Of a stretch of DNA of 64,000 bases, positions 1 through 64,000 are shown piece by piece. Under the pieces are notes generated by a model. It was not told the origin of the DNA. It worked only from the letters and a program-made list of their open reading frames with translations, and did no database searches. The stretch's first letter is position 1. Each line of letters starts with the position of its first letter. Both the position numbers and the translations under genes were made by a program. This stretch comes from Candidatus Uhrbacteria bacterium CG_4_9_14_3_um_filter_41_35 (lineage in GTDB: Bacteria > Patescibacteriota > Patescibacteriia > UBA9934), in NCBI GenBank assembly GCA_002791275.1, contig PFWT01000006.1, positions 8,831 through 72,830 of the forward strand, given 5' to 3'.

Positions 1-489
1 GTACCTTTAATACCGTCTCGAATTGCAGCGAGTGTGTTGTGCTTATTTGAAACTTTAACACCGTAACCTCTTAAAACTCCGTTCACCACTTCTTTTGAAG
101 TAATGTTGTCGACCGCTACCGACATCACCTGCAAACCAGCGTTTTTCGCAACATCACTCACGCTTTCATTGTTAAACAGTGGTGTTTCTCCAGGTCCGCC
201 ACTCGCTACCCAAACCGCGGAAGTATAAGCCATTTTTTCAGCGCTAGCCATTAAAAGGTTAATAAGCGCCATTGCGGTGTTGGCAACAAAAGCCTGCCCT
301 GCGGTACGCTTTACTTCAGCGGAAACCTCGGCCTGCGTAAGTTTGGTCAAAACCGCAATATCGCTAACCGGCAAACCTGTCTGCGCAAAAACAGTCCCTG
401 GGGTAAGACCAAGTGAACCAACTAATGTTGTGACCAAAAGTATACTACTTAAAGTCTTAAAAATTCCTTTTTTGATTTGAGCGATACCC
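1..489 (-). CDS. Partial CDS (N-terminal 163 aa; C-terminus beyond window start): secreted hypothetical protein with signal-peptide-like N-terminus (MGIAQIKKGIFKTLSSILLVTTLVGSLGLTPGTVFAQ...)
   Basis: Manual reverse-strand translation is continuous from ATG at 489 to position 1 with no stop, which explains its absence from the ORF track. The hydrophobic N-terminus is followed by AQ. The ORF 277..480(+) listed on the opposite strand is judged spurious. Confidence 0.45.
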
Positions 490-501
490 ATAAAATTCCC
501 A

Positions 502-1167
502 CTAATTTTGAGTTGTTGTGCTGGTCTCCAGGTTTGCTAATACATCGTTATAAAGCACCATAATTTCATCGTCCGAAAGTGCATCCACCTGATCTGCCGT
601 TGCCCCGTTGTCGAGCAGTAACTGCCGAATATCTGGTGCTGTCATTCCCTCTAAAGCTGAAACGTCGCCAGGTGTTGCTTCTGGCAAACCACCTTCAATT
701 GTTTGTTGGATACTTGGATCAAGCGGTGGCAGATTTTCAAGCAGTTGATTACCCGCGTTTTCAAAAGCACTGTTAGCGTCTGCGCCGCACGAGTCACTCA
801 AACAATTTGGATCTGTACCCGCTTTAATTTCCTCTGGATCTGAAACCCCGTCACCGTCCGTGTCTTTAAGGTAAGGGCTGGTGTGGTACGTGTAGAGCTC
901 GTCGTAATCGCTAAGACCGTCTTCGTCAGTGTCACTATTTTTTTGTGTACTAAGCTCCTCTGCCCGTTGTTCAGCAACTGATAAAAACCGTGGGCCCACA
1001 TATTCAAAATCAAACGGGGAGGCTAGGTGCCGAGACATATAAAAGCCGCCGAGCACGATCGACATCACGCTTGTAATTAAAACTAAAGCAAACCCAGCCT
1101 TCTGTTCCTTTGAAACTTCGGGCTTGGTTTTACGAATCACTATCCGTTCTCGCTTTTCATTTTCCAT
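502..1167 (-). CDS. Membrane-anchored hypothetical protein with thrombospondin type-3-like Ca-binding Asp-rich repeats (DTDEDGLSDYDE, DTDGDGVSDPEE)
   Basis: 221-aa ORF. One N-terminal TM helix (FALVLITSVMSIVLGGFYM), then two DxDxDGxxD motifs typical of TSP3/OmpA-like calcium-binding repeats. It is operonic with the upstream partial secreted protein (13-bp gap). Confidence 0.5.
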   Translation of the reverse strand: MENEKRERIVIRKTKPEVSKEQKAGFALVLITSVMSIVLGGFYMSRHLASPFDFEYVGPRFLSVAEQRAEELSTQKNSDTDEDGLSDYDELYTYHTSPYLKDTDGDGVSDPEEIKAGTDPNCLSDSCGADANSAFENAGNQLLENLPPLDPSIQQTIEGGLPEATPGDVSALEGMTAPDIRQLLLDNGATADQVDALSDDEIMVLYNDVLANLETSTTTQN

Positions 1168-1199
1168 GTCCTAAATATTATATCACAAAAAGCAGGCCA

Positions 1200-1976
1200 T
1201 TAGGCCTGCTTTCTAATACCTCTGGACAACTTTATCCACTGCTCAATCGAGAGCTCCTGTGCCCTCACCGTCTCCTTAAGTCCAATCTCTTTTAAGAGCG
1301 TTTTTACTTCACCTGATGCACATTCTTTTGCGTCACTTAAATTGCGGTGAAGCTGTTTTCGCCGGCTACTAAAACCAACTTTGGCTAGTTGAATAATCTG
1401 CTCTGCGTCTTTTGGTAAATCTGTTTTTGTAAAAAGTTCTAAAACCGTAGAGTCTATTTTGGGCGGTGGATTAAAAGCTCCTGGTTTCACATTGAACAAT
1501 CTTTTTGGAGTGGTGTAGAGCAAAATAGCCACGGTTAGCAAACTCATTGCCCCGGGTTTAGCTAGCATTCGATCAGCCTGTTCCTTTTGCACCATCACAA
1601 TCTGCCTCTTAGGCGGATTGTGTGAAGTTAAGGCATTCATAATAATTGCCGCTGCTGCGTTGTAGGGCAAATTACTCACCAAATTCCAGGACAATGACTG
1701 CGTAATGTCATCAAACGAAATTGTAACAGCGTCGTGAAACACCACCTCAGCCTGTTCATATTTTTCTTTAAGCGGTGCGATTAAATCCCGATCCGCTTCT
1801 ATTAAAATAAGCTTACCCGCTGGTTTCATTGGTGCCAGCTTTTCGGTTAAAGCCCCACCACCTGGACCTACTTCAACAATAAGTTCTGTTTCGTTTGGAT
1901 TTATTGCGTCAACAATTTTTTGAATAACCGTTTTTTCGTGCAAAAAATGCTGACCAAAAGATTTTTTAAGTGTCAT
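1200..1976 (-). CDS. rsmA: 16S rRNA (adenine1518/1519-N6)-dimethyltransferase RsmA/KsgA
   Basis: N-terminal KKSFGQHFL motif, class I SAM-binding VEVGPGGGALT, 258 aa length typical of KsgA. Confidence 0.85.
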   Translation of the reverse strand: MTLKKSFGQHFLHEKTVIQKIVDAINPNETELIVEVGPGGGALTEKLAPMKPAGKLILIEADRDLIAPLKEKYEQAEVVFHDAVTISFDDITQSLSWNLVSNLPYNAAAAIIMNALTSHNPPKRQIVMVQKEQADRMLAKPGAMSLLTVAILLYTTPKRLFNVKPGAFNPPPKIDSTVLELFTKTDLPKDAEQIIQLAKVGFSSRRKQLHRNLSDAKECASGEVKTLLKEIGLKETVRAQELSIEQWIKLSRGIRKQA

Positions 1977-1977
1977 A

Positions 1978-2586
1978 TTATTGTAAAAATTCCCCCGGAA
2001 TTATGGTTGAGCCCTGGCGAATAATTGTCACTTCTTCACCTAAAACTTTAATTGTAGTTGAGGCCGGTACTGCCGGTAGCTCACCGGCGTCAATTACAAG
2101 ATCTGGCTCCGTGTGGCCCTTAAAAATTTTCTGTACATCACGCACGGTGTAAATTGCATCCTGACCAGAAATGTTTGCGCTAGTTGCTACAATCGGCTTA
2201 CCTAAACGGCTAGCTAATGTGCTAGCAAAGGGGTGCGAACTCACCCGAATCGATTGCGTACCATACTGTGAGCAAGCAGACGAGATTTTTGAGCCATAAA
2301 CGATAGGTACAATTATATTCAATGAACCCGGCCAAAACATTTTTGCGAGTTGTTGCGCAGTTTCAGAAAGTTCTAAGTAGGTTTCTGCCTCCGATTCTAG
2401 ACCGATAATTACCGGAAGTCCCTTGCCACCCGGACGACCCTTAATTTCAAAGATCCGCCGAACAGCAGAATCGTTAGTGGCATCGCAACCCAAAGCGTAA
2501 GACGTTTCCGTTGGGTACACAATCACCTTCCCCGCTATTAAAGCCTCGAGCGCTTGTTCGATTTGAGCTGAAGTAATCTGCAACAT
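1978..2586 (-). CDS. tsaC: L-threonylcarbamoyladenylate synthase, YrdC/Sua5 (TsaC) family
   Basis: The VIVYPTETSYALGCDATNDSAVRRIFEIKGRP segment matches the YrdC family signature; 202 aa. Confidence 0.8.
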   Translation of the reverse strand: MLQITSAQIEQALEALIAGKVIVYPTETSYALGCDATNDSAVRRIFEIKGRPGGKGLPVIIGLESEAETYLELSETAQQLAKMFWPGSLNIIVPIVYGSKISSACSQYGTQSIRVSSHPFASTLASRLGKPIVATSANISGQDAIYTVRDVQKIFKGHTEPDLVIDAGELPAVPASTTIKVLGEEVTIIRQGSTIIPGEFLQ

Positions 2587-2607
2587 AAATATTCTCTAGG
2601 CCTACAA

Positions 2608-3525
2608 CTAAACTCCACGATTTAGTTTCTTGAACCAGTCGTAAGTGAGTTTTAAGCCTGTTGTTAGCTCTACCTCTGGTTGCCAATTTAAAATCTCTTT
2701 TGCGAGTGTTGCGTCGATCACACTACGCTGTACTTCACCGTCACGACCAGCTTCGTAAATAACTGAAGTCTCTTGCCCGCTAATATCCGTCACCATCTGC
2801 CAGAGTTCCTTAACTGAAGTCTCTACCCCTGTTCCTATATTTAAAATGCCAGTGTAATCGGTAGTTAGAGCCCTTACAAAAGCCTTACAAACATCACCAA
2901 CAGAAACGTAGTCACGTGTAGCTAAACCGTCGCCAAAAATTTTAGCCGGTTCCGACTTTAAAATCTTTTCAATAAAAATCGAAATCACCCCAGCCTCACC
3001 TTCGCTCATTTGCCGAGGTCCATAAACATTCGCCAGGCGAAGCGCTACATACGGAATACCACTTCCCGCTAAGTAGTATTCAAACGATTGCTTGCCAATG
3101 CCGTAGGGCGAAAGTGGATTGGCGTTTAGATCGATTCCTGTTGGGATTTCTGGGTGGTCGCCATAAATTCCACCACCACTTGAAGAAAAGATGATCTTTT
3201 TTATACCAGCCTTTTTGGCCATCTCGAGCATTGCGATTGAATCAACAATGTTATTCTGCGCATCTTTCTGCGGATTTTTCACAGACTCGGTTACACTAAT
3301 CTGCGCTGCCAGGTGGCATATTGCGTCTGGTTTTTCTTTCTCAAAAACTGAAGCCATTTCTATATCCGCAAATTTTATTTTATAAATTTTTGCTTTTGGG
3401 TTTTCAAAACGTGTTTTACTACGCTCATAATGATCAACCACAACAACACTGTGCCCAGCAAAAATCAACTCATCAACTAAATTTGACCCAATAAACCCAG
3501 CGCCACCAGTAACAATAATTTTCAT
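2608..3525 (-). CDS. NAD-dependent epimerase/dehydratase (extended SDR; UDP-sugar 4-epimerase GalE-like)
   Basis: N-terminal Rossmann motif TGGAGFIGSNL, catalytic YxxxK region and ANVYGPRQ motif; 305 aa. Confidence 0.75.
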   Translation of the reverse strand: MKIIVTGGAGFIGSNLVDELIFAGHSVVVVDHYERSKTRFENPKAKIYKIKFADIEMASVFEKEKPDAICHLAAQISVTESVKNPQKDAQNNIVDSIAMLEMAKKAGIKKIIFSSSGGGIYGDHPEIPTGIDLNANPLSPYGIGKQSFEYYLAGSGIPYVALRLANVYGPRQMSEGEAGVISIFIEKILKSEPAKIFGDGLATRDYVSVGDVCKAFVRALTTDYTGILNIGTGVETSVKELWQMVTDISGQETSVIYEAGRDGEVQRSVIDATLAKEILNWQPEVELTTGLKLTYDWFKKLNRGV

Positions 3526-3557
3526 AAAATAGATTACGTTTTTGGGCTAAATTATCC

Positions 3558-4481
3558 TTAAACAAACTCTCTGTACCAAGCCACAGTTTTAGCAACGCCC
3601 TCTGTAATACTGGTTTTTGGCTCCCAATCTAGTTCTTTTTTAATATTCGAAATATCCAGTGAAACTCTTTTAACCACATCTTCCACAAGTTCACGGTGAT
3701 CTGAATCAGCCTGCGCGCCCACCTCTTCCCGGACAATTTTAAAAATGTCGTTTGTTGAAAATTCCACGCCGCCACCCACGTTCAAAATCCCCACATAGCT
3801 AGAATCCGCCGCTTTTATTAGCGCCTGAACAGCGTCGTCAACATAAACATAATCTCGGGTGGTGTTGCCGTCGTTATTAATGTAGACCTGTTGCCCCTTT
3901 AAAAGCCGAGCTGCAAAAATACCAATCGCTCCGCTTTCCGCACTAGCGTCTTGGCGCGGTCCATAAACGTTTGCCATTCGTAAAACCACTGCTGGGATTT
4001 TGTGCACACTGTTGTAAAAATGTAAGTAGCGCTCACAAGTTAATTGCGAAATTGCGTACGGTGTGACTGGTTTTGGAATTGCAAGCTCGTTAGCTGGTAA
4101 ATCCTCCTGGTTGCCATAAACAATACTCGAGGACGCAAAAACTATTTTAGCTTTGCCATACTCACGATCAGCCTCGAAAATATTAATTGATCCAATAATA
4201 TTGTTCTCAGCGTTCATTATAGGTTCCCGCTGGCTTTCCCTGTCGTGAATATGGGCAGCTAAATGAAAGACCACTTCTGGTTTAATTTTCTTGAAAATTG
4301 TGTGTACCTCAGGCGAAGCAATATCGACAATTTTGTAACTTGCCTGCTTGTTCTTGTTTAACTTTCTTGGTTTTTTGGTATCAATAACCGTAACCGATTC
4401 TGAAATCAAAACAAGCACATCCACAAGATGTGAACCCAAAAAGCCAGAACCTCCGGTTACGATAACATTTCCAAACTTCAT
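3558..4481 (-). CDS. NAD-dependent epimerase/dehydratase family protein (second paralog)
   Basis: TGGSGFLGSHL Rossmann motif and ANVYGPRQ motif; 307 aa; tandem with the previous epimerase. Confidence 0.7.
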   Translation of the reverse strand: MKFGNVIVTGGSGFLGSHLVDVLVLISESVTVIDTKKPRKLNKNKQASYKIVDIASPEVHTIFKKIKPEVVFHLAAHIHDRESQREPIMNAENNIIGSINIFEADREYGKAKIVFASSSIVYGNQEDLPANELAIPKPVTPYAISQLTCERYLHFYNSVHKIPAVVLRMANVYGPRQDASAESGAIGIFAARLLKGQQVYINNDGNTTRDYVYVDDAVQALIKAADSSYVGILNVGGGVEFSTNDIFKIVREEVGAQADSDHRELVEDVVKRVSLDISNIKKELDWEPKTSITEGVAKTVAWYREFV

Positions 4482-4520
4482 AATGGTGATAATATAACAA
4501 CTTTTAGCAAAATTTTCAAG

Positions 4521-5633
4521 CTAACGTTCGAGTGCAGTTTTTTGTAAAAACGCCTCAATAAATGGCTCAAGTTCACCATTTAAAACCCCCTCGACCGCCT
4601 GCGTCTCGTAGCCAGTACGATGGTCTTTGACCATTTTATAGGGGTGCAGAACATAGCTTCTGATCTGATTCCCCCACTCAGGCGCAATATGTCCACCTCT
4701 TAAATCTTTTATCTCTGCTTTTTGTTCAGCTAACATTTTCTGATACAGCCGTGATTTCAAAATTTTCATTGCTGTCATTTTATTCTGCCCCTGACTGCGT
4801 TCATTTTGAATCGACACCACGGTATTTGTTGGAATATGCGTAATGCGAACTGCTGAGTTAGTCGTATTCACACTCTGACCACCAGCCCCAGAAGAGGCAA
4901 ACGTATCTATTCGTAAATCTTTTTCATCGATTGCAATACTCGATTCCTGCACCTCGGAGAGCTCAGGAATTACCTCGCAAAGAGCAAAAGACGTGTGGCG
5001 CATTTTTTCGGCATCAAACGGAGAAATACGCACCAAACGGTGGACGCCAGCCTCGGCCTTCAAAAAACCATAAGCAAACCGACCACGCACAGCAAAAGTA
5101 ATACTTTTTATCCCCGCCCCCTCACCGAGCGACTGCTCTAAAATTTCAACTTGCCAATCTTTTGACTCAGCGTAACGGATAATCATTCGAAACAGCAGAC
5201 TAGCCCAATCCGATGCGTCGTCACCACCAGCTCCAGCGTGAAGTGAAATAATGGCGTCACCCTTATCGTGCTCACCGTCAAGTAGTGTACTGAACTCCAG
5301 TTTTTGAAGACGACTAGCAACTCCGTCCAGTTGATCTTTGATAACCGCCAACATTTCGGTATCATTTTCACTTTCCGCCAGTACCGCTACCTCACTAGCT
5401 TCGCGAAGTTCCGCTTGCAACTCTTCGTAAGCATCAATCTCTGATTTTATTTGAGACGCTTCCTGACCAATTTTTTTCGCCCGGTCCTGATCACTCCAGA
5501 AATTTGGCGCAGCCATTTGTTGTTCAAAATCCACAAGTTCAAGATACAAATTATCAATCTTCAAAATATCACGTACCTTTTGCAGTCGCGTAAGCAGATC
5601 TTTAATTTGTTTATCTTGAAAAGCCATATTCAT
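4521..5633 (-). CDS. prfB: Peptide chain release factor 2 (RF2), no programmed +1 frameshift
   Basis: GGQ motif (SGAGGQSVNTTNSAVRITHIPT), SPF-region homolog and full RF2 architecture. The N-terminal region is continuous in one frame, so there is no internal UGA frameshift site. The start was moved to the ATGAATATGGCT preceded by a GGGGG Shine-Dalgarno (the ORF track extended it to 5663). Confidence 0.9.
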   Translation of the reverse strand: MNMAFQDKQIKDLLTRLQKVRDILKIDNLYLELVDFEQQMAAPNFWSDQDRAKKIGQEASQIKSEIDAYEELQAELREASEVAVLAESENDTEMLAVIKDQLDGVASRLQKLEFSTLLDGEHDKGDAIISLHAGAGGDDASDWASLLFRMIIRYAESKDWQVEILEQSLGEGAGIKSITFAVRGRFAYGFLKAEAGVHRLVRISPFDAEKMRHTSFALCEVIPELSEVQESSIAIDEKDLRIDTFASSGAGGQSVNTTNSAVRITHIPTNTVVSIQNERSQGQNKMTAMKILKSRLYQKMLAEQKAEIKDLRGGHIAPEWGNQIRSYVLHPYKMVKDHRTGYETQAVEGVLNGELEPFIEAFLQKTALER

Positions 5634-5735
5634 ATTATGCCCCCAAAACACCAAAACAACCAAAAGTACCGAGGTTGTTCTGAGAGCTACTTAGAGGCCA
5701 CAGCATACCTTATTTCCATAAAAACTCAACCTGAA

Positions 5736-5780
5736 TAAAAAAGGTCGCGCGCTAAAACCGTGACTCGAGACCTTTTTTTG
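5736..5780 (-). terminator. Rho-independent terminator downstream of groEL (bidirectional-looking hairpin flanked by A- and T-runs)
   Basis: aaaaaaGGTCGCGcgctaaaaccgtgactCGAGACCttttttt: 8-bp stem with one mismatch, flanking A6/T7. Confidence 0.5.
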
Positions 5781-5793
5781 AGTTGAGAGATTT

Positions 5794-7479
<1,686 letters not shown>

Positions 7480-7496
7480 TTAAATCCAAAAATAAA

Positions 7497-7805
7497 TTAA
7501 TCCTCAATTACCGCCACTACATCTTTAGCTGGCACTACCAGGTGTTTTACGCCTTCGATATCAACTTCAGCTGGGGCGTAAGTTTTAAAAATAATTTTTT
7601 GACCAACTTCAACTTCGACTTCACTACGAGAGCCGTTGTCAAGGAGTCGGCCTGGGCCAACAGCTACTACCTCCCCTTTTTCTGGTCGCTCTTCTTTAGC
7701 AGTTTCGGGAATATAAATTCCTGACGCTGTTTGCGTTACACGACCTGTAGCTTTGACGATAATATTGTCTCCAATTGGTTTTAATTTCATAATTTTAGTG
7801 TTCAT
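7497..7805 (-). CDS. groS: Co-chaperonin GroES (10 kDa)
   Basis: KLKPIGDNIIVKA motif and mobile loop. 102 aa, 56 bp upstream of groEL. An AGGTG Shine-Dalgarno 5 nt upstream supports the first ATG. Confidence 0.95.
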   Translation of the reverse strand: MNTKIMKLKPIGDNIIVKATGRVTQTASGIYIPETAKEERPEKGEVVAVGPGRLLDNGSRSEVEVEVGQKIIFKTYAPAEVDIEGVKHLVVPAKDVVAVIED

Positions 7806-7890
7806 TAGTACACCTAGTTTTACCTATTTCGTTCACTTTTGTCAACCAAGATTAAATAAAAAAGCTACTGTTTCCAGTATCTTTTTATGC

Positions 7891-9201
7891 TTATTTTCGC
7901 TCACCAGATCTAGCGAGTAGCGCCAGAACAAAGACCGCTAAAGTCTGCCCGCTCCAGCTCGTCCAAATGTAGTGATCAAAAAATGTGATCGTTAAAATTA
8001 AACTAGCCGTCATAAAAGCAAAGACCGCATCGATGTGTGAGAAACGTTTAAAATTAATTAGCGTAGCAGTGATAACAAGAGCGATTAGAATAAACAGACC
8101 GAGAATGCCGATCTCACCAACCACCAGCAATGGCACATTGTGGACTGGCTGATATTCAAACCACTGTCTATTAGGGAAAGCTTCGTGAATAGCCAAAGTG
8201 TAATTACCGAGCCCATAGCCAAGCAACCAGCTAGAACCGATCACCTCTGGGAAATCTCTGTACTGATCGAGTCGTTCGCTTATAGCGTGTGATTCAACCG
8301 GGCTGACACCGGAGAATCTTGAAAGTATAGCTGAGCTAAATAGCGTAATAAGTAGTGCTAAAACCACCATAAAACCCACAGCCGGTCCCACCAAGCGCTT
8401 GGCGTAACTTGGTCGCTTCACCAAAAATATGACAGTGCCAAGCACCACACCAACCGCCAGCCCAGCAAACGCAGACCTTGAAAAAGTCAGGATTAGGCCA
8501 AGTGACAGTAGAACACCAATTAAACTAAAAACTATTTGTTCAGAGTTTTTCTTTACTGACTGTAAAGTTGAGAAAATAGCAACAAGGCCAACTGCCAAAT
8601 ATCCGCCAAAAATATTTGGGTGTGAAAAACTACCGTAAGCTCTTAAAACTCGAGTATTACCAATAAGTAGAACTGCATCGCCGAGCCTTTCAGATGATCT
8701 TGATGCTAAACCTAAATAAGTTGAAGCAAACGACGCTCCATTAAAAAATTGAAAAACTCCTAACATCACCGGTAGCACTAAACCGAAAATAAAAGCTTTT
8801 AATAAAAATTTGAGCTGAACCCTTTTGTCGAGCAAAAGCAAAAATAGAACAAAAGAAAATATCAACTGAACCAAACTTGTGGAAGCTAGCGTTTTATTGA
8901 TTGAAAAAAATAAAGAAAAAATCGTAGCTAACCAAACTAAAGCCAGCCCCAGCACCACCAGTTTAGCGTAAACTTTTTTCCATTTCAGATCTAACACCAG
9001 TAACGCTATAAATAAAACCAGCATCTGTGTTACATACAAACTCTGTATTCCGTACTCGTACGGCGAGCCACCAATATTTACCTGACCGAAAATAAATCGT
9101 GTTTGCCAGGGTAAGGAAAAAAAGAAAAGTGCTAAACCGTAATTCAAAATTTGCGTTTTAGAAATGGTCTTCATTCGCCTGGCAATTTTCGAAAAATTCA
9201 T
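7891..9201 (-). CDS. Polytopic membrane protein, O-antigen ligase/polymerase (Wzy_C)-like
   Basis: 436 aa with at least 10 predicted TM helices and a large periplasmic-type loop. Architecture resembles WaaL/Wzy. No motif-level confirmation. Confidence 0.45.
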   Translation of the reverse strand: MNFSKIARRMKTISKTQILNYGLALFFFSLPWQTRFIFGQVNIGGSPYEYGIQSLYVTQMLVLFIALLVLDLKWKKVYAKLVVLGLALVWLATIFSLFFSINKTLASTSLVQLIFSFVLFLLLLDKRVQLKFLLKAFIFGLVLPVMLGVFQFFNGASFASTYLGLASRSSERLGDAVLLIGNTRVLRAYGSFSHPNIFGGYLAVGLVAIFSTLQSVKKNSEQIVFSLIGVLLSLGLILTFSRSAFAGLAVGVVLGTVIFLVKRPSYAKRLVGPAVGFMVVLALLITLFSSAILSRFSGVSPVESHAISERLDQYRDFPEVIGSSWLLGYGLGNYTLAIHEAFPNRQWFEYQPVHNVPLLVVGEIGILGLFILIALVITATLINFKRFSHIDAVFAFMTASLILTITFFDHYIWTSWSGQTLAVFVLALLARSGERK

Positions 9202-10091
9202 ATGTTCATTTTACTATTGAGAAATTCCGCTACCTCAGCCCGCCGGTCATTTTTGTGAAATTTAAGAAGCTTATCACTCACCACAATGGTTGAATCTATA
9301 TTTTGGTGATCAGTAATCTCAACTGGAAATTTTTTAAGTTGAATTTTTTTTGCTAGTCGTTCACCGATAAATAACGGCAGTTTATTTTTAACTTTTACTC
9401 GTTCCCTAAGCGCTCTATTTGCGAGTATTGAGTTAGGTAAATCTAATTTTGCCCAACTGTTTTGCAATAAGAATTTTTCAAAAATCCCCGTCTCCTGTTC
9501 ATAAACTGGGACTAATGTTCGAAGCCAAACCGACATATAAGGATCTGCTTCCCCCAGTTTTAGCTGACTAAAATCTAACGCTGACTCGCTGGCTAAAAAA
9601 CTCAAATCAACTGGATCACGTTTTGTTTCTCCTGGCCTTTGCCTTAATAAAATCATCGGCAAAACCGTTAACATTCTCGTTGTCCAGACTTTATGATCTT
9701 TTGTGATAACAAATAAATCAATATCACTAGTACTTTTTGTAAAATGTAATGGCAGTGAATTACAAAGGGCCACTCCTTTAACTGAGGGAACGCGCGCTAC
9801 GTAATTTAAAACTTTTTTCAGCTTCTTATATTTTTGAACTGCATTCAAAAAACGATCGTGCCGTAGACGAACCTCAGTCTTAATATCTTTCAAAGCATAG
9901 AACCCGTTTTTCCTTTCAATCTGTGATCGTAACCAACTCGAAGTAGCGAGTGTGCTCGTTATATCAAAATAACTCCTAGTTTTCTGTGGCTGAAGTTGCC
10001 ATTTATAAATCTCAAAACCTGTGACCGGATATCCAAAATAGGCAAAGTAGGTAATTGTCCGGTAGATATCCTTTTCAAGTTCATTTGGCAT
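9198..10091 (-). CDS. Hypothetical protein with possible nucleotidyltransferase-fold motif (G-x-S ... SDIDLFV)
   Basis: 297 aa. The GVALCNSLPLHFTKSTSDIDLFVIT segment resembles the polymerase-beta-like NTase hG[GS]x9-13Dh[DE]h signature. Overlaps the upstream gene by 4 bp. Confidence 0.3.
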   Translation of the reverse strand: MPNELEKDIYRTITYFAYFGYPVTGFEIYKWQLQPQKTRSYFDITSTLATSSWLRSQIERKNGFYALKDIKTEVRLRHDRFLNAVQKYKKLKKVLNYVARVPSVKGVALCNSLPLHFTKSTSDIDLFVITKDHKVWTTRMLTVLPMILLRQRPGETKRDPVDLSFLASESALDFSQLKLGEADPYMSVWLRTLVPVYEQETGIFEKFLLQNSWAKLDLPNSILANRALRERVKVKNKLPLFIGERLAKKIQLKKFPVEITDHQNIDSTIVVSDKLLKFHKNDRRAEVAEFLNSKMNI

Positions 10092-10106
10092 AAAATTCTT
10101 ACGCTA

Positions 10107-11126
10107 TTACTTTACTGCAAAGATCTTTTTTTGTATAAACTCGTGACCTTTGCTAATCAAATATAGGGCGCCGGTCACAATAAAAAGCAAATCACGGCCC
10201 CTTATCACAAGGGCAAAAGCGACCGCGCTCACGGGTACCCCAAGTAGCGCAAAAATTCCCGCAAAACTCCCTTCAAAAACTCCTACCCCAGCCGGAATCG
10301 GCAGAAGTAGCGCAAAACCAGGTAACGTGGCAATCAAAAATGATTGAGCAAAGTTTAAATCAAAGCCTAAAAAGTGTGCAATAAAGTACATTTCAAAGAC
10401 TCGAAAGGCTAGCATAAAAAATGATAACACGCCCACCAAAAAAATTAGTGAGTAATCGTGATTTAAAAAACGAGTCATCATTTTTTCTGTCTGCCTGAGG
10501 TCCTCACCAAAACTGGCTAAAGACTTGATTTTATTTAGACCGATATAATTAAAAGTTCGGTACATTATATCCTTACCTCTTGAAAGTGCGTGCAAAACCG
10601 TCATTAAAAATGACAACATTAAACCGACTCCAGCCAAAATTAACCAAAGTGAATAGCCAGAAACCAAATCTCCAGTGAACGCCATCACTACACCAGCCAA
10701 GATGAAAGCAACGTAAGCGGTAAGTTCAAAAGTAATGTCTAAAAGTACCGAGCTTGTTGCCTCCTTCATAGGCACTCCGTCTGCGTTTAACATAGCAATG
10801 CGAACTGGTTCACCACCAACCTGCGCCGCCGGAGTAAGATAGTTAACCGAGAAACCAGCCAGACGATTCAAGAAAATTTTGAAAACCGATAAACGCTTTT
10901 TAGCGGGCAGTAGGCTGTTCAAAATTACCTGCCACCTTAAACTGTACAGATAAAAATTTGCTATCGACAATAAAATAAAGCCTAAAAACGCAGAGATGCC
11001 AAAGAAATGAATGCTCTGAACGACCTCACCAATGCCCTGACGTGCCACTAAAAAATAAAATAATCCTAACCCAAGGGTTAATGTGACTAAAAATAATAAT
11101 ACCTTCAAAAACGTCTTTTTTGTCAT
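10107..11126 (-). CDS. Polytopic membrane protein, lysylphosphatidylglycerol-synthase-TM-region-like (UPF0104 flippase-like)
   Basis: About 8 TM helices, no soluble domain, size 340 aa. The start was chosen at MTKKTFLK (the ORF track starts at 11171). Confidence 0.45.
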   Translation of the reverse strand: MTKKTFLKVLLFLVTLTLGLGLFYFLVARQGIGEVVQSIHFFGISAFLGFILLSIANFYLYSLRWQVILNSLLPAKKRLSVFKIFLNRLAGFSVNYLTPAAQVGGEPVRIAMLNADGVPMKEATSSVLLDITFELTAYVAFILAGVVMAFTGDLVSGYSLWLILAGVGLMLSFLMTVLHALSRGKDIMYRTFNYIGLNKIKSLASFGEDLRQTEKMMTRFLNHDYSLIFLVGVLSFFMLAFRVFEMYFIAHFLGFDLNFAQSFLIATLPGFALLLPIPAGVGVFEGSFAGIFALLGVPVSAVAFALVIRGRDLLFIVTGALYLISKGHEFIQKKIFAVK

Positions 11127-11922
11127 AACTCTATCATTATAACAGAAACTAGACACAAAGTATTTCAACAATAAGATTCTTCGCCGTGATTCACGTTAGG
11201 CTCAAAATGACGCGGTTTGTAATTTTCATCGAGGTGCCAAACGTCAGTCTCAGAATGACGGTTTGGTTTTAATGATACGATGTGATTTTTATGCCGTTGT
11301 ATTGATTAGTCACCCTTCACTCATACCGTCATCCTGAAGCTGGCGACGACTTACGCTGAAGGATCTCCTTCGTTCCGTACTGAATCGAAACGCATTTACG
11401 ATATAATTCAACACTGAGATTCTTCGGTGTAATCCACGTTCACCTCAGAATGACGGTTTGGTTGGTTTAATGAGCTTAGCTTTGAACTTTATCCTTCACT
11501 CATACCGTCATCCTGAAGCTGGCGACGACTTACGCTGAAGGATCTCCTTCGCCCTGTGCTGAACCGACATTTGTTTGGTGATTCGGTAATGAGATTCTTC
11601 GGTGTGATTCACGTTCACCTCTGAATGACGGTTTAATTAGATTCTTCAATGTGCCAAACGCTAGGCTCTAAATGACGGTTTGGTTTCATGAGGACAATTT
11701 TATTCTATTGCTTCTCACCCATACCGTCATCCTGAAGCGAGCGCCAGGTTACGCTGAAGGATCTCCTTCGTTTAGCTGAACCGACATTTACTTAGTGATT
11801 CAGCAATGAGATTCTTCGGTATGGTCCACGTTCACCTCAGAATGACGATTTGGTGCGTTGTCTAGCTTATCCGATGTTGTAAAAATAAAATACAATCTTT
11901 GTGAGCATAAAATGCTCACAAA

Positions 11923-11973
11923 CTAAGACTGAGTTGCAGATGCGACTCAGTCGCATCTGCAACTCAGTCTTAG
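11923..11973. repeat. Perfect 24-bp-stem hairpin (ctaagactgagttgcagatgcgac-tca-gtcgcatctgcaactcagtcttag), preceded by an 8-bp-stem hairpin gtgagcat-aaa-atgctcac at 11901..11919
   Basis: Inverted repeat verified base by base. The identical stem occurs in copy 2 (38040..38090), but there the 3-nt loop is the reverse complement (tga). Confidence 0.9.
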
Positions 11974-11993
11974 ATAATAAATAATAAACTTGC

Positions 11994-12018
11994 AAATCAA
12001 ATCAAATCAAATCAAATC
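11994..12018 (+). repeat. (AAATC)5 pentanucleotide microsatellite; 3 perfect units in copy 2
   Basis: aaatcaaatcaaatcaaatcaaatc read directly from the sequence. Confidence 0.9.
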
Positions 12019-12116
12019 AAACCGTAACCCAGGCCTTGACTAGGGTCAATCAGTAAATTAACAAAGCTCTTTTCGTGACCTAAAACCTAACGCCCAATTC
12101 CTAACTCCTATAATAC

Positions 12117-12141
12117 ATAAAAACAGCCGAAGCTGTTTTTA
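12117..12141 (-). terminator. Rho-independent terminator of the nusA-yidC unit
   Basis: aaaaACAGCcgaaGCTGTttttat immediately downstream of the yidC stop on the minus strand. Confidence 0.6.
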
Positions 12142-12151
12142 TAACTCGATC

Positions 12152-12910
12152 TTATTTCTTCGCCTCCACCTCCACAACATTGCCAACCTTCACTGTTTTC
12201 TTATCACTCAAGAAAATCTTGTAGAGGATAATCGTTAGGAAAGTTGTTACTAGCCAGTAAAGCATTATTCCACCTGGTAGTGATGTTGAACCAAAGAGCA
12301 GAGTCATAGCTGGCATCATATAGATCATCATCTTATTCATACTTGCTGCCATATCCTCATCCATTGCTCCTGATTGCTTTCTAACATCAGGTGCTGGTCT
12401 GGTCTGAACTGTGTATTTAACCTGGTAGTACTGCGCAATCGCTGCCGCCACCGCTAGCGGGATAGAAACCACGGCTAGATCAATACCAAACGAAACCGAC
12501 TCAATCACTCCTGGGTTATGCACAAAACCGTACAAAATAGTGGGATCAACTTCCCCCAATCCTTTTTGCAAAACTTGAAAAAGTGCAATAAAAATTGGTA
12601 ATTGTACTAAAAGTGGTAAACAAGAAGCAAACGGATTAACATTATTTTCTTTGTAAACCGCCATCAACTCCTTCGACATCGTTTCTTTATCGTCTTTATA
12701 CTTCTCCCGAATTTCCTTAATAATTGGCTGAATCTCCTGCATATCTTTCTGGCTCTTTAAAGTCTTGAAAGTTAACGGAAATAGGAGCCCCTTGATAACC
12801 ACGGTCACAGCCACAATCGCTAGACCAATCCCCGCTCCAGGCCAAGCGTCGTAGAACCAAACCAGTAGATTGTAAAGTGGCTGATAAAAAATTGCAAAGA
12901 AAATATCCAT
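12152..12910 (-). CDS. yidC: Membrane protein insertase YidC (short Gram-positive/CPR type)
   Basis: 252 aa, five TM segments with a conserved hydrophilic first-TM region and a basic C-terminal tail. Confidence 0.85.
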   Translation of the reverse strand: MDIFFAIFYQPLYNLLVWFYDAWPGAGIGLAIVAVTVVIKGLLFPLTFKTLKSQKDMQEIQPIIKEIREKYKDDKETMSKELMAVYKENNVNPFASCLPLLVQLPIFIALFQVLQKGLGEVDPTILYGFVHNPGVIESVSFGIDLAVVSIPLAVAAAIAQYYQVKYTVQTRPAPDVRKQSGAMDEDMAASMNKMMIYMMPAMTLLFGSTSLPGGIMLYWLVTTFLTIILYKIFLSDKKTVKVGNVVEVEAKK

Positions 12911-12912
12911 AA

Positions 12913-14259
12913 TTATTCAGTCACTTCCTCCGCTTTTTCGTTGTCATCCTCTTCAATTTCCGCCTTTGCAATTTCCTCAGCCTCCGCCAATAGCTCTGGT
13001 ATTACCTCAGTAGCTCCAGGAACTATCACCTCTTCCTCATCTTTCGTTTCAGTTGTTGGCTTTGGTTTAACTTCTTCGCCGTCAGTTACTGAAACCTTCC
13101 AGCCAGTCAATTTAGCAGCCAATCTTACGTTCTGACCACCTCGACCAATAGCGAGCGATAACTGTCCTTCTTCCACGAGTGCTAACGCCATTCGTTCTTC
13201 TTCGTTTAGCGTTACTTCTTTTACTTTTGCTGGCGCTAAAGCTGAACCAATAAAACTAGCAGGATTTTCACTCCACTCAATCACGTCAATTTTTTCTCCG
13301 TTTAGCTCATTGATAATTGTTTGGATTCGAACACCCCGCTGACCAATGGCCGCACCAATCGGATCGATTGTGCTATCTGTGCTTGAAACAGCTACCTTTG
13401 TTCTAGCTCCAGCCTCGCGCGCCATAGCTTTGATTACCACTGTACCGTCAGCAATTTCCGGAATCTCGAGTTCGAACAAAACTCTAACCAATTCCTCGCT
13501 AGTTCGTGAAAGTAAAATTTGTGGGCCACGTGTCCCAAGGGTAACCTCACGAACATAAACTTTAATTCGGTCACCTGCAGTGTATTTTTCTGAAGGGATC
13601 TGATCTTCAGGCAACATAATTCCCGAAATTCGACCAAGGTCAACAAGCAAAACCCGACCTTCACGGCGTTGAACAGTTCCAACCAGAACTTCGCCTTCTT
13701 GCCCCTTAAACTCATTGAAAACAATTTCACGTTCCGCTTCTCGAAGCTTCTGAGTAATTACCTGTTTAGCGGTCATCGCTGCCATGCGACCAAACTCACC
13801 AGGCAACGGTAACTCTCTTCTGAACACATCTCCGATCTTTGAAGTCATCTTTAGCACCATCGCGTCCCGAAGCATAATTTCGGTCTTTGGGTTAAAAGTT
13901 GGACCATCTAAAATTTCTTCCTCTTGGTTAATCTTGTCACCGTCCTCATTTCTATCAACCCGAAGGCCAGCTTCTCGCGCTGCCTTTGCCGCTTCCCGAG
14001 CTGCTGTTTCTTCAGCCTGACGCTCCTCGATAATAGCTACTTCCTCCTCAGTTAGGTTGTCAACCACTGTTTTTACATCAAAAGCCTTTACGCCACCAGT
14101 TTCGGTGTCGAATTCAATTTCGATGTTTTGCATCCTGTCGCCATAATCTTTTCTGTACGCAGCCGCAAGTGCCACCTCGATTGTTTCAATTACTGAATCG
14201 TAAGAAAGCCCTTTTTCTTCACAAATTTGTCTAATCGCCTGCTCAATATCTGAAGCCAT
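12913..14259 (-). CDS. nusA: Transcription termination/antitermination factor NusA (with a ~40-aa Ala/Glu/Arg-rich insertion in the N-terminal domain and an acidic C-terminal tail)
   Basis: S1 domain and tandem KH domains (DPIGAAIGQRGVRIQTIINELNGEKIDVIEWSENPASFIGSALAPAKV; GQLSLAIGRGGQNVRLAAKLTGWKV) align to E. coli NusA from memory. 448 aa. Confidence 0.9.
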   Translation of the reverse strand: MASDIEQAIRQICEEKGLSYDSVIETIEVALAAAYRKDYGDRMQNIEIEFDTETGGVKAFDVKTVVDNLTEEEVAIIEERQAEETAAREAAKAAREAGLRVDRNEDGDKINQEEEILDGPTFNPKTEIMLRDAMVLKMTSKIGDVFRRELPLPGEFGRMAAMTAKQVITQKLREAEREIVFNEFKGQEGEVLVGTVQRREGRVLLVDLGRISGIMLPEDQIPSEKYTAGDRIKVYVREVTLGTRGPQILLSRTSEELVRVLFELEIPEIADGTVVIKAMAREAGARTKVAVSSTDSTIDPIGAAIGQRGVRIQTIINELNGEKIDVIEWSENPASFIGSALAPAKVKEVTLNEEERMALALVEEGQLSLAIGRGGQNVRLAAKLTGWKVSVTDGEEVKPKPTTETKDEEEVIVPGATEVIPELLAEAEEIAKAEIEEDDNEKAEEVTE

Positions 14260-14427
14260 ATTTTTTTAAATTTTATTTTACATTTATAATAAACGTGCCC
14301 GGCATTCAGCCGAGCATTCATCAGTAATAAAATACTACCAGAACATCAGAATTAAGGCAAGATACTTGACAAAACCTCTAAATAATTCTAATCTGAACCG
14401 TTCTGTTCATTTAAACTTGGAGAAATC

Positions 14428-15162
14428 ATGACCCCTACATTTAAATACCCATATTTTCAGTTCTTCATTGATCCTGTTAGTTTAGGACCAAGGAAAATTA
14501 TGGGTACTGATGACCAGTATCTTGTGCAATCTTTAAAAGATGATCAGGGCAACGCCTTTGATCTCACCTTAAAGTACAGTCGATCTCGAGAATTTGAGAT
14601 CGATGAGAACGTGATCCGACAATATGCTGTTCTTCCACGTTCGGTCTTGAAGTTTGTGTACCGAGTGGTCTATGTATTCTTGGCCCGCGGTCCTGCACTC
14701 AGCAAACTACCTTCACCCGGTTGCTATCCAGACAAAAAAAACAACTGGCGCATCGTGGTTGAAACAACGGGTGATGCTACTTGCTGGCGAATTAGTCTTG
14801 TGGCTGCCGATCTAGTTAGTCTTCACCTCCTGCAAAAACGATTGTCGGCGGGAGAATTCAGAAACCTGAGCGTGATACCGGAAGTAGCACCGCCTCCGCC
14901 ACGGCTAAATCCGGTAGCGAGTCGCGATCGGATTGCTCGGCGGGGCAAGAAGATTGTTACAGCCCCCTTCACGACAGAAGTTGAAGTAAAAGCTCAATTA
15001 ATCGATTCCGGACTCTACCGTGCGTATTTTTCAAGTGGACGAGTTACGCAACTTAAAAACGGAGAGTTCAAGGTCAAGGTCAGTTCGCTTGATAAAAGCT
15101 ATGCTGAACAGTTTCTTGCCGAACTGACAGCCGGTCGATTAAAGCCCGTTCGTGAGGAGTAA
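14428..15162 (+). CDS. Hypothetical protein (compositionally GC-enriched relative to neighbours)
   Basis: 244-aa ORF with no recognisable motif. Visibly higher GC, for example gcgggagaattcagaaacctgagcgtgataccggaagtagcaccgcctccgccacgg. Confidence 0.5.
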   Translation: MTPTFKYPYFQFFIDPVSLGPRKIMGTDDQYLVQSLKDDQGNAFDLTLKYSRSREFEIDENVIRQYAVLPRSVLKFVYRVVYVFLARGPALSKLPSPGCYPDKKNNWRIVVETTGDATCWRISLVAADLVSLHLLQKRLSAGEFRNLSVIPEVAPPPPRLNPVASRDRIARRGKKIVTAPFTTEVEVKAQLIDSGLYRAYFSSGRVTQLKNGEFKVKVSSLDKSYAEQFLAELTAGRLKPVREE

Positions 15163-15190
15163 TGCTGTGCATCAAGTGCACAGCATTTTT
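15162..15190. terminator. Bidirectional hairpin terminator between convergent genes
   Basis: ATGCTGTGCAtcaagTGCACAGCATtttt. Confidence 0.55.
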
Positions 15191-15192
15191 AA

Positions 15193-15549
15193 TTACTCCC
15201 CCACACCCTCAATGTGATTGAACTCTAGCTCGGTTTTACCAAAAGTAATTGCCACCACATCAATTCGCCACGGTTTTAAAAGCCAATTTTTTTCTTTTAA
15301 AAACTTATCCCCCACGGCAATAATTTTTTCAATTTTACTGGCCGTTACCGACTCTTCCGGAAAACCAAAGTCCGAAGTTTTACGCGCCTTCACCTCAACA
15401 AAAACGACCTCACTACCGTCTAAAGCAATTAGGTCGATTTCACCGAATCTACTTCGGTATTGTTTTGCAATAATTTTTAAGCCTTTGTTCTGAAGATATT
15501 TGGCAGTGAGGTCTTCGGCCTTGTTTCCAAATATTCTTCTAAGATCCAT
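15193..15549 (-). CDS. YraN family (UPF0102) endonuclease-like protein
   Basis: GEIDLIALDGSEVVFVEVKARKT is the hallmark of the YraN/UPF0102 PD-(D/E)xK-like family; 118 aa. Confidence 0.75.
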   Translation of the reverse strand: MDLRRIFGNKAEDLTAKYLQNKGLKIIAKQYRSRFGEIDLIALDGSEVVFVEVKARKTSDFGFPEESVTASKIEKIIAVGDKFLKEKNWLLKPWRIDVVAITFGKTELEFNHIEGVGE

Positions 15550-15550
15550 A

Positions 15551-15967
15551 TTATCGGTTTCGTCTTGGAATGTATTTATTGAATGTTGCTCTGTTTGTCG
15601 CTTCCTCTTTTGCCTTAGGTACCATCACTTTTGCAAAACGCACAATACTTACTGCCCAAGCAACCAAACCGATCGCCCAAAGAATATACCAAAAACGTGC
15701 ACTGAACAAGTAGATTTCTTCGTAGGTAAAAAAGAAAATCCCCATCCCTACAAATCCCATAGTTACGAGCATTGAAGCTAGTTTTTGGTAAGTCTTCACA
15801 AGGTAACGATCATCTTTTTTGTTTTTCGCTACGATTTTAGCTACGGCTCCAAAAAGGATTAAACCACTAAACCCTAGGAAAAATGCTTTTTCAAAAACTG
15901 GGCTAAGACCAACAGGTGCTAGGTTCAGCCAAAAACTCGGATTTAAAACTGGTGTTAGATCTATCAT
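15551..15967 (-). CDS. Small integral membrane protein (4 TM), hypothetical
   Basis: 138 aa, hydrophobic profile only. Confidence 0.4.
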   Translation of the reverse strand: MIDLTPVLNPSFWLNLAPVGLSPVFEKAFFLGFSGLILFGAVAKIVAKNKKDDRYLVKTYQKLASMLVTMGFVGMGIFFFTYEEIYLFSARFWYILWAIGLVAWAVSIVRFAKVMVPKAKEEATNRATFNKYIPRRNR

Positions 15968-15979
15968 ACGGTTGGAATA

Positions 15980-16543
15980 TTAACTATTTGCTAGTTTTTC
16001 GTCAAGCATCGCCTGAATACCATAGTGGTGTTCTCCTGCACTAAAATCATAGAGCCCCTGCCAACCCTCTCCAGCCAAGTGACGCATCACTTCCATCACG
16101 TCTGTTCGGTGCTCAACCGGTGGCGCGACCAAACTTTCCGTTCTCGGTGACCAATCCACAATCAAAATCCGTCCGCTCGGGTTTAACAGTCTCCGCATCT
16201 CCCGCAATACTGCGCGTAAGTCATTCACTACCCACAAGTTATTCACAAAAAAGATCCGGTCGAGCGTGCCTGCTTCAATCTGCACTCCCTCTTCCCGTTC
16301 AAAATCCCCCCAAATAATATCCGTGTTCAAATGCCCACCACTTGCTAAACGACTTTGCAAAGACTCAAGCGCCTGCGGCATAATATCCACTGCGTACACT
16401 CGCCCGTTTTCCCCTACCATTAACGACGCTGGCAATACCATGTGCCCCGCCATCCCACAACCAAAATCCGCCACGTGCATCCCTGGCCCAACTCCACATT
16501 CACGCAGTAATTTTCGCGCGTCTAAAAGTGTGTTTCCGATCAT
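15980..16543 (-). CDS. Class I SAM-dependent methyltransferase
   Basis: Motif I VADFGCGMAGH and motif post-I VYAVDI; 187 aa. Confidence 0.7.
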   Translation of the reverse strand: MIGNTLLDARKLLRECGVGPGMHVADFGCGMAGHMVLPASLMVGENGRVYAVDIMPQALESLQSRLASGGHLNTDIIWGDFEREEGVQIEAGTLDRIFFVNNLWVVNDLRAVLREMRRLLNPSGRILIVDWSPRTESLVAPPVEHRTDVMEVMRHLAGEGWQGLYDFSAGEHHYGIQAMLDEKLANS

Positions 16544-16797
16544 ACCGTTCCCCCAAAAATTTTTCTTAAAAAGTCACCAAACAAAATATCCACCATATCG
16601 GTTAAAATAATCGCCCCGAGCATCATGGTTCCGACTGCTACCATTTTATAAAAAGTCTTCGTTTGTCCAACGCCCAAAGTCCGCTCTGCCCAGTCGTTTC
16701 GGCCAAAGATGCTTTGCACAGTTTCAGTTTTCCAGACGGCTAAAAAGGAGACAATAATAACCCCCAGCCCAATTAATATTCGTGTAAGTGGTGACAT
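16540..16797 (-). CDS. Small membrane protein, hypothetical
   Basis: 85 aa, two hydrophobic helices, 4-bp overlap with the downstream methyltransferase. Confidence 0.35.
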   Translation of the reverse strand: MSPLTRILIGLGVIIVSFLAVWKTETVQSIFGRNDWAERTLGVGQTKTFYKMVAVGTMMLGAIILTDMVDILFGDFLRKIFGGTV

Positions 16798-16893
16798 ATA
16801 TTTCTTTTCTCCATTATGCCATAAATCTGAATATTGGGGTACAGATTATATATAATATAGGTATTCTATTATTCTGTATTTTATAGGTTCACA

Positions 16894-16919
16894 TAAAACC
16901 ACGTTCAAGGCGTGGTTTT
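16894..16919. terminator. Hairpin terminator downstream of SulP gene
   Basis: aaaACCACGttcaaggCGTGGTtttg. Confidence 0.5.
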
Positions 16920-16924
16920 GTTCG

Positions 16925-18586
16925 TTAATCTTTACCCTCTTCCAGGGTAATCGCATTAATCGCGTCCGAGGTTCGGTTATAGATTTTTCCGTCAACTTGT
17001 TTTTGTTTATAAAAATCTTTTTTATAAATTAGTTTCTCAACCTCCTTGTTAATCCCTGAAAGCAAGATATGTTTGTTCTTATTTTTCTTTAAGGCGGAGA
17101 TGAATTCACCAAGATAATCTATACCGTCAATGTCAGCGTAAAATGAATATCTAAGTGAAACAATTACATAATTATTGTTACGAATTTTTTCGGCCGCCTC
17201 GAGGTGGGCCGGCATATTTATGTAAGTCATAGTTCCTGAAATTTTGTACACAACCACATCCGAATCTACCACTTCTTTTTTCAAAAATTCATTCTTCAGT
17301 AATGCTTCGGTTATGGCACCATTTTTCCAAAGCAAAACCTCAGTTTGACCGTACGAAAGCTTATTTACAAAAATTAGGAGCGCAATTACTGTACCAATCA
17401 AAATCCCGATAATCGGGTCCTCCACCACCACAATTATTGCCACAAAAAGTGAAAGCGCAAATGCAATTTTTTCGTTTTCGATAAGGTGGATGAAGTGTTT
17501 TTTTTCTACCATCCTGATCGCCACCACTACTAAAATTGAGGCAATCGCTACCATTGGTAGTAATTTGAAAAAATCGATAAAAAAGATCGCAATTACACCA
17601 ACCGCTATTGCGCTCACTAGTCCCGAGGATTTGTGTGTTGCGCCGCTTTTTATGTTTAACGCAGTTCTAGCTAGTGCCGCCGTGGCTGGAATTCCGCCCA
17701 TTAAACCCGAACCGATGTTAGCAATTGAAAGACCAAGGACTTCTTTGCGGTGATCAAATTTACTGTCGGTCATATTGTCCGCAATTTGCCCAGAAAGCAG
17801 GGTTTCAAGGATGGCAATAATTGCTGTCGCAATTGCCAACTGCCAGATTTCTTTGCTAAGCAAAATACTTAGGGAAAACTGCGCTAGTGGATTTTCAAAC
17901 AGTGTGGCGTGAATTGAAGGATATTTATCACCGAGCGTTAGAATAGCTGGTGTGTAACCAAGTGCTGGCAGTGCCAGCATAAGAGCGATCGATACAAAAG
18001 CGGCTATCGCAGAACCTGGGACTTTTGGAAATTTTTTATCCCAAACAATTATAAACATTGTGCAGAAAATAAAGATCAACAAAACTTGCCAGTTAGTTTT
18101 TTCTAAATTTTGTAAAAGTAGGTGAGTATTGCCAAGTACACTTTCGACTTTGTCTAAACCAGTTATCCCAAGGGCGTTGTCGAGCTGACCGAGGCCGATA
18201 ATAAAAGCCACCCCGAGCGTAAAACCGTGAACAATCGCCCGCGGGATGAAAATAATATATTTATCTAGATGAAAAATGTAAGCGATAAAAATTAGCAACC
18301 CAGAAAGCACCGCTACAACCGGGAGAACTTGGTAACCATTAATTAAAGCATAGGACCCTAAAATTCCCGACAGCGCCCCAGTTGGTCCGACAATGTTGTA
18401 ATTACTGCTTCCAACTACTGCCGCCAACAAACCCGCCCAAAATGCAGTAATAATCCCCTGAGTCGGCGTTGCGCCCGAAGTGATTGCAAGCGCCAGAGCC
18501 AGCGGGATACTAACAATACTCACAGTTAAGCCCGATTTCCAGTTCCGACCCACAGACTTTACCAAATCTAAAGTGTTAGAAAACAT
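16925..18586 (-). CDS. SulP family inorganic anion (sulfate) transporter with C-terminal STAS domain
   Basis: N-terminal SulP signature (GLTVSIVSIPLALALAITSGATPTQGIITAFWAGLLAAVVGSSNYNIVGPTGALS), multiple TM helices and a C-terminal STAS-like region; 553 aa. Confidence 0.85.
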   Translation of the reverse strand: MFSNTLDLVKSVGRNWKSGLTVSIVSIPLALALAITSGATPTQGIITAFWAGLLAAVVGSSNYNIVGPTGALSGILGSYALINGYQVLPVVAVLSGLLIFIAYIFHLDKYIIFIPRAIVHGFTLGVAFIIGLGQLDNALGITGLDKVESVLGNTHLLLQNLEKTNWQVLLIFIFCTMFIIVWDKKFPKVPGSAIAAFVSIALMLALPALGYTPAILTLGDKYPSIHATLFENPLAQFSLSILLSKEIWQLAIATAIIAILETLLSGQIADNMTDSKFDHRKEVLGLSIANIGSGLMGGIPATAALARTALNIKSGATHKSSGLVSAIAVGVIAIFFIDFFKLLPMVAIASILVVVAIRMVEKKHFIHLIENEKIAFALSLFVAIIVVVEDPIIGILIGTVIALLIFVNKLSYGQTEVLLWKNGAITEALLKNEFLKKEVVDSDVVVYKISGTMTYINMPAHLEAAEKIRNNNYVIVSLRYSFYADIDGIDYLGEFISALKKNKNKHILLSGINKEVEKLIYKKDFYKQKQVDGKIYNRTSDAINAITLEEGKD

Positions 18587-18697
18587 AAATGAAAATTTTG
18601 AATAGATGTTATTATTAAACCTACTAAGCTTAGAGTATTTTCATTATATAGTCAATTTATATTTTACTGGGATAAAAATTTGCATTATTTGTATTTT

Positions 18698-21600
18698 TTA
18701 TAGATTTTTAGCCGAAATATCGAAGAATCGTTCAAAGAAACTTGTTAGCTTATTTAAAACATTTTCTCGTTTTTTGCCATAACCGCCATCAGGAGAAAAA
18801 CGAGATGGGCGATTTATCATTATTTTACTAATTACAGTACCGGTTGTCGCTACATTTCCGTCTCTAAAAGCATTATTTATGAATTTGTAGGTAGCTTCTG
18901 GGTCAAGGTTTTCATTTTCAATTATTTTGTTGAGTTCTTCAATTTTCTTTTCTTCTACAAATTTTTGCCAATCTTCATCAATGATTGAATGAACATCAAG
19001 AGAAGTAATAAATTTATTGATAAGATCTTTTTTATTTCGGAGTTCAACACTAGAATCAATGGCTTTATTAATATCAACTAAAAGCTCTTTGTTTTTAGTA
19101 TGATCTTCATGATAGTGCTTAATAAGACCTAGAACATAATCAATATTAATTTCTACTTGTTTAATAAGCTCCATTTCAAAGACCACATCGTCATTAACAT
19201 TTTCTTTTTCTCCCTCTTCACCTTTACGAAATTCATTATATAAATCAATGTACATGCTATGGTAATCTTGCACATCACGCTCAGTCAAAATTTCATTTCC
19301 TGCAAATTCATCAAAAGTTGTAAGGATGTTTCGGACACGCAAAACCGCTCCGTATGATCTAATAAAATCTGTTTGAATCTGCTCTCCTACAATCCTTTCT
19401 CCTACCGGGAAATTTTCCAAAAGCTCATCAATCAAACTTTTGTATCCTCGGACTTCTTTATCGTCGTCTTTATAACCATTGTAATAGTCATTATAAGCTT
19501 TAAGAAGAACAATCCCACTGGCTTCCTTATCTCCAAAAAGTGCAATAGATTCGTTTGTCGCTTTTTCTAAATTGCGAAAACAAACAATATTTCCAAAGGT
19601 TTTTACACTATTCAAAATACGATTAGTTCTAGAAAATGCTTGAAGTAAACCATGCAAACGCAAGTTTTTATCTACCCAAATGGTATTCAGAGTTGTAGCA
19701 TCAAATCCAGTCAAAAACATGTTTACTACAATCAGAATATCAATTTCTCTATTTTTAACTCGCTCACTAACATCTTTGTAATAGTTTTGAAATTTATCTG
19801 ACGAAGTATCATAAGAAGTGCCAAACATTTTATTGTAATCACTAATGGCATTTTCAAGAAAATCTCGAGAACTAATATCAAGTCCGCTTGTATCTTCAGA
19901 ATTTTCATCAATCATTCCGTCCGCGTCTTCATCATTTACTCCAAAACTAAAAATTGTTGCTATTTTAAGTCGTTTATCGCTAGGTTCGTCGGCTAATTGT
20001 TTTTTAAATTCAAGATAATACTTTTTTGCCACATCAATAGAAGAAACGGCGAAAATTGAATTAAAGCCCGCTAGTCTGCGATCCTGTATTTTATAAAAAC
20101 TATTTCGTTTGGTTTTTTGGTCAAAGTGTTCCCGAATATATTTCACAATGTTTTCCAGTCGCTCCGGTGCTGAAAGAACAGCCTCGCGATCAATATCACG
20201 AACTTGAGCGTCTTCAATATTTTCCGCTTCATGAACGGTTGAAACATAATCAACTTTAAACGGTAAAACATTTTTGTCAGCAATAGCGTTAACAATTGTA
20301 TAGGTGTGAAGTTTCTCGCCAAAAGCCTGCTCGGTAGTTTTAAAATCAAGCCGACCACCAGATGAAGAATTTACAGCAAAAATAGGCGTGCCAGTAAAAC
20401 CAAATAAATGATATTTACTAAATGCTTTTACAATACTTGCATGCATATCGCCAAATTGCGAACGATGACATTCATCAAAAATTAAAACAATATGACCGTC
20501 AAAAATAGTATGATTTTTATTTTTACTTATAAATCTATCTAATTTTTGAATTGTGGTAACGATTATTCGAGAGTTTGAATCTTCTAACTGTTTTTTTAAT
20601 TTAGCTGTACTCGTATTACTGTTCGCCGCCCCTTTTTCAAATTTATCGTATTCTCGCATTGTTTGATAATCCAAGTCTTTACGATCAACTACAAACAATA
20701 CTTTGTCTATATACGGCAATTTACTAGCCAACTGAGCAGTCTTAAAACTTGTCAAAGTTTTTCCCGATCCGGTTGTATGCCAAACATAACCGCCAGCCTC
20801 AACTGTTCCGAGTTTTTTATAATTTGTACTAACCTCAACCCTGTTCAATATTCGTTCGGTCGCAACAATTTGATATGGCCTCATTACCAAAAGTTGCTTT
20901 TCGGTAGTAAATACGCAATATTTAGTTAGAATATTTAAAATCGTATGCTTAGCAAAAAATGTTTTGGCAAAATCCATTAAATCAGTAATCGGCCGATTGG
21001 TTGCGTCTGCCCACCAGCTCGTAAATTCAAAACTATTGCTCGATTTTTTTCCTTTTTTAATTTTACCCTCGCTTGATTCTTTTATGTGTTGAAATCTGGT
21101 TGTATTGCTGTAATATTTTGTATGAGTTCCGTTTGAGATGATAAATAACTGCACATATTCAAAAAGTCCGCTGGAAGCCCAAAAACTTTCTCGTTGATAA
21201 CGATTAATTTGATTAAATGCTTCGGAAATAGCAACTCCACGGCGTTTTAACTCAATATGAATAAGAGGTAGTCCATTCACAAGTACCGTCACATCATAAC
21301 GATTAGCCCGCTGTCCGTCTTCGGTCGTATATTGATTAATTACTTGCAGGCTATTATTATGGACATTTTTCTTATCTATCAAGTCTATATTTTTAAAAGT
21401 TCCGTCATCTCGGTCTAATATTTTCGTGCTGTCTTCTTGAATAGTAGTGGTTTTTTCTTCAATACTCTGATTTGGATTAGCGATAACACTCACAAAAAAC
21501 TTTTCCCATTCAGTATCTGAAAAAGTAAAATTATTTAATTTTTCCAGCTGCTGACGCAAGTTTAACACCAATTCATTTTCTGAAGTGATATTCAAATATT

Positions 21601-21754
21601 CATACGCTTGAGTTTCCAGTTGCTTAATAAAAGCACGCTCAAGCTCGGCCTCACTTTGGTAGTGAGCCACTCTTTTTTCATCAGACACATACTCGGAAAC
21701 AACCGTGCTTTGTGTGCTTTCAGCGACTAAATTGTATTTGTTCTTATTTGGCAT
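18698..21754 (-). CDS. hsdR: Type I restriction enzyme R subunit (HsdR), type IC (EcoR124I-like)
   Basis: 1018 aa with DEAD-box helicase motifs (GSGKTLTSFK; FVVDRKDLDYQT; DECHRSQFG) and the PD-(D/E)xK nuclease region (NRYDVTVLVNGLPLIHIELKRRG). Long colinear identity to EcoR124I HsdR as recalled from memory. 11-bp overlap with hsdS. Confidence 0.95.
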   Translation of the reverse strand: MPNKNKYNLVAESTQSTVVSEYVSDEKRVAHYQSEAELERAFIKQLETQAYEYLNITSENELVLNLRQQLEKLNNFTFSDTEWEKFFVSVIANPNQSIEEKTTTIQEDSTKILDRDDGTFKNIDLIDKKNVHNNSLQVINQYTTEDGQRANRYDVTVLVNGLPLIHIELKRRGVAISEAFNQINRYQRESFWASSGLFEYVQLFIISNGTHTKYYSNTTRFQHIKESSEGKIKKGKKSSNSFEFTSWWADATNRPITDLMDFAKTFFAKHTILNILTKYCVFTTEKQLLVMRPYQIVATERILNRVEVSTNYKKLGTVEAGGYVWHTTGSGKTLTSFKTAQLASKLPYIDKVLFVVDRKDLDYQTMREYDKFEKGAANSNTSTAKLKKQLEDSNSRIIVTTIQKLDRFISKNKNHTIFDGHIVLIFDECHRSQFGDMHASIVKAFSKYHLFGFTGTPIFAVNSSSGGRLDFKTTEQAFGEKLHTYTIVNAIADKNVLPFKVDYVSTVHEAENIEDAQVRDIDREAVLSAPERLENIVKYIREHFDQKTKRNSFYKIQDRRLAGFNSIFAVSSIDVAKKYYLEFKKQLADEPSDKRLKIATIFSFGVNDEDADGMIDENSEDTSGLDISSRDFLENAISDYNKMFGTSYDTSSDKFQNYYKDVSERVKNREIDILIVVNMFLTGFDATTLNTIWVDKNLRLHGLLQAFSRTNRILNSVKTFGNIVCFRNLEKATNESIALFGDKEASGIVLLKAYNDYYNGYKDDDKEVRGYKSLIDELLENFPVGERIVGEQIQTDFIRSYGAVLRVRNILTTFDEFAGNEILTERDVQDYHSMYIDLYNEFRKGEEGEKENVNDDVVFEMELIKQVEINIDYVLGLIKHYHEDHTKNKELLVDINKAIDSSVELRNKKDLINKFITSLDVHSIIDEDWQKFVEEKKIEELNKIIENENLDPEATYKFINNAFRDGNVATTGTVISKIMINRPSRFSPDGGYGKKRENVLNKLTSFFERFFDISAKNL

Positions 21755-22865
21755 ATTCTTTTTCTTTGAAAGTTAAAAGTTTCCCGCGGTAATATTCATA
21801 TTGCTGTCTGCGAGCTTTGAGTTCAGCGGGAAGACCGATTGAAATGTCATTTACAAGTGCATCAAATTTGTCGAGGATTGAAACTATTCTTTTTTGTTCG
21901 GTAAGTGGAGGTGTTGGGATTTTTATTTGATTTAAAATTGCCTGAGTTAAACTTGGACGTCCTGATCCTGTATCCAATTTCATTAAATCAACAGTTTTCA
22001 AATAGTGAAATAAAAACTTTGGAATAATTTTTTCTTCGTTTATTTCAGTATAATAAATAGTATCTACATTCCAAAACGGATCCTCTAAATAGTAAAGGTT
22101 TGTAATACTTCCTTTTCTTGGAATTAAAACAGTAGGCTTATCGTAGACCGATTTATTTACATAACCCATAACCCCTCCTGTGCCATAAACAGGAATTTTA
22201 CCATTTCCTAACTTCTTCCAGTCTTTTCCATTCTTAATCTTTGCAACACCTTGTAGTAAATCCCATTTTGAATTCGCATCAAAAGTCAACAACTCATTGC
22301 GATAATGCTCATACTGCTTTTTTCTTGCTTCCAGTTCTGCTTCCAGTTCTGCTTCCAGTTCTGCTTCCAGTTCTGTAAAACTATTAAGAATTTTAACAAT
22401 TTCTTCTTGGATGGCAAGAGGTGGGATGGGGATTAAAGTTTTTTTCAGAAAACTAAAGTGTCTTGTGTATTTACCTGTTTTTGAATAAAAATTATTTAAA
22501 GCATAGTAAAAATATTTTATATTTAATATATTTGAATTTGTTTTTAGAATTTTAATACCGTCCGCCCCTTGAGCAAAAGAAAAATCAATATATTTTAGTG
22601 CCTCAGTGTGGTCTCCGAAAATAACATATAAATCTTTAGCCATAACTGCAGCATTATCATCAGTATAGCCAACAATAAAATCTTGTCCTTGATCTATGAT
22701 AGGAAATTCACCTATTTCCTTGTAGTATTTTTTTGTAAGCTTTTTAGGAGGAGCACAGGTTGTTACGATTTTATTTATAAGCAAATTATCAATATCAAAA
22801 AACTCCACACCTGCTGGGCATAGTTCTGAGATTAGTTTTTCGATTTTTGGTTGGTTGGTTGTCAT
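21744..22865 (-). CDS. hsdS: Type I restriction-modification specificity subunit (HsdS), type IC-like with (ELEA)4 central repeat
   Basis: Two target-recognition halves, each ending in a conserved coiled-coil (ELEARKKQYEHYRNELLTF and ELKARRQQYEYYRGKLLTF). A central tandem 4-aa repeat TELEAELEAELEAELEA is encoded by a 12-bp DNA repeat. 373 aa. Confidence 0.85.
   Translation of the reverse strand: MTTNQPKIEKLISELCPAGVEFFDIDNLLINKIVTTCAPPKKLTKKYYKEIGEFPIIDQGQDFIVGYTDDNAAVMAKDLYVIFGDHTEALKYIDFSFAQGADGIKILKTNSNILNIKYFYYALNNFYSKTGKYTRHFSFLKKTLIPIPPLAIQEEIVKILNSFTELEAELEAELEAELEARKKQYEHYRNELLTFDANSKWDLLQGVAKIKNGKDWKKLGNGKIPVYGTGGVMGYVNKSVYDKPTVLIPRKGSITNLYYLEDPFWNVDTIYYTEINEEKIIPKFLFHYLKTVDLMKLDTGSGRPSLTQAILNQIKIPTPPLTEQKRIVSILDKFDALVNDISIGLPAELKARRQQYEYYRGKLLTFKEKEYAK
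22321..22385 (-). repeat. 12-bp tandem repeat (ttccagttctgc)x4 plus a degenerate fifth unit inside hsdS; encodes ELEA repeats in the central spacer-length-determining region
   Basis: Direct reading: cttgc TTCCAGTTCTGC x4 TTCCAGTTCTGT. Confidence 0.9.
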
Positions 22866-24328
22866 ACTAATAATGGAATTAAAGATTCAATGGAAGTTTT
22901 AAGTTCTTCATCTGTAAATTTTGTATTATTTGGATTTTCGGGGTGGTGAATTATATTTCTAATTTTAGTGGGTAAGGTAGTATTGTATTCAATAACGGTT
23001 TTGTCTGACTTTAAATGTTTATACTTTTTGTCTATTTTAATAGCTTCACCACTTTTATTAAAAAGATATTTATCAAAATCTTCTGATTTACAATATTTCT
23101 CGTCTTCTAAAATAGCTTTTGCTTGAATAAAACCATAAAGCTCGTTGTGAAATTCAACAGATAAAACGCCAAACGCATAATAATTAATTTCCCCCCAAGA
23201 AGGACTTGAGGATCCAAACAAATCGAATTCATTGCCAGCTTCAACTTTGTTCATTCCTGAATCTTTTGAGAATATATTCATTGAATGGGTTTCTTTTTTA
23301 TATTTTTTCAATAAATATGGTGAGTGAGTAATTATAAAAATTTGTGACTTGTCGGATATTTTTTCAAGGGCGTCAAGAAGTTTGTTTTGAGCTTGCGGAT
23401 GTAAAAAAGTTTCTGGCTCATCAATAAAAAATAGTATTGGTTTAGAAATTCCGTTTTCATCTGATGAAGAAATATCAGCATACACTTGAATAAGTGCTAA
23501 TGCTAAGGCTCGTTGCATTCCTGTACCTTTTTCAGAACTTTTTGTTTCAATGCCATTTTCAGATAGAGCAATATTCCCCGTTTTGAAAAAACTCTCAATT
23601 TCAGGTAATAAAAAACTAAATCTTACTTCTGTTTCTCCGTACTGTTCAGACAAAATACTTTGTATTTTTTGTTCAACTGGTTGTAGCGTTTTAGCTAAAC
23701 TATTTTCGCCCTCTCCAAAAGTTTCTTTATGAGAATTTTGAAAATTTCTCCAAGTATCAGAAGTAATAAAATCTTTTGTTATCGTATTTATAATTTTTCC
23801 GCTAATTTTTGTTTTTGAAAAATCAGAAATATCACCAGAATTTGTATCAGCCCAAACAAACTGTGCATCAAAAAGTGCCGTAATTGTATTATCTATTCCT
23901 GTAGGATTCTCAAATTGGTTTGCAGTTGGATTAAACACACGAACATTTTTAATATCAAGCTTCTTTTTCTTTCCGTCTTGTGTAATTTCTTTTTCTTCGC
24001 TAGAACGCATTATGCGTAAACTTTTTTCACCATTAGTATCAATGAGGGAAGATTTATATTTTTTTAAGGCATCTATTTCAACAATAGATTCAATATCCTC
24101 ACCTTTGAATTCAATTTCAATAGAAACAAAACTATCTGTTTCAATTTCTGTCTTAGTGATGACTTCACTTCTATCCTTTTTTGAGCGTATAAAGTCAATA
24201 GCTTCAAAAACTGATGATTTGCCACAATTATTGTCACCAACAAAAAAATTCACGCCTTTGTCAAAAAGAATTTCGTGATCACCTTTAAAGCCTTTAAAAT
24301 TATGGAGTTTTATTTTTGATATATACAT
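22862..24328 (-). CDS. ABC-type ATPase fused to a C-terminal HEPN-like (Rx4H) domain; PrrC/RloC-like putative anticodon nuclease / restriction-linked abortive-infection protein
   Basis: Walker A FVGDNNCGKSS, ABC-signature-like SEKGTGMQRA, Walker B PILFFIDEPETFLH and H-loop IITHSP. The ~145-aa C-terminal domain carries KIRNIIHHPENPN (R-x4-H). 4-bp overlap with the hsdS start. 488 aa. Confidence 0.55.
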   Translation of the reverse strand: MYISKIKLHNFKGFKGDHEILFDKGVNFFVGDNNCGKSSVFEAIDFIRSKKDRSEVITKTEIETDSFVSIEIEFKGEDIESIVEIDALKKYKSSLIDTNGEKSLRIMRSSEEKEITQDGKKKKLDIKNVRVFNPTANQFENPTGIDNTITALFDAQFVWADTNSGDISDFSKTKISGKIINTITKDFITSDTWRNFQNSHKETFGEGENSLAKTLQPVEQKIQSILSEQYGETEVRFSFLLPEIESFFKTGNIALSENGIETKSSEKGTGMQRALALALIQVYADISSSDENGISKPILFFIDEPETFLHPQAQNKLLDALEKISDKSQIFIITHSPYLLKKYKKETHSMNIFSKDSGMNKVEAGNEFDLFGSSSPSWGEINYYAFGVLSVEFHNELYGFIQAKAILEDEKYCKSEDFDKYLFNKSGEAIKIDKKYKHLKSDKTVIEYNTTLPTKIRNIIHHPENPNNTKFTDEELKTSIESLIPLLV

Positions 24329-24337
24329 AATTTTTAA

Positions 24338-24420
24338 TGATTTTTTTCAATATCCGCCATAATCTCATCAATCGCCGTCCTAAGCTCATTTTGCCCCACT
24401 GCAATTTTTAATTTCGCGTT
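24338..24420 (-). pseudogene. 3'-terminal remnant of an hsdM gene (encodes ...KIAVGQNELRTAIDEIMADIEKNH*); there is no start codon, and a stop lies a few codons upstream
   Basis: Nucleotide and peptide similarity to the 3' end of the intact hsdM at 25487.. (IVARQNELRNAIDEIVVDIEGTN*). It has the same spacing to the downstream gene start as hsdM has to dinD. Confidence 0.65.
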
Positions 24421-24628
24421 TGTTATATTATATTTCAGCCATTTTACAAGCTAACTGAATCTCTTCATCTTGGCTTTCTAACCACAGATCAACGTCTAAC
24501 TTATGTTCAGTTTTATTTTGGCTAATCATCTCCAATACAGGTTTTTTGTATTTAGATCAATAAATTTGGCACCATTATTGTCCTCAAAGAATTTTAATAC
24601 GTTTTCTACATTTATTGGATTTTTCATA

Positions 24629-25477
24629 TTATCCTTCATTATCCTTTAAAAATTTTTTATCATCATTCCCAAGATAGTTTTTCTCACTAATTACACTTCT
24701 ACCAAGCTCTTTTTCAGTTTCCTTCCTCGCGTTGCCTGCCACCTTACCACCTCTTTTGGCTACTCTTTTACTTTCAGTAATTCCTTTTGGTTTTTCTTGA
24801 CTCGATATTTCCGTGGTAACTTTTTCGCCAAGCATTGTAAAAATAAGCTCGAGATCCGTCATATTGTCTCTAAGATTTGCCTTAGATTTATCGGGAATAT
24901 TTTTGAGCTTCATATATTCGCTCGGCGTCATTCCAAAAGTCGCTTTGCTGATTTCTGCGGTCAAAATAGCATAGTCTCTTTGCTCTGTGATTCCTCTCTG
25001 TTTCCATTCATCCGTTAAATTTTGACGGATAGCAATTCCACGAAGTCTTTTGTCTATCCAATCTTGAGGATAGCCCTTTGCTTCATAGAGCTTTTTCATT
25101 CTTTCTTGGGCCAGTTCTGGATTTTCTATTTCCTCGATTCTTTCATAACCCACTTTGGCAAGCCACCTTTTGAAAGGTTCAGCTTTTGGAGAAGGGATGG
25201 ACTGGATAATTCTTAAAATCCCTTCAGTATTTGCACAATCTGTTTCTCTCATTTTTCCGTCTGGTGCAAGGAGTTTCAACCCGTGACAAAATGTCACGAC
25301 TTCACTTCCTTCTTCATTAAGTCTCTGTTTTAATTTTCTCCAATAAGCTCCCGCATCAGGACTTTCTGTAAGAGCAAAACATATATCAACGACCGAAAAA
25401 TACCATTCTTCATTATGCCAAATTTTACGAATTTGTTTTTTTTCAAACAGTGCGATTTTGTTGTGAGTATTTGCCAT
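24629..25477 (-). CDS. DinD-like / Bro-N domain protein (DNA-damage-inducible protein D family)
   Basis: N-terminal Bro-N-like segment (KIALFEKKQIRKIWHNEEWYFSVVDICFAL). The C-terminal region (KSKANLRDNMTDLELIFTMLGEKVTTEI; basic tail KRVAKRGGKVAGNARKE) resembles E. coli DinD as recalled from memory. 282 aa, 9 bp downstream of hsdM. Confidence 0.6.
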   Translation of the reverse strand: MANTHNKIALFEKKQIRKIWHNEEWYFSVVDICFALTESPDAGAYWRKLKQRLNEEGSEVVTFCHGLKLLAPDGKMRETDCANTEGILRIIQSIPSPKAEPFKRWLAKVGYERIEEIENPELAQERMKKLYEAKGYPQDWIDKRLRGIAIRQNLTDEWKQRGITEQRDYAILTAEISKATFGMTPSEYMKLKNIPDKSKANLRDNMTDLELIFTMLGEKVTTEISSQEKPKGITESKRVAKRGGKVAGNARKETEKELGRSVISEKNYLGNDDKKFLKDNEG

Positions 25478-25486
25478 ATTACTATT

Positions 25487-27064
25487 TTAGTTAGTTCCTT
25501 CAATATCCACCACAATCTCATCAATCGCATTTCGAAGCTCATTTTGCCTTGCGACAATTTGGGAAATTTTACTGTTAAGTTCTTTTATATCAATTATTTC
25601 GCGAGTATCTTCTGCTACTACATAACTTGATACTGCAATATTATAATCATTTTCGCTAATAGTTTTATTATCCACCAGTTTTGCAAAATACTCTGTGTCT
25701 TTACGCTCAATAAACGCATTAAGAATTTTTTTGCGATTTTCTTCACTTAATTTGTTTTTATTTCCACCTCGCACAAATTCTTTAGAAGCGTCTATAAACA
25801 AAGTCTTATTATCTTTTTTACTTTTTTTCAATATAACAACACAGGTTGCGATAGTTGTTCCGAAAAAGAGATCGGGCGGTAATTGTATAACTGAATCTAT
25901 GTAGTTATTATCAATCAAATATTTACGGATTTTTTGTTCAGCTCCACCACGATAAAGAACCCCCGGAAATTCAACAATTGCCGCGGTTCCGCTGGTTGAG
26001 AGCCAAGAAAGCATGTGCATGGTAAACGCTAGATCTGCCTTGCTTTTTGGTGCCAAAACTCCTGCGGGAGAAAAACGAGGATCATTTATTATTAAAGGAT
26101 TGGCATCGCCGTCCCACTTGATTGAATATGGCGGATTGGAAACAATGGCGTCAAAAGGTTCATCGTCCCAGTGTTTTGGATCAGTAAGAGTATCACCATG
26201 GGCAATATCAAAATTGTTATAATTGATATCATGCAAAAACATGTTTATACGGCAGAGGTTGTAGGTAGTGAGGTTTATTTCCTGTCCGTAGAAACCAAGA
26301 CGAACATTGTCTTTACCGAGCACTTTTGCAAATTTAAGAAGAAGTGAACCGGAACCGCAACAAGGATCATAAACTTTATTTACTTCTGTTTTACCAACGG
26401 TTGTAATTTCAGCCAAAAGTTCACTTACTTCTTGAGGGGTAAAAAATTCTCCTCCAGATTTACCAGCATTTGAAGCATACATGGTCATCAAAAATTCATA
26501 AGCATCACCGAAAGCGTCAATTGTGTTATCTCCATAATCACCCAAGCGAAGATCACCGATAGCTTCTAACAGTTTTACAAGTTTTTGATTTCTTTTCTCA
26601 ACTGTTCCGCCTAGCTTATTTGAGTTCACATCCAAGTCATCAAACAATCCTTTAAGATCGTCTTCGCTATCAAATCCTTTGGCAGAATTTTCGATATTAT
26701 CAAAAACCTTAGAAAGTGTTTCGTTAAGCTTTGCATCGCTACGGGCATTTTTATGAACATTTATAAAAAGTTCGCTCGGCAGAATATAAAAACCTTTATT
26801 AATTATTGTTTCTATTCTACCAAATTCCGCTTCTTTATCACTCAACTTAATATAATCAAATTGTTCTTGTCCGAAAACTCGCCTTTCATCTTCATTGATA
26901 AAGTTAGTTAGATTTTCGCTAATGAAACGATAAAAAAGCATTCCAAGAACATACTGTTTAAAATCCCAGCCGTCGACACTTCCTCGCAAGTCATTCGCAA
27001 TTTGCCAAATAGCACGATGTAACTCCGAGCGTTCTTGCTCTTTTGTTGTATTTAAATTTGTCAT
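25487..27064 (-). CDS. hsdM: Type I restriction-modification N6-adenine DNA methyltransferase (HsdM), type IC (EcoR124I-like)
   Basis: Motif I DPCCGSGSLLL and motif IV VSNPPYSIKW. N- and C-terminal regions colinear with EcoR124I HsdM (recalled). 525 aa. Confidence 0.95.
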   Translation of the reverse strand: MTNLNTTKEQERSELHRAIWQIANDLRGSVDGWDFKQYVLGMLFYRFISENLTNFINEDERRVFGQEQFDYIKLSDKEAEFGRIETIINKGFYILPSELFINVHKNARSDAKLNETLSKVFDNIENSAKGFDSEDDLKGLFDDLDVNSNKLGGTVEKRNQKLVKLLEAIGDLRLGDYGDNTIDAFGDAYEFLMTMYASNAGKSGGEFFTPQEVSELLAEITTVGKTEVNKVYDPCCGSGSLLLKFAKVLGKDNVRLGFYGQEINLTTYNLCRINMFLHDINYNNFDIAHGDTLTDPKHWDDEPFDAIVSNPPYSIKWDGDANPLIINDPRFSPAGVLAPKSKADLAFTMHMLSWLSTSGTAAIVEFPGVLYRGGAEQKIRKYLIDNNYIDSVIQLPPDLFFGTTIATCVVILKKSKKDNKTLFIDASKEFVRGGNKNKLSEENRKKILNAFIERKDTEYFAKLVDNKTISENDYNIAVSSYVVAEDTREIIDIKELNSKISQIVARQNELRNAIDEIVVDIEGTN

Positions 27065-27066
27065 AA

Positions 27067-27276
27067 TTATTTAATTAAATCATCTACACCAACACCAAAG
27101 GCATTAGCAATTTTGGTTAGCGTGTCGATAGTAGGATTCTTGTTTGCACCACTCTCAACAGTAACCACGGTATTTAAAGAAAGGTCCGCTAATTTTGAAA
27201 GGCGATCTTGCGAAATACTCTGTTCTACGCGCAATCGTTTAATGTTTTTTCCGATGTTATTTTTAAAATTTTGCAT
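27067..27276 (-). CDS. XRE-family helix-turn-helix transcriptional regulator (69 aa), 3 bp upstream of hsdM
   Basis: HTH_3 pattern IKRLRVEQSISQDRLSKLADLSLNTVVTVESG. Confidence 0.8.
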   Translation of the reverse strand: MQNFKNNIGKNIKRLRVEQSISQDRLSKLADLSLNTVVTVESGANKNPTIDTLTKIANAFGVGVDDLIK

Positions 27277-27385
27277 ACAATATAATGTATAGGTTTTGTT
27301 GAATAATATTACTTTAAATTCCTCCTGTCAAAAAAGTTGTTCCGCCAATAGGTGGAACTCCATATATTATCCTCATCAAAAAAGT

Positions 27386-27488
27386 GTTTCCGTGGTGGAG
27401 CGGAAAAAACCATTTTTCCCCTAATTAAAAGAAAAATAAATTTGAAAATTTGTTAAAACAAGTGGACGCTAGGCGCCACGGAAACTAA
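27386..27488. promoter_or_regulatory. Candidate operator/promoter region upstream of the XRE-hsdM operon, containing inverted repeats gtttccgtggtg / gccacggaaac about 88 bp apart and the near-palindrome gttccgccaataggtggaac (27331..27350)
   Basis: Inverted repeats read directly from the sequence; function inferred. Confidence 0.3.
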
Positions 27489-27548
27489 AAAGAATAGGGC
27501 GCAATGTGGCACGAAACATAACGAAGTAGCAACCCCTAATCACACGCT

Positions 27549-27815
27549 TTAATATGATTTGATCCGCTTTTTCCGTATAGGATAATAGACTACTCCAAAA
27601 ATAATAAACAAAACCCCACTCACAGCAGCAGCCCCTCCAACATATAGAAAAAAACTATCCTCCTCAAATAATTTAATAGCTGCAATGCCAAGAACAAATG
27701 CAGAAAAACCCGTTCTTACATACGCAAGTGTGTTGCGCTCATTGGCAAGAATAGTTCTTTCCTGAGCAAGAAGTTTGTGTGATTCAAACGATTTTTTTAA
27801 ATGATTATTTTCCAT
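27549..27815 (-). CDS. DUF202 (YidH-like) small membrane protein
   Basis: LANERNTLAYVRTG motif followed by two TM helices. The start was chosen at MENNHLKK (the ORF track extends to 27893). Confidence 0.6.
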   Translation of the reverse strand: MENNHLKKSFESHKLLAQERTILANERNTLAYVRTGFSAFVLGIAAIKLFEEDSFFLYVGGAAAVSGVLFIIFGVVYYPIRKKRIKSY

Positions 27816-28406
27816 AATGTTATTGTTTATTGTTTTCTTAATAAAGATTACTGGCAAAGTAGTCATCCTAATCGCGGCTAACACAGTAGCCATCCAACAC
27901 CTTCCGCAGTGAATCCCAAATGGTTCACCGATGATCCGATTTTAGCACAAGCAAAACGAGTGGAAATTTTGGATATGCAGTGCCAATGAACCTGAATTTT
28001 ATTTATTTTTTTGTATAAGGCTCAAACGTCATCCCTTAATTTTATAAAAAGCTTAATCGGATTCATCTGTGTTACTATTCCTTCCGAAATTTTAAAACTC
28101 AGAGATATTAATTGAACACATTATCAAGATCGTTAGATGTAATAAGCGTATCACCTTCAAAGCGGCTTAAATCACGTTTCAGTTCTACTTTTGTCTCCGG
28201 AAATTGCTAAACCGTCAATTATTAATGACCATAAACTGTATCGTTCCTTAATTAATTTAAAAGAGCACACTTGAAATAGTTATCTAAATTATACTACAAG
28301 TTTGCTCGATCTGAAATATAACCAATTAAATATGAGCAATGGAAATATTAAGCACCTGGGAGACGATGTTACGAGCTTAATAATTTTTGATTTTCAAATT
28401 TAACAA

Positions 28407-28435
28407 CAAAAATTCCCAGTAAACTGAGAATTTTT
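28407..28435 (-). terminator. Terminator hairpin immediately 3' of tRNA-Val(TAC)
   Basis: Minus strand reads AAATTCTCAGtttaCTGGGAATTTttg. Confidence 0.5.
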
Positions 28436-28436
28436 G

Positions 28437-28513
28437 TGGTGGGCGCTGAGGGACTCGAACCCCCGACCCTCTCGGTGTAAACGAGATGCTCTAGCCAGCT
28501 GAGCTAAGCGCCC
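28437..28513 (-). tRNA. tRNA-Val (anticodon TAC), CCA encoded
   Basis: Manual cloverleaf: GGGCGCT-TA-GCTC..GAGC-A-TCTCG-TTTACAC-CGAGA-GGGTC-GGGGG-TTCGAGT-CCCTC-AGCGCCC-A-CCA. Confidence 0.9.
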
Positions 28514-28531
28514 TTATTCATTTGTGAGAGA

Positions 28532-28560
28532 AATATAACATAGACCTAAATTTTTGACAA
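28532..28560 (-). promoter_or_regulatory. Sigma70-like promoter for tRNA-Val(TAC) (TTGTCA-17-TATATT on minus strand)
   Basis: Hexamers read from the reverse complement; divergent to the tRNA-Leu promoter. Confidence 0.45.
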
Positions 28561-28566
28561 GTGTTG

Positions 28567-28595
28567 TTGACAAGTCGCCATTTTCTAGTTATATT
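28567..28595 (+). promoter_or_regulatory. Near-consensus sigma70 promoter for tRNA-Leu (TTGACA-17-TATATT), 8 nt upstream of the tRNA 5' end
   Basis: ttgacaagtcgccattttctagttatatt read directly; a second TTGACA lies 12 bp upstream. Confidence 0.6.
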
Positions 28596-28603
28596 CGTTG
28601 CAC

Positions 28604-28691
28604 GCGCGGGTGGTGGAATTGGTAGACACGCAGGCTTGAGGGGCCTGTGCCTGTAATGGGCGTGGAAGTTCGAGTCTTCTCTCGCGCACCA
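28604..28691 (+). tRNA. tRNA-Leu (anticodon GAG), long variable arm, CCA encoded
   Basis: Manual fold colinear with E. coli tRNA-Leu: GCGCGGG-TG-GTGG-AATTGGTAGACAC-G-CAGGC-TTGAGGG-GCCTG-variable arm-GGAAG-TTCGAGT-CTTCT-CTCGCGC-A-CCA. The ORF 28589..28792(-) overlapping it is spurious. Confidence 0.9.
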
Positions 28692-28745
28692 GTCGAGTCC
28701 TGCTCAAATTGTTTGGGCGGTAGTTGACAGCAAAAAAATGACGAT

Positions 28746-29099
28746 TTATTCGTCATTTTTTTGTTTAAGGTCCGTCTTGCTCGGTAAATCAACCTGATCT
28801 TTGCGTACTAGCCAAATTAACAGCAAGTCAGCAATTACAGCACCCACTAAAAAGGAGCCAGTAGTAAAACCTAGAGCCATCAGCATATCCGTAACCGCGA
28901 TCGATATGACTAAATTTAAAGTACAGCTATTTCTTTGTATAGTCCCTATAATCGCAGCAAAATAAGCTACACCAACTAATATAAATACCACACCGGTAGG
29001 CTGAGGAATCAATGATATCGCACCAGAAACCTGAGCAACAGCTCGAAGTGCCAATATAAACACCAATACAATCCCGTAATTACTAATTTTATTTTTCAT
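28746..29099 (-). CDS. Small integral membrane protein (about 3 TM), hypothetical
   Basis: Hydrophobic profile only. The start was set at MKNKISNYG to avoid overlap with the upstream gene. Confidence 0.4.
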   Translation of the reverse strand: MKNKISNYGIVLVFILALRAVAQVSGAISLIPQPTGVVFILVGVAYFAAIIGTIQRNSCTLNLVISIAVTDMLMALGFTTGSFLVGAVIADLLLIWLVRKDQVDLPSKTDLKQKNDE

Positions 29100-29100
29100 A

Positions 29101-29847
29101 TTAAAACTTCCGCTCTTTACCAATAATTAATTTCAAATGGCTGGCTAAAACCGAAATTCTAAACTCTTTGCCTTCAAACTGTTCACCGTCTACTCGAATC
29201 CGAACCGTATTTTCGCCCGACATCGTGAGTTCTTTCACGGGCACAACCGTTGATTTAACTTTCTTTCGACTAAAGAGCGATCGATTCACGGTTCGAATTA
29301 CTAATTCAATTTTTCCGTCCGCCGGATTAGCTGCTGGAACAGTTTCATCTTCAATGGCCAGATTTCTAATTTCAATCGAGCATTTTTTAACCGGAAAGAC
29401 TTTAAACTTTCGACCGCAATCAATTTCCATACCCGCGCCATTGTCGATCATGCAGGAATTTATAAAACGATGACCGTTGATGACACCAGTATCAATTGCC
29501 TCAACCATTCGAGCAGAAATAACGTCGCAGGCAGCCACACCGTTTGGAATCCCCAGCATACTAGCAATAAAGTTTCCGTCTTTGCCAAGTGGAATAATCC
29601 CAAGAACCGAGCGGTGGTCAGCGGCAGCGTCGATAACTTTACGCAGGGTTAAATCATTACCCACGGCGATGATAGTTTTTGCCCCTTTCAGACTAGCGTC
29701 ACGAATAAGTTCCGAGGCGTCTCGAAAAAGAGCAAGACGGGCAATCTTGCCACTTATGCCAAGGTCAGTTAACCTTGTTTCAATATTCGCCAGCTCGCGT
29801 TCATACTTTGCGTCCTGTACGAATTCATCGTAAACGTAGTAGTACAT
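29101..29847 (-). CDS. Diacylglycerol-kinase catalytic-domain family lipid kinase (YegS/BmrU-like)
   Basis: DAGK_cat pattern TIIAVGNDLTLRKVIDAA .. LGIIPLGKDGNFIASMLGIP, then a beta-sandwich C-terminal part; 248 aa. Confidence 0.7.
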   Translation of the reverse strand: MYYYVYDEFVQDAKYERELANIETRLTDLGISGKIARLALFRDASELIRDASLKGAKTIIAVGNDLTLRKVIDAAADHRSVLGIIPLGKDGNFIASMLGIPNGVAACDVISARMVEAIDTGVINGHRFINSCMIDNGAGMEIDCGRKFKVFPVKKCSIEIRNLAIEDETVPAANPADGKIELVIRTVNRSLFSRKKVKSTVVPVKELTMSGENTVRIRVDGEQFEGKEFRISVLASHLKLIIGKERKF

Positions 29848-29923
29848 ATAAGACTATAACCATGACCCTAACTATAACTTCAGATTGTCGAGGTTATCGT
29901 TATTGTTATTGTCACCGCTACTG

Positions 29924-30307
29924 TTATTCCTCCGTTTCGATATCTTTACCCGGCTTCCCTTTTGGGATTTTCACTTCACTACCATCCATTGTGACCTTAC
30001 CGTTTATCTGCGCACCAGACAAAACTGACAGCACATCAACTGAAATGTCACCAATAATTCTAGCGCTTGGTGAAAGTTCTAATTTCCCAGCAATTGTTAC
30101 ATTCCCGCGTACCTCTCCAGCAATTACCGCGTTTTGTGCCAAAATATCCGCTTTAATCTTTGCCTGCTCACCAATTCTTAAATCACTAGCTGTCTGAATA
30201 TTCCCGTTTACATCTCCCTCAATGACAACGTCACCCTCACTTACAAAATCCCCCTCTACGCGCACACCAAGCGCGATAATAGTTTCTTGTCCGTTTCCTT
30301 TTGCCAT
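29924..30307 (-). CDS. Bactofilin (polymer-forming cytoskeletal protein, DUF583)
   Basis: Repetitive beta-helical motif (VRVEGDFVSEGDVVIEGDVNGNIQTASDLRIGEQAKIKADILAQNAVIAGEVRGNVTIAG); 127 aa. Confidence 0.8.
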   Translation of the reverse strand: MAKGNGQETIIALGVRVEGDFVSEGDVVIEGDVNGNIQTASDLRIGEQAKIKADILAQNAVIAGEVRGNVTIAGKLELSPSARIIGDISVDVLSVLSGAQINGKVTMDGSEVKIPKGKPGKDIETEE

Positions 30308-30381
30308 ATATTTTTGGTTTTGAGGTTCAGTGAGATTTCACACTTCACTTAAAACTCAATCTTAGGTTAGTTATTTGAAAA

Positions 30382-32088
30382 CTACATCTCCTTCAGCGTT
30401 TCCATGCCAAGGATCTCACATGCATTATCTAAAGTTTGACGTACTGCGTCAATTAATGCAAGTCTAGCCGAGGTTCCCACCTTATCTTCTTCCTCAACTA
30501 TGCGAACTTCGTGATAATACTCCGCAAACATTTTTGCGGTATCAAAAGCCCACTGCGCAATCGAAGCGATGTTGAAAGTCTGACCCGCCTTCTGAATCAC
30601 TAGCGGATAATCAGCAATTGTTCGAATTAGAGCCTCCTCCTTTTCTGAAGTTAATAGGCCCTTTGTATATTTTGGTTTAATCTTTGTTTTTGCCTTAATA
30701 CTTTCGATTCTGGCAATCGTGTACAAAATATATGGCCCGGTAAACCCATCAAAACTGAGCGCCTCAGCCATATCAAAAGTAATAATTGTGTTTGGATCTT
30801 GGCGCAACATCATAAAGTTGATTGCTGAAATTGCTACCGTCTCCGCTACCTTATTAAGTTGTTTTTCACTCCAATCAGGGTGCCGCTCTGCAGTTTCTCG
30901 CTTAATCGCGCCTACCATTGTTTGGTGCAGATCATTAAAAGTTACAATATTCCCAGCTCTAGACGACATCGCCCCCTCTGGCAGATTAACCATATCGTAA
31001 GCTAAATGCACCAATTTTTCCTGAAAGCCCATCAATTTTAGAGTTGCAAATAGTTGTTTAAAATATAGAGATTGTCTATTATCAACTACAAAAATCTGAC
31101 GATCAGGACTAAATTGCTTGTCTTTTTTATAGGCTAAAGCCAAGTCCTTTGTTGCGTAAAGCGAAGAACCATCGGTTTTTAGAATTAAAAATGCGCCTAA
31201 ATTTTCAGCCTCTAAATCAACAATCGTTGCACCCTCACTCTTCTTCGCAATACCATCCGTCAGCATTTTTTTTACAAGTTCTTTACCTCCCTCTTCAACC
31301 TCACTTTCGTAATACCAAACATCAGGGCTAACATGTAGTAACTCAAAAATACGTTCAAATTCCTGAATGCTCCACTGACGGGTTTCTTTCCAAAGCTTAG
31401 TAATTTCATCTTCTCGCGCCTCAAGATCACGTTGGACGGCATCAATCTCAGCTTTAGCTTCTTCGTGCTCTGCTACATAAGTTGTAGCTTCGGTATAAAT
31501 TTCCTGCAAACGTTTAGTTCTGTCTTCCTTAACCAGCTCAGCGTCTCCCTGAAACTTTTGAAAGCCCCAAAGTGCTTTTGCCACGTGAGCGCCGATGTCG
31601 CCGATATAAGCAGCACCAACTGTTTCGTAGCCGTTTACCTTCAAAATATTCAAAACCGCCTGCCCAAGCACAGCATTTCTAATATGACCCACGTGAAATT
31701 CCTTATGCGTGTTTGGCTGAGCATACTCAACTAAAACTTTTCGGTCCTTACCCGACTCACCAAAACCATATTTTGTTCCAGCCCGTTTTACATCTTCAAG
31801 CACAGCCGAAAAAACCGCTTCATCGTTGAAGTGAAAATTCACATATGGTCCGACCGCAATAATTTTTTCAATAAATGTGGTGGGTCCGATGCTCGCCGCA
31901 AGTTCAGTTGCGATTTCAACTGGGTTGCGCCCTTCACCCTTAGCTAACTCAAAACATGGAAAGGCAATATCTCCCATTTTTCTATCAGGTGGTGCGTCAA
32001 ACATATCAACGGTCACCAAAAACTTTTTTCCAATCGCTTTTTTAAGTGAGGTAATTGCTTCTTGAATAGCTTTCTGTTTTGTATACAT
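30382..32088 (-). CDS. argS: Arginine--tRNA ligase
   Basis: Class I HIGH-type motif (PNTHKEFHVGHIRNAVLG), N-terminal Arg-tRNA-binding add-on domain and C-terminal DALR anticodon-binding domain; 568 aa. Confidence 0.92.
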   Translation of the reverse strand: MYTKQKAIQEAITSLKKAIGKKFLVTVDMFDAPPDRKMGDIAFPCFELAKGEGRNPVEIATELAASIGPTTFIEKIIAVGPYVNFHFNDEAVFSAVLEDVKRAGTKYGFGESGKDRKVLVEYAQPNTHKEFHVGHIRNAVLGQAVLNILKVNGYETVGAAYIGDIGAHVAKALWGFQKFQGDAELVKEDRTKRLQEIYTEATTYVAEHEEAKAEIDAVQRDLEAREDEITKLWKETRQWSIQEFERIFELLHVSPDVWYYESEVEEGGKELVKKMLTDGIAKKSEGATIVDLEAENLGAFLILKTDGSSLYATKDLALAYKKDKQFSPDRQIFVVDNRQSLYFKQLFATLKLMGFQEKLVHLAYDMVNLPEGAMSSRAGNIVTFNDLHQTMVGAIKRETAERHPDWSEKQLNKVAETVAISAINFMMLRQDPNTIITFDMAEALSFDGFTGPYILYTIARIESIKAKTKIKPKYTKGLLTSEKEEALIRTIADYPLVIQKAGQTFNIASIAQWAFDTAKMFAEYYHEVRIVEEEDKVGTSARLALIDAVRQTLDNACEILGMETLKEM

Positions 32089-32118
32089 AAGTGAAGTGGC
32101 AATCGTAGTCCCGAAGTG

Positions 32119-33321
32119 TTATTTATTTTTTATTTTAACAAAGTGTCGTTTGCCCTTTTGTAGTACATTGCCCTCTTTTGTCAGTCCTTGCAACTCTTGC
32201 TCATAAGAAGTTATCACTACTCCATCTAATTTTACGGAATTTTGATCAACTAATCGGCGGGCTTCTGACTTTGAACTTGCAAAACCAACCTCAATCAAAA
32301 CATCAATTATATTGGTATTTACAAGTTTTTTAAGTTCAATATCCTCTGGAGTTTCACCAGCTTTAAAGACCTTGTCAAAACCCTCTCTAGCTTTTCTGGC
32401 CTCTTTCTTCCCGTGATACATTGCAGAAACCCGTTCTGCTAGCTCCGCTTTGATCTCACGTGGATTCACCTGAAGCGCCAACTGTTTTCGCGCTCCCGCA
32501 ATTTCTTCGGGTGCATAATCAGAAGCAAGTTCCATATATGGCAAAATCATACTGTCGTCCATCGCCATCAACTTTCCAAAAATATCTTTTGCAGAATCAT
32601 TGAGCGCAATAAACCCACCCTCTGATTTACTCATCTTTTTCCCCTCCGCGTTTTCGAGAAGTTTCATAGTAATCACAAACTTTTCACGCCCATTGATCTG
32701 ACGCTGAAGTGTGCGACCGGCTAACATATTAAATGTTTGATCACTACCACCAATTTCCGCATCTACATCCATTGCCACTGAATCATAGCCCTGCATTAAC
32801 GGGTACATAAATTCGTGCACATAAACTGGCTTCCCTTCCTTGATTCGAGTTTCAAACATATCACGTTCAAGCATTTGCTGAACAGTAAAATGACTCGCAA
32901 GATTAACCACTTCGCTAAAATTCATTTTCTGTAACCACTTGTGGTTGAACATTAACTTCACTGGATTTTTACCTTCAAAATTCAAAATTTTCCCAGCTTG
33001 CTCTTTGTAAGTTACTGCATTTTTCAAAACCTCCTTTTGTGTTAACTGAGTTCGCACTGCAGTTTTATCGGTTGGATCACCAATCATTGCGGTAAACGAA
33101 CCTAAAAGCAGAATTACTTCGTGGCCCAAATCCTGAAACTCTCGAAGCTTTCGCAAACCAATCGCGTGACCAATGTGAAGCATTGGACTGGTTGGATCGA
33201 TTCCGATATAAATTTTTAGTTTTTTTCTTCCCTGAAGCGCAACTTTTAAACTTTCAGCTGAAGGCAAAACCTCACTCACACCTCGAGTTAATAACTGATC
33301 GATTTTTTCTTCTTTGTTCAT
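32119..33321 (-). CDS. tyrS: Tyrosine--tRNA ligase (with C-terminal S4 domain)
   Basis: HIGH (DPTSPMLHIGHAIG) and KMSKS (KKMSKSEGG) motifs, S4-like C-terminus; 400 aa. Confidence 0.92.
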   Translation of the reverse strand: MNKEEKIDQLLTRGVSEVLPSAESLKVALQGRKKLKIYIGIDPTSPMLHIGHAIGLRKLREFQDLGHEVILLLGSFTAMIGDPTDKTAVRTQLTQKEVLKNAVTYKEQAGKILNFEGKNPVKLMFNHKWLQKMNFSEVVNLASHFTVQQMLERDMFETRIKEGKPVYVHEFMYPLMQGYDSVAMDVDAEIGGSDQTFNMLAGRTLQRQINGREKFVITMKLLENAEGKKMSKSEGGFIALNDSAKDIFGKLMAMDDSMILPYMELASDYAPEEIAGARKQLALQVNPREIKAELAERVSAMYHGKKEARKAREGFDKVFKAGETPEDIELKKLVNTNIIDVLIEVGFASSKSEARRLVDQNSVKLDGVVITSYEQELQGLTKEGNVLQKGKRHFVKIKNK

Positions 33322-35984
33322 AGATTATTTATAACTGCCTCGAGTTTTAAAACACGCTCTTTCGCCTCCGCAAGCGAAGCCTCTCTTTGCGTAATAACTT
33401 CTGCGCTCGCATTCGCCCTGAACCCAGCATTACCCAAAGTTTTTTCAAGCGAAAGCACGTAAGCCTTTGCTTCTGCAAATTCTTTTTCTGTCTTGGTTTT
33501 TTCTGCCTCAAGATCAACTAGATCAGCAAGTGGAACGTGAATAGTAGTTTGTCCGACTACACGTGTTGTCACCTGTTCTGGTTTTGTGTCGGTTTCTACA
33601 AAAGTTACCTCCCCTAATTTTACCTGATCAATAATAATTTTTTCTTCACTCTGAACCGCACCCGCATTGACTAAAATAACATCAATCTTTTTTGAATATG
33701 GAATATTATAAGTTGCCCGCACGTTTCGAAGCTGAGCAATTATTCCCCGCAAAACTTCGAAGGTTTCAGCAACCTCTGTTTCAAGTTCGCGTAGAGGCTT
33801 TGGCCACTCCGCTACTATCAGCATGCCAAGCCCAAACTCTTTGTAAAGTTCCTCGGTCACAAATGGCATAAACGGGTGCCAAAGTTTTAGGACGTTTTGC
33901 AATACATACAACAAAATTTTGTCGGTGTTTTCCGCAAGCTCTGGTGAGCGCTTTTGCGTTTTTGCAAACTCAAGGTATTCATCGGCAAAATTATTCCAAG
34001 TAAATTCACGTAAAGTTTCACCAGCCAGCGAGAACTCGTGCTTCTCAAGATGCTCCGTTACTTTTTTAATCACTTCTGAAAGCCGGCCTAGAATATATTT
34101 ATCTGGTAGTGTCTTGCCATCAGCCTCGGTAATCTCTTCAACATTTTGAACCGACATTAAGACAAAGCGACTAATGTTCCAGAGTTTATTTGTAAAATTT
34201 CTAAATGCAGAAACCTTATCTTCTGAAAGCTTCATATCGTTACCCGGAGTCCCGCCGATCATCAAAGAAAGACGAGTTGCGTCGGCACCATACTTTTCAA
34301 TCATTGTGAGTGGATCGATTACATTTCCGAGCGACTTCGACATTTTACGTCCGCTTTCGTCACGCACTAAACCGTGAAGATAAACTTCTTTAAACGGCAC
34401 CTGACCAACAAGGTAAGTCGACATAAGTACCATTCGCGCTACCCAGAAAAACAAAATATCGTAACCAGTTTCAAGCACTGAAGTTGGGTGGTAAAAATTC
34501 AAGTCATCAGTTTCTTTTGGCCAACCCAAAGTTGAGAATGTCCAAAGCCCGCTACTAAACCAAGTGTCGAGCGTATCTGAATCCTGCTCCCAGCCCTCAC
34601 CTTCAGGCGCTTCAACACCAACGTACATATCATCACCTCGGTACCAAACCGGTACGCGGTGACCAAACCAAATCTGACGACTTATGTTCCAGTCTCGTAA
34701 ATTATCAATCCAGTGGAAATAAGTTTTCGAAAAACGCTCTGGCAAAATTTTAATTTGCTCAGACTTCACTGCGTGTTGCATGAGTTTTTTGAGCGTCACC
34801 ATTTCCCCATTTTGAATACCAGTCATGGTATTCAAACCAGTTGCCTTAAAAGCAAACTCTTTATTTACATCAATAAACCACTGATCCATCGGTAAAGGTT
34901 CGATCACTCCCCCGCTTCGCTGTGCCACGGATAAATTTTGAGTAATTTCGACCTCTGCCTCAAGTAGATTATTTTCTCTTAGCCAGTTCACAACCGTTTC
35001 CCGAGCTTCAATTGTTGTTTGCCCGGCAACCAACGTTCCTGCCTCTTTGGTCATTCGGCCATCCTTGCCAATCACAACAACCATACCAAGCGTATGGTTT
35101 CGCGCCATATCAGAGTCGACCATACTGTGAGCCGGAGTTACACCAAGCGCACCCGTTCCAAAAGTCTGATCAACATTTGGGTCTGCAATGATTTTAATAT
35201 TCAAATTTGCTCCAGCAAACTCAACCTGGTATTCCTTGCCAACAAATTCAATATATCTTGGATCCTCGGGGTTGACCGCTACAGCTGTATCGCCAACCTT
35301 TGTCTCTGGTCGTGTAGTTGCAATACTAATTGGAAAATCCTGACTGTACTTAAAGGTATACATTTTTGCAGTACCTTCAATATACTCAACTTCTTCATCT
35401 GAAACTGTGGTTTGTCCTTTTGGATCCCAGTTGATCACGCGGTGACCTTTGTAAATTAAACCGTCGCCATACATTTGTGTGAAGGCGGTTCGTACTGCAA
35501 AATTTCGTTCTTCATCGAGCGTATAGGCCTCCCGACTCCAGTCAACCGAAGCCCCCATTTTTTTCATCTGATTAACAATCGTGTCGTGACTCTCTTGAGC
35601 GAATTGATTAACTCGCTCCAAAAATGCTTCCCGACCTAAGTCGTGACGATTTATACCCTCCTTCTCGATAAGCAATTTTTCAACTTTTGATTCCGTTGCA
35701 ATCGCAGCGTGATCAGTGCCTGGGAGCCAGAGCGCTCGTTTACCGTTCATTCGATTAAACCGGATCATTGCGTCCTCTATTGCCAACATAACCGCGTGTC
35801 CCATATGCAGGGTACCGGTCACATTTGGCGGTGGAAGTACGATTGTAAACGGTTCAGTCCGTTTTTCAAGGTTAGGTAAATTATCTGGATTAAAGAATCC
35901 ACTTTCTAACCATTTTAAATAAGTTGCGTCCTCAACCCAAGCTGGGTCATAGGCTTTTGATAGCTCTTTTTCAGAATCACTCAT
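33318..35984 (-). CDS. valS: Valine--tRNA ligase
   Basis: HMGHA motif (PPPNVTGTLHMGHA), editing domain, KMSKS motif and a C-terminal coiled coil; 888 aa. 4-bp overlap with tyrS. Confidence 0.95.
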   Translation of the reverse strand: MSDSEKELSKAYDPAWVEDATYLKWLESGFFNPDNLPNLEKRTEPFTIVLPPPNVTGTLHMGHAVMLAIEDAMIRFNRMNGKRALWLPGTDHAAIATESKVEKLLIEKEGINRHDLGREAFLERVNQFAQESHDTIVNQMKKMGASVDWSREAYTLDEERNFAVRTAFTQMYGDGLIYKGHRVINWDPKGQTTVSDEEVEYIEGTAKMYTFKYSQDFPISIATTRPETKVGDTAVAVNPEDPRYIEFVGKEYQVEFAGANLNIKIIADPNVDQTFGTGALGVTPAHSMVDSDMARNHTLGMVVVIGKDGRMTKEAGTLVAGQTTIEARETVVNWLRENNLLEAEVEITQNLSVAQRSGGVIEPLPMDQWFIDVNKEFAFKATGLNTMTGIQNGEMVTLKKLMQHAVKSEQIKILPERFSKTYFHWIDNLRDWNISRQIWFGHRVPVWYRGDDMYVGVEAPEGEGWEQDSDTLDTWFSSGLWTFSTLGWPKETDDLNFYHPTSVLETGYDILFFWVARMVLMSTYLVGQVPFKEVYLHGLVRDESGRKMSKSLGNVIDPLTMIEKYGADATRLSLMIGGTPGNDMKLSEDKVSAFRNFTNKLWNISRFVLMSVQNVEEITEADGKTLPDKYILGRLSEVIKKVTEHLEKHEFSLAGETLREFTWNNFADEYLEFAKTQKRSPELAENTDKILLYVLQNVLKLWHPFMPFVTEELYKEFGLGMLIVAEWPKPLRELETEVAETFEVLRGIIAQLRNVRATYNIPYSKKIDVILVNAGAVQSEEKIIIDQVKLGEVTFVETDTKPEQVTTRVVGQTTIHVPLADLVDLEAEKTKTEKEFAEAKAYVLSLEKTLGNAGFRANASAEVITQREASLAEAKERVLKLEAVINNL

Positions 35985-36361
35985 AATAAGGCCAGTTTAG
36001 CGAAAAAGCAGTAAAAGATCAATGTTTAACAGATTGAAGCGGACACTTTGAGAAAATAGGTCAATATTTACTAATATTAGGGTAAATTTTGTCAATGCGT
36101 GTAATAAATTCCGTGTGTGGGTCAATCTAATGAATCTAGGGATCAGTTCAAATGTGGCTGATCCGCTGTTGCAACTGATTCTTATTTAAAACGATATTCA
36201 CATAAACCGTGAATATCTGATAAACTCACCGTGGGTTAGAAAATAAATATTATAGAGATTTTACAATCAAAAGCTTGACTAATTAGCTTGCTCACGATAA
36301 TCTACTTTTTCCCCATGCTGAAAGGAAATAGATCAGATATAAATCACACCTTCAGCTTCGC

Positions 36362-37504
36362 ATGTCATTAAAGCAGCACGAACAATTTTTGCAAACTCTT
36401 GAGCAGTCAAAAAGACCGCTTATTGTGCTTCCTGAAAAAGCAAATGAAGACGATTTCGCTTCAGCTTTTGGTGTTGCTGGATTACTTTCAAAGTTAAACA
36501 AACCAGTTGACATTGCTTCAGCCGGTGGTGCCTCTCCGCAAAGTTTAAATTTTCTAAAGAGCGCACAAAAAATAAAAGGTGACCTGCCAAATATCCGGAA
36601 GATGACCCTAACCCTAAAAACACAAACAGCAAAAGTGGACGAACTTTCTTACCGGGTTGAGGGCGACACTCTGCAAATAAATATTGTTCCAAAAACCGGA
36701 GCCTGGACAGCGGAAGATGTAAAGATTGTGACCGACAGCTACAAATACGATTTAATTATTTCAATTGGCGCTAAAGAGCTGGAACATTTCGGCAAGCTTC
36801 ACGAGCTTTACGCAGATTTTTTCTTTTCAGTGCCAATCATCAACATCGACCACACCACAGACAATGAATTTTTTGGCCAAATGAATTTGGTCGATATAAA
36901 TGCTGTTTCGAGTTCTGAAGTGATTCACGGACTATTTAAAGAAATAGATCCCGGACTAATTGATGAAGAAATCGCTACGTATTTTCTTACTGGAATTATC
37001 TATAAAACAAAAAGTTTTCGAAATGAAAATGTAACACCTCAAACACTCAAAGTTGCCGGAGAACTTATTGCTCGCGGAGCTAGGCGAGACGAGATTGTTA
37101 AAAATCTTTACAAAACCAGAACCGTGGAAACACTACGCCTCTGGGGCAGAGCGCTAGCCAGACTTAAATCCGATGACAGCCTTGGTTTTGTGTGGACACT
37201 CCTTAGTCGCCAAGACTTTATAAACGCTGGAGCCGACGAAACTGCGCTCGAAAATGTAATCGAAGAACTGATGATGACATCACCGGACGCCAATGTTGCA
37301 GCCGTTTTCTACGAGGAAAAAAATAATAATGTTCGAGCGTTCCTTCACGCCAGCAGACCGTACGACGCACTCTTGCTCGGTGCCCCCTTCTCTGCCTCCG
37401 GAACCAGAGAACGGGCTTTTCTCAACTTAAAAGAAGACAGTCTAGTTAAAGCCGAGAAACGAGCCATTACGCACATAAAAACACAACTAAAAGAATCACG
37501 CTAA
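36362..37504 (+). CDS. DHH/DHHA1-family phosphoesterase-like protein (NrnA-like; DHH motif degenerate: IDHT)
   Basis: Overall NrnA-like architecture with NIDHTTDNEFFG in place of the canonical DHH motif; 380 aa. Assignment tentative. Confidence 0.5.
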   Translation: MSLKQHEQFLQTLEQSKRPLIVLPEKANEDDFASAFGVAGLLSKLNKPVDIASAGGASPQSLNFLKSAQKIKGDLPNIRKMTLTLKTQTAKVDELSYRVEGDTLQINIVPKTGAWTAEDVKIVTDSYKYDLIISIGAKELEHFGKLHELYADFFFSVPIINIDHTTDNEFFGQMNLVDINAVSSSEVIHGLFKEIDPGLIDEEIATYFLTGIIYKTKSFRNENVTPQTLKVAGELIARGARRDEIVKNLYKTRTVETLRLWGRALARLKSDDSLGFVWTLLSRQDFINAGADETALENVIEELMMTSPDANVAAVFYEEKNNNVRAFLHASRPYDALLLGAPFSASGTRERAFLNLKEDSLVKAEKRAITHIKTQLKESR

Positions 37505-38190
37505 CCGTGATTTTTTGTGTCGTTATTTTGACTAGTCGCCCCGCACCCATACCGTCATCCTGAAGCGAGCGACGATTCACGCTGAAGGATCTCCTTCGCC
37601 CTGTGCTGAACCGACATTTGCTTGGTGATTCGGTAATGAGGTTCTTCGGTGTGATTCACGTTCACCTCAAAATGACGGTTTACTTAGGTTCTTCAATGTA
37701 ACTCACACCAGGCTCTGAATGAGGATATGATGAAATTCTTCGCCGTGATTCATACTAGACTCAGAATTACGGTTTGGTTTTTAGTAGTGCGATGTGATTT
37801 TTATGTCGTTATTTTGACTAGTCACCCCTCACCCATACCGTCATCCTGAAGCGAGCGACGATTCACGCTGAAGGATCTCCTTCGCCCTGTGCTGAATCGA
37901 CATTTGCTTGGTGATTCGGTAATGAGATTCTTCGGTGTGATCCACGTTCACCTCAGAATGACGATTTGGTGCGTTGACTAACTAGTCAATATTGTCATAA
38001 ACAAAAACACAATTCTTGTGAGCATAAAATGCTCACAAACTAAGACTGAGTTGCAGATGCGACTGAGTCGCATCTGCAACTCAGTCTTAGATAATAAAAA
38101 AACACCGCAATCAAATCAAATCAAATCAAATCAAACCGTAACCCAGGTCTTGGCCAGGGTCAATCAGTAAATTTAAAAAGCTCCTTTTAT
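37505..38190 (+). repeat. Composite ORF-free mosaic repeat element, copy 2. It has two ~290/185-bp direct sub-repeats containing the A and B modules, the 8-bp hairpin (38018..38036), the perfect 24-bp-stem hairpin (38040..38090, loop tga), (AAATC)3 and the same conserved tail.
   Basis: Direct comparison with 11172..12075: module B (cacccataccgtcatcctgaagcgagcgacgattcacgctgaaggatctccttcgccctgtgctgaaccgacatttgcttggtgattcggtaatgag) is repeated at 37543 and 37835. The hairpins and tail match copy 1 nearly base for base. Confidence 0.85.
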
Positions 38191-38254
38191 AGCCTAAAGC
38201 CTAATACAAAAATGCATTCCTATTTTTTACACAAAGTGGTATAATTTTTTTTAA

Positions 38255-39718
38255 ATGGGAGGTATTCTTCAGACATATGCCAGACAGTCAGCACCGCCGG
38301 AGCACCGGGTGGAACTTTTTGTTCGTGGAGAAACACGACTTACCTGGATAGGCTTACTTTTTAATGAATATCCGAACGCTGAAGTTTACCTAGTTGGCGG
38401 AACTCTGCGTGACATTATTCTCGGTCGCGTACCAAACGACATCGATCTTTTAGTTCGTAACGTACCACCTGCAGAACTCGATATCTGGCTAAACGCACAC
38501 GGCGCTTCTGAATTTGTGGGTAGGTTTGGAACTTACAAGTTTGTGCCACACGGGAATGTAAATAAACAAGCAATCGACATCGCGCTACCTCGAACCGAAC
38601 GCAAACTGGAAGATCACGCTGGCGGGCGTCGTGATATGGATGTTTCTTTTGATTACAAACTGCCGATTAAAGACGACCTAGCTCGGCGTGATTTTACAAT
38701 TAACGCCATGGCCTACAACATTAAAACTGGTCGGCTCATTGACCCCTTTCTTGGCCTTCAGGATTTATACAACGAACTTATTAACGCTGTACTTGTACCA
38801 GCGACCAGGTTCGAAGAAGACGCTACGCGCTTACTTCGTGGTCTGCGCTTTGCAAGTCAGCTTAATTTTGGAATTGAAAAACTTACTTGGCAAGCAATTC
38901 TAGCTAACATCGAGCTACTCAATAAAAAAGCGCCAACCGAAGACGGTACCCGAGCCTACATTGTGCCCCGTGAAGCAATTGGCCGCGAGTTTATTCTGGG
39001 TTTTATGGAGCACCCCGTGCACACGCTTCGACTCTGGAGTGAATCAAAGGCACTCCATATGTTCATGCCAGAACTTGCCGAACTAGAATTTAAAAATGAC
39101 AACGAACTGCAAAAAACACTCAATCTTCTAAATACCCTCAAAAACAAATCTTTTATCGCCAGTTACGGATACTTGAACACTCCTCTTAATGTGCTCGTGG
39201 CTGGTCTCATGGTCTTTACACACGGCGATAAGCACAAGCACGCGCACAATATTTGTACAAAACTTCACTTCCATCAATTTCCACCTGACCATAAAGCAAG
39301 TATGAATTGTGAAACAATTAAGTGGTTAGTCGAACACGTTGATATGTTCGAGGAAATTGATCCAGCGAGTATTCGACCAAGTCAATTTGAAAAAATGTTT
39401 CTTTCAAAACGCGGTCAGGAGCTTCTACTGCTGATGCATGCCAAACATATTGCTAGCGCTAAACACAGTGTGGCAAGAGAAAGGCTCCATACGGCTCGGC
39501 GGATTAAAGACGCTATGCAAACTATATTTGCAGATAGTGATCTAAATGGTAGATTACCACAATTAATTTCTGGCCGAGATATTCAAGAGTTCGGGATTCT
39601 GCCTGGCCCAACCTATCGTGAAATTTTAGACGAAGTTCGCGATGCTCAACTAGCTGGTGAGATTGTTTCTTTCGATGACGCAAAAACTTTCTTACGCCAT
39701 ATTGTAAATAAAATATAA
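38255..39718 (+). CDS. cca: CCA-adding tRNA nucleotidyltransferase / poly(A) polymerase-family protein with HD domain
   Basis: Head-domain motif YLVGGTLRDIILGRVPNDIDLLV and RRDFTINAMAY; C-terminal HD-like region; 487 aa. An A-rich promoter with TATAAT lies at ~38249. Confidence 0.8.
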   Translation: MGGILQTYARQSAPPEHRVELFVRGETRLTWIGLLFNEYPNAEVYLVGGTLRDIILGRVPNDIDLLVRNVPPAELDIWLNAHGASEFVGRFGTYKFVPHGNVNKQAIDIALPRTERKLEDHAGGRRDMDVSFDYKLPIKDDLARRDFTINAMAYNIKTGRLIDPFLGLQDLYNELINAVLVPATRFEEDATRLLRGLRFASQLNFGIEKLTWQAILANIELLNKKAPTEDGTRAYIVPREAIGREFILGFMEHPVHTLRLWSESKALHMFMPELAELEFKNDNELQKTLNLLNTLKNKSFIASYGYLNTPLNVLVAGLMVFTHGDKHKHAHNICTKLHFHQFPPDHKASMNCETIKWLVEHVDMFEEIDPASIRPSQFEKMFLSKRGQELLLLMHAKHIASAKHSVARERLHTARRIKDAMQTIFADSDLNGRLPQLISGRDIQEFGILPGPTYREILDEVRDAQLAGEIVSFDDAKTFLRHIVNKI

Positions 39719-39748
39719 AACGACCCCACCTTAGTGAGGTCGTTTTAT
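39717..39748 (+). terminator. Rho-independent terminator after cca
   Basis: aaaaCGACCccaccttagtgaGGTCGttttatt. Confidence 0.55.
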
Positions 39749-39784
39749 TAAACAAAAAAAAAGAGTTTGCACTCGCATTACTCT

Positions 39785-39970
39785 TCACGAACTACGCCCT
39801 TTAGTTCTATCCTCCAAAACCCGCTCGGTTTCATCCACGCTGTTTTCAATCAGCTGGTTAATCATAGACGCAGTCGCCATAGCGGCCAAATCTGCATCCC
39901 GGTAAATAAGGAGATACTCTGCGTAGAGCACCCTCATAAGCTGACCCAGGTTGAGCGTTAACAATTTCAC
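39785..39970 (-). CDS. Hypothetical small protein (61 aa) in a GC-enriched segment
   Basis: ORF only; could be non-coding. Confidence 0.2.
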   Translation of the reverse strand: MKLLTLNLGQLMRVLYAEYLLIYRDADLAAMATASMINQLIENSVDETERVLEDRTKGRSS

Positions 39971-40056
39971 CTCCGTTAGCAGCCCAATTTATCTTAGGCT
40001 GTAGTCGGAGCTGGCGACGTGGTCGCTAATATTTGAAAATTCATTGAATCCTCAAA

Positions 40057-40284
40057 TTATCTCTTGCTGGAATAACTGACCATAATCAAACCGTGTTGAC
40101 CATGCTTTAGTTCCGCATAAGCGTTACCAGCATCGAGATCAACTACCGCTTCGAAGTAGTCAATCTGCTCCCTCCAGAGAGACTTCATTACCAGACACTC
40201 GACGACAGCGCCGTCAGCGTACCTGGCACAGGCGTACTTAAGGAAATCAAGCACAAATGCCGCAATCTCCTCTTTAGTTTTCAT
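40057..40284 (-). CDS. Hypothetical small protein (75 aa) in a GC-enriched segment
   Basis: ORF only. GC-enriched composition. Lies adjacent to the 3' end of tRNA-Val(GAC). Confidence 0.3.
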   Translation of the reverse strand: MKTKEEIAAFVLDFLKYACARYADGAVVECLVMKSLWREQIDYFEAVVDLDAGNAYAELKHGQHGLIMVSYSSKR

Positions 40285-40650
40285 AAAACCTCCAAAAGTT
40301 CAGTAAAAACTTGAATCTCATTCAAACCTTTACTGAACTATGGAATAGATTTTGTTCTACTCCAGAAAAGTAACTAGCCGAAATATTCGATAACTTTCGA
40401 ACTCATCCAAAGAAAAAAAGCTAATGTTAGCCAATATTGCTTTAGTGAGTAGGTACAAAAGTACTGCAATAAACCCTAACATTAGCTTTCTGATGGTTTT
40501 TAGACTAAAGTTTATGATGTGAAAGACGCCTTTTCTTCATCTTTATGTGTTATTTCTGTTTCTTTATCAATTTTAAAAATCCTCTCTAGTATAGCATAAT
40601 TTGTAGGTTTTGTCAAGCGAAAAAGCACTTTTTTCTTAATAATCTAATCA

Positions 40651-40679
40651 AAAAACCCCAGCTTATGCTGTGGTTTTTT
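40651..40679 (-). terminator. Terminator hairpin immediately 3' of tRNA-Val(GAC)
   Basis: Minus strand reads aaaaAACCACAGCataaGCTGGGGTTttttg. Confidence 0.5.
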
Positions 40680-40680
40680 G

Positions 40681-40757
40681 TGGTGGACATAGGGGGACTC
40701 GAACCTCCGACCTTCACAATGTCAATGTGACGCTCTAACCAGCTGAGCTATACGTCC
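40681..40757 (-). tRNA. tRNA-Val (anticodon GAC), CCA encoded
   Basis: Manual cloverleaf: GGACGTA-TA-GCTC-AGCTGGTTA-GAGC-G-TCACA-TTGACAT-TGTGA-AGGTC-GGAGG-TTCGAGT-CCCCC-TATGTCC-A-CCA, with one A:C mismatch in the T-stem. Confidence 0.85.
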
Positions 40758-40774
40758 AATTTTTGTTATTTTAC

Positions 40775-41203
40775 CTAAATATTGTCAAACGTCAATTCTT
40801 CTTCTTTATCAAGACCCATATTACTATCGATCCATGATTGATTACCAGCTCTTGTGATCAGCATTAAAAACAAACCGATCATTATAAGCGCCCCAAAACC
40901 AATCAGACCGGCGATTGTAAGCTCTAAAACCCCACAACCAATCACAGACGAAAGTGTGTCTAAAAAATTCAGGTTAGGTTCTGCGCAAGCTTTCACCTGC
41001 CCTTCTCCAAGCCTAATGCCACCATAACTGGCACTAATTGCGGTAACCATCGAAGTAATTGTAAACAAACAACTGAATCTCGCTTTTCGCATTTTGGTCA
41101 TTCTAAAAAGTGCCATCACGGCAAAAAAAACACCACCTACAAACCAGTAAACCGGAAACCAGAAAGCAGTAATAATCGCTACAAACCAAAATATTTCTGT
41201 CAT
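40775..41203 (-). CDS. Integral membrane protein (4 TM), hypothetical; a 48-aa hydrophobic mini-ORF (about 41204..41350) abuts its start
   Basis: Hydrophobic profile. The upstream mini-ORF MLPFATFVFFIGILITYYSIKNNSSDARMFAISVFVVSFGFGFIDYLINF* ends exactly at this gene's start codon. Confidence 0.45.
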   Translation of the reverse strand: MTEIFWFVAIITAFWFPVYWFVGGVFFAVMALFRMTKMRKARFSCLFTITSMVTAISASYGGIRLGEGQVKACAEPNLNFLDTLSSVIGCGVLELTIAGLIGFGALIMIGLFLMLITRAGNQSWIDSNMGLDKEEELTFDNI

Positions 41204-41477
41204 AGATTAAAAATTAATCAGGTAATCGATAAAACCGAAACCAAAGCTCACCACGAAAACTGAAATTGCAAACATTCGGGCATCTGAAGAGTTATTTTTT
41301 ATAGAATAATATGTAATCAAAATTCCAATAAAAAATACAAATGTGGCAAATGGTAGCATAAGCTCTACAAATCAACAGTTTATTTGAGTAACTTAGATGA
41401 AGTAGAACGTCTTGGCAAGCTAGGCTCTGAGTTATATATTGATTATAGCTTATAAATAAAAGAAACACGATTTTCCT

Positions 41478-41927
41478 ATGCTTGAATGGAACCCCTCAAT
41501 CTCCGTTAACGACGCAACTATAGATAGTCAACACCAAAAACTACTACATCAAATTAATGTACTTTTAGAAACAATACGTTCTCATTCAGAAAAAGAGAAG
41601 ACTGAAGAAAGTTTGAAGTTTCTGGATGATTACATTAACGATCATTTAGCTTATGAGGAAGTGTATATGAAAAAACACCAATATCCTGCATATAAAGAAC
41701 ATAAGCAGATTCACCAGACTTTCAAAAAAAGATATAAAGCCTTTAAAATAGAGCTAAAAACCGAGTCTAATGAGGTCGTTACAAACAACATAGAGAATTT
41801 CCTAGCTAACTGGTGGTGGAACCATATTTCAGTAGAAGATCAAAAATATCAGGATTATATTGAATTAATTGGAAAAGTACACCTCAAAAAGGAATCAGAA
41901 AACTTCCACCAGACTATTCAGAGTTAA
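41478..41927 (+). CDS. Hemerythrin-like metal-binding protein (bacteriohemerythrin family)
   Basis: W-x-P-S-x-S-V-x-x-x-ID-x-QH-x-x-L N-terminal motif (LEWNPSISVNDATIDSQHQKLL), H..EE and WW.NHI..ED.KY C-terminal His/Glu ligand motifs; 149 aa. Confidence 0.7.
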   Translation: MLEWNPSISVNDATIDSQHQKLLHQINVLLETIRSHSEKEKTEESLKFLDDYINDHLAYEEVYMKKHQYPAYKEHKQIHQTFKKRYKAFKIELKTESNEVVTNNIENFLANWWWNHISVEDQKYQDYIELIGKVHLKKESENFHQTIQS

Positions 41928-41940
41928 ATTAAACCTCTAC

Positions 41941-41969
41941 AAAAAATACTTCCGCAAGGGAAGTATTTC
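41941..41969. terminator. Bidirectional hairpin terminator between the hemerythrin gene and tRNA-Ile
   Basis: aaaAATACTTCCgcaaGGGAAGTATTtctt. Confidence 0.5.
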
Positions 41970-42046
41970 TTGGTGGACCCACTTGGACTTGAACCAAGGA
42001 CCGCCGAGATATAAGCTCGGTGCTCTAACCAGCTGAGCTATGGGTC
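41970..42046 (-). tRNA. tRNA-Ile with anticodon TAT (UAU; decodes AUA), CCA encoded
   Basis: Manual cloverleaf: GGACCCA-TA-GCTC-AGCTGGTTA-GAGC-A-CCGAG-CTTATAT-CTCGG-CGGTC-CTTGG-TTCAAGT-CCAAG-TGGGTCC-A-CCA. All stems are perfectly paired and the anticodon loop is C-U-U-A-U-A-U. Confidence 0.8.
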
Positions 42047-42144
42047 CGAATTTGTTTTCAGATTGAAAAAAAATTGTGTCTGAAACTGAAAAAAAAATAC
42101 CATTTAGACTTGATTTTGTCAAAGTAATGTGCCATACTCCTAGA

Positions 42145-43056
42145 ATGAAAAATCTTGCATACAAAATTGAAACTCCAGAGCGTCTTGACCAAGTGGTGGC
42201 CAAAGCTCTTCAGATTTCGCGAAGTAAAGTTCAAAAAGCCATAAAGGCCAAACAAATCCTAGTAAACGGTAAGGTTGAAACACCTCATTTTAAGCTTCAG
42301 GGAACCGAAATCCTCGCTTTTGACCCAACAAGTTTTGACGATAAAGTAATGAGTATCGACAAACCTCTGCCGTTAGACATCATCTACGAAAATGACGATG
42401 TTCTTGTTATAAACAAGCCGGCCAACCTTCTGGTTCACGAAACAGAATCTAGCACAGAGACAACTTTAGTTGATTCGATTTTAGCGTATAATAAAAAAAT
42501 AGCAAAAGTTGGCAACGATCCAAAGCGTGCCGGTATTGTGCACAGACTCGACAAAGACGCTTCTGGTGTAATGATCGTTGCTAAAAACAACAACGCTTTT
42601 GACCATCTTAAGAGGCAATTCATGGAACGAAAGACAACAAAACGCTACACAGTTATGGTTATGGGTCAGATGGAAAAGGATCACCAAACAATCATGATGC
42701 CAATCAGTCGCTCTAAAACTCATGGCCGAATGGCAGCTAAGCCAGCGAGCCAGGGTGGAAAAGAAGCGATTACACATTACGATGTTGTGGAGCGGTTCCG
42801 TCATCATTCCCTACTCGACGTTACTATTGAAACTGGGCGAACCCACCAGATTAGAGCCCATATGTTTGCACTTGCCCACCCGGTTGTTGGTGATAGACTG
42901 TACCGAATGAAGGGGATCAAACCTCGTCCGATCGGAAGAATCTTCCTACACGCTCGGGAACTCACAATTACTCTACCAAACGGTGAAGAAAAAATATTTA
43001 CTGCGCCCCTACCTGAGGATCTTCAGCTGGTACTTGCAGAGATTCCAAAATCATAA
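42145..43056 (+). CDS. rluD: RluA-family 23S rRNA pseudouridine synthase (RluD-like, N-terminal S4 domain)
   Basis: S4 region (ERLDQVVAKALQISRSKVQKAIKAKQILVNGK) and catalytic HRLDKDASG motif. The ORF track starts at GTG 42076; the ATG at 42145 matches the RluD N-terminal alignment better. Confidence 0.8.
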   Translation: MKNLAYKIETPERLDQVVAKALQISRSKVQKAIKAKQILVNGKVETPHFKLQGTEILAFDPTSFDDKVMSIDKPLPLDIIYENDDVLVINKPANLLVHETESSTETTLVDSILAYNKKIAKVGNDPKRAGIVHRLDKDASGVMIVAKNNNAFDHLKRQFMERKTTKRYTVMVMGQMEKDHQTIMMPISRSKTHGRMAAKPASQGGKEAITHYDVVERFRHHSLLDVTIETGRTHQIRAHMFALAHPVVGDRLYRMKGIKPRPIGRIFLHARELTITLPNGEEKIFTAPLPEDLQLVLAEIPKS

Positions 43057-43095
43057 ATCTAGAGTTAACGCTGGTTTTTTGCTTGAATAATTTCT

Positions 43096-43737
43096 TTGAA
43101 CTCAATACTAAATATGACCTACGAGGAAGCCCTAGGCTATCTTAAACAAATTCCGAACCTTAAAATCACCCTGTCAGGAGATATCGGATCTGGAAAATCT
43201 ACTTTTAGTAAACGGCTGTCTGCAACCCTAGGTATTGATCGGATTTACATAGGTCAACTAATGCGTGAGGAGGCACAAAGACGTGGTATGACCTTGGATG
43301 ATTTTAATGAGCTGTTAAAAATCGACAAAACAATTGATCAAGAAATTGATTTGGCGCAAAGAAAAAAAGCCGAAGGCTATAAAAAAGTTATTTTTGAAGG
43401 GCGAACTTCTTGGTACTTTGTGGAAAACGCTGATCTAAAGATCTTTTTGAAAGTAAACCCGGATATTGCAGCGCAAAGGGTTTGGGGTGATAATGACAAT
43501 CATTTGCGCGACACTTATAGCTCGATAGAACAAATTGTCGAGGCAAACAAAGCGCGTAAAGAAAATGAAATTGCCAGATATAAGGCGCTTTACAACATTA
43601 ACATTGCAGATGAGAGGAATTTTGACCTGATAATAGATACCTCAAATACTGGAATTGAAGAAACTTTCCGAGATAGCCTAGTAAGCATCGCGCAGTTTAT
43701 GAAGCAGAAGCAGGACTTGACTAATATTAGCGAGTAA
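43096..43737 (+). CDS. P-loop nucleoside/nucleotide kinase (cytidylate-kinase-like)
   Basis: Walker A ITLSGDIGSGKST at the N-terminus, about 200 aa, NMP-kinase-like layout. Specific substrate not determinable. Confidence 0.5.
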   Translation: MNSILNMTYEEALGYLKQIPNLKITLSGDIGSGKSTFSKRLSATLGIDRIYIGQLMREEAQRRGMTLDDFNELLKIDKTIDQEIDLAQRKKAEGYKKVIFEGRTSWYFVENADLKIFLKVNPDIAAQRVWGDNDNHLRDTYSSIEQIVEANKARKENEIARYKALYNINIADERNFDLIIDTSNTGIEETFRDSLVSIAQFMKQKQDLTNISE

Positions 43738-43819
43738 GCTACACTGACGCCACTATTTAACAACCGATGAATGAAGACATTAATGCCTTCCTCTGATCAG
43801 GTGAAGTAACAAAAGTCTT

Positions 43820-44254
43820 ATGACGGAAGAGGAAAAGAAAGCTGTAGAAGCTCCTGAAATGGAAGCCCAGTCAGAGGAAAAAGAGGTAGAAACTACTTCA
43901 ATCCCTGAATCAGATGTAGAGGCTGAAGTTGTGGAAATGCCACATTCAGACATTCGCCCAGGAATGCTTGTACGAGTTCACGAAAAAATTAAAGAAGCAA
44001 ACCCAAAGGGAGAAATTAAAGAACGAATTCAGGTTTTTGAAGGAATTGTGCTTGGTCTAAAGAGTGCAAGCTCTGCAAGAACAATGACTGTTCGAAAAAA
44101 CTCAAAGGGTTGGATGGTTGAAAAAATCTTCCCACTTTCTTCACCAAACATCGACAAAATCGAAGTTGTGAAGCAGTATCGAACTAGACGAGCTAAAATC
44201 ACTTTCTTGCGCGGAAAGCACAAACGAAAGATGATCGAGGTAAAAACAAAATAA
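43820..44254 (+). CDS. rplS: 50S ribosomal protein L19 with acidic N-terminal extension
   Basis: The core (RPGMLVRVHEKI...ERIQVFEGIVLGLKSASSARTMTVRKNSKGWMVEKIFPLSSPNIDKIEVVKQYRTRRAKITFLR) aligns to bacterial L19. Confidence 0.85.
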   Translation: MTEEEKKAVEAPEMEAQSEEKEVETTSIPESDVEAEVVEMPHSDIRPGMLVRVHEKIKEANPKGEIKERIQVFEGIVLGLKSASSARTMTVRKNSKGWMVEKIFPLSSPNIDKIEVVKQYRTRRAKITFLRGKHKRKMIEVKTK

Positions 44255-44274
44255 ATAACGATTTTATATCGTAA

Positions 44275-44308
44275 GCAAAAAACCCACGTTTAAAAACGTG
44301 GGTTTTTG
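44275..44308. terminator. Bidirectional terminator between rplS and uvrA
   Basis: aaaaAACCCACGTTtaaaAACGTGGGTTtttg. Confidence 0.6.
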
Positions 44309-44389
44309 TCAGCTAGACACGCACCAAATAAAGTTTGATGCTCACACCTAGCTCGAACCTATAAAATATCTAACCAACAGTCAGATATT

Positions 44390-47230
44390 TTATTTCATTG
44401 ATATCTTTAAGTGCTTTCCTGTTAGTGTTTTGTTCTTGGCAATATCTTTCGGTGTTCCTTCACCGACCACAATTCCACCTTTTTGCCCACCTTCTGGACC
44501 CATATCAATAAGCCAATCTGACGATTTCATTATGTCGGTATTATGTTCAATTACAAGCACAGTATTACCTTTGTCGACCAACGCTTGTAACACACCAAGT
44601 AATCGCTCAATGTCCTCAAAATGTAAGCCTGTTGTTGGTTCATCAAGAATATACAGCGTCTTCCCGGTTGAACGTCTTGAAAGTTCTGTTGCTAATTTTA
44701 CTCGCTGAGCCTCACCACCTGAAAGCGTCGTCGCCGACTGACCCAAACGTAAATAGCCCAGCCCAACTTCGTTTAAAATATTCAACTTATCTGCAATCAG
44801 AGGTTTGTCAGCAAAAAATCTTCGCGCTTCGTCAATTGTCATCCCTAAAACATCGGAGATGTTTTTACTTCGGTAGTGAACTTCAAGTACATCTACATGA
44901 TATCTAGTACCATTACACTGAACACAATCAGTGTAAACATCAGGCATAAACTGCATTTCAATCCGAATCTGCCCATCTCCAGCACAACCTTCACAGCGAC
45001 CCCCACCTTTTACATTAAAACTAAACTTTCCAGCATCATAACTTCTAAGTTTTGCCTCTGGCGTTTCAGTAAACAAATCTCTAATCGCCGTAAACACACC
45101 TGTGTACGTTGCCGGATTTGATCTTGGCGTGCGACCAATTGGCGACTGATCCACCGTTACAACCTTATCGATATTATTCAAACCTTTTATCTCCTTATGC
45201 GCCCCTGGAAACGCTTTAGCTCTGTAAAAATGTTTTGCAAGAACCCTACCTAAAATGTCTAAAATTAACGTTGATTTTCCAGACCCAGACACGCCGGTTA
45301 CGCAAACCATTTTTCCAAGCGGAATATCGACCGAAACATTTTGCAAATTGTTTTCAGTTGCCCCCTTAATTGAAAGCTTTTTACCGTTCCCAATTCGCAC
45401 CTTGTCCCTAATTTTAATTCTCTTTTTTCGAGACAAGTATTGCCCAGTTAATGAGTTTGGATTCTTAATTAACTGTTCTGGAATTCCTTCAGCAACTATC
45501 TGTCCGCCGTACGCTCCTGCACCTGGACCAACATCAAAAACATAATCAGCTGATCTGATCATTTCCTCATCGTGTTCAACAACTAAAACGGAATTTCCCA
45601 TATCCCTCAGGTGTTTGATGGTTTTAATCAGATGTTCGTTGTCTCGAGGGTGAAGTCCAATCGAAGGTTCGTCGAGTACATAAATTACCCCTGAAAGTGC
45701 TGACCCAAGTTGTGTTGCTAACCTAACCCGCTGTGATTCTCCACCTGAAAGCGTCATTGCGCTACGGTCTAGTGTAAGATAACCCAAACCAACATCAATT
45801 AAATGCTCGGCTCTTTCACGAATCTCTTTTTGAACCCGTTCAATCACTAGTCTTTCAGCTTCTGAGAAACCAAGTAAATTATTTTTTTTACTTGTTACTT
45901 TGAGAAGTTCGTCGAAAAACGCAGGTACAGCTTCAATTGGGCGCGTAACTACATCCGCAATACTTTTGCCTGCAATTGTAAACAATAAAACCTCTGGTCG
46001 AAGGCGCATCCCTTTGCAACCAGGGCAAACCATACTGCGCATATATGTTTCGAGCTCTTTGCGAACGTAGTCCGAATTTGTTTCTCGATACTTCTTATCG
46101 AGCATCCCGAGCACACCTAAAAATCTCACCTTTTCACCTTTAAAATCAAACAGTTCGTCCCCTGTTCCGTTTAAAAATATTTCTAAATTTTTCTTACTAA
46201 AAGTTTCAAGTGGTTCGTTTAAACTGAACTTATACTTCCTACTAACTTTTGTTAAAAGCTCCAAATTGCCAGACTGATTCCCAGCAATTCTACTCCAAGG
46301 TTTCACCACACCTTCGGCAATAGTCAGTCGCTTGTTTGGAATAACTAACTTCGGTTCCAAAACGAGCTTCATTCCAAGACCGGTACATTCTTCGCAAGCT
46401 CCGTGAAGTGAGTTAAAAGAGAATAGTTTTGGCTCGGGTTTTGGAATATTAAAACCGTTTAAGAGATTATAACCTTTTACCAGTTCCACCTCATCTCCAC
46501 TGTCGTCCCGGTACATCAATAATCGATCATTGCCAAGATCAAAGGCTCTCTCCAAAATAGTCTTCATTCTTTCGGTATTAATCCTTTCTCCAGCTGAAAA
46601 GCGCCCGGCCAAAATCTCGATAGTGTGCTCTTTGGTTTTTAGCTTGCGCATATCCACAGCTTCATCAAGGTCCATAAGCAGGCCGTCAAATCTTACCTCT
46701 TTAAAACCCGCATTTTGAGCGCCGACTAATACATGTTGGTGTTCACCCTTTTGGTTTTCAACCATCGGAATAAACAAAAGCACCTCACAAAATTTAATTA
46801 CACTGAGTATTTGATCAGCAATATTCTCGATTGAATTTTCCTTGATTGGCTCACCTGTTTCCGGGTGATGCGGCCGACCTATCCGCGCGTAAAGCACGCG
46901 AAGATAATCATAAATATCCGTCACTGTTCCGACGGTTGAACGTGGATTATTAGATGATGATTTTTGATCAATTGCAACCGTTGGTGAAAGACCGTCTATT
47001 GAATCCACATCAGGTTTATCTTGAAGTTCCAAAAACTGACGCGCATAACTCGACAGAGATTCCATATAGCGCCGCTGTCCCTCTGCGTAAACAGTATCAA
47101 ATGCCAGTGAAGATTTTCCACTTCCAGATAAACCGGTAAAGACAACTAGCTTGTCTTTCGGTATCTCACAGTCAACATTTTTAAGGTTGTGCACTCGCGC
47201 TCCGCGAATGGAAATAAAATCATTTTTCAT
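44390..47230 (-). CDS. uvrA: Excinuclease ABC subunit A (UvrA)
   Basis: The N-terminus ([48 protein letters not shown]) is virtually identical in pattern to E. coli UvrA. Two ABC ATPase modules and zinc-finger cysteines are present. The start was placed at [12 protein letters not shown]. Confidence 0.97.
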
Positions 47231-47310
47231 GCAAAATCCGTTCATTTTTAAATGAACGGAGCATAGCATTTAATAAAAGGCGTGGCAAGAGTAGATGTTC
47301 GCTCTAAAAA

Positions 47311-48945
47311 CTATGGAGTTGGAGAAATTAACTTTTGTGCGGCATCCGTTGCTTTACTCATATTAGAACTCGGCGCTCCACTTGTGAAACCAACATTCTG
47401 ACAGTCGAAAGCTACGAACTTATCTGGACCAAAAATTCCCAGTGCCGTAACTTTTATATAGCCATTTTCTAAATCGTTCACCGTCAATTCTTTAGTCGCG
47501 CAACTACCCCCAGCGTCCTTCGCAATATTACAAACATCTTTCCCACACACTGAATCAAAAAGTTTCTTATACTCCTCGTGATTCACGAAATCTGTTGGAA
47601 CATACCAGTAAAGAAAACCGAACTGAGTAGATAATTCTGAAGTGGTAATACCTGACAAATTTCTAGTAGTAAACTTATTTGCCCTAGTCCCAAGATAAGT
47701 GTAGGCCGAACAACCTTCATCTCCATGTTCCGCTTTTAATATATTGCAATCTAGCCCATTGTCCGCATGCTTGTAGTAAACCTCGACACACCTGTCTATC
47801 GGTACCGAACTTAAAACCGATGCATTAAAATAATGACACGAGGACTTAACACCATCCTTAACTTCGAGATTACTTAGTGCTGCACACGTTGATTGTGAAG
47901 GTTTCGGCGGTACATCTGTGGTTCTGTAACCAATCTCCCCGCAGGTATAGCAAGCGTAGTTGTGCTCTGTGTCTTGCAAACACTCCTCGGTCTTTCCGGG
48001 ACACTCAAAGTATGTGCAGGTATCTCCCACCACAAAACCATCCGAACCCTGCAGTTCATCTCCGTTTGCACTAACTATGCTTGTGATCACTCCCTTTTTA
48101 CCGCAGAGCGCCTGACTTTCCATTGTAATTGTAAAAATGACATCCTTTCTTTCAGACAGTGCAGTACATCCAAGGCTCTTATCTACATAATCCATCTCCC
48201 TTATTTTCGGTACACCTAAATTTTTAAACTTAACTACACTTGGATCAATAAGAGTTCCGAGAGTAACAGCAAAGAATAATAAAGTGAGCCCAATAATCAC
48301 TGAGTTAATTCTCTGTTTAGCTTTACTGATTTCATTTTCGCGACCACGGGCCAGCATCCACTCAACGCCAGCGACCATAATCATCACTATCGCAATTAAA
48401 GCTCCAGCACCGAGCAAAAAATCATAAACCGCGTTTATATATTCACCAAGATTTCCTGATTTTTTAAGACTCCCAATTGGGACCCCTAAAGTTACCTTTG
48501 TTGAACCGCCGAAATCTGGAATATAACCAGACGGATTATAACAATACCCTTGGCCCGGCAAACAAAAATTTTCCTGCCCTCCCCAAACCGAAGGTTCAGG
48601 TTCTGCCTTATCCTCAACTGGTCTTCTATCCGAAGAACAGGCCGCAGCTGTCCAGCACATCTTATTATTTTCCGGTCGGTTATCTACCTGATCTTGGTTG
48701 TAACAACCAAGTGTACTAATGCCCGGGCCTTTGCATAAGTTTCTACACTCCTCTATCCCTGCAACCGCAGTTTTTTTCTCAGCCCCATTTTCGGTTTTGC
48801 AAAAACAGTCACAAGAAGATATATCTCCTGATGTTGTGGTTTTCGCCCCCACAAAAGAAGAGGTACCTGCGAATCCGATACTAATTACAATTATTAAGGC
48901 AAATTTAAACAGGGTTTTAAACATATTAAACAAATTATAGCACAA
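47311..48945 (-). CDS. Cys-rich secreted/membrane protein with a central two-TM segment reminiscent of TrbC/VirB2-type pilins
   Basis: Signal peptide; about 150-aa Cys-rich N-terminal domain; TM pair (LLGAGALIAIVMIMVAGVEWML ... VIIGLTLLFFAVTLGTLI); about 300-aa C-terminal domain with more than 20 Cys; 544 aa. Family assignment is speculative. Confidence 0.45.
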   Translation of the reverse strand: MCYNLFNMFKTLFKFALIIVISIGFAGTSSFVGAKTTTSGDISSCDCFCKTENGAEKKTAVAGIEECRNLCKGPGISTLGCYNQDQVDNRPENNKMCWTAAACSSDRRPVEDKAEPEPSVWGGQENFCLPGQGYCYNPSGYIPDFGGSTKVTLGVPIGSLKKSGNLGEYINAVYDFLLGAGALIAIVMIMVAGVEWMLARGRENEISKAKQRINSVIIGLTLLFFAVTLGTLIDPSVVKFKNLGVPKIREMDYVDKSLGCTALSERKDVIFTITMESQALCGKKGVITSIVSANGDELQGSDGFVVGDTCTYFECPGKTEECLQDTEHNYACYTCGEIGYRTTDVPPKPSQSTCAALSNLEVKDGVKSSCHYFNASVLSSVPIDRCVEVYYKHADNGLDCNILKAEHGDEGCSAYTYLGTRANKFTTRNLSGITTSELSTQFGFLYWYVPTDFVNHEEYKKLFDSVCGKDVCNIAKDAGGSCATKELTVNDLENGYIKVTALGIFGPDKFVAFDCQNVGFTSGAPSSNMSKATDAAQKLISPTP

Positions 48946-49026
48946 AGATCCTTAAATGATGTTATACTAATAACAGCGGAACAGAGGGTTTACAAAAACA
49001 AGGGTTTTTGGTAGTCTAACCACACT

Positions 49027-49236
49027 ATGATATTAGATATTGTACAAATTATTTTAGCTGTCCTGTTAATCGGATCAATCCTTTTGCAGGCTCGTGGTAC
49101 CGGTCTTGGCGCCGGTTTTGGTGGAGAAGGAACAGTTTTCCGAACTAAACGCGGTGTAGAAAAAAAATTACACAACACCACAATAGTTATTGCTATTTTA
49201 TTCTTCGGTATTTCTTTAGCGAACGTTTTGTTCTAA
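49027..49236 (+). CDS. secG: Preprotein translocase subunit SecG
   Basis: 69 aa, two TM helices separated by the Gly-rich loop (LLQARGTGLGAGFGGEG). Confidence 0.7.
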   Translation: MILDIVQIILAVLLIGSILLQARGTGLGAGFGGEGTVFRTKRGVEKKLHNTTIVIAILFFGISLANVLF

Positions 49237-49252
49237 TAAACAGAACTTCTAA

Positions 49253-51088
49253 ATGTCCCAAGGTAAAACATCTATTATTACACGAATAATTAAGCGCATT
49301 AAGCATAATGCGCGAAGTTTGTTTAAACAAAAATCTGGAGGGGCAAAAAAAGCCGATATTGGACTTGCGATGGAGCAGGTTATTAAAGCTAGAGAAACTC
49401 AGACTTTTCCCTCACTAGCTCAGCTTGTCCACCTACCAAAATTACTTACAGCTACCGAAAAACAGATAGCACTTGTGGCTATTTTAACAATCATTACCAC
49501 TGGTTCGGTTCTAGGTTTTCAATATTTCAACGGTGGCCGTGTTGAAGTTGCTTCGATCGGTGGTGTTTATACAGAAGGTTTTATTGGTTTTCCACAACTT
49601 ATCAACCCACTTTACGCCAGCACCAGTGACGCTGACAATGACCTAGCTCACTTAATCTATTCTGGATTAATGCGGTACGACAGCAATGAAGGTTTAGTTC
49701 CAGATCTCGCAGAGTCCTACACTGTGTCAGAAGACGGTAAGACCTACACTTTCAATTTGCGAGATGATGCTAAATGGCACGATGGCAAGCCTGTTCAGGT
49801 GGATGACATTATCTTTACTTTTACCGCTATTCAAAATCCTGAATACCGAAGTCCCCTTCAAATTAGCTTTTCTGGTATCTCAATAAAACAAACAGGTGAG
49901 CACACTGTGGTTTTTGAGCTAAGCGAACCGTTCAATCCATTCCTTTCCCTACTGACAGTTGGGATTTTACCTTCTCATTTGTGGCAAGATATCGCCCCAC
50001 TCAACGTAGCTGTTACTGAACTCAATAAAAAACCTATCGGTTCTGGTCCTTTTACATTCGAAAAACTAGAAAAAGATAGTAAAGGTATTAGGAGCTACAC
50101 CCTTAGCGCGAACCGTGATTTTTACCGAGGTTCGCCAAAAATTGATAGTTTCATTGTAAAATTTTACACCGACGCAACTTCCGCAACCGAGGCATTAAGA
50201 AATCAAAATATTGAAGGAATTTCTTACCTACCTCCAGAAGTAGTAACTGATTTTGAAAATGATCCAAAATTAAACATCTTCTCACCAGCACTTCACCAAT
50301 ATAATGCGGTTTTCTTCAACCAAAAAAACAGTGTGGTTATCGAAGATGACGCTGTTCGTAAAGCGTTAGCGGGGTCAGTTGATCGAATTGAACTAATTAA
50401 CGAGGCGCTAGGAGGCCGCGGAAAAGTTACAAATTCCTTTATTTTAGACGGTATGATTGGTGCTTATCCAGACTTAGTAGTGCCAAAACTAGATCTTGCA
50501 GATGCTAATAAAACCCTCGAAGATGCTGGTTGGCTTCTCGAGGAAGGTTCCCCTATTCGAAAAAAAGGTGAACAATCCTTAAGTATTCAAATTTCAACTT
50601 TAGGTTCAGAGGAATTTGTTAAGACAGCAGAAGTTCTAAAAACCCAGTGGTTAAAAGTGGGGGCAGATATTTCTATAAATATAATTTCAAATACCGACTT
50701 CCAGAACAATACCTTACGCAACCGGGAATATGACATTCTGCTTTCTGGCGAACTTTATGGTATTGATCCAGATCCTTACGCTTTTTGGCATTCTTCACAA
50801 ACAAATTACCCTGGATTTAACCTTTCAGGTTTTAGCAACCGTAAAGCTGATGAGTTCATAGAACAAGGCAGAATTGATACTGACCCTGAAAAACGTGCCG
50901 AAGCCTACCGCGCTTTGCAGGATCTTGTGATTGAAGAAAACTCGGCCATCTTCCTGTACCAACCGACTTATAGCTTTGCATTACCTAAAAAACTCCAAAA
51001 TGTCTCGGTTTCACATATCATTTCACCAGCCGATCGTTTTAGCACGATCACTGACTGGTATATTAAAACAAAAAAGATTTTTGAGTAA
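49253..51088 (+). CDS. ABC transporter substrate-binding protein, family 5 (oligopeptide/dipeptide/nickel; OppA/DppA-like), membrane-anchored
   Basis: 611 aa with an N-terminal TM anchor. SBP_bac_5 hallmarks: YTFNLRDDAKWHDGKPVQVDDIIFTF; the LSGELYGIDPDPYAFWHS region. Confidence 0.8.
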   Translation: MSQGKTSIITRIIKRIKHNARSLFKQKSGGAKKADIGLAMEQVIKARETQTFPSLAQLVHLPKLLTATEKQIALVAILTIITTGSVLGFQYFNGGRVEVASIGGVYTEGFIGFPQLINPLYASTSDADNDLAHLIYSGLMRYDSNEGLVPDLAESYTVSEDGKTYTFNLRDDAKWHDGKPVQVDDIIFTFTAIQNPEYRSPLQISFSGISIKQTGEHTVVFELSEPFNPFLSLLTVGILPSHLWQDIAPLNVAVTELNKKPIGSGPFTFEKLEKDSKGIRSYTLSANRDFYRGSPKIDSFIVKFYTDATSATEALRNQNIEGISYLPPEVVTDFENDPKLNIFSPALHQYNAVFFNQKNSVVIEDDAVRKALAGSVDRIELINEALGGRGKVTNSFILDGMIGAYPDLVVPKLDLADANKTLEDAGWLLEEGSPIRKKGEQSLSIQISTLGSEEFVKTAEVLKTQWLKVGADISINIISNTDFQNNTLRNREYDILLSGELYGIDPDPYAFWHSSQTNYPGFNLSGFSNRKADEFIEQGRIDTDPEKRAEAYRALQDLVIEENSAIFLYQPTYSFALPKKLQNVSVSHIISPADRFSTITDWYIKTKKIFE

Positions 51089-51325
51089 AAGCATTGACAG
51101 TCTCTCTAAAAAATGCTAATATTCAAGCTTCTGTTCCGATATTTTTTCAAAGACTTCGTGTTTTAAAGGTATTTTTGCAGTTTTTAATAAAATAGCTGAT
51201 TTTGCTTGTAGTGAGTTTTGCATTCGAGCCAATACAATTATTTTTTTAATTTGTAATTTAAAATAGTTGAAACACTTTCTTGTTCTTTTGAACATTTTTT
51301 AGTGAGATTTCAGCAATAAAAATAT

Positions 51326-53203
51326 ATGGAAAACAAGAAACCAGTACAGCCTAAACACACACCAGGGGATAACAATAAGCCAACTACCCCACCAACACGA
51401 CGGCCACTTGCAAGACGGCCAAATAGTCGGCAGAACGTTCGGTCAACCGTAAGGTCAACCGGCGATCACAGAACAATCGTAAAACAACCTCATACTAAAA
51501 CTCAAACTAAAACCTACACCACTCCAACAGGAGACAAGGTGCGCGTTATTGTTTTGGGTGGTTTAGAAGAAGTTGGTCGTAACTGTACCTTAATTGAGTA
51601 TAAAAACGATATCATTATCATTGACCTTGGGCTTCAATTCCCAGACGAAGGTATGCCCGGAGTTGATTACATTATTCCAAACATGAGCTACCTAAAGGGT
51701 AAGGAGAAAAATGTCCGCGGAGTTATTATTACTCACGGTCACTACGACCACATTGGAGCTATCCCTCACACTGTGCCATACATTGGTAACCCAACAGTTT
51801 ACGCACTACCAATTGCAGCTGGAATTATTAAGAAGCGTCAAACAGACTTTAAAACTGCCCAGATCAATGTTAAAGACATCACGATCGCAACCGAACTTCA
51901 GCTTGGTGCTTTCAAAGTTCACTTCTTTCACATCAACCACAACATTCCAGATTCTGCTGGTATCGTGGTTGAAACGCCAATGGGAACTATTTGTCACACT
52001 GGTGACTGGAAATTTGACTACCACCCAGTTGGTGCCGCTCCAGCCGATCTTCGAAAGATCGCGCGTGTTGGAGAAGCTGGTGTTGCTCTTCTTATGGGTG
52101 ACTCAACAAACTCAGATAGGCCAGGTCACCAAACCAGCGAACGCGTGATTGGGCTTGAACTTGAGAGGATTTTAGAAAAAGCTGAAGGACGTGTAATTAT
52201 CGCTACTTTTGCTTCCCTACTTTCGAGAGTTAAGCAGATTATGGAGCTTTCTGAAGGCATGGGTAAGAAAGTTGCTCTTGAAGGTTATTCGATGAAAGCT
52301 AACGTTGAAATCGCTCGAGCGCTCGGTTTCATTAAAGTTTCAGACAAAACAATTATTACCACCGAGCAACTCAAAAACTATCCAAACGAAAAGATTGTAG
52401 TTATTTGTACCGGAGCTCAGGGTGAAAAAAATGCCGCGCTTAATCGAATTGCAAACAATGAACATCGCTTTATTAAGCTCGACAGAACAGACACCGTTGT
52501 TTTCTCAAGTTCAGTAATTCCGGGAAATGAACAGTCTGTTCAGAAACTAAAAGACACATTCTATCGAAAGCGAGCCCACGTTATTCACAAAGATATTATG
52601 GATGTGCACGCCGGAGGTCACGCGATGCAGGACGACATTAAGCTAATGCTTTCGCTTTTCACACCTAAATACTACATGCCGATTGAAGGAAATCATTTCC
52701 TACTTCGTGAAAACCAAATGGTAGCACTTTCAATGGGCTGGAAAGAGGAGAATACCTTCGTTGCCGATAATGGTCAGGTGATCGAGATCTGGAAAGACGA
52801 AAAAGGAGAATCTCAGGCTAGAATGACTAACGAGAAAGTCCCAAGCGAATATGTTTTTGTAGATGGTCTTGGCGTTGGTGATGTTTCGCACGTTGTACTT
52901 CGTGATCGAAATGCACTTGCGGACGAGGGAATTGTGGTTGCAATCGTTCAGGTTGAAAAGAAAACCGGAAAGGTTGTTGGAACTGCGGATATCGTAAGTC
53001 GTGGTTTCGTACTCATGAAAGACAATAAGAATTTAATCAATGAAACAAGGGCACTTATTCAAAAAGTCGCCTCAAACAACGATCCAAATTCTGAAATCGA
53101 CCGTGAATACGTGCGAAATCAGGTGCGCGATGAAGTTGGAAAATTCCTCTTCAAGAAAACAGAAAGACGACCTATGATCCTGCCTGTTATTTTGGAAGTA
53201 TAA
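51326..53203 (+). CDS. rnj: Ribonuclease J (metallo-beta-lactamase/beta-CASP RNase) with a ~70-aa basic low-complexity N-terminal extension
   Basis: HxHxDH motif (ITHGHYDHIGA), beta-CASP motifs and a C-terminal domain; 625 aa. Confidence 0.9.
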   Translation: MENKKPVQPKHTPGDNNKPTTPPTRRPLARRPNSRQNVRSTVRSTGDHRTIVKQPHTKTQTKTYTTPTGDKVRVIVLGGLEEVGRNCTLIEYKNDIIIIDLGLQFPDEGMPGVDYIIPNMSYLKGKEKNVRGVIITHGHYDHIGAIPHTVPYIGNPTVYALPIAAGIIKKRQTDFKTAQINVKDITIATELQLGAFKVHFFHINHNIPDSAGIVVETPMGTICHTGDWKFDYHPVGAAPADLRKIARVGEAGVALLMGDSTNSDRPGHQTSERVIGLELERILEKAEGRVIIATFASLLSRVKQIMELSEGMGKKVALEGYSMKANVEIARALGFIKVSDKTIITTEQLKNYPNEKIVVICTGAQGEKNAALNRIANNEHRFIKLDRTDTVVFSSSVIPGNEQSVQKLKDTFYRKRAHVIHKDIMDVHAGGHAMQDDIKLMLSLFTPKYYMPIEGNHFLLRENQMVALSMGWKEENTFVADNGQVIEIWKDEKGESQARMTNEKVPSEYVFVDGLGVGDVSHVVLRDRNALADEGIVVAIVQVEKKTGKVVGTADIVSRGFVLMKDNKNLINETRALIQKVASNNDPNSEIDREYVRNQVRDEVGKFLFKKTERRPMILPVILEV

Positions 53204-53255
53204 GTTATAAAAAAGGAGCTTGAAAAAAGCTCCTTTTTTGTTATCCTAGAGAGGT

Positions 53256-54233
53256 ATGAAAATCCTAACAGGAATCCAACCAACTAATATACTTCACATC
53301 GGAAATTACTTTGGCGCGCTTAAACCAGCTGTTAAATTATCGCAAGAAAATGATCTGTTAATGATGATCGCAGACTATCATGCTATCACCGTTCCTCAAG
53401 ATCCGAAACAATTAAAAGAAAATATTCTGTTTGCCACCGCTGCCTATATTGCAACCGGAATCGATCCCAAAAAAACTGTTCTTTTTCAACAGTCACAGGT
53501 GCCTGAGCACACTGAGCTTGGCTGGATATTGCAAACTCTAACTTATATGGGCGAAGCTGAGCGGATGACTCAGTTTAAAGACAAGTCAGGTGATAATCAG
53601 AAAAGGGTTTCTGTTGGCTTATTCACCTACCCAACCCTAATGGCAGCAGACATTCTCCTCTATAACACCGAAGCTGTGCCGGTTGGTGCCGATCAAAAAC
53701 AACATCTTGAACTAACTCGAGATCTAGCAGAACGCTTCAACCATCAGTTCGGTAAAACGTTTGTTGTGCCTGAGCCTCTGATTCCTGAACATGGGGCAAA
53801 AATTTTATCACTGAACGATCCCTTAAAAAAAATGAGTAAGAGCTCACCTACTGCCAAGAGCTACGTGTCTATTATGGACACGCCGGACGTAATAGTTAAA
53901 AAAATTCGGTCGGCTGTAACCGATTCTGAGCGAACAATTACTGTTGACGACAACCGTCCAGGCTTAAAAAACCTCTTAACAATCCTGCACTTAATTACCG
54001 GTGAGAGTCTAGTCGATATTGCAGGCAGTTATGAAGATAAAGGAATGAAGGAGCTAAAAGATGATCTCGCCGAAGCTTTGGTACTTTATCTTGGTCCACT
54101 TCAGGCGGAAATTAGGGGTTTACTCGAAAATAAAGACGAACTGCAGAAGATTATCGAAATTGGTTCACGAGAGGCGCACAAACTGGCAAATAATCAAATA
54201 AAAATTGTAAAAAATAAGATGGGCTTACTTTAG
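53256..54233 (+). CDS. trpS: Tryptophan--tRNA ligase
   Basis: HIGH-region variant (TGIQPTNILHIGNYFGA) and KMSKS (KKMSKSS) motifs; 325 aa. Confidence 0.92.
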   Translation: MKILTGIQPTNILHIGNYFGALKPAVKLSQENDLLMMIADYHAITVPQDPKQLKENILFATAAYIATGIDPKKTVLFQQSQVPEHTELGWILQTLTYMGEAERMTQFKDKSGDNQKRVSVGLFTYPTLMAADILLYNTEAVPVGADQKQHLELTRDLAERFNHQFGKTFVVPEPLIPEHGAKILSLNDPLKKMSKSSPTAKSYVSIMDTPDVIVKKIRSAVTDSERTITVDDNRPGLKNLLTILHLITGESLVDIAGSYEDKGMKELKDDLAEALVLYLGPLQAEIRGLLENKDELQKIIEIGSREAHKLANNQIKIVKNKMGLL

Positions 54234-54376
54234 TCCAAAAAAACACAAGTTCAAAAAACTTGTGTTTTTTATATTAATCTAGAATTTTGTTGACAAATAA
54301 CACTATTCTAGCTATATTTTTCTAGTCTAGCATCTCTGCTTGACACCCTCCCTGAAACCCCAAACTTGGAAAGATC

Positions 54377-55057
54377 GTGGAAATTCCCCATCACGACAAC
54401 CACCCCTTGACTCCCACCGAAACAAAGCTCGTAGAAGATGCGCGTCAACAACTCATTGAGCGCATTCAATACGAGCTCCTGGTCCGCAATCCGGATCCTT
54501 TAAGTAAAGAGGCAGAGTGTCTCTACATGATCTATGCGATCGCTTGTGCAGATCGGAGACTACCCATCACCAAGATCACTGCCCTTTGGATCGCCCTTGG
54601 GAAGATCGTTCTTGAGATGGACCAGCAGTTCTGCGCAAATTTCACCGAAGCTTACCGCGAGATGATCTTCAGTCACGAAGGACCAAACACCGGTCCATTT
54701 GTGTCTCAAATTCGCAGTTGGCATCGGGTCGTAGCCCATGCTCGCGTTTTCACGCGAGAAGAACTACTTGAGTACCTGAAGCTCGCCGTACAGCGAGCCA
54801 CGGTCGAGAGTGGGAAGCGCCCCATCCTTTCGGCTATGCTCATGCTCGCCGAGAAGTACGCAACCTGCAACCATACGGTTGCCATCTGGCGGGAAAATCT
54901 CCGCAAGGTTGTGACCACCCCTGACTTCTCTTTCGAGCGTTTTTGCGCCGAAATGATTCCACCAGAAGAGATTCGCGAAAAGGAGGAATGGCGGACAGCA
55001 GCCAATTCGTACTTCGCCAAAAGCTTCAGCGAAACTGAGAACAGCGCGTCAGCCTAA
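54377..55057 (+). CDS. Hypothetical protein (GC-enriched gene, likely horizontally acquired)
   Basis: 226-aa ORF, about 52% GC against roughly 40% for neighbours by eye. Followed by the hairpin ccttgcGTCCCCgtggacgtgaGGGtCttttttt. Confidence 0.5.
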   Translation: MEIPHHDNHPLTPTETKLVEDARQQLIERIQYELLVRNPDPLSKEAECLYMIYAIACADRRLPITKITALWIALGKIVLEMDQQFCANFTEAYREMIFSHEGPNTGPFVSQIRSWHRVVAHARVFTREELLEYLKLAVQRATVESGKRPILSAMLMLAEKYATCNHTVAIWRENLRKVVTTPDFSFERFCAEMIPPEEIREKEEWRTAANSYFAKSFSETENSASA

Positions 55058-55113
55058 CTAGGCATCTTACCCTTGCGTCCCCGTGGACGTGAGGGTCTTT
55101 TTTTAAAAAAAGT

Positions 55114-55764
55114 CTATTTCTTAGTTTTTACCACAATTCCAAATTGTAAATATCTGGTATCCGCAAATAGTCCTAGCGTTAAAATATTAATTAAACTAAA
55201 TTTCGAGGAGTCTACATACCCATTCAAACCCTGGATCCTGTCTAAATTAAAACCTAATCTTTCAAACATTTTTATAATACTTTTTTTCGTAAAAAAACGA
55301 ACGTGTGTTCTATCTAAAATACCGGAATCTTCATAGTCCCAGGTTTTTCTAAAAATAAGGTTGATTAAATTATTCAAGAACCGAACGTTTGGTATGGAAG
55401 CAACGATAACTGCATCTTCATTCAAATATTTTTTCAACTCAGTAAGCAAAACCTCGTTTTGCACAATGTGTTCAAGCACATCGTTTAAAATAATTGCATC
55501 AAAAGTTTCGCCAGTAATTTTTGGAAGCGCGCTAAACACATCGCTTATGATCACTTTATCTAAAACCTGCCCCGCTTTAGTGCCAGACACTACATCCATT
55601 TCGATTCCCCAGACTTCAGCCTGTAATTCGTTTTTCAAAATTGAACCAAAGACACCCTCTCCACAACCAATATCCAAGATCTTTTTTGCGGTCCGCGGAA
55701 CAAATTGAAGCATCTCGATTCGAGCATTTATATAATAAGTTTCAGGTTTTTTCATACAGTCCAC
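55114..55764 (-). CDS. Class I SAM-dependent methyltransferase
   Basis: Motif I ILDIGCGEGVFG and motif II AIILNDVLEH; 216 aa. Confidence 0.7.
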   Translation of the reverse strand: MDCMKKPETYYINARIEMLQFVPRTAKKILDIGCGEGVFGSILKNELQAEVWGIEMDVVSGTKAGQVLDKVIISDVFSALPKITGETFDAIILNDVLEHIVQNEVLLTELKKYLNEDAVIVASIPNVRFLNNLINLIFRKTWDYEDSGILDRTHVRFFTKKSIIKMFERLGFNLDRIQGLNGYVDSSKFSLINILTLGLFADTRYLQFGIVVKTKK

Positions 55765-55821
55765 AATGTAACATGAAAGCCGATCTTAGCCAATAATTCC
55801 AAGTTTTGATCACTTTTTATA

Positions 55822-55850
55822 TTGACAAAACAGCTAATTAATGATATTCT
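55822..55850 (+). promoter_or_regulatory. Sigma70-like promoter of rnpB (TTGACA-17-TATTCT)
   Basis: ttgacaaaacagctaattaatgatattct, 6 nt upstream of the predicted P1 5' end. Confidence 0.55.
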
Positions 55851-55856
55851 TTACCC

Positions 55857-56277
55857 GCTTAGAAAATTGGATGATCACTTGAGTATTTATATTCGAGAGG
55901 AAAGTCCGGACACTCCTTATATGGCAACGTATATTGAAAACGAGCGTCGCTAACGGCGACCGGAATATGTATTGGGAATCAAGGAATTGGAGAATCTTTA
56001 AGTCTAACTTAATCATCCCCTGCCTCCTGATTAAATCTAGGGAAAGTGCCACAGAGACAATACTAGCCAAGCCTAGCTTGGTGAAAGGTGAAAAGTTTGG
56101 TGAGGTCGTTTACGGCTACACCGATCGCCCTGCGGTGACGCAGTGGTGTGGTAAACCCGCTTAGGTGCAAGAACAAATTTGGTAGTTTGCTAGAGATATT
56201 TGGCAACAAATATCGCAGATAGATGATCATCGTCCGGCTCCGCCGGATACAAAATCCGGCTTATAGATTTTCTAAGT
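55857..56277 (+). ncRNA. rnpB: RNase P RNA (bacterial type, rnpB)
   Basis: Universally conserved GAGGAAAGTCCGGAC (P4 5' strand) near the 5' end, GGTGAAA-GGTGAAA region and ACAAAATCCGGCTTAT (P4 3' strand). The P1 helix is formed by gcttagaaaat (55857-55867) and attttctaag (56265-56274). ORFs 55834..56070(-) and 55934..56164(+) in the track are spurious. Confidence 0.8.
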
Positions 56278-56283
56278 GCTAAA

Positions 56284-56311
56284 ACCACTCCGCTATCGCG
56301 GGGTGTTTTTA
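56284..56311 (+). terminator. Rho-independent terminator after rnpB
   Basis: CACTCCGCtatcGCGGGGTGttttt. Confidence 0.55.
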
Positions 56312-56437
56312 TTTATTTTTTGGCGTTAGACTAGTGCATTAGAATCATTAGTACGAATAAGTTCACAAAATTCTTTTCTATCTTTATGACAATCTTGTAT
56401 TGTCATTTTCCCCCAGTTTGATAAGGTATTTGTATCT

Positions 56438-57850
56438 ATGAAACGGATTGATTTATTTATTACTGTAGTCTTAATCCCACTTGATTATCTTACCCTCCTG
56501 GTTGCCGGATGGTTAGCTTACGCTTTGCGTTTTTCGCCAATATTTGCCAATATTCGACCAGTTACTTTTGACCTGAATTTTACAAACTACATGAGCGCCG
56601 TTTTGCCGTTAGCACTGGTCTGGATTCTGGTATTTGCCGTTGCTGGGCTTTACGCCACTCAACGTCAACGCCTAGCAACTGAACTCACGCGCGTTATTCT
56701 GGCTGTTTCTGCAGGTATTGCTGTTGTCCTAGCGATTGCCTTTTTCTCCCGGGAACTCTTCGACTCCCGTTTTATCGTGCTAGCTGTTTGGTTTATTTCA
56801 ACAGTCTTTGTAATGTTTGAGCGTTTTATTACTAGAACTATTCAAAAAAAACTCTACACTTACGGGATTGGTGTAAATAATATTGTTATCATCGGCACCA
56901 CAGATACCGGTAAAGCCCTGAAAAATTACTTCGACCGCTACCCTCGACTTGGTTACGCTGTCAGTGCGCACTACGCAAACTTTAATAAAGAAACGGAACG
57001 AAGGATTCTGGAACTAAAAGAAACGAATAAGATAAATACTATCTTCGTAGTTGATCCTAACTTCGATCGCGTCACAATTCTAAGGATTAAATCGTTTTCC
57101 GACATTGAACACCTCACCTTTCAGTATTCAGCCGAACTCTTTCCAAGTGCAGCCGTGGTGCCGATTATTCATATGTTTGCCGGTGTTCCAGTTATTGAAG
57201 TCCCCAAAACTCCACTCGACGGCTGGGGAGCAATTTACAAACGCGGGTTTGATATTTTTTTCGCGGCACTTTTAATAATTTTAAGTTTACCAGTTCAAAT
57301 TCCGACAGTTATTTTTCTACTTCTTGAAAAACAAGGCGGTATTCTTTATAAACAAGAACGGGTTGGTCAAGGTGGTAAAACGATTAAATATTTCAAATTC
57401 AGATCAATGATTAAAGACGCGCACCAGCTTCGCTCGAATCCTGATTTTTTAAAAGAGCACGGAAATATGCGCGCAGGTTCACCAATGTTCAAGCTTGAAA
57501 AAGACCCAAGAGTTACCAAAGTTGGCGCCTTCATACGTAAATTTTCGATCGATGAAATTCCAGAGTTTTATTTAGTTCTTATGGGTAGAATGAGTCTTGT
57601 TGGACCGCGCCCTCACTTGCCTGAAGAAGTTCAAAACTATCATCCAGAACAAAAAAAAGTACTCACAATTAAGCCTGGCATTACTGGTCTGGCGCAAATT
57701 AGTGGTCGAGCTAGCTTAGCTTTTGACGAGGAAGTCAGGCTTGATATGTACTACATTGAAAACTGGAGTCCGTGGCTAGATTTTATTGTGTTACTTAAAA
57801 CTCCACTCGTAGTACTCTTACAAACAGGAACCGGCAAAAAACGTCTTTAA
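56438..57850 (+). CDS. Polyprenyl-phosphate hexose-1-phosphate transferase (bacterial sugar transferase, WbaP/CpsE-like); initiating enzyme of polysaccharide synthesis
   Basis: Five N-terminal TM helices and a C-terminal Bac_transf domain (IDEIPEFYLVLMGRMSLVGPRPHLPEEV ... KPGITGLAQISGR); 470 aa. Confidence 0.85.
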   Translation: MKRIDLFITVVLIPLDYLTLLVAGWLAYALRFSPIFANIRPVTFDLNFTNYMSAVLPLALVWILVFAVAGLYATQRQRLATELTRVILAVSAGIAVVLAIAFFSRELFDSRFIVLAVWFISTVFVMFERFITRTIQKKLYTYGIGVNNIVIIGTTDTGKALKNYFDRYPRLGYAVSAHYANFNKETERRILELKETNKINTIFVVDPNFDRVTILRIKSFSDIEHLTFQYSAELFPSAAVVPIIHMFAGVPVIEVPKTPLDGWGAIYKRGFDIFFAALLIILSLPVQIPTVIFLLLEKQGGILYKQERVGQGGKTIKYFKFRSMIKDAHQLRSNPDFLKEHGNMRAGSPMFKLEKDPRVTKVGAFIRKFSIDEIPEFYLVLMGRMSLVGPRPHLPEEVQNYHPEQKKVLTIKPGITGLAQISGRASLAFDEEVRLDMYYIENWSPWLDFIVLLKTPLVVLLQTGTGKKRL

Positions 57851-57960
57851 AGCAACCGCAAAAACCTAGTTTTTGAAACCGTTTCAAAAACAATCTTACG
57901 TTTTCATTCAAGATCAAGCTACTTGATCAATCTAGTTTTTTCTTATAAACTCCACCCATT

Positions 57961-59073
57961 ATGAAGGTTGCCTTGGTTCATGATCATCTCACACAAAACG
58001 GAGGAGCTGAACGTGTTTTAGAAGCCCTGCAGGCCATTTGGCCAGAAGCTCCAACATACACGCTTCTTTATGATGAGAAAAAAATGAAGGGTACTTTTGG
58101 GCATCGTGAGATTCGCACATCTTCGTTACAAAATTTACCATTTGCTATTTCAAAATCCAAATGGTATTTGCCTTTTATGCCAACCGCAACCGAAGGCTAT
58201 GATTTGTCGGGTTTTGATGTGATTATTTCAAGTTCAAGCGCTTTTGCAAAAGGTATTATCCCGCCACCTCACGGTATTCATATTTCATACTGTCATACAC
58301 CAACCCGCTACCTTTGGAGTGACACACATGAATATAGTAAAAATAATATTCCAAAATTACTTCAACCATTTTCGGCGCTTTTATTAACTCATCTCCGAAT
58401 ATGGGACAAACTATCTGCAGACCGTGTTGATTTTTTTATTGCGAATTCAGACACAACAAAACGCCGTATTAGCCGTTACTATCAACATAAAAGTGATGTC
58501 ATTTATCCGCCAGTTGATATAGAACATTTCACCATTAGTCAGAAACCAAAAAATTATTTTCTTATTGGTGGTCGGCTTGTTGCCTACAAGCGCTACGATT
58601 TGGTTATTGATGCCTTTACTCAACTCGGCTTACCACTCAAAGTCTTTGGTGACGGACCAATGGAAAAAGAACTTCGTGCTTCAGCTGGTGATAACGTGGA
58701 GTTTTTAGGGCGCGTTTCAAACGAAGAACGAGCTCGGCTTTTTGCAGAGGCAATAGCCTTTATGCATCCGCAAGAAGAAGATTTCGGTATTACGCCAGTT
58801 GAGTCCATGGCTGCCGGGAGACCAGTGATCGCCTACAATCGTGGCGGTGCAGTTGAGTCTGTTATTGAAGGAAAAACTGGTACACTTTTCAACAAACAAA
58901 CCTGGCAGGAAGTTGCGGACATAGTAATGAATTTTGATCATACAAAATACGATCCGGAAAAAATTCGCAAGCACGCAGAAGAATTCTCAACTACAATTTT
59001 CCGAAAAAATATTTATAATTTCGTGACTGAAAAATGGGAAGATCACAAGCGAAAAATATTAGGTCAACTCTAG
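57961..59073 (+). CDS. Glycosyltransferase family 4 (GT-B, group 1)
   Basis: C-terminal EEDFGITPVESMAAGRPVIA (E-x7-E-like motif); 370 aa. Confidence 0.8.
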   Translation: MKVALVHDHLTQNGGAERVLEALQAIWPEAPTYTLLYDEKKMKGTFGHREIRTSSLQNLPFAISKSKWYLPFMPTATEGYDLSGFDVIISSSSAFAKGIIPPPHGIHISYCHTPTRYLWSDTHEYSKNNIPKLLQPFSALLLTHLRIWDKLSADRVDFFIANSDTTKRRISRYYQHKSDVIYPPVDIEHFTISQKPKNYFLIGGRLVAYKRYDLVIDAFTQLGLPLKVFGDGPMEKELRASAGDNVEFLGRVSNEERARLFAEAIAFMHPQEEDFGITPVESMAAGRPVIAYNRGGAVESVIEGKTGTLFNKQTWQEVADIVMNFDHTKYDPEKIRKHAEEFSTTIFRKNIYNFVTEKWEDHKRKILGQL

Positions 59074-59074
59074 T

Positions 59075-60211
59075 ATGAAAATTGGAGTAGACATTCGTCA
59101 TTTAGCCGGCGGAGATCTTTCCGGAGTTGGCTATTATACCGTGAATATCATTAAAGAAATGAGTAAACTCGCACCAAACGACGAGTTTATTTTATTTGCG
59201 TCCGGTACAGCGTCTGCACTGAAAAAAGTGCCTCAGTTTTCAGAAAGCAATATTAAGGTCGTAAAAAAAGATTTGCCGAATAAAATCGTGAGTACCTATA
59301 TGAAATCGCCTTACGGTCCGGCGCTTGAAGACTTTTTGGACGAAAAAATTACAGCTTGGTTTTTCCCAAACATTAATATGATCCGAACAAAACTACCGTA
59401 CGCGCTTACAATGCACGACGTTAGTTTTAGGACAATGCCAGAATTTTTCACTAAAAAAACTAAAGTCTGGCACAGGCTGGCCAATGTAAAAAAACTTTTA
59501 AATGATGCCCAAATAATTTTTTCAGTTTCGGGTAGCACTAACACAGATTTACAAAATATCTGGAGGATTAATTCTAATAAAATAACAATAACCCACCTCG
59601 GAGTTTCGGAAAATTATAACTCGCAATTAAGCTCAGCTGATAAAAATTATTTACGAACATACAAAATAAATTTTCCGTATTTTTTAACACTTTCAACGCT
59701 TGAACCAAGGAAGAATATTGAATCTGTGATTGAAGCCTACGAGATATTTTGCGAAAATTCTAAACAGAATCCTTCCCCTCATTTAATCATCGCTGGTGGC
59801 AGTGGTTGGAAAACCGAGGAAATTATCCGTCTTGCTAGAACTTCAAAATTTAAGAACAATATTCATTTAATCGGTTACGTTGCCGACAAACATAAACCAG
59901 CACTATATCGAAACGCAAATATTTTTTTATTTCCATCTTTTTATGAGGGTTTTGGCTTGCCTGTGCTCGAAGCAATGGCTTGTGGTACACCCGTAATAAC
60001 CAGTTTTACTGGTTCGATGCCGGAAGTTGTTGAAGATTCAGCTATACTAATCGATCCCTATAATGTTTCAGATATTGTGATGGCGCTCGGAATTTTAAAT
60101 GATTCAGAGCTAAGATCAGAGTTAATCGATAAGGGCAAAAAACAATCAGCTAAATTTACTTGGCATAAAACAGCAGAGCAAACGCTTGACAATCTAAGAA
60201 AATTAGGGTAA
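59075..60211 (+). CDS. Glycosyltransferase family 4 (GT-B, group 1)
   Basis: YEGFGLPVLEAMACGTPVITS motif; 378 aa; 1-bp spacing to the upstream GT4. Confidence 0.8.
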   Translation: MKIGVDIRHLAGGDLSGVGYYTVNIIKEMSKLAPNDEFILFASGTASALKKVPQFSESNIKVVKKDLPNKIVSTYMKSPYGPALEDFLDEKITAWFFPNINMIRTKLPYALTMHDVSFRTMPEFFTKKTKVWHRLANVKKLLNDAQIIFSVSGSTNTDLQNIWRINSNKITITHLGVSENYNSQLSSADKNYLRTYKINFPYFLTLSTLEPRKNIESVIEAYEIFCENSKQNPSPHLIIAGGSGWKTEEIIRLARTSKFKNNIHLIGYVADKHKPALYRNANIFLFPSFYEGFGLPVLEAMACGTPVITSFTGSMPEVVEDSAILIDPYNVSDIVMALGILNDSELRSELIDKGKKQSAKFTWHKTAEQTLDNLRKLG

Positions 60212-60248
60212 TTTTCAGCATTGATCTTTCAACAACAGGAGTAGAAAA

Positions 60249-60938
60249 ATGCAGTTTCAATCTTTGGTTTTCTTTCCGTGTGGCGGTATGGTTCTGATGA
60301 ACGACGAACACGGGTCGCCGATCGGCTGTGTGTTCTCAAGCAAAGACGGGGCAAAAATCATCCTTGGCGCTTGCACTGCAGACACCGACCTTGCCGAGGC
60401 ACAGACAGCTCTCGAAGAAGACTTTGTTGAGATCAATGCCGAGTCCGAGGTTCAGATCTTGGACGCTCCGGAAAGTTCTGCGGTGAACGAACTCTTGATC
60501 GAGGCGTATGAGATGTCCACTTTGAGAGAGTTCAATTTGGACGCACTGCCTCCCGGTAGATTTCATATGTTCGAACTTCGTGTAGTGGGTGATTTTTCAT
60601 TCGCGATCCTGGGCTGGAGAAACCTGCGTGGAGATTTTTATCTCTCGGTCATCTATTCCATCGACCAGATCCGAATCCTCCTGCGGGGTCTTGATTTCGT
60701 AACCGATGACGAGCGAAAGCTCGTTATTGGGACATTGAAGAGAATCGGATTCGCGTCTAAGTCGCGTCGACTTAGACTACTGGCAAAGAGCCAGATTTTC
60801 GGTTACATGTGCTTCGCTCAACTTTTGAAGACAAGCGCAAAAGCCGAGCAAAAGCGTATCGAGGATACTCTAAACAAGGACGCGGGACCAAACCCGTTGT
60901 TCGTAGCCTCGATCATCATACCGGGTATCTCGGAGTAG
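60249..60938 (+). CDS. Hypothetical protein (GC-enriched insertion within glycosyltransferase cluster)
   Basis: 229-aa ORF with visibly GC-rich codons (gcggtgaacgaactcttgatcgaggcg...) and no recognisable motif. Confidence 0.45.
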   Translation: MQFQSLVFFPCGGMVLMNDEHGSPIGCVFSSKDGAKIILGACTADTDLAEAQTALEEDFVEINAESEVQILDAPESSAVNELLIEAYEMSTLREFNLDALPPGRFHMFELRVVGDFSFAILGWRNLRGDFYLSVIYSIDQIRILLRGLDFVTDDERKLVIGTLKRIGFASKSRRLRLLAKSQIFGYMCFAQLLKTSAKAEQKRIEDTLNKDAGPNPLFVASIIIPGISE

Positions 60939-61121
60939 TTTATGACTACAAATGCCACCTTCTGGTGGCATTTTTTTATTTGAAAATTATTTAATTCAAA
61001 TAAATAATTTGTTTATTTTATAAGAATTATTAATTTTTGATTTTGTATAAATTAAGTGCTCAAAACTACAAAATCTTATCCCCTTTTTATTCTGAAGAAA
61101 TCACTTTAAATATGGTAAAAT

Positions 61122-62252
61122 ATGACTATGAAGATCGGAATTGACGCACGATTTTATGGACCTCGCGTAGGTGGTGGTGGCATTGGAAGATATGTCGCAG
61201 AATTAGTGACTCATTTGCAGGAACTTGATCAGGAAAATGAATACATAATTTTCTTAAAAAAAGAAAATTTCCACGAATGCAAAATCACTAATCCCAATTT
61301 TTACAAAAAAATGGTAGATGTTCATTGGTACGGTTTAAAGGAGCAGATGGTGATGCCGAGAGAAGTTCGGCTATCTAAAGTTGATTTTATGCATTACCCC
61401 CACTGGAACATTCCACTTTTTTCTAGAGTCCCTTTCATAGTCACGGTCCACGATCTCATTTTAATCGAAGACAAACACTCAGCTAGATCGAGTACACGAA
61501 ACAAAATATTGCACGGTTTCAAATACGCAATTTTTAGAACGGTGCTTGAAAATGCCATTCACCGAAGCAAACATATTTTAACCGTTTCAAGTTACAGCAA
61601 AGAAGCTATTTTAAAACATTTCGGTATCCGCCAGGACAAAATTACGGTTACGCCAAACGGAATCATTCCTGCCCTAAACAATAAAAATATCAGTCTCACA
61701 AAGATGGGCGTTTACGAACCGTATTTTCTCTATGTTGGCAACGCCTACCCGCATAAAAATCTTGAAACAATGTTAGAGGCTTTTGCTGATTTTTCTGAAA
61801 AAATTCCGTACGTTCAATTAGTTATTGCTGGCAGAAGAGACATGTTTTCTAAAAAGCTAGAAAAATATGCTCGGGAATTAGGGGTGAACCAAGAACGTTT
61901 ACGTTTTATCGATCTGCCAAGCGATGATGAAATATCTGCCCTCTATAGATCATCCAATCTCTTCATCTACCCGTCTAAACTCGAGGGCTTTGGTATGCCA
62001 CCGCTTGAAGCTATGAGCTATGGTACGCCTGTTGCTGCGGCTTTTGCCTCCAGTTTGCCGGAAGTCCTCGGTAGCTCTGCACATTATTTTAACCCTGAAG
62101 AGGCTGATCAACTTGAAAAAATAATGATTGAAGCCATAAAAAATCCTGAGCTTATTCGTTCTAAAGTTGAAGCTGGTAAAGAACAGGTGAAAAAATTCAC
62201 CTGGAAAAACTTAGCCGAGAAAACCCTAGCCGAATATAAAAAAATGCGTTAG
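61122..62252 (+). CDS. Glycosyltransferase family 4 (GT-B, group 1)
   Basis: LEGFGMPPLEAMSYGTPVAA motif; 376 aa. Confidence 0.8.
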   Translation: MTMKIGIDARFYGPRVGGGGIGRYVAELVTHLQELDQENEYIIFLKKENFHECKITNPNFYKKMVDVHWYGLKEQMVMPREVRLSKVDFMHYPHWNIPLFSRVPFIVTVHDLILIEDKHSARSSTRNKILHGFKYAIFRTVLENAIHRSKHILTVSSYSKEAILKHFGIRQDKITVTPNGIIPALNNKNISLTKMGVYEPYFLYVGNAYPHKNLETMLEAFADFSEKIPYVQLVIAGRRDMFSKKLEKYARELGVNQERLRFIDLPSDDEISALYRSSNLFIYPSKLEGFGMPPLEAMSYGTPVAAAFASSLPEVLGSSAHYFNPEEADQLEKIMIEAIKNPELIRSKVEAGKEQVKKFTWKNLAEKTLAEYKKMR

Positions 62253-62276
62253 TCATTCAACAACTATAAACCTTTA

Positions 62277-64000
62277 TGCGTGACCAAAAAGTTAATATTA
62301 AAAAACAAAATGAGGAACAAAATGTTTCCATGCTTTTTGATGACGCTCTGCCAGAATCACTCAAGTTCGAAGGCGTGGTGCCTAAAAATAAAAAAGGTTT
62401 GAATTTACACACCGACAACACCACACCACTTTCTCCATACATCATCCACCTTTCAAATCACGAGGAGCCACAAAGTGCTACGCCAAATTTGGATGCTTTA
62501 GCTGAAAGTTTAATGATCGACCCAGAACTATTGCTTGACGACGATTCTGCGTTTGTTGATGAAAATGATTTGTCACTTACTTTCGATGAAATAGTTGCTC
62601 AACTAAGTGAACCGAAATATTTAGAAGTTCCAAAAGCTAAAACTGTATTTAAAAAAATAAACTCAAATATTTGTCCTGCAGAAGTACCCGTACAGAACCA
62701 ACTTCCGCAAGATATTTACAGTGAAATAGCTAGTTTTGAAATAACCGAGTTTACACGCGATGATCTTGTAAGTCTACTTCTTGAGTTAATCAAATCACAG
62801 GAAGAATTCGAAGAATTTTCAGAAAACAACAAAGGCTATGTAATTCACGAAGACAGTGGTATTGCTGAAGAAATTGAAACGATGTTTGAAGAAGAGGCTA
62901 AAAAAACTAGCTCGAGCTTTTTTGGACTGTTACCATTTTTAGGTGAAGTTAGGTTTAGAGCTATCGCAGTTTTTGTCCTACTTTCCTTCTCGATTGTACT
63001 ACCCCTTCAGGCAATGAAAAGCATTTCTGGGGTTACAGATCGTCAGGCCACTATTACCAATGCCGGAAAAGCGGCCATAGAAAACTTTACACGTGGTACG
63101 GACGCGCTCGAAGCTGATCGTTTTGACGTTGCAGGTTCGAACTTCAGAAGAGCTTCGGAAAATTTTGCTGATGCCGAAGAAAGCCTTGCAAGTTTAAATT
63201 TAGCAGTCCAAGGTATTGCAAAGGCTATCCCAAAAACAGATAGAACCCTGGAAACTGCTAAAGGTTTAATCGAAGCTGGACAGTCACTTTCACTAGCTGC
63301 ATCTCAACTATCAGACGCAGCACAAAATATAAAGGCTCAGCAGTCACCAACAATTTCAACAAAGCTCGCAATGATGAAAACCTACGTTGAAAGTATTTTG
63401 CCAAAAATTGACACTGCTTCTAAAGCGCTCGAAAAAGTTGATCCAAGCGTTTTGGGTGCAGAAGAGGCAATTAAAGTGAGTGAGCTCAAAGATAAAACGC
63501 CAAAAATTGCTGAATCAATGCGTGAATTCATTGAGTTTGCCGACACTCTTACAACAATTTTGGGTGATGAACGAAAAATGAAATATTTGATCGCCTTCCA
63601 AAACAACACTGAGTTACGACCAACTGGTGGATTTATCGGTAGTTTTGCAGAGATGGATATGTTAAACGGCGAAATTACAAATATCCACATTCCAGAGGGT
63701 GGCACTTATGATCTTCAGGGTCAGCTCACCAAGTTTGTAGAAGCGCCTCAGCCACTTGGTCTAATTAACGATCGCTGGGAATTTCACGACGCTAACTGGT
63801 TCCCAGATTTTCCAACTTCAGCTAGAAAATTAATGTGGTTCTACGATAAAGCCGGTGAACCAACTGTGGATGGTGTTATCGCAATTAACGCAGACCTTAT
63901 CCCTGCCCTACTCGAAATTACTGGACCAATTGAAATGCCGACCTACGAACGGACAATTGATTCAGAAAACTTCCTTTTCGAAACTCAAAAAATCGTGGAA
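62277..64000 (+). CDS. Partial CDS (runs off window end): DUF4012-like membrane-anchored protein associated with cell-wall polysaccharide loci
   Basis: Manual translation from ATG 62277 is open to the window end (more than 574 aa). It has an acidic N-terminal region and one TM helix (FRAIAVFVLLSFSIVLPL). The segment YLIAFQNNTELRPTGGFIGSFAEMDMLNGEI matches the characteristic DUF4012 motif as recalled. Confidence 0.55.

Follow-up and report, generated by a model that had tools for sequence, protein, structure and literature searches.

We asked what kind of element occupies the non-coding interval at positions 37505 to 38204 of the window (the whole 64-kb stretch of DNA that was analyzed, whose host is Candidatus Uhrbacteria). 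The sequence-only reading of this DNA had described it as the second copy of a mosaic, two-copy repeat, and had set its end at 38190; the similarity of the tail extends about 14 nt beyond that point. Is this region half of a functional pair, a product of misassembly, a substrate for rearrangement, a mobile element, or one cluster of a more widespread repeat?

Copy 2, as we call the region, lies between a DHH gene and a PolyA_pol-domain gene, both on the + strand. The DHH/NrnA-like gene gives no match in Pfam, and solved NrnA/DHH structures match it at an E value of 4e-10. Its stop codon is overlapped by a terminator-like hairpin read from the sequence (AATCACG-CTAAC-CGTGATT and then a T-run, 37494 to 37520, + strand), and the array begins directly 3' of this hairpin. 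A scan of the complementary strand lists the same stem. No open reading frame longer than 50 aa overlaps the arrays, and a coding function was rejected on this ground.

By family membership and self-alignment of the spacer, the array starts with a leader module L (GTGATTTTTTGTGTCGTTATTTTGACTAGTCGCCCCGCACCCATA; 37505 to 37552, +), which is found again ahead of B units at 37772 to 37838 and 11262 to 11326. It is followed by a B unit (37553 to 37592, +), a hairpin of the form CGTC-ATCCTGAAGCG...CGCTGAAGGAT-CT whose stem pairing is retained in 94% of the cells over 16 dimers, by a conserved 46-nt B-A spacer (CCTTCGCCCTGTGCTGAACCGACATTTGCTTGGTGATTCGGTAATGAG; 37593 to 37638, +), and by an inverted A unit (37639 to 37677, −) that makes a head-to-head dimer with the B unit, with the tags outside. 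Two extra A units assigned by repeat family come next on the − strand, a degenerate one with the tag CCTC (37686 to 37724) and one with the tag CGTA and an inner GCC/GGC stem (37733 to 37771). The second leader module (+ strand, recognized by repeat family and self-alignment) then opens a second 286-nt block, in which a B unit identical to the first (37839 to 37878, +), a second B-A spacer (37879 to 37924, +) and the partner A unit (37925 to 37963, −) are found. The earlier claim of two long direct sub-repeats inside copy 2 was borne out: 37507 to 37681 and 37794 to 37967 are 94.9% identical, with a period of 286. The region is closed by a tail module (37964 to 38204, +), which in a three-way alignment is common to copy 1 and to a third locus (L136/L148).

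Copy 1 (11172 to 12090) is located between yidC and an LPG-synthase-like gene, both on the − strand. Its array (11174 to 11847, both strands) has nine units, six of them A units on the − strand (11174 to 11212, 11222 to 11260, 11417 to 11455, 11592 to 11630, 11639 to 11677 and 11809 to 11847) and three B units on the + strand (11327 to 11366, 11506 to 11545 and 11725 to 11764). The tail (11848 to 12090, +) contains a small hairpin (11899 to 11921), a palindrome with the center tCa (11923 to 11973) and (AAATC)5 (11994 to 12018). Copy 2 shares these modules and a tail of about 240 nt; it has the same orientation and lies some 26.1 kb further on, with start-to-start offsets of 26,047 to 26,117. 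A second mosaic copy at the place and in the orientation first described is therefore real, and it is not a simple duplication: copy 2 has only six hairpin units, and their order differs from that in copy 1. Comparing the two copies, as had been proposed, confirmed the shared families and gave a best collinear alignment of 11714 to 12090 with 37828 to 38204 (87.4% identity over 382 nt, with nine gaps); the longest exact matches are 49, 42 and 39 nt.

The idea of a two-copy element did not hold, since the hairpin repeats form a dispersed family with many arrays, copies 1 and 2 among them. Related metagenome contigs, with a GC content of 0.40 to 0.44, carry at least nine further arrays of 2 to 11 units each. 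Their flanks are unrelated to the window, and no orthology with window genes was found for these extra loci; they may belong to the same genome or to co-occurring relatives. The third array with a tail comes from the samples that also yielded the window contigs, and is flanked by dnaB and an amino-acid permease gene, which are divergent. A 218-nt block of this dnaB-locus array is absent in three assemblies (L153, L154 and L014) and present in six, a difference that assembly collapse could also produce. Both window arrays, in contrast, were invariant across all assemblies. The 750-nt spacer holding copy 2 was 100% identical in nine assemblies from different samples and assemblers, and the 1025-nt spacer holding copy 1 was identical in three full assemblies and one partial assembly; the assemblies that reproduced the spacers came from JGI, MEGAHIT and SPAdes.

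These data bear on two explanations that concern the pair itself. The repeat could have arisen in assembly, by duplication or collapse at a contig join, and this was the condition under which the earlier reading would have been withdrawn; repeats of this kind do break assemblies, and indeed contigs L010 and L013 stop inside arrays. Because the independent assemblies match base for base, and since the two copies differ by about 13% and each has unique flanks on both sides, we rejected this explanation, and as far as assemblies can show it is virtually excluded. Alternatively, as the sequence-only reading had inferred, recombination between the direct copies could amplify or delete the intervening 26-kb segment. 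The earlier description of this segment was correct, as it runs from yidC/nusA to valS and the DHH/NrnA-like gene. Recombination is physically plausible given the 87% identity over 382 nt and the exact matches of up to 49 nt between direct copies, and contig L014, which runs from the yidC flank of copy 1 into the third locus and changes over within the identical tail core, shows that such joins can at least be assembled. However, L014 is one of about 20 contigs for its gene, also has the collapsed 218-nt block and may most simply be a chimeric assembly, and no copy 1/copy 2 hybrid junction was present in about 45 contigs. The copies furthermore bracket essential genes (ArgRS, TyrRS, ValRS, NusA, YidC and tRNAs), which makes a stable deletion as implausible as had been supposed. 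We thus regard amplification or deletion through the two copies as quite improbable.

Within the arrays, the units are hairpins of 39 to 40 nt, and all 15 of those in the 64-kb window fall within the two loci, the five B units on the + strand and the ten A units on the − strand. Each has an unpaired tag (CGTC in 13 units, CCTC in one and CGTA in one), a stem that opens with an A-T and then a T-A pair, a tandem G·A/A·G mismatch (YCTGARG ... CYGAAGR), a top of 11 to 12 nt, and a 3' end reading ...GAAGRAT-CTC or CTY. The stem counts 11 positions, two of which, the tandem G·A step, are non-Watson-Crick. In B units, the 3' end runs on into CTCCTTCG, which is able to pair back on GAAGGA. The unit head (CGTCATYCTGARG, up to two mismatches) has 16 matches in the window, 13 of them inside the two loci, against 3.3 ± 1.9 in shuffled sequences.

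In 16 distinct dimers, the first stem pair is A-U in 16/16 B units and 15/16 A units, the second is U-A in 16/16 of both, and intra-unit stem pairs are kept in 93.8% of the cells. Furthermore, two stem pairs are swapped on both sides in 7 of the 16 dimers (GC to CG and UA to CG), and the intra-unit covariation score lay above all 500 of 500 shuffles; within the lineage, this covariation may correspond to one or two events, giving subtypes A1 and A2. Single units are thermodynamically unremarkable (z about −0.5). Rfam has no family for the units, whether the window was searched at the gathering threshold, 37400 to 38300 by E value, or 18 other loci. A hammerhead-like core (CUGANGA...GAAA) was rejected, the B units reading CUGAAGC with a G instead of an A at position 15.1, and a CRISPR-like array was ruled out by the inverted orientation and irregular spacing of the units.

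The same stem base occurs far beyond this lineage. The exact pattern CCGTCATYCTGARG-N14-22-GAAGRATCT, for which chance would by our own arithmetic yield about 1 match in 596 Gb, was found at more than 115 loci among the matches listed, which come from Acidobacteriota, Planctomycetota, Omnitrophota, Patescibacteria, Bacteroidales, Chloroflexota, Proteobacteria and Thermotogae. Self-complementarity is seen in the 113 distinct interiors of these matches (mean z = −1.9, with z < −2 in 43%), and the pair beside the G·A step covaries (GG..CC in 56, AG..CT in 11 and GG..CT in none); conservation of the G·A step itself is partly a matter of ascertainment, as the sample was picked with a pattern that fixes it. 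The loci listed hold 278 units, against 1 in shuffles, with the tags outside in about 88 of 115 neighboring pairs at gaps of 0 to 100 nt, and the partner unit is often a short form, [C/T]GTCATYCTGAGCGMAGCGAAGRATCTC. In viral contigs, the unit pattern gave 20 matches, all of them the same 37-mer from a single virus lineage; its interior lacks self-complementarity, and the matches are probably due to chance. Searching the literature by sequence strings returned only unrelated primers and constructs, and 'repetitive extragenic' did not appear in the top-ranked papers on Patescibacteria or the Candidate Phyla Radiation.

The tail, together with its invariant core, falls outside the array model. 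In copy 2 it contains a small hairpin of about 10 pairs, with a 3-nt loop in the predicted fold (38016 to 38038), and a perfect 51-nt palindrome with a 24-bp stem and the center tGa (38040 to 38090), identical to that at 11923 to 11973 except for the center base, G instead of C. The one-base difference in the loop reported earlier (tga versus tca) is thus real, but no inversion is required to account for it, and none was observed. Given a perfect palindrome with an odd number of bases, a single transversion at the center of symmetry suffices, and since the center base is fixed at each locus (G in 9/9 assemblies for copy 2 and C in 5/5 for copy 1), inversion within the population was rejected. 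The reported microsatellite counts, three units of (AAATC) against five, needed correction as well: copy 2 has four perfect units after a truncated AATC (38109 to 38135, +) and copy 1 has five, which Tandem Repeats Finder (TRF) scores as 5.4 copies over 27 nt and 5.8 copies over 29 nt, respectively. Phase variation of this repeat was rejected, because the unit numbers at the three loci (5, 4 and 8) are fixed across samples.

The two hairpins of the tail belong to an 82-nt core that is 81-82/82 identical (99 to 100%) in the three copies, compared to 65 to 84% in its flanks, and this contrast is the sole feature left unexplained. Taken together, the two hairpins fold with z = −15.7. A speculative promoter-like site, TTGATT-17-TATTAT (38091 to 38119, −), abuts the palindrome on its upstream side, and does so in all three tails with spacings of 16, 17 or 18. 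Against Rfam the palindrome gave only generic microRNA-hairpin models, far below threshold, and its arm had no match in viral contigs.

Two further readings place the functional element elsewhere than in the unit. The first takes up the geometry of the dimers, in which an inverted A unit follows each B unit (5/5) after a gap of 44 to 50 nt, with the tags facing outward. The B-spacer-A dimer (about 130 nt, with the ends ACCGTCAT...ATGACGGT) would then be a REPIN- or MITE-like non-autonomous transposon, mobilized in trans by a transposase encoded elsewhere, either a RAYT or an HUH enzyme of the IS200 type that works on single-stranded DNA or some other enzyme, and the arrays would be pile-ups of insertions. 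Terminal inverted repeats at the dimer ends (ACCGTCAT/ATGACGGT), dispersal at many unrelated sites, the dominance of tags-outside dimers across phyla in the matches listed, and the precedent of REPINs as the mobilized unit of GTAG REPs (PMC3733652) are all compatible with such a transposon. The dimers are also predicted to fold as one long hairpin (z = −1.9 and −3.3), but this fold is not accompanied by covariation, all measures lying within the shuffles (270/500), and the change between subtypes A1 and A2 breaks two of its pairs in 7/16 cells while being compensated inside the stem of the unit itself. The long B:A hairpin was hence rejected as a conserved structure. Target-site duplications were not seen by eye at the dimer ends, and conserved modules also flank the dimers, indicating that the repeated block extends beyond the dimer. 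Moreover, neither a transposase nor a recombinase was found among the 50 open reading frames scanned in the 64-kb window, Pfam hits included, nor a Y1_Tnp domain in the window, and CGTC-tagged REPs are reported without a dedicated transposase (PMC3733652). A transposing dimer therefore seems rather unlikely to us.

The second reading starts from the tail core, which might encode a small structured RNA on the − strand (TATTAT as −10 box, the 24-bp hairpin, the 10-bp hairpin and a T-run) or act as a strong bidirectional terminator or insulator, the arrays being just its neighbors. Besides the near-identity of the core in three loci and the stability of its fold, the promoter-like site in front of the palindrome, with two terminator-like hairpins following on the same strand, speaks for it. 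Yet promoter-like sites are not more frequent than in shuffles (2 versus 1.7 and 4 versus 2.8 in two window regions), the Rfam models are all below threshold, the tail is present in only 3 of at least 11 arrays, and recent gene conversion between the copies could equally have produced the identity. We consider this reading doubtful.

On balance, the region is very probably a cluster of non-coding, CGTC-tagged REP-type units resembling BIMEs and NIMEs, the second such cluster in the window. Copies 1 and 2 are not a functional pair; within the window, they are ordinary repeat DNA. On the REP-type reading, the hairpin unit would be what is propagated or selected, its tag and stem base presumably being read by some factor on single-stranded DNA or RNA. 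The anatomy of the arrays indicates that they grow and shrink locally by whole blocks of 180 to 290 nt (leader-B-spacer-A-(A)n), through unequal homologous exchange or replication slippage, and such duplication and deletion of blocks explains why the order is mosaic and the number of units differs. Related arrays occupy many intergenic sites that have nothing to do with each other, in the same genome or in sister genomes. By analogy with REPs, BIMEs and NIMEs, effects on the host are probably modest and might include 3' UTR hairpins, pausing, termination, protection from exonucleases or the provision of recombination substrates, and it may be that the element is for the most part selfish or neutral.

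A bolder proposal, which we think unlikely, is that the tail core, with its −10-like box, its perfect 24-bp hairpin and its 10-bp hairpin, is a functional unit in itself, which does not vary between at least three loci of a Candidate Phyla Radiation genome of about 1 Mb. The core could then be a gene for a small RNA whose product is a near-perfect duplex, of the type cleaved by RNase III, or else a cruciform or recombination site. As a separate part of the proposal, the CGTC-type hairpins around it would persist and multiply although the genome perhaps has no gene for an HUH or any other transposase, which would imply that ordinary host replication or repair functions propagate this pan-bacterial hairpin. 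For the spread of CGTC REPs without a dedicated transposase, a genome of about 1 Mb with many arrays would offer a compact test ground for hairpin recognition. The arrays also have a practical consequence: they break and sometimes mis-join metagenome assemblies from this lineage, as seen in the contigs that end in arrays and in the L014 hybrid, and claims about synteny or rearrangement near them therefore need spanning reads.

Several known repeat systems resemble these arrays in part. Pneumococcal BOX elements (boxA-boxB(n)-boxC) are likewise modular, intergenic and variable in module number from copy to copy, but their modules are collinear instead of inverted hairpins and are unrelated in sequence. 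MITEs derive from an IS and combine terminal inverted repeats with target-site duplications; the dimers here do have terminal inverted repeats, while no direct duplication was seen when their ends were read. The REPINs of Pseudomonas are inverted doublets with a spacer and a predicted single long hairpin; here, however, the tag is CGTC and not GTAG, no RAYT was found in the window, whereas the REPIN/RAYT system includes a RAYT gene with REPs on its flanks, and the long hairpin lacks covariation. Similarly, the BIMEs of E. coli consist of palindromic units in alternating orientation with conserved linkers, in non-coding stretches after genes, but the REPs of E. coli have GTAG as their tag and are associated with RAYT transposases. 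BIMEs are bound by IHF, gyrase and Pol I.

Closer still are the NIMEs of Neisseria, which are made of RS elements and the dRS3 repeats that flank them (PMC1797815). Both systems form long intergenic arrays of CGTC-type hairpins, with 50- to 150-bp spacer repeats in NIMEs, and both have other repeats embedded in them. NIME arrays stay at fixed positions while their number of repeats varies between genomes; the dnaB locus may show the like here, although its missing block could also be due to assembly collapse. However, the dRS3 sequence ATTCCC-N8-GGGAAT was not found here, the units reading ATYCTGARG...CYGAAGRAT; dRS3 is a site of phage and IS integration, of which there is no sign in these arrays; and the units here alternate in strand as B/A dimers, while NIMEs are described as Neisseria-specific.

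The best match is with the CGTC-tagged REPs surveyed by Di Nocera, De Gregorio and Rocco in 2013 (PMC3733652). These have an unpaired CGTC (or TGTC or CCTC), a stem whose first two positions are nearly always complementary A and T residues, and mostly form head-to-head dimers with 20- to 100-bp spacers at intergenic sites. The arrays described here share the tag, the A-T/T-A start of the stem, the tags-outside dimers, the common heterodimers with conserved spacers, the intergenic location and the occurrence in distant phyla; no transposase was found among the 50 window open reading frames scanned. CGTC REPs mostly lie between unidirectional or convergent genes (PMC3733652), a rule that copies 1 and 2 follow and from which the third locus, with its divergent genes, departs. 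Families 1 to 4 have an 8- to 9-bp stem, a 4- to 5-nt loop and a short unpaired 3' tail with the consensus CCA (PMC3733652); here, the stem has 11 positions including the tandem G·A, the top 11 to 12 nt, and the tail reads CTC. The G·A step itself may also occur in one or another of these four families. Furthermore, clustering is rare in the CGTC families except in Neisseria, where dRS3 (CGTC-1) is clustered in mosaic arrays (PMC3733652, PMC1797815), and in Wolbachia, whereas here it is the rule. The survey includes no phylum of the Candidate Phyla Radiation, to which the present host belongs, and its authors anticipated further CGTC classes of unusual structure (PMC3733652). CGTC-type REP clusters have so far been described mainly in Proteobacteria and a small number of other phyla; our findings extend them to the Candidate Phyla Radiation and show that one stem base, tandem G·A step included, is common to very distant phyla. 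Overall, the element is a variant of the known REP/BIME/NIME kind of selfish or structural DNA.

The two mosaic arrays of the window, copy 1 (11172-12090) and copy 2 (37505-38204), were found to be composed of short hairpin units. A fuzzy search with the shared module head recovered 15 units in 64 kb, every one of them inside these two loci, and the head motif alone gave 16 matches compared to 3.3 ± 1.9 in shuffles. The sequence-only reading had described separate modules; modules are indeed present, but they are largely the same type of unit placed on either strand. The B unit (+ strand) reads CGTC-ATCCTGAAGCG-(12 nt)-CGCTGAAGGAT-CT and the A unit (- strand) CGTC-ATTCTGAGGTG-(11 nt)-CACCGAAGAAT-CT. 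In both, the CGTC tag is unpaired, the stem opens with an A-T followed by a T-A pair, and a tandem G·A/A·G step lies within 5'-YGAR-3'. Copy 1 is arranged as A- A- / B+ A- / B+ A- A- / B+ A- / tail and copy 2 as leader / B+ A- A- A- / leader / B+ A- / tail. An inverted A unit follows each B unit after 44-50 nt; the CGTC tags of these dimers thus face outward, and the B-A spacer sequence is conserved. The ORFs overlapping the arrays are all ≤50 aa, and no transposase was found in the 64-kb window.

Direct reading of 37300-38400 and 11000-12300, together with a repeat search, identified shared repeat families (D1-D5, D7, and D9) that join both loci, confirming that copy 2 is a second mosaic copy. 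Its direct orientation was likewise confirmed by start-to-start offsets of 26,047-26,117 in all shared families. The best collinear match (11714-12090 versus 37828-38204) covers 382 nt at 87.4% identity with 9 gaps, and the similarity therefore extends to about 38204, slightly beyond the 38190 that had been read for this otherwise real locus. The internal direct sub-repeats claimed for copy 2, with B at 37543 and 37835, correspond to a block-wise duplication of 37507-37681 and 37794-37967 (94.9% identity, period 286).

A duplicated or collapsed contig join had been named as what could explain the two copies away. The 750-nt spacer of copy 2 is 100% identical across nine contigs from different samples and assemblers, and the 1025-nt spacer of copy 1 is identical in three full contigs and a partial one. 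Because both spacers recur identically in independent contigs, such a join is excluded as far as the assemblies show. Some contigs stop within the arrays, which is typical of repeats. As to the source of the window, its ValRS, NusA, and GroEL match exactly the corresponding proteins of Candidatus Uhrbacteria bacterium CG_4_9_14_3_um_filter_41_35, a member of the Candidate Phyla Radiation. The suggested amplification or deletion between the copies found no support, no contig showing a copy 1-copy 2 junction.

Alignment A2 comprised 16 distinct B-spacer-A dimers, some taken from the window and others from related metagenome contigs. The intra-unit stems were paired in 93.8% of the cells, and two A-unit pairs were exchanged on both sides in 7 of the 16 sequences (GC to CG and UA to CG). 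The unit-stem covariation score exceeded that of all 500 shuffles, a result that may reflect one or two events only. The energy model folds the dimer as one long B:A hairpin (z = -1.9 and -3.3), while lone units are thermodynamically ordinary under nearest-neighbour parameters (z about -0.5). No covariation of this long hairpin was detected in the 16 dimers (270 of 500 shuffles reached its score), and it is broken by the very A-unit subtype change described above. Since the stem of the unit covaries and that of the long B:A hairpin does not, we take the unit hairpin to be what is conserved and regard the long hairpin as a side effect of the inverted layout.

Searching metagenomes with the B-unit head yielded 17 loci. 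At least nine distinct additional arrays of 2 to 11 units each, all intergenic, are located on contigs of 0.40-0.44 GC; the flanks of these at least nine arrays have no similarity to the window, either in DNA or in protein sequence. The units are thus dispersed to many sites, one of them with a third tail, and the element is not confined to two copies. Copies 1 and 2 are not a functional pair. The third tail-bearing array (L148 3082-4000, equal to L136 5397-6297) is flanked by dnaB and an aromatic amino-acid permease gene, on metagenome contigs (L136, the same locus as L148-L152) from samples that also yielded the window contigs. It harbors (AAATC)8 and an inverted B unit beyond the tail. A 218-nt block at this locus is missing in three assemblies (L153, L154, and L014) and present in six others, reflecting either a real copy-number polymorphism, as in neisserial intergenic mosaic element (NIME) arrays, or assembly collapse. 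An extra array (L148 282-583), 80% identical to part of the dnaB-locus array, was found 2.9 kb from it, upstream of recR-ybaB-dnaB.

One contig, L014 (ENA ERZ27293359 k141_815510, 1235-1800), matches the window at 100% identity through nusA-yidC and, on its other side, the dnaB/permease-locus contig, also at 100%, with the switch point inside an identical 82-nt tail core. Because it is only 1 of about 20 contigs for that gene, the simplest reading is that L014 is a chimeric assembly; a rare real exchange between tails is the less likely alternative.

Only three tails, the modules found at one end of an array, are known. Their 82-nt core, TGTGAGCATAAAATGCTCACAAA-CTAAGACTGAGTTGCAGATGCGACT[C/G]AGTCGCATCTGCAACTCAGTCTTAG-ATAATAAA, is identical at 81-82 of 82 positions in all pairs, compared to only 65-84% identity in the neighbouring sequence on either side, and is predicted to fold into a 10-bp and a 24-bp hairpin (z = -15.7). 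The palindromes at 11923-11973 and 38040-38090 are perfect, 51 nt long, and differ solely at the centre base. The loop flip from tca to tga that had been reported is hence a real difference, but it amounts to a single C/G transversion at the symmetry centre; as the palindrome is perfect and of odd length, inversion is possible but not required. The reported 5 versus 3 (AAATC) units had to be corrected: copy 1 has 5, and copy 2 has 4 plus a truncated AATC (TRF, 5.8 versus 5.4 copies). Across the three tails, the centre base is C, G, and C and the microsatellite has 5, 4, and 8 units, both locus specific and invariant in all assemblies; accordingly, neither ongoing inversion nor phase variation is evident across all assemblies of the three tails. 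On the - strand of all three, a promoter-like TTGATT-16/17/18-TATTAT stops just before the palindrome and is followed by two terminator-like hairpins with T-rich tails, a predicted arrangement such as a small RNA gene or strong terminator would have. Promoter-like counts were not above those of shuffles in the two window regions. The invariant tail core is the one feature that the array model leaves unexplained.

One genome per species was scanned for exact matches to CCGTCATYCTGARG-N14-22-GAAGRATCT, which gave at least 115 loci, where by our own arithmetic about 1 match would be expected by chance in 596 Gb. The matches listed span Acidobacteriota, Planctomycetota, Omnitrophota, Patescibacteria (including Uhrbacteria, Kerfeldbacteria, and Saccharibacteria), Bacteroidales, Chloroflexota, Nitrospirota, Proteobacteria, Thermotogae, and others. 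Although their 113 distinct interiors differ in sequence, they show self-complementarity, with a mean z of -1.9 and z below -2 in 43%. The pair adjoining the G·A step covaries among them (GG..CC, 56; AG..CT, 11; GG..CT, 0), while the universality of the step itself is partly built in, being fixed by the search pattern. With a looser unit definition, the listed loci contain 278 units compared to 1 in shuffles; tags lie outside in about 88 of 115 neighbouring pairs, with gaps of 0-100 nt, and the partner unit is often a short form, [C/T]GTCATYCTGAGCGMAGCGAAGRATCTC. By way of background, alphaproteobacterial units read CGTCATTGCGAGCGAAGCGAAGCAATCC.

A second small palindrome, GAAGGA-TC-TCCTTC, is formed by the B-unit 3' arm and an invariant CTCCTTCG after it, with a T-run next. 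It occurs at 37578-37600, at all other B units, and at L136 5493-5508, and would compete with the main stem of the B unit; ctcttc likewise lies 3' of many units in other phyla. In viruses, the unit pattern matched 20 IMG/VR contigs (L158-L177), all through one 37-mer with identical flanks from one virus lineage; its interior is not self-complementary. This 37-mer is probably a chance match, and the unit is therefore probably essentially absent from 2.9 million viral contigs.

Other features of the window were also noted. The 380-aa protein encoded at 36362-37504 gave no Pfam match even at E ≤ 10 and matches solved NrnA/DHH phosphoesterases (E, 4e-10); it is a divergent DHH protein overlooked by domain scans. 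A type I restriction-modification operon on the - strand (hsdR, 18698-21754; hsdS, 21744-22865; hsdM, 25487-27064) is interrupted by genes for an AAA_15/AbiEii-like ATPase (22862-24328) and a Bro-N domain protein (24629-25477). At 0.31-0.37, the GC content of the region 18698-27064 is below the value of about 0.41 seen elsewhere, and the region resembles a defence islet that was inserted into the hsd operon. A 76-nt direct repeat (family D10, 79% identical, 24332-24407 and 25485-25560) at the gene boundaries either side of the Bro-N gene may mark the edges of the insertion. Within hsdS, a perfect 12-nt tandem repeat (22326-22375, 4.2 copies) encodes (ELEA)x4, similar to the TAEL repeats in the specificity subunit of EcoR124I, whose number sets the recognition-site spacer length; it could be a variable-specificity switch. 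A 544-aa protein (47311-48945), unusually long for a pilin, carries a TrbC/VirB2-type type IV secretion pilin domain at residues 164-233.

Overall, the finding is real and above chance, yet it amounts to repeat DNA of an ordinary, known kind that happens to occur in an unusual host. We consider it likely that these are REP-type mosaic arrays of the CGTC kind, and we hold any particular function to be much less certain. Arrays probably grow and shrink via unequal exchange or slippage between the 180-290-nt blocks, and the tag and stem base would serve as the recognition determinant for some factor. By analogy with proposals for REP, BIME, and NIME sequences, effects on the host would be modest, affecting transcript 3'-end structure or providing recombination substrates. 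Of modest interest are the occurrence of such arrays in a streamlined genome of the Candidate Phyla Radiation, the stem base shared across bacteria, which includes a tandem G·A step, and the invariant two-hairpin tail core.

Rfam contains no family for the unit, as searched with this window and 18 other loci. The window units fit the CGTC-tagged REP superfamily as characterized by Di Nocera et al. (2013, PMC3733652): a terminal unpaired CGTC, often TGTC or CCTC; stems beginning with A-T pairs; mostly head-to-head dimers, with tags outside, 20-100-bp spacers that are often conserved, and frequent heterodimers; and intergenic location, without a dedicated transposase, in distant phyla. By the same account, the published families have 8-9-bp stems, 4-5-nt loops, and a CCA tail, dimensions that the present units lack, and family CGTC-1 is the Neisseria dRS3 repeat. 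Together with RS spacer repeats, dRS3 builds the NIMEs, long arrays at fixed positions with varying repeat number that were thought in 2007 to be unique to Neisseria (PMC1797815). The present arrays share the architecture of NIMEs but do not contain the dRS3 sequence. Because they depart from the published dimensions and lack dRS3, we file them, on these dimensions and on the dRS3 sequence, as a variant of the CGTC-REP/mosaic-array kind outside the four described families, with an architecture also common to the BIMEs of E. coli.

Follow-up and report, generated by a model that had tools for sequence, protein, structure and literature searches.

How is AUA read as isoleucine, and AUG spared, in a bacterium whose tRNA gene spells out the anticodon UAU itself? 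The question is posed by one small gene in a stretch of 64,000 nucleotides, here called the window, ten of whose proteins match exactly those that NCBI and UniRef assign to Ca. Uhrbacteria CG_4_9_14_3_um_filter_41_35 (PJA46894-PJA46952), an ultra-small bacterium of groundwater, and are found also in two sibling Crystal Geyser MAGs (CG_4_10_14_0_2_um_filter_41_7 and CG11_big_fil_rev_8_21_14_0_20_41_9). The gene content of the window fits CPR/Patescibacteria. It includes four aminoacyl-tRNA synthetases (Arg, Tyr, Val and Trp) together with GroEL, NusA, YidC, UvrA, RNase J, L19, a T4SS-type pilin and several glycosyltransferases. Just upstream of window position 1, as seen on another assembly (L130, 11486-20770), there is a protein of 3094 residues with no recorded Pfam match, which comes after a TSP3-repeat protein. 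The answer that we favour, and hold to be probable, is that the tRNA is a functional, vertically inherited AUA-decoding tRNA-Ile of Ca. Uhrbacteria that has no need of lysidine from TilS.

The gene lies on the minus strand at 41971-42047, where its 77 nt, the encoded CCA included, read GGACCCATAGCTCAGCTGGTTAGAGCACCGAGCTTATATCTCGGCGGTCCTTGGTTCAAGTCCAAGTGGGTCCACCA. ARAGORN calls it at these window positions as tRNA-Ile with anticodon (tat), the anticodon occupying 42011-42013, and Rfam RF00005 matches 41974-42047 with 70.4 bits (E = 2.5e-13, against a gathering score of 29), spanning the full model with 0 non-canonical pairs flagged. All of its stems (acceptor 7 bp, D 4 bp, anticodon 5 bp, T 5 bp) are Watson-Crick paired throughout, the anticodon loop is C32-U33-U34-A35-U36-A37-U38 and the discriminator is A73. 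An isoleucine tRNA with anticodon UAU, perfect stems, A37 and the loop C-U-U-A-U-A-U was what the original prediction had put forward, and so it proves: the sequence reads that way, the two programs agree on the tRNA and its anticodon, the Ile identity is seconded both by ARAGORN and by the best E. coli match considered below, and ARAGORN, named there as a means of checking, confirms the position of the anticodon and an intact cloverleaf. The correction needed is to its placement at 41970-42046, which is one base low and lacked the strand. Since an identical tRNA and locus occur on six independent metagenome contigs, the gene is no product of faulty assembly. It is one of four that ARAGORN calls as tRNAs in the window, the others being Val-TAC, Leu-GAG and Val-GAC.

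Signals for the expression of such a gene can be discerned on either side. A consensus scan picks out a sigma-70-type promoter-like site at 42094-42122 on the minus strand, with TTGACA, 17 nt and a TG-extended TATTTT making up 10 of 12 consensus matches, though its function is only putative; it stands 47 nt upstream of the 5' end of the tRNA, in a spacer shared with a divergent gene of the RluA family. Directly 3' of the tRNA, before a convergent hemerythrin gene, an A-tract/U-tract hairpin at 41940-41972 folds with -20.2 kcal/mol (z = -5.1 against shuffles), its stem of 14 pairs being followed by a run of U. To judge from this predicted fold the hairpin is probably a bidirectional terminator; a simple terminator scan of the window does not have it among its calls. 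With the promoter-like site on one side and the 3' hairpin on the other, the tRNA looks like a stand-alone transcription unit.

The divergent neighbour, at 42076-43056 on the plus strand, encodes a pseudouridine synthase of the RluA/RluD family with Pfam S4 and PseudoU_synth_2 domains. It scores 244.6 bits with the NCBIfam RluA subfamily and 211 bits with the RluD equivalog, below the cut-off of 351 for the latter. Some gene callers give the protein as 309 aa, and translation probably begins at a point downstream of 42076. A gene of this family is a conserved divergent neighbour of tRNA-Ile(UAU) in other Uhrbacteria-like genomes too, for instance in L008, L017, L083, L105 and L111. Further along the same strand, ribosomal protein L19 (43820-44254) is called with 144 residues and an acidic N-terminal extension, MTEEEKKAVEAPEMEAQSEEKEVE..., and its NCBI form has 131 residues.

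From what sort of tRNA does it descend? Its best match in all complete E. coli genomes is ileX, at 77% identity over the full length. That single-copy tRNA-Ile gene, between mug and nfeF, has a CAU anticodon which TilS converts to LAU. A tRNA(CAU) of a Lachnospiraceae MAG has an anticodon stem identical to that of the window tRNA and much of the body in common, with an acceptor stem of the Firmicutes tRNA-Ile2 type. These two likenesses mark the window tRNA as one of tRNA-Ile2 type in which the wobble C has become U in the gene. As to charging, A38 and C29-G41 are identity elements for E. coli IleRS. The window tRNA has A73, C4-G69, U12-A23 and A37, and it lacks A38 and C29-G41, having U38 and a G-C pair at 29-41. 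On these features its body is of the tRNA-Ile2 kind, with an isoleucine identity and charging by IleRS predicted. A change of C to U in a tRNA-Ile2 has been proposed as the origin of TAT genes in general (Taniguchi 2013, PMC3575796).

A decoder of AUA would be of little account were the codon shunned, which it is not. In 40 window ORFs AUA makes up 190 of 16477 codons, that is 11.5 per 1000 and 14.8% of the isoleucine codons, which is high on the scale of Muraski et al.; it is rarer in the genes for GroEL, RNase J and ArgRS and at its highest in a low-GC restriction-modification island. Where seven conserved proteins are aligned with their relatives, the residues opposite AUA are I in 37%, V in 24%, L in 9% and M in 8%, a profile like that of AUU and AUC and unlike that of AUG (M 27%). 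AUA is thus an ordinary isoleucine codon here, so a decoder for it is needed; the codon count that the original prediction had suggested bears this out. The release factor encoded in the window is RF2 and the stop codons of the 40 ORFs are TAA in 27, TAG in 10 and TGA in 3, from which the genetic code looks standard. Codon reassignment was considered and set aside on the same grounds, RF2 being present, the stops ordinary and AUA aligned with isoleucine.

The island just mentioned is a block at 18698-27276 with GC of 0.33-0.35, compared with about 0.40-0.44 elsewhere in the window. It holds type I restriction-modification genes, HsdR, HsdS and HsdM, into which an AAA_15/AbiEii-like ATPase and a Bro-N domain protein are inserted, and it lies beside tRNA-Val(TAC) at 28437-28513 and tRNA-Leu(GAG) at 28604-28691. 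It looks like an acquired defence island.

How widely is such a tRNA to be found? GTDB species genomes were scanned for an anticodon-arm pattern with a pyrimidine at position 34 and positions 26, 38 and 44 left free, a pattern which demands an exact anticodon stem and so yields no frequency of UAU tRNAs. It occurs in at least 119 loci, with U34 in at least 108 and C34 in at least 11. Among the U34 matches listed, 107 of 108 are called tRNA-Ile(tat) by ARAGORN, the remaining one being cut by the edge of its locus. The records to which these belong are labelled Uhrbacteria, Nomurabacteria, Adlerbacteria, Kaiserbacteria, Taylorbacteria, Paceibacterota, Parcubacteria and 'Patescibacteria group', and they include Candidatus Limnocylindrus and Chloroflexota as well; nearly all of the U34 matches listed fall within Patescibacteria. 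The C34 matches listed are haloarchaeal, Poseidoniales and euryarchaeote records and the one Lachnospiraceae MAG, with no CPR-labelled record among them. The supposition that UAU tRNA-Ile is confined to a few lineages is therefore too narrow, as the tRNA is common in CPR. The window tRNA has no exact counterpart among the GTDB matches listed, the nearest of them agreeing at 69 of 77 positions.

Twelve of the loci lie outside CPR, in MAGs of Limnocylindrus and further Chloroflexota. Their tRNA has the same anticodon arm and U38, with an acceptor stem GGGGGG(G/A).

Some labels are not to be taken at face value. Thirteen loci come from MAGs termed 'uncultured Gammaproteobacteria', one of them (OZ246400.1) a chromosome of 931 kb; they have a gene order of Uhrbacteria type, with proteins 40-80% identical to those of the window. 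The tRNAs of several 'Saccharibacteria' loci recur unchanged in MAGs that bear the label Paceibacterota or Nomurabacteria (for example L021 = L091, L028 = L035). Given that gene order in the one case and the identical tRNAs in the other, the binchicken labels 'uncultured Gammaproteobacteria' and 'uncultured Candidatus Saccharibacteria' were distrusted.

The listed matches supplied 86 distinct tRNA-Ile(UAU) sequences (L007-L121), whose alignment has a cloverleaf consensus of 21 pairs with 0 broken cells. Compensatory changes are present at 11 of the pairs, all of them in the acceptor and T stems, the anticodon arm being uninformative for covariation as it was fixed by the search pattern. Unusual variability marks the first acceptor pair, with G1-C72 in 47 of the 86, G1-U72 in 21, C1-G72 in 14 and A1-U72 in 4, and CCA is encoded in 42 of 87 distinct sequences. 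Such variants seem to go with different types of tRNA body.

The surroundings of the gene are conserved as well. In at least 33 GTDB loci it adjoins an RluA-family gene, most of these loci keeping Cmk and L19, and some of them UvrA, ValRS or a CCA-enzyme-like gene, while the identity of the encoded proteins to those of the window falls to about 30-40%. tRNA-Val(GAC) is often within 2 kb in the listed loci, as it is in the window. So far as sequence comparison can tell, this is an old gene that has been inherited vertically, and neither a recent duplicate nor the passenger of a mobile element. A phage- or island-borne origin was rejected in view of the conserved synteny and the near absence of the tRNA from a viral collection. 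In that collection six contigs match the pattern, all of Limnocylindrus type (four of the six) or L058 type and none of the window type; the viral copies of Limnocylindrus type are perhaps prophage attachment sites or fragments of host DNA.

One feature of the loop goes with the identity of the wobble base. Wherever U34 occurs in the listed matches, in the window or in the six metagenome copies, the base at 38 is a pyrimidine (C in 88, U in 26), and all ten C34 tRNAs called by ARAGORN among the listed matches have A38, in a sample that is biased by the fixed anticodon stem of the search pattern. In other tRNAs the 32-38 pair is known to tune the strength of decoding. The covariation of 34 and 38 may have arisen through adaptation in charging, in decoding or in the two together, which we offer as a hypothesis.

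Can TilS then be dispensed with? Neither TilS (PF01171) nor IleRS is encoded by any of the 40 window ORFs that reach 150 aa, though the remaining roughly 90% of the genome could hold them, and tilS, ileS and tRNA(CAU) were likewise not met within about 10 kb beyond each window end in other assemblies. A tblastn search with E. coli TilS draws a blank both in the window and across 1.03 Mb of related loci, and E. coli IleRS matches only ValRS in the window and related loci (1.0-1.16 Mb). A protein search with the N-domain of E. coli TilS listed 120 matches, all of them Enterobacterales-like. On a broader scale, Supplementary Data 1 of Meheust 2019 tabulates 921 families across 2321 CPR and 1198 non-CPR bacterial genomes. 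TilS (K04075, PF01171) is present there in 123 of the 2321 CPR and 866 of the 1198 non-CPR genomes and is marked 'depleted', these being counts of families in draft MAGs in which a divergent CPR TilS outside the 921 families would be missed. The corresponding figures for CPR and non-CPR genomes are 1985 and 1057 for GyrB and 1983 and 1046 for EF-Ts (Meheust 2019), and relative to universal families TilS is about 15-fold depleted in CPR. No paper's main text seems to have taken up this depletion. Of the other enzymes of tRNA modification in the same table, TsaD is found in 1942 CPR and 995 non-CPR genomes, TsaC/Sua5 in 1303 and 933, MnmA in 1495 and 948, and MnmG/GidA in a mere 5 CPR genomes as against 897 non-CPR.

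With a conserved UAU tRNA, AUA in use as an isoleucine codon and TilS so depleted in CPR, AUA decoding that is independent of TilS, of the kind known from Mycoplasma mobile, is likely. The suggestion of such a route in the original prediction is plausible for this genome, and at the level of the lineage it is supported by the conserved tRNA and the scarcity of TilS.

It might be objected that the UAU tRNA is a supplementary isoacceptor, with tilS and tRNA-Ile2(CAU) also present and tRNAs with LAU and UAU reading AUA redundantly. Double systems do exist, in Lactobacillus casei, Cyanothece and Ferrimonas (Taniguchi 2013, PMC3575796), and TilS is, after all, present in those 123 CPR genomes and in a cultured Saccharibacterium, Southlakia epibionticum. 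The latter has a tilS of 885 bp beside FtsH that is essential in two of three calls, three 'tRNA-Met' genes, one of them lying some 1 kb away from tilS, just one annotated tRNA-Ile and no UAU tRNA; its IleRS has no zf-FPG_IleRS Pfam match. This is the classical lysidine arrangement, and CPR are not uniformly free of TilS. Redundancy is nevertheless unlikely for the Uhrbacterium. Besides the depletion of TilS, deep syntenic conservation and compensatory changes would not be expected of a dispensable duplicate, the listed C34 matches, from archaea and a lone Lachnospiraceae MAG, include no record labelled CPR, and the one TilS-positive CPR genome just described gets by with no second annotated tRNA-Ile. 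On the simplest view CPR lineages rely on either TilS or the UAU route, with this Uhrbacterium in the UAU group. TilS is accordingly rather probably absent from its genome, and we infer that tRNA-Ile2(CAU) is absent with it.

If AUA is decoded without TilS here, the course of events may be envisaged as follows. The tRNA would be transcribed alone from its own promoter, with transcription ended by the hairpin, and its 5' end would be processed by RNase P, whose RNA gene is in the window. (That RNA, of class A, at 55859-56279 on the plus strand, has 421 nt for a model of 367 nt, scores 166.6 bits and carries insertions of 71 nt in one helix and 19 nt in another.) A37 would most likely be modified to t6A by the TsaC/TsaD pathway, TsaC being in the window and TsaD near-universal in CPR. 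The TsaC/Sua5 gene (L-threonylcarbamoyladenylate synthase; 1978-2586, minus strand) is supported by Pfam Sua5_yciO_yrdC at 154.6 bits and by NCBIfam TIGR00057 at 155.8 bits, above its cut-off of 123.2. This is the first enzyme of t6A37 synthesis, and t6A37 is expected on ANN-reading tRNAs. U34, encoded in the gene, would have taken the place of the wobble C34 found in ordinary CAU genes, so that pairing with AUA could be direct and lysidine would not be needed; IleRS would charge the tRNA, tolerating U34, and the U34-A pair would read AUA. CPR being almost devoid of MnmG, U34 most likely lacks an xm5 group. Misreading of AUG would be limited by competition from tRNA-Met, by a ribosome like that of Mycoplasma mobile, or by the pyrimidine at 38.

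Might U34 rather be modified by an enzyme, and AUA specificity arise in that way, for example through its conversion to pseudouridine by the synthase next door or through another modification? Eukaryotic tRNA-Ile(UAU), which carries Psi34 and Psi36, provides a model in the form of tRNA-Ile(PsiAPsi), and the RluA-family gene is after all the divergent neighbour in at least 33 loci. That gene, however, has an S4 domain and its best score is RluD-like, suggestive of a housekeeping 23S rRNA enzyme although below the equivalog cut-off; its adjacency may be simple conservation of a gene order that also takes in Cmk, L19 and UvrA; and U34 of Mycoplasma mobile is unmodified. We regard enzymatic modification of U34 as quite improbable. 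That the gene is no working isoleucine tRNA at all, being a pseudogene, a tRNA carried by a phage or island, or the reader of an AUA with some other meaning, might be fancied from the restriction-modification island beside other tRNA genes and from the six viral-collection contigs with related UAU tRNAs, but is scarcely credible for a perfect cloverleaf of 70 bits with no broken pair among 86 homologues, in conserved housekeeping synteny 14 kb from that island, in a genome where AUA sites align with Ile, Val and Leu and RF2 and standard stops are present, and when the viral matches are just six and none of the window type.

Beyond this one locus, how far may the reading of AUA by an encoded UAU be extended? 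A wider proposal is that tRNA-Ile(UAU) is the normal decoder of AUA across large sections of CPR (Uhrbacteria/ABY1-like and Paceibacteria-like) and in Limnocylindrus of the Chloroflexota, complementing the TilS route of other CPR such as Saccharibacteria, and that the loop signature (U34/Y38 as against C34/A38) tunes an unmodified U34 to AUA and not AUG. We advance it tentatively, as a possibility that falls a little short of an even balance. Taken singly the window gene is of modest consequence. Were the wider proposal true, a substantial share of bacterial diversity would decode AUA without lysidine, at variance with the near-universal TilS of textbooks; by estimate CPR make up at least 15% of that diversity, and the usual view has TilS and lysidine as all but universal in bacteria and essential to them. 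The evolutionary account of AUA/AUG discrimination would need revision, and CPR ribosomes and IleRS would become natural test cases of wobble discrimination free of modification. There would be practical corollaries also: CPR genomes would be rated systematically too low by marker sets with TilS among their members, in assessments of genome quality and in phylogenomics (TIGR02432 belongs to the GTDB bacterial marker set), and those annotating CPR MAGs should expect Ile-TAT and not Ile2-CAT.

Genes of this sort are not new in themselves. tRNADB-CE had TAT genes from 19 species and a further 371 unassigned TAT tDNAs were noted in metagenomes (Taniguchi 2013, PMC3575796). A survey of 2018 put TilS in 98% of bacteria and called it evolutionarily stable, and a preprint of 2026 speaks of UAU tRNAs as 'rare cases'. 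A search of the literature outside subscription-only papers yielded nothing that links CPR/Patescibacteria to tRNA-Ile(UAU) or to the loss of TilS. The class being already known, the window gene adds a well-supported member to it; the lineage-wide pattern seems to be undescribed in the papers so covered, though it may be known elsewhere.

The closest parallel is with Mycoplasma mobile (Taniguchi 2013, PMC3575796), which has a tRNA-Ile2-type gene with a TAT anticodon and A37, there bearing t6A. Its genome is also reduced, AUA is a normal isoleucine codon, and tilS, strongly depleted in CPR, is missing. In that organism U34 was found to be unmodified, IleRS to have Arg865 in place of Trp and the rejection of AUG to depend on the ribosome, with competition from tRNA-Met helping to spare AUG. 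There the decoding traits were measured; for the CPR tRNA they are predicted. There, too, a single species is involved, while the CPR family spans many classes and has its pyrimidine 38 with U34. The combination of a TAT gene with no tilS is shared by M. mobile with Mycoplasma haemofelis, Mycoplasma suis, Bifidobacterium and Neorickettsia (Taniguchi 2013, PMC3575796). The last two, with tRNA-Ile(UAU) and an IleRS of eukaryotic type, resemble what is proposed for CPR in that entire lineages have swapped the lysidine route for a UAU tRNA.

With E. coli ileX the likeness is one of homology of the body, down to the shared A73, C4-G69, U12-A23 and A37, and the difference lies in a wobble base that is U and not C, in U rather than A at position 38 and in G-C rather than C-G at 29-41; as its wobble base is not C, the window tRNA offers TilS no substrate. 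A tRNA-Ile with anticodon UAU, encoded in the genome, reads AUA in eukaryotes and in some archaea (Nanoarchaeum, Korarchaeum), the eukaryotic anticodon being PsiAPsi; the likeness is in the decoding and the difference is that of another domain. UAU-anticodon tRNA-Ile reads AUA also in Lactobacillus casei, Cyanothece, Ferrimonas and a suppressor of a tilS deletion in B. subtilis (PMC3919564). Those cases are sporadic, recent or of laboratory origin, whereas the CPR gene is ancient, keeps its neighbours and extends over a group at the level of a class.
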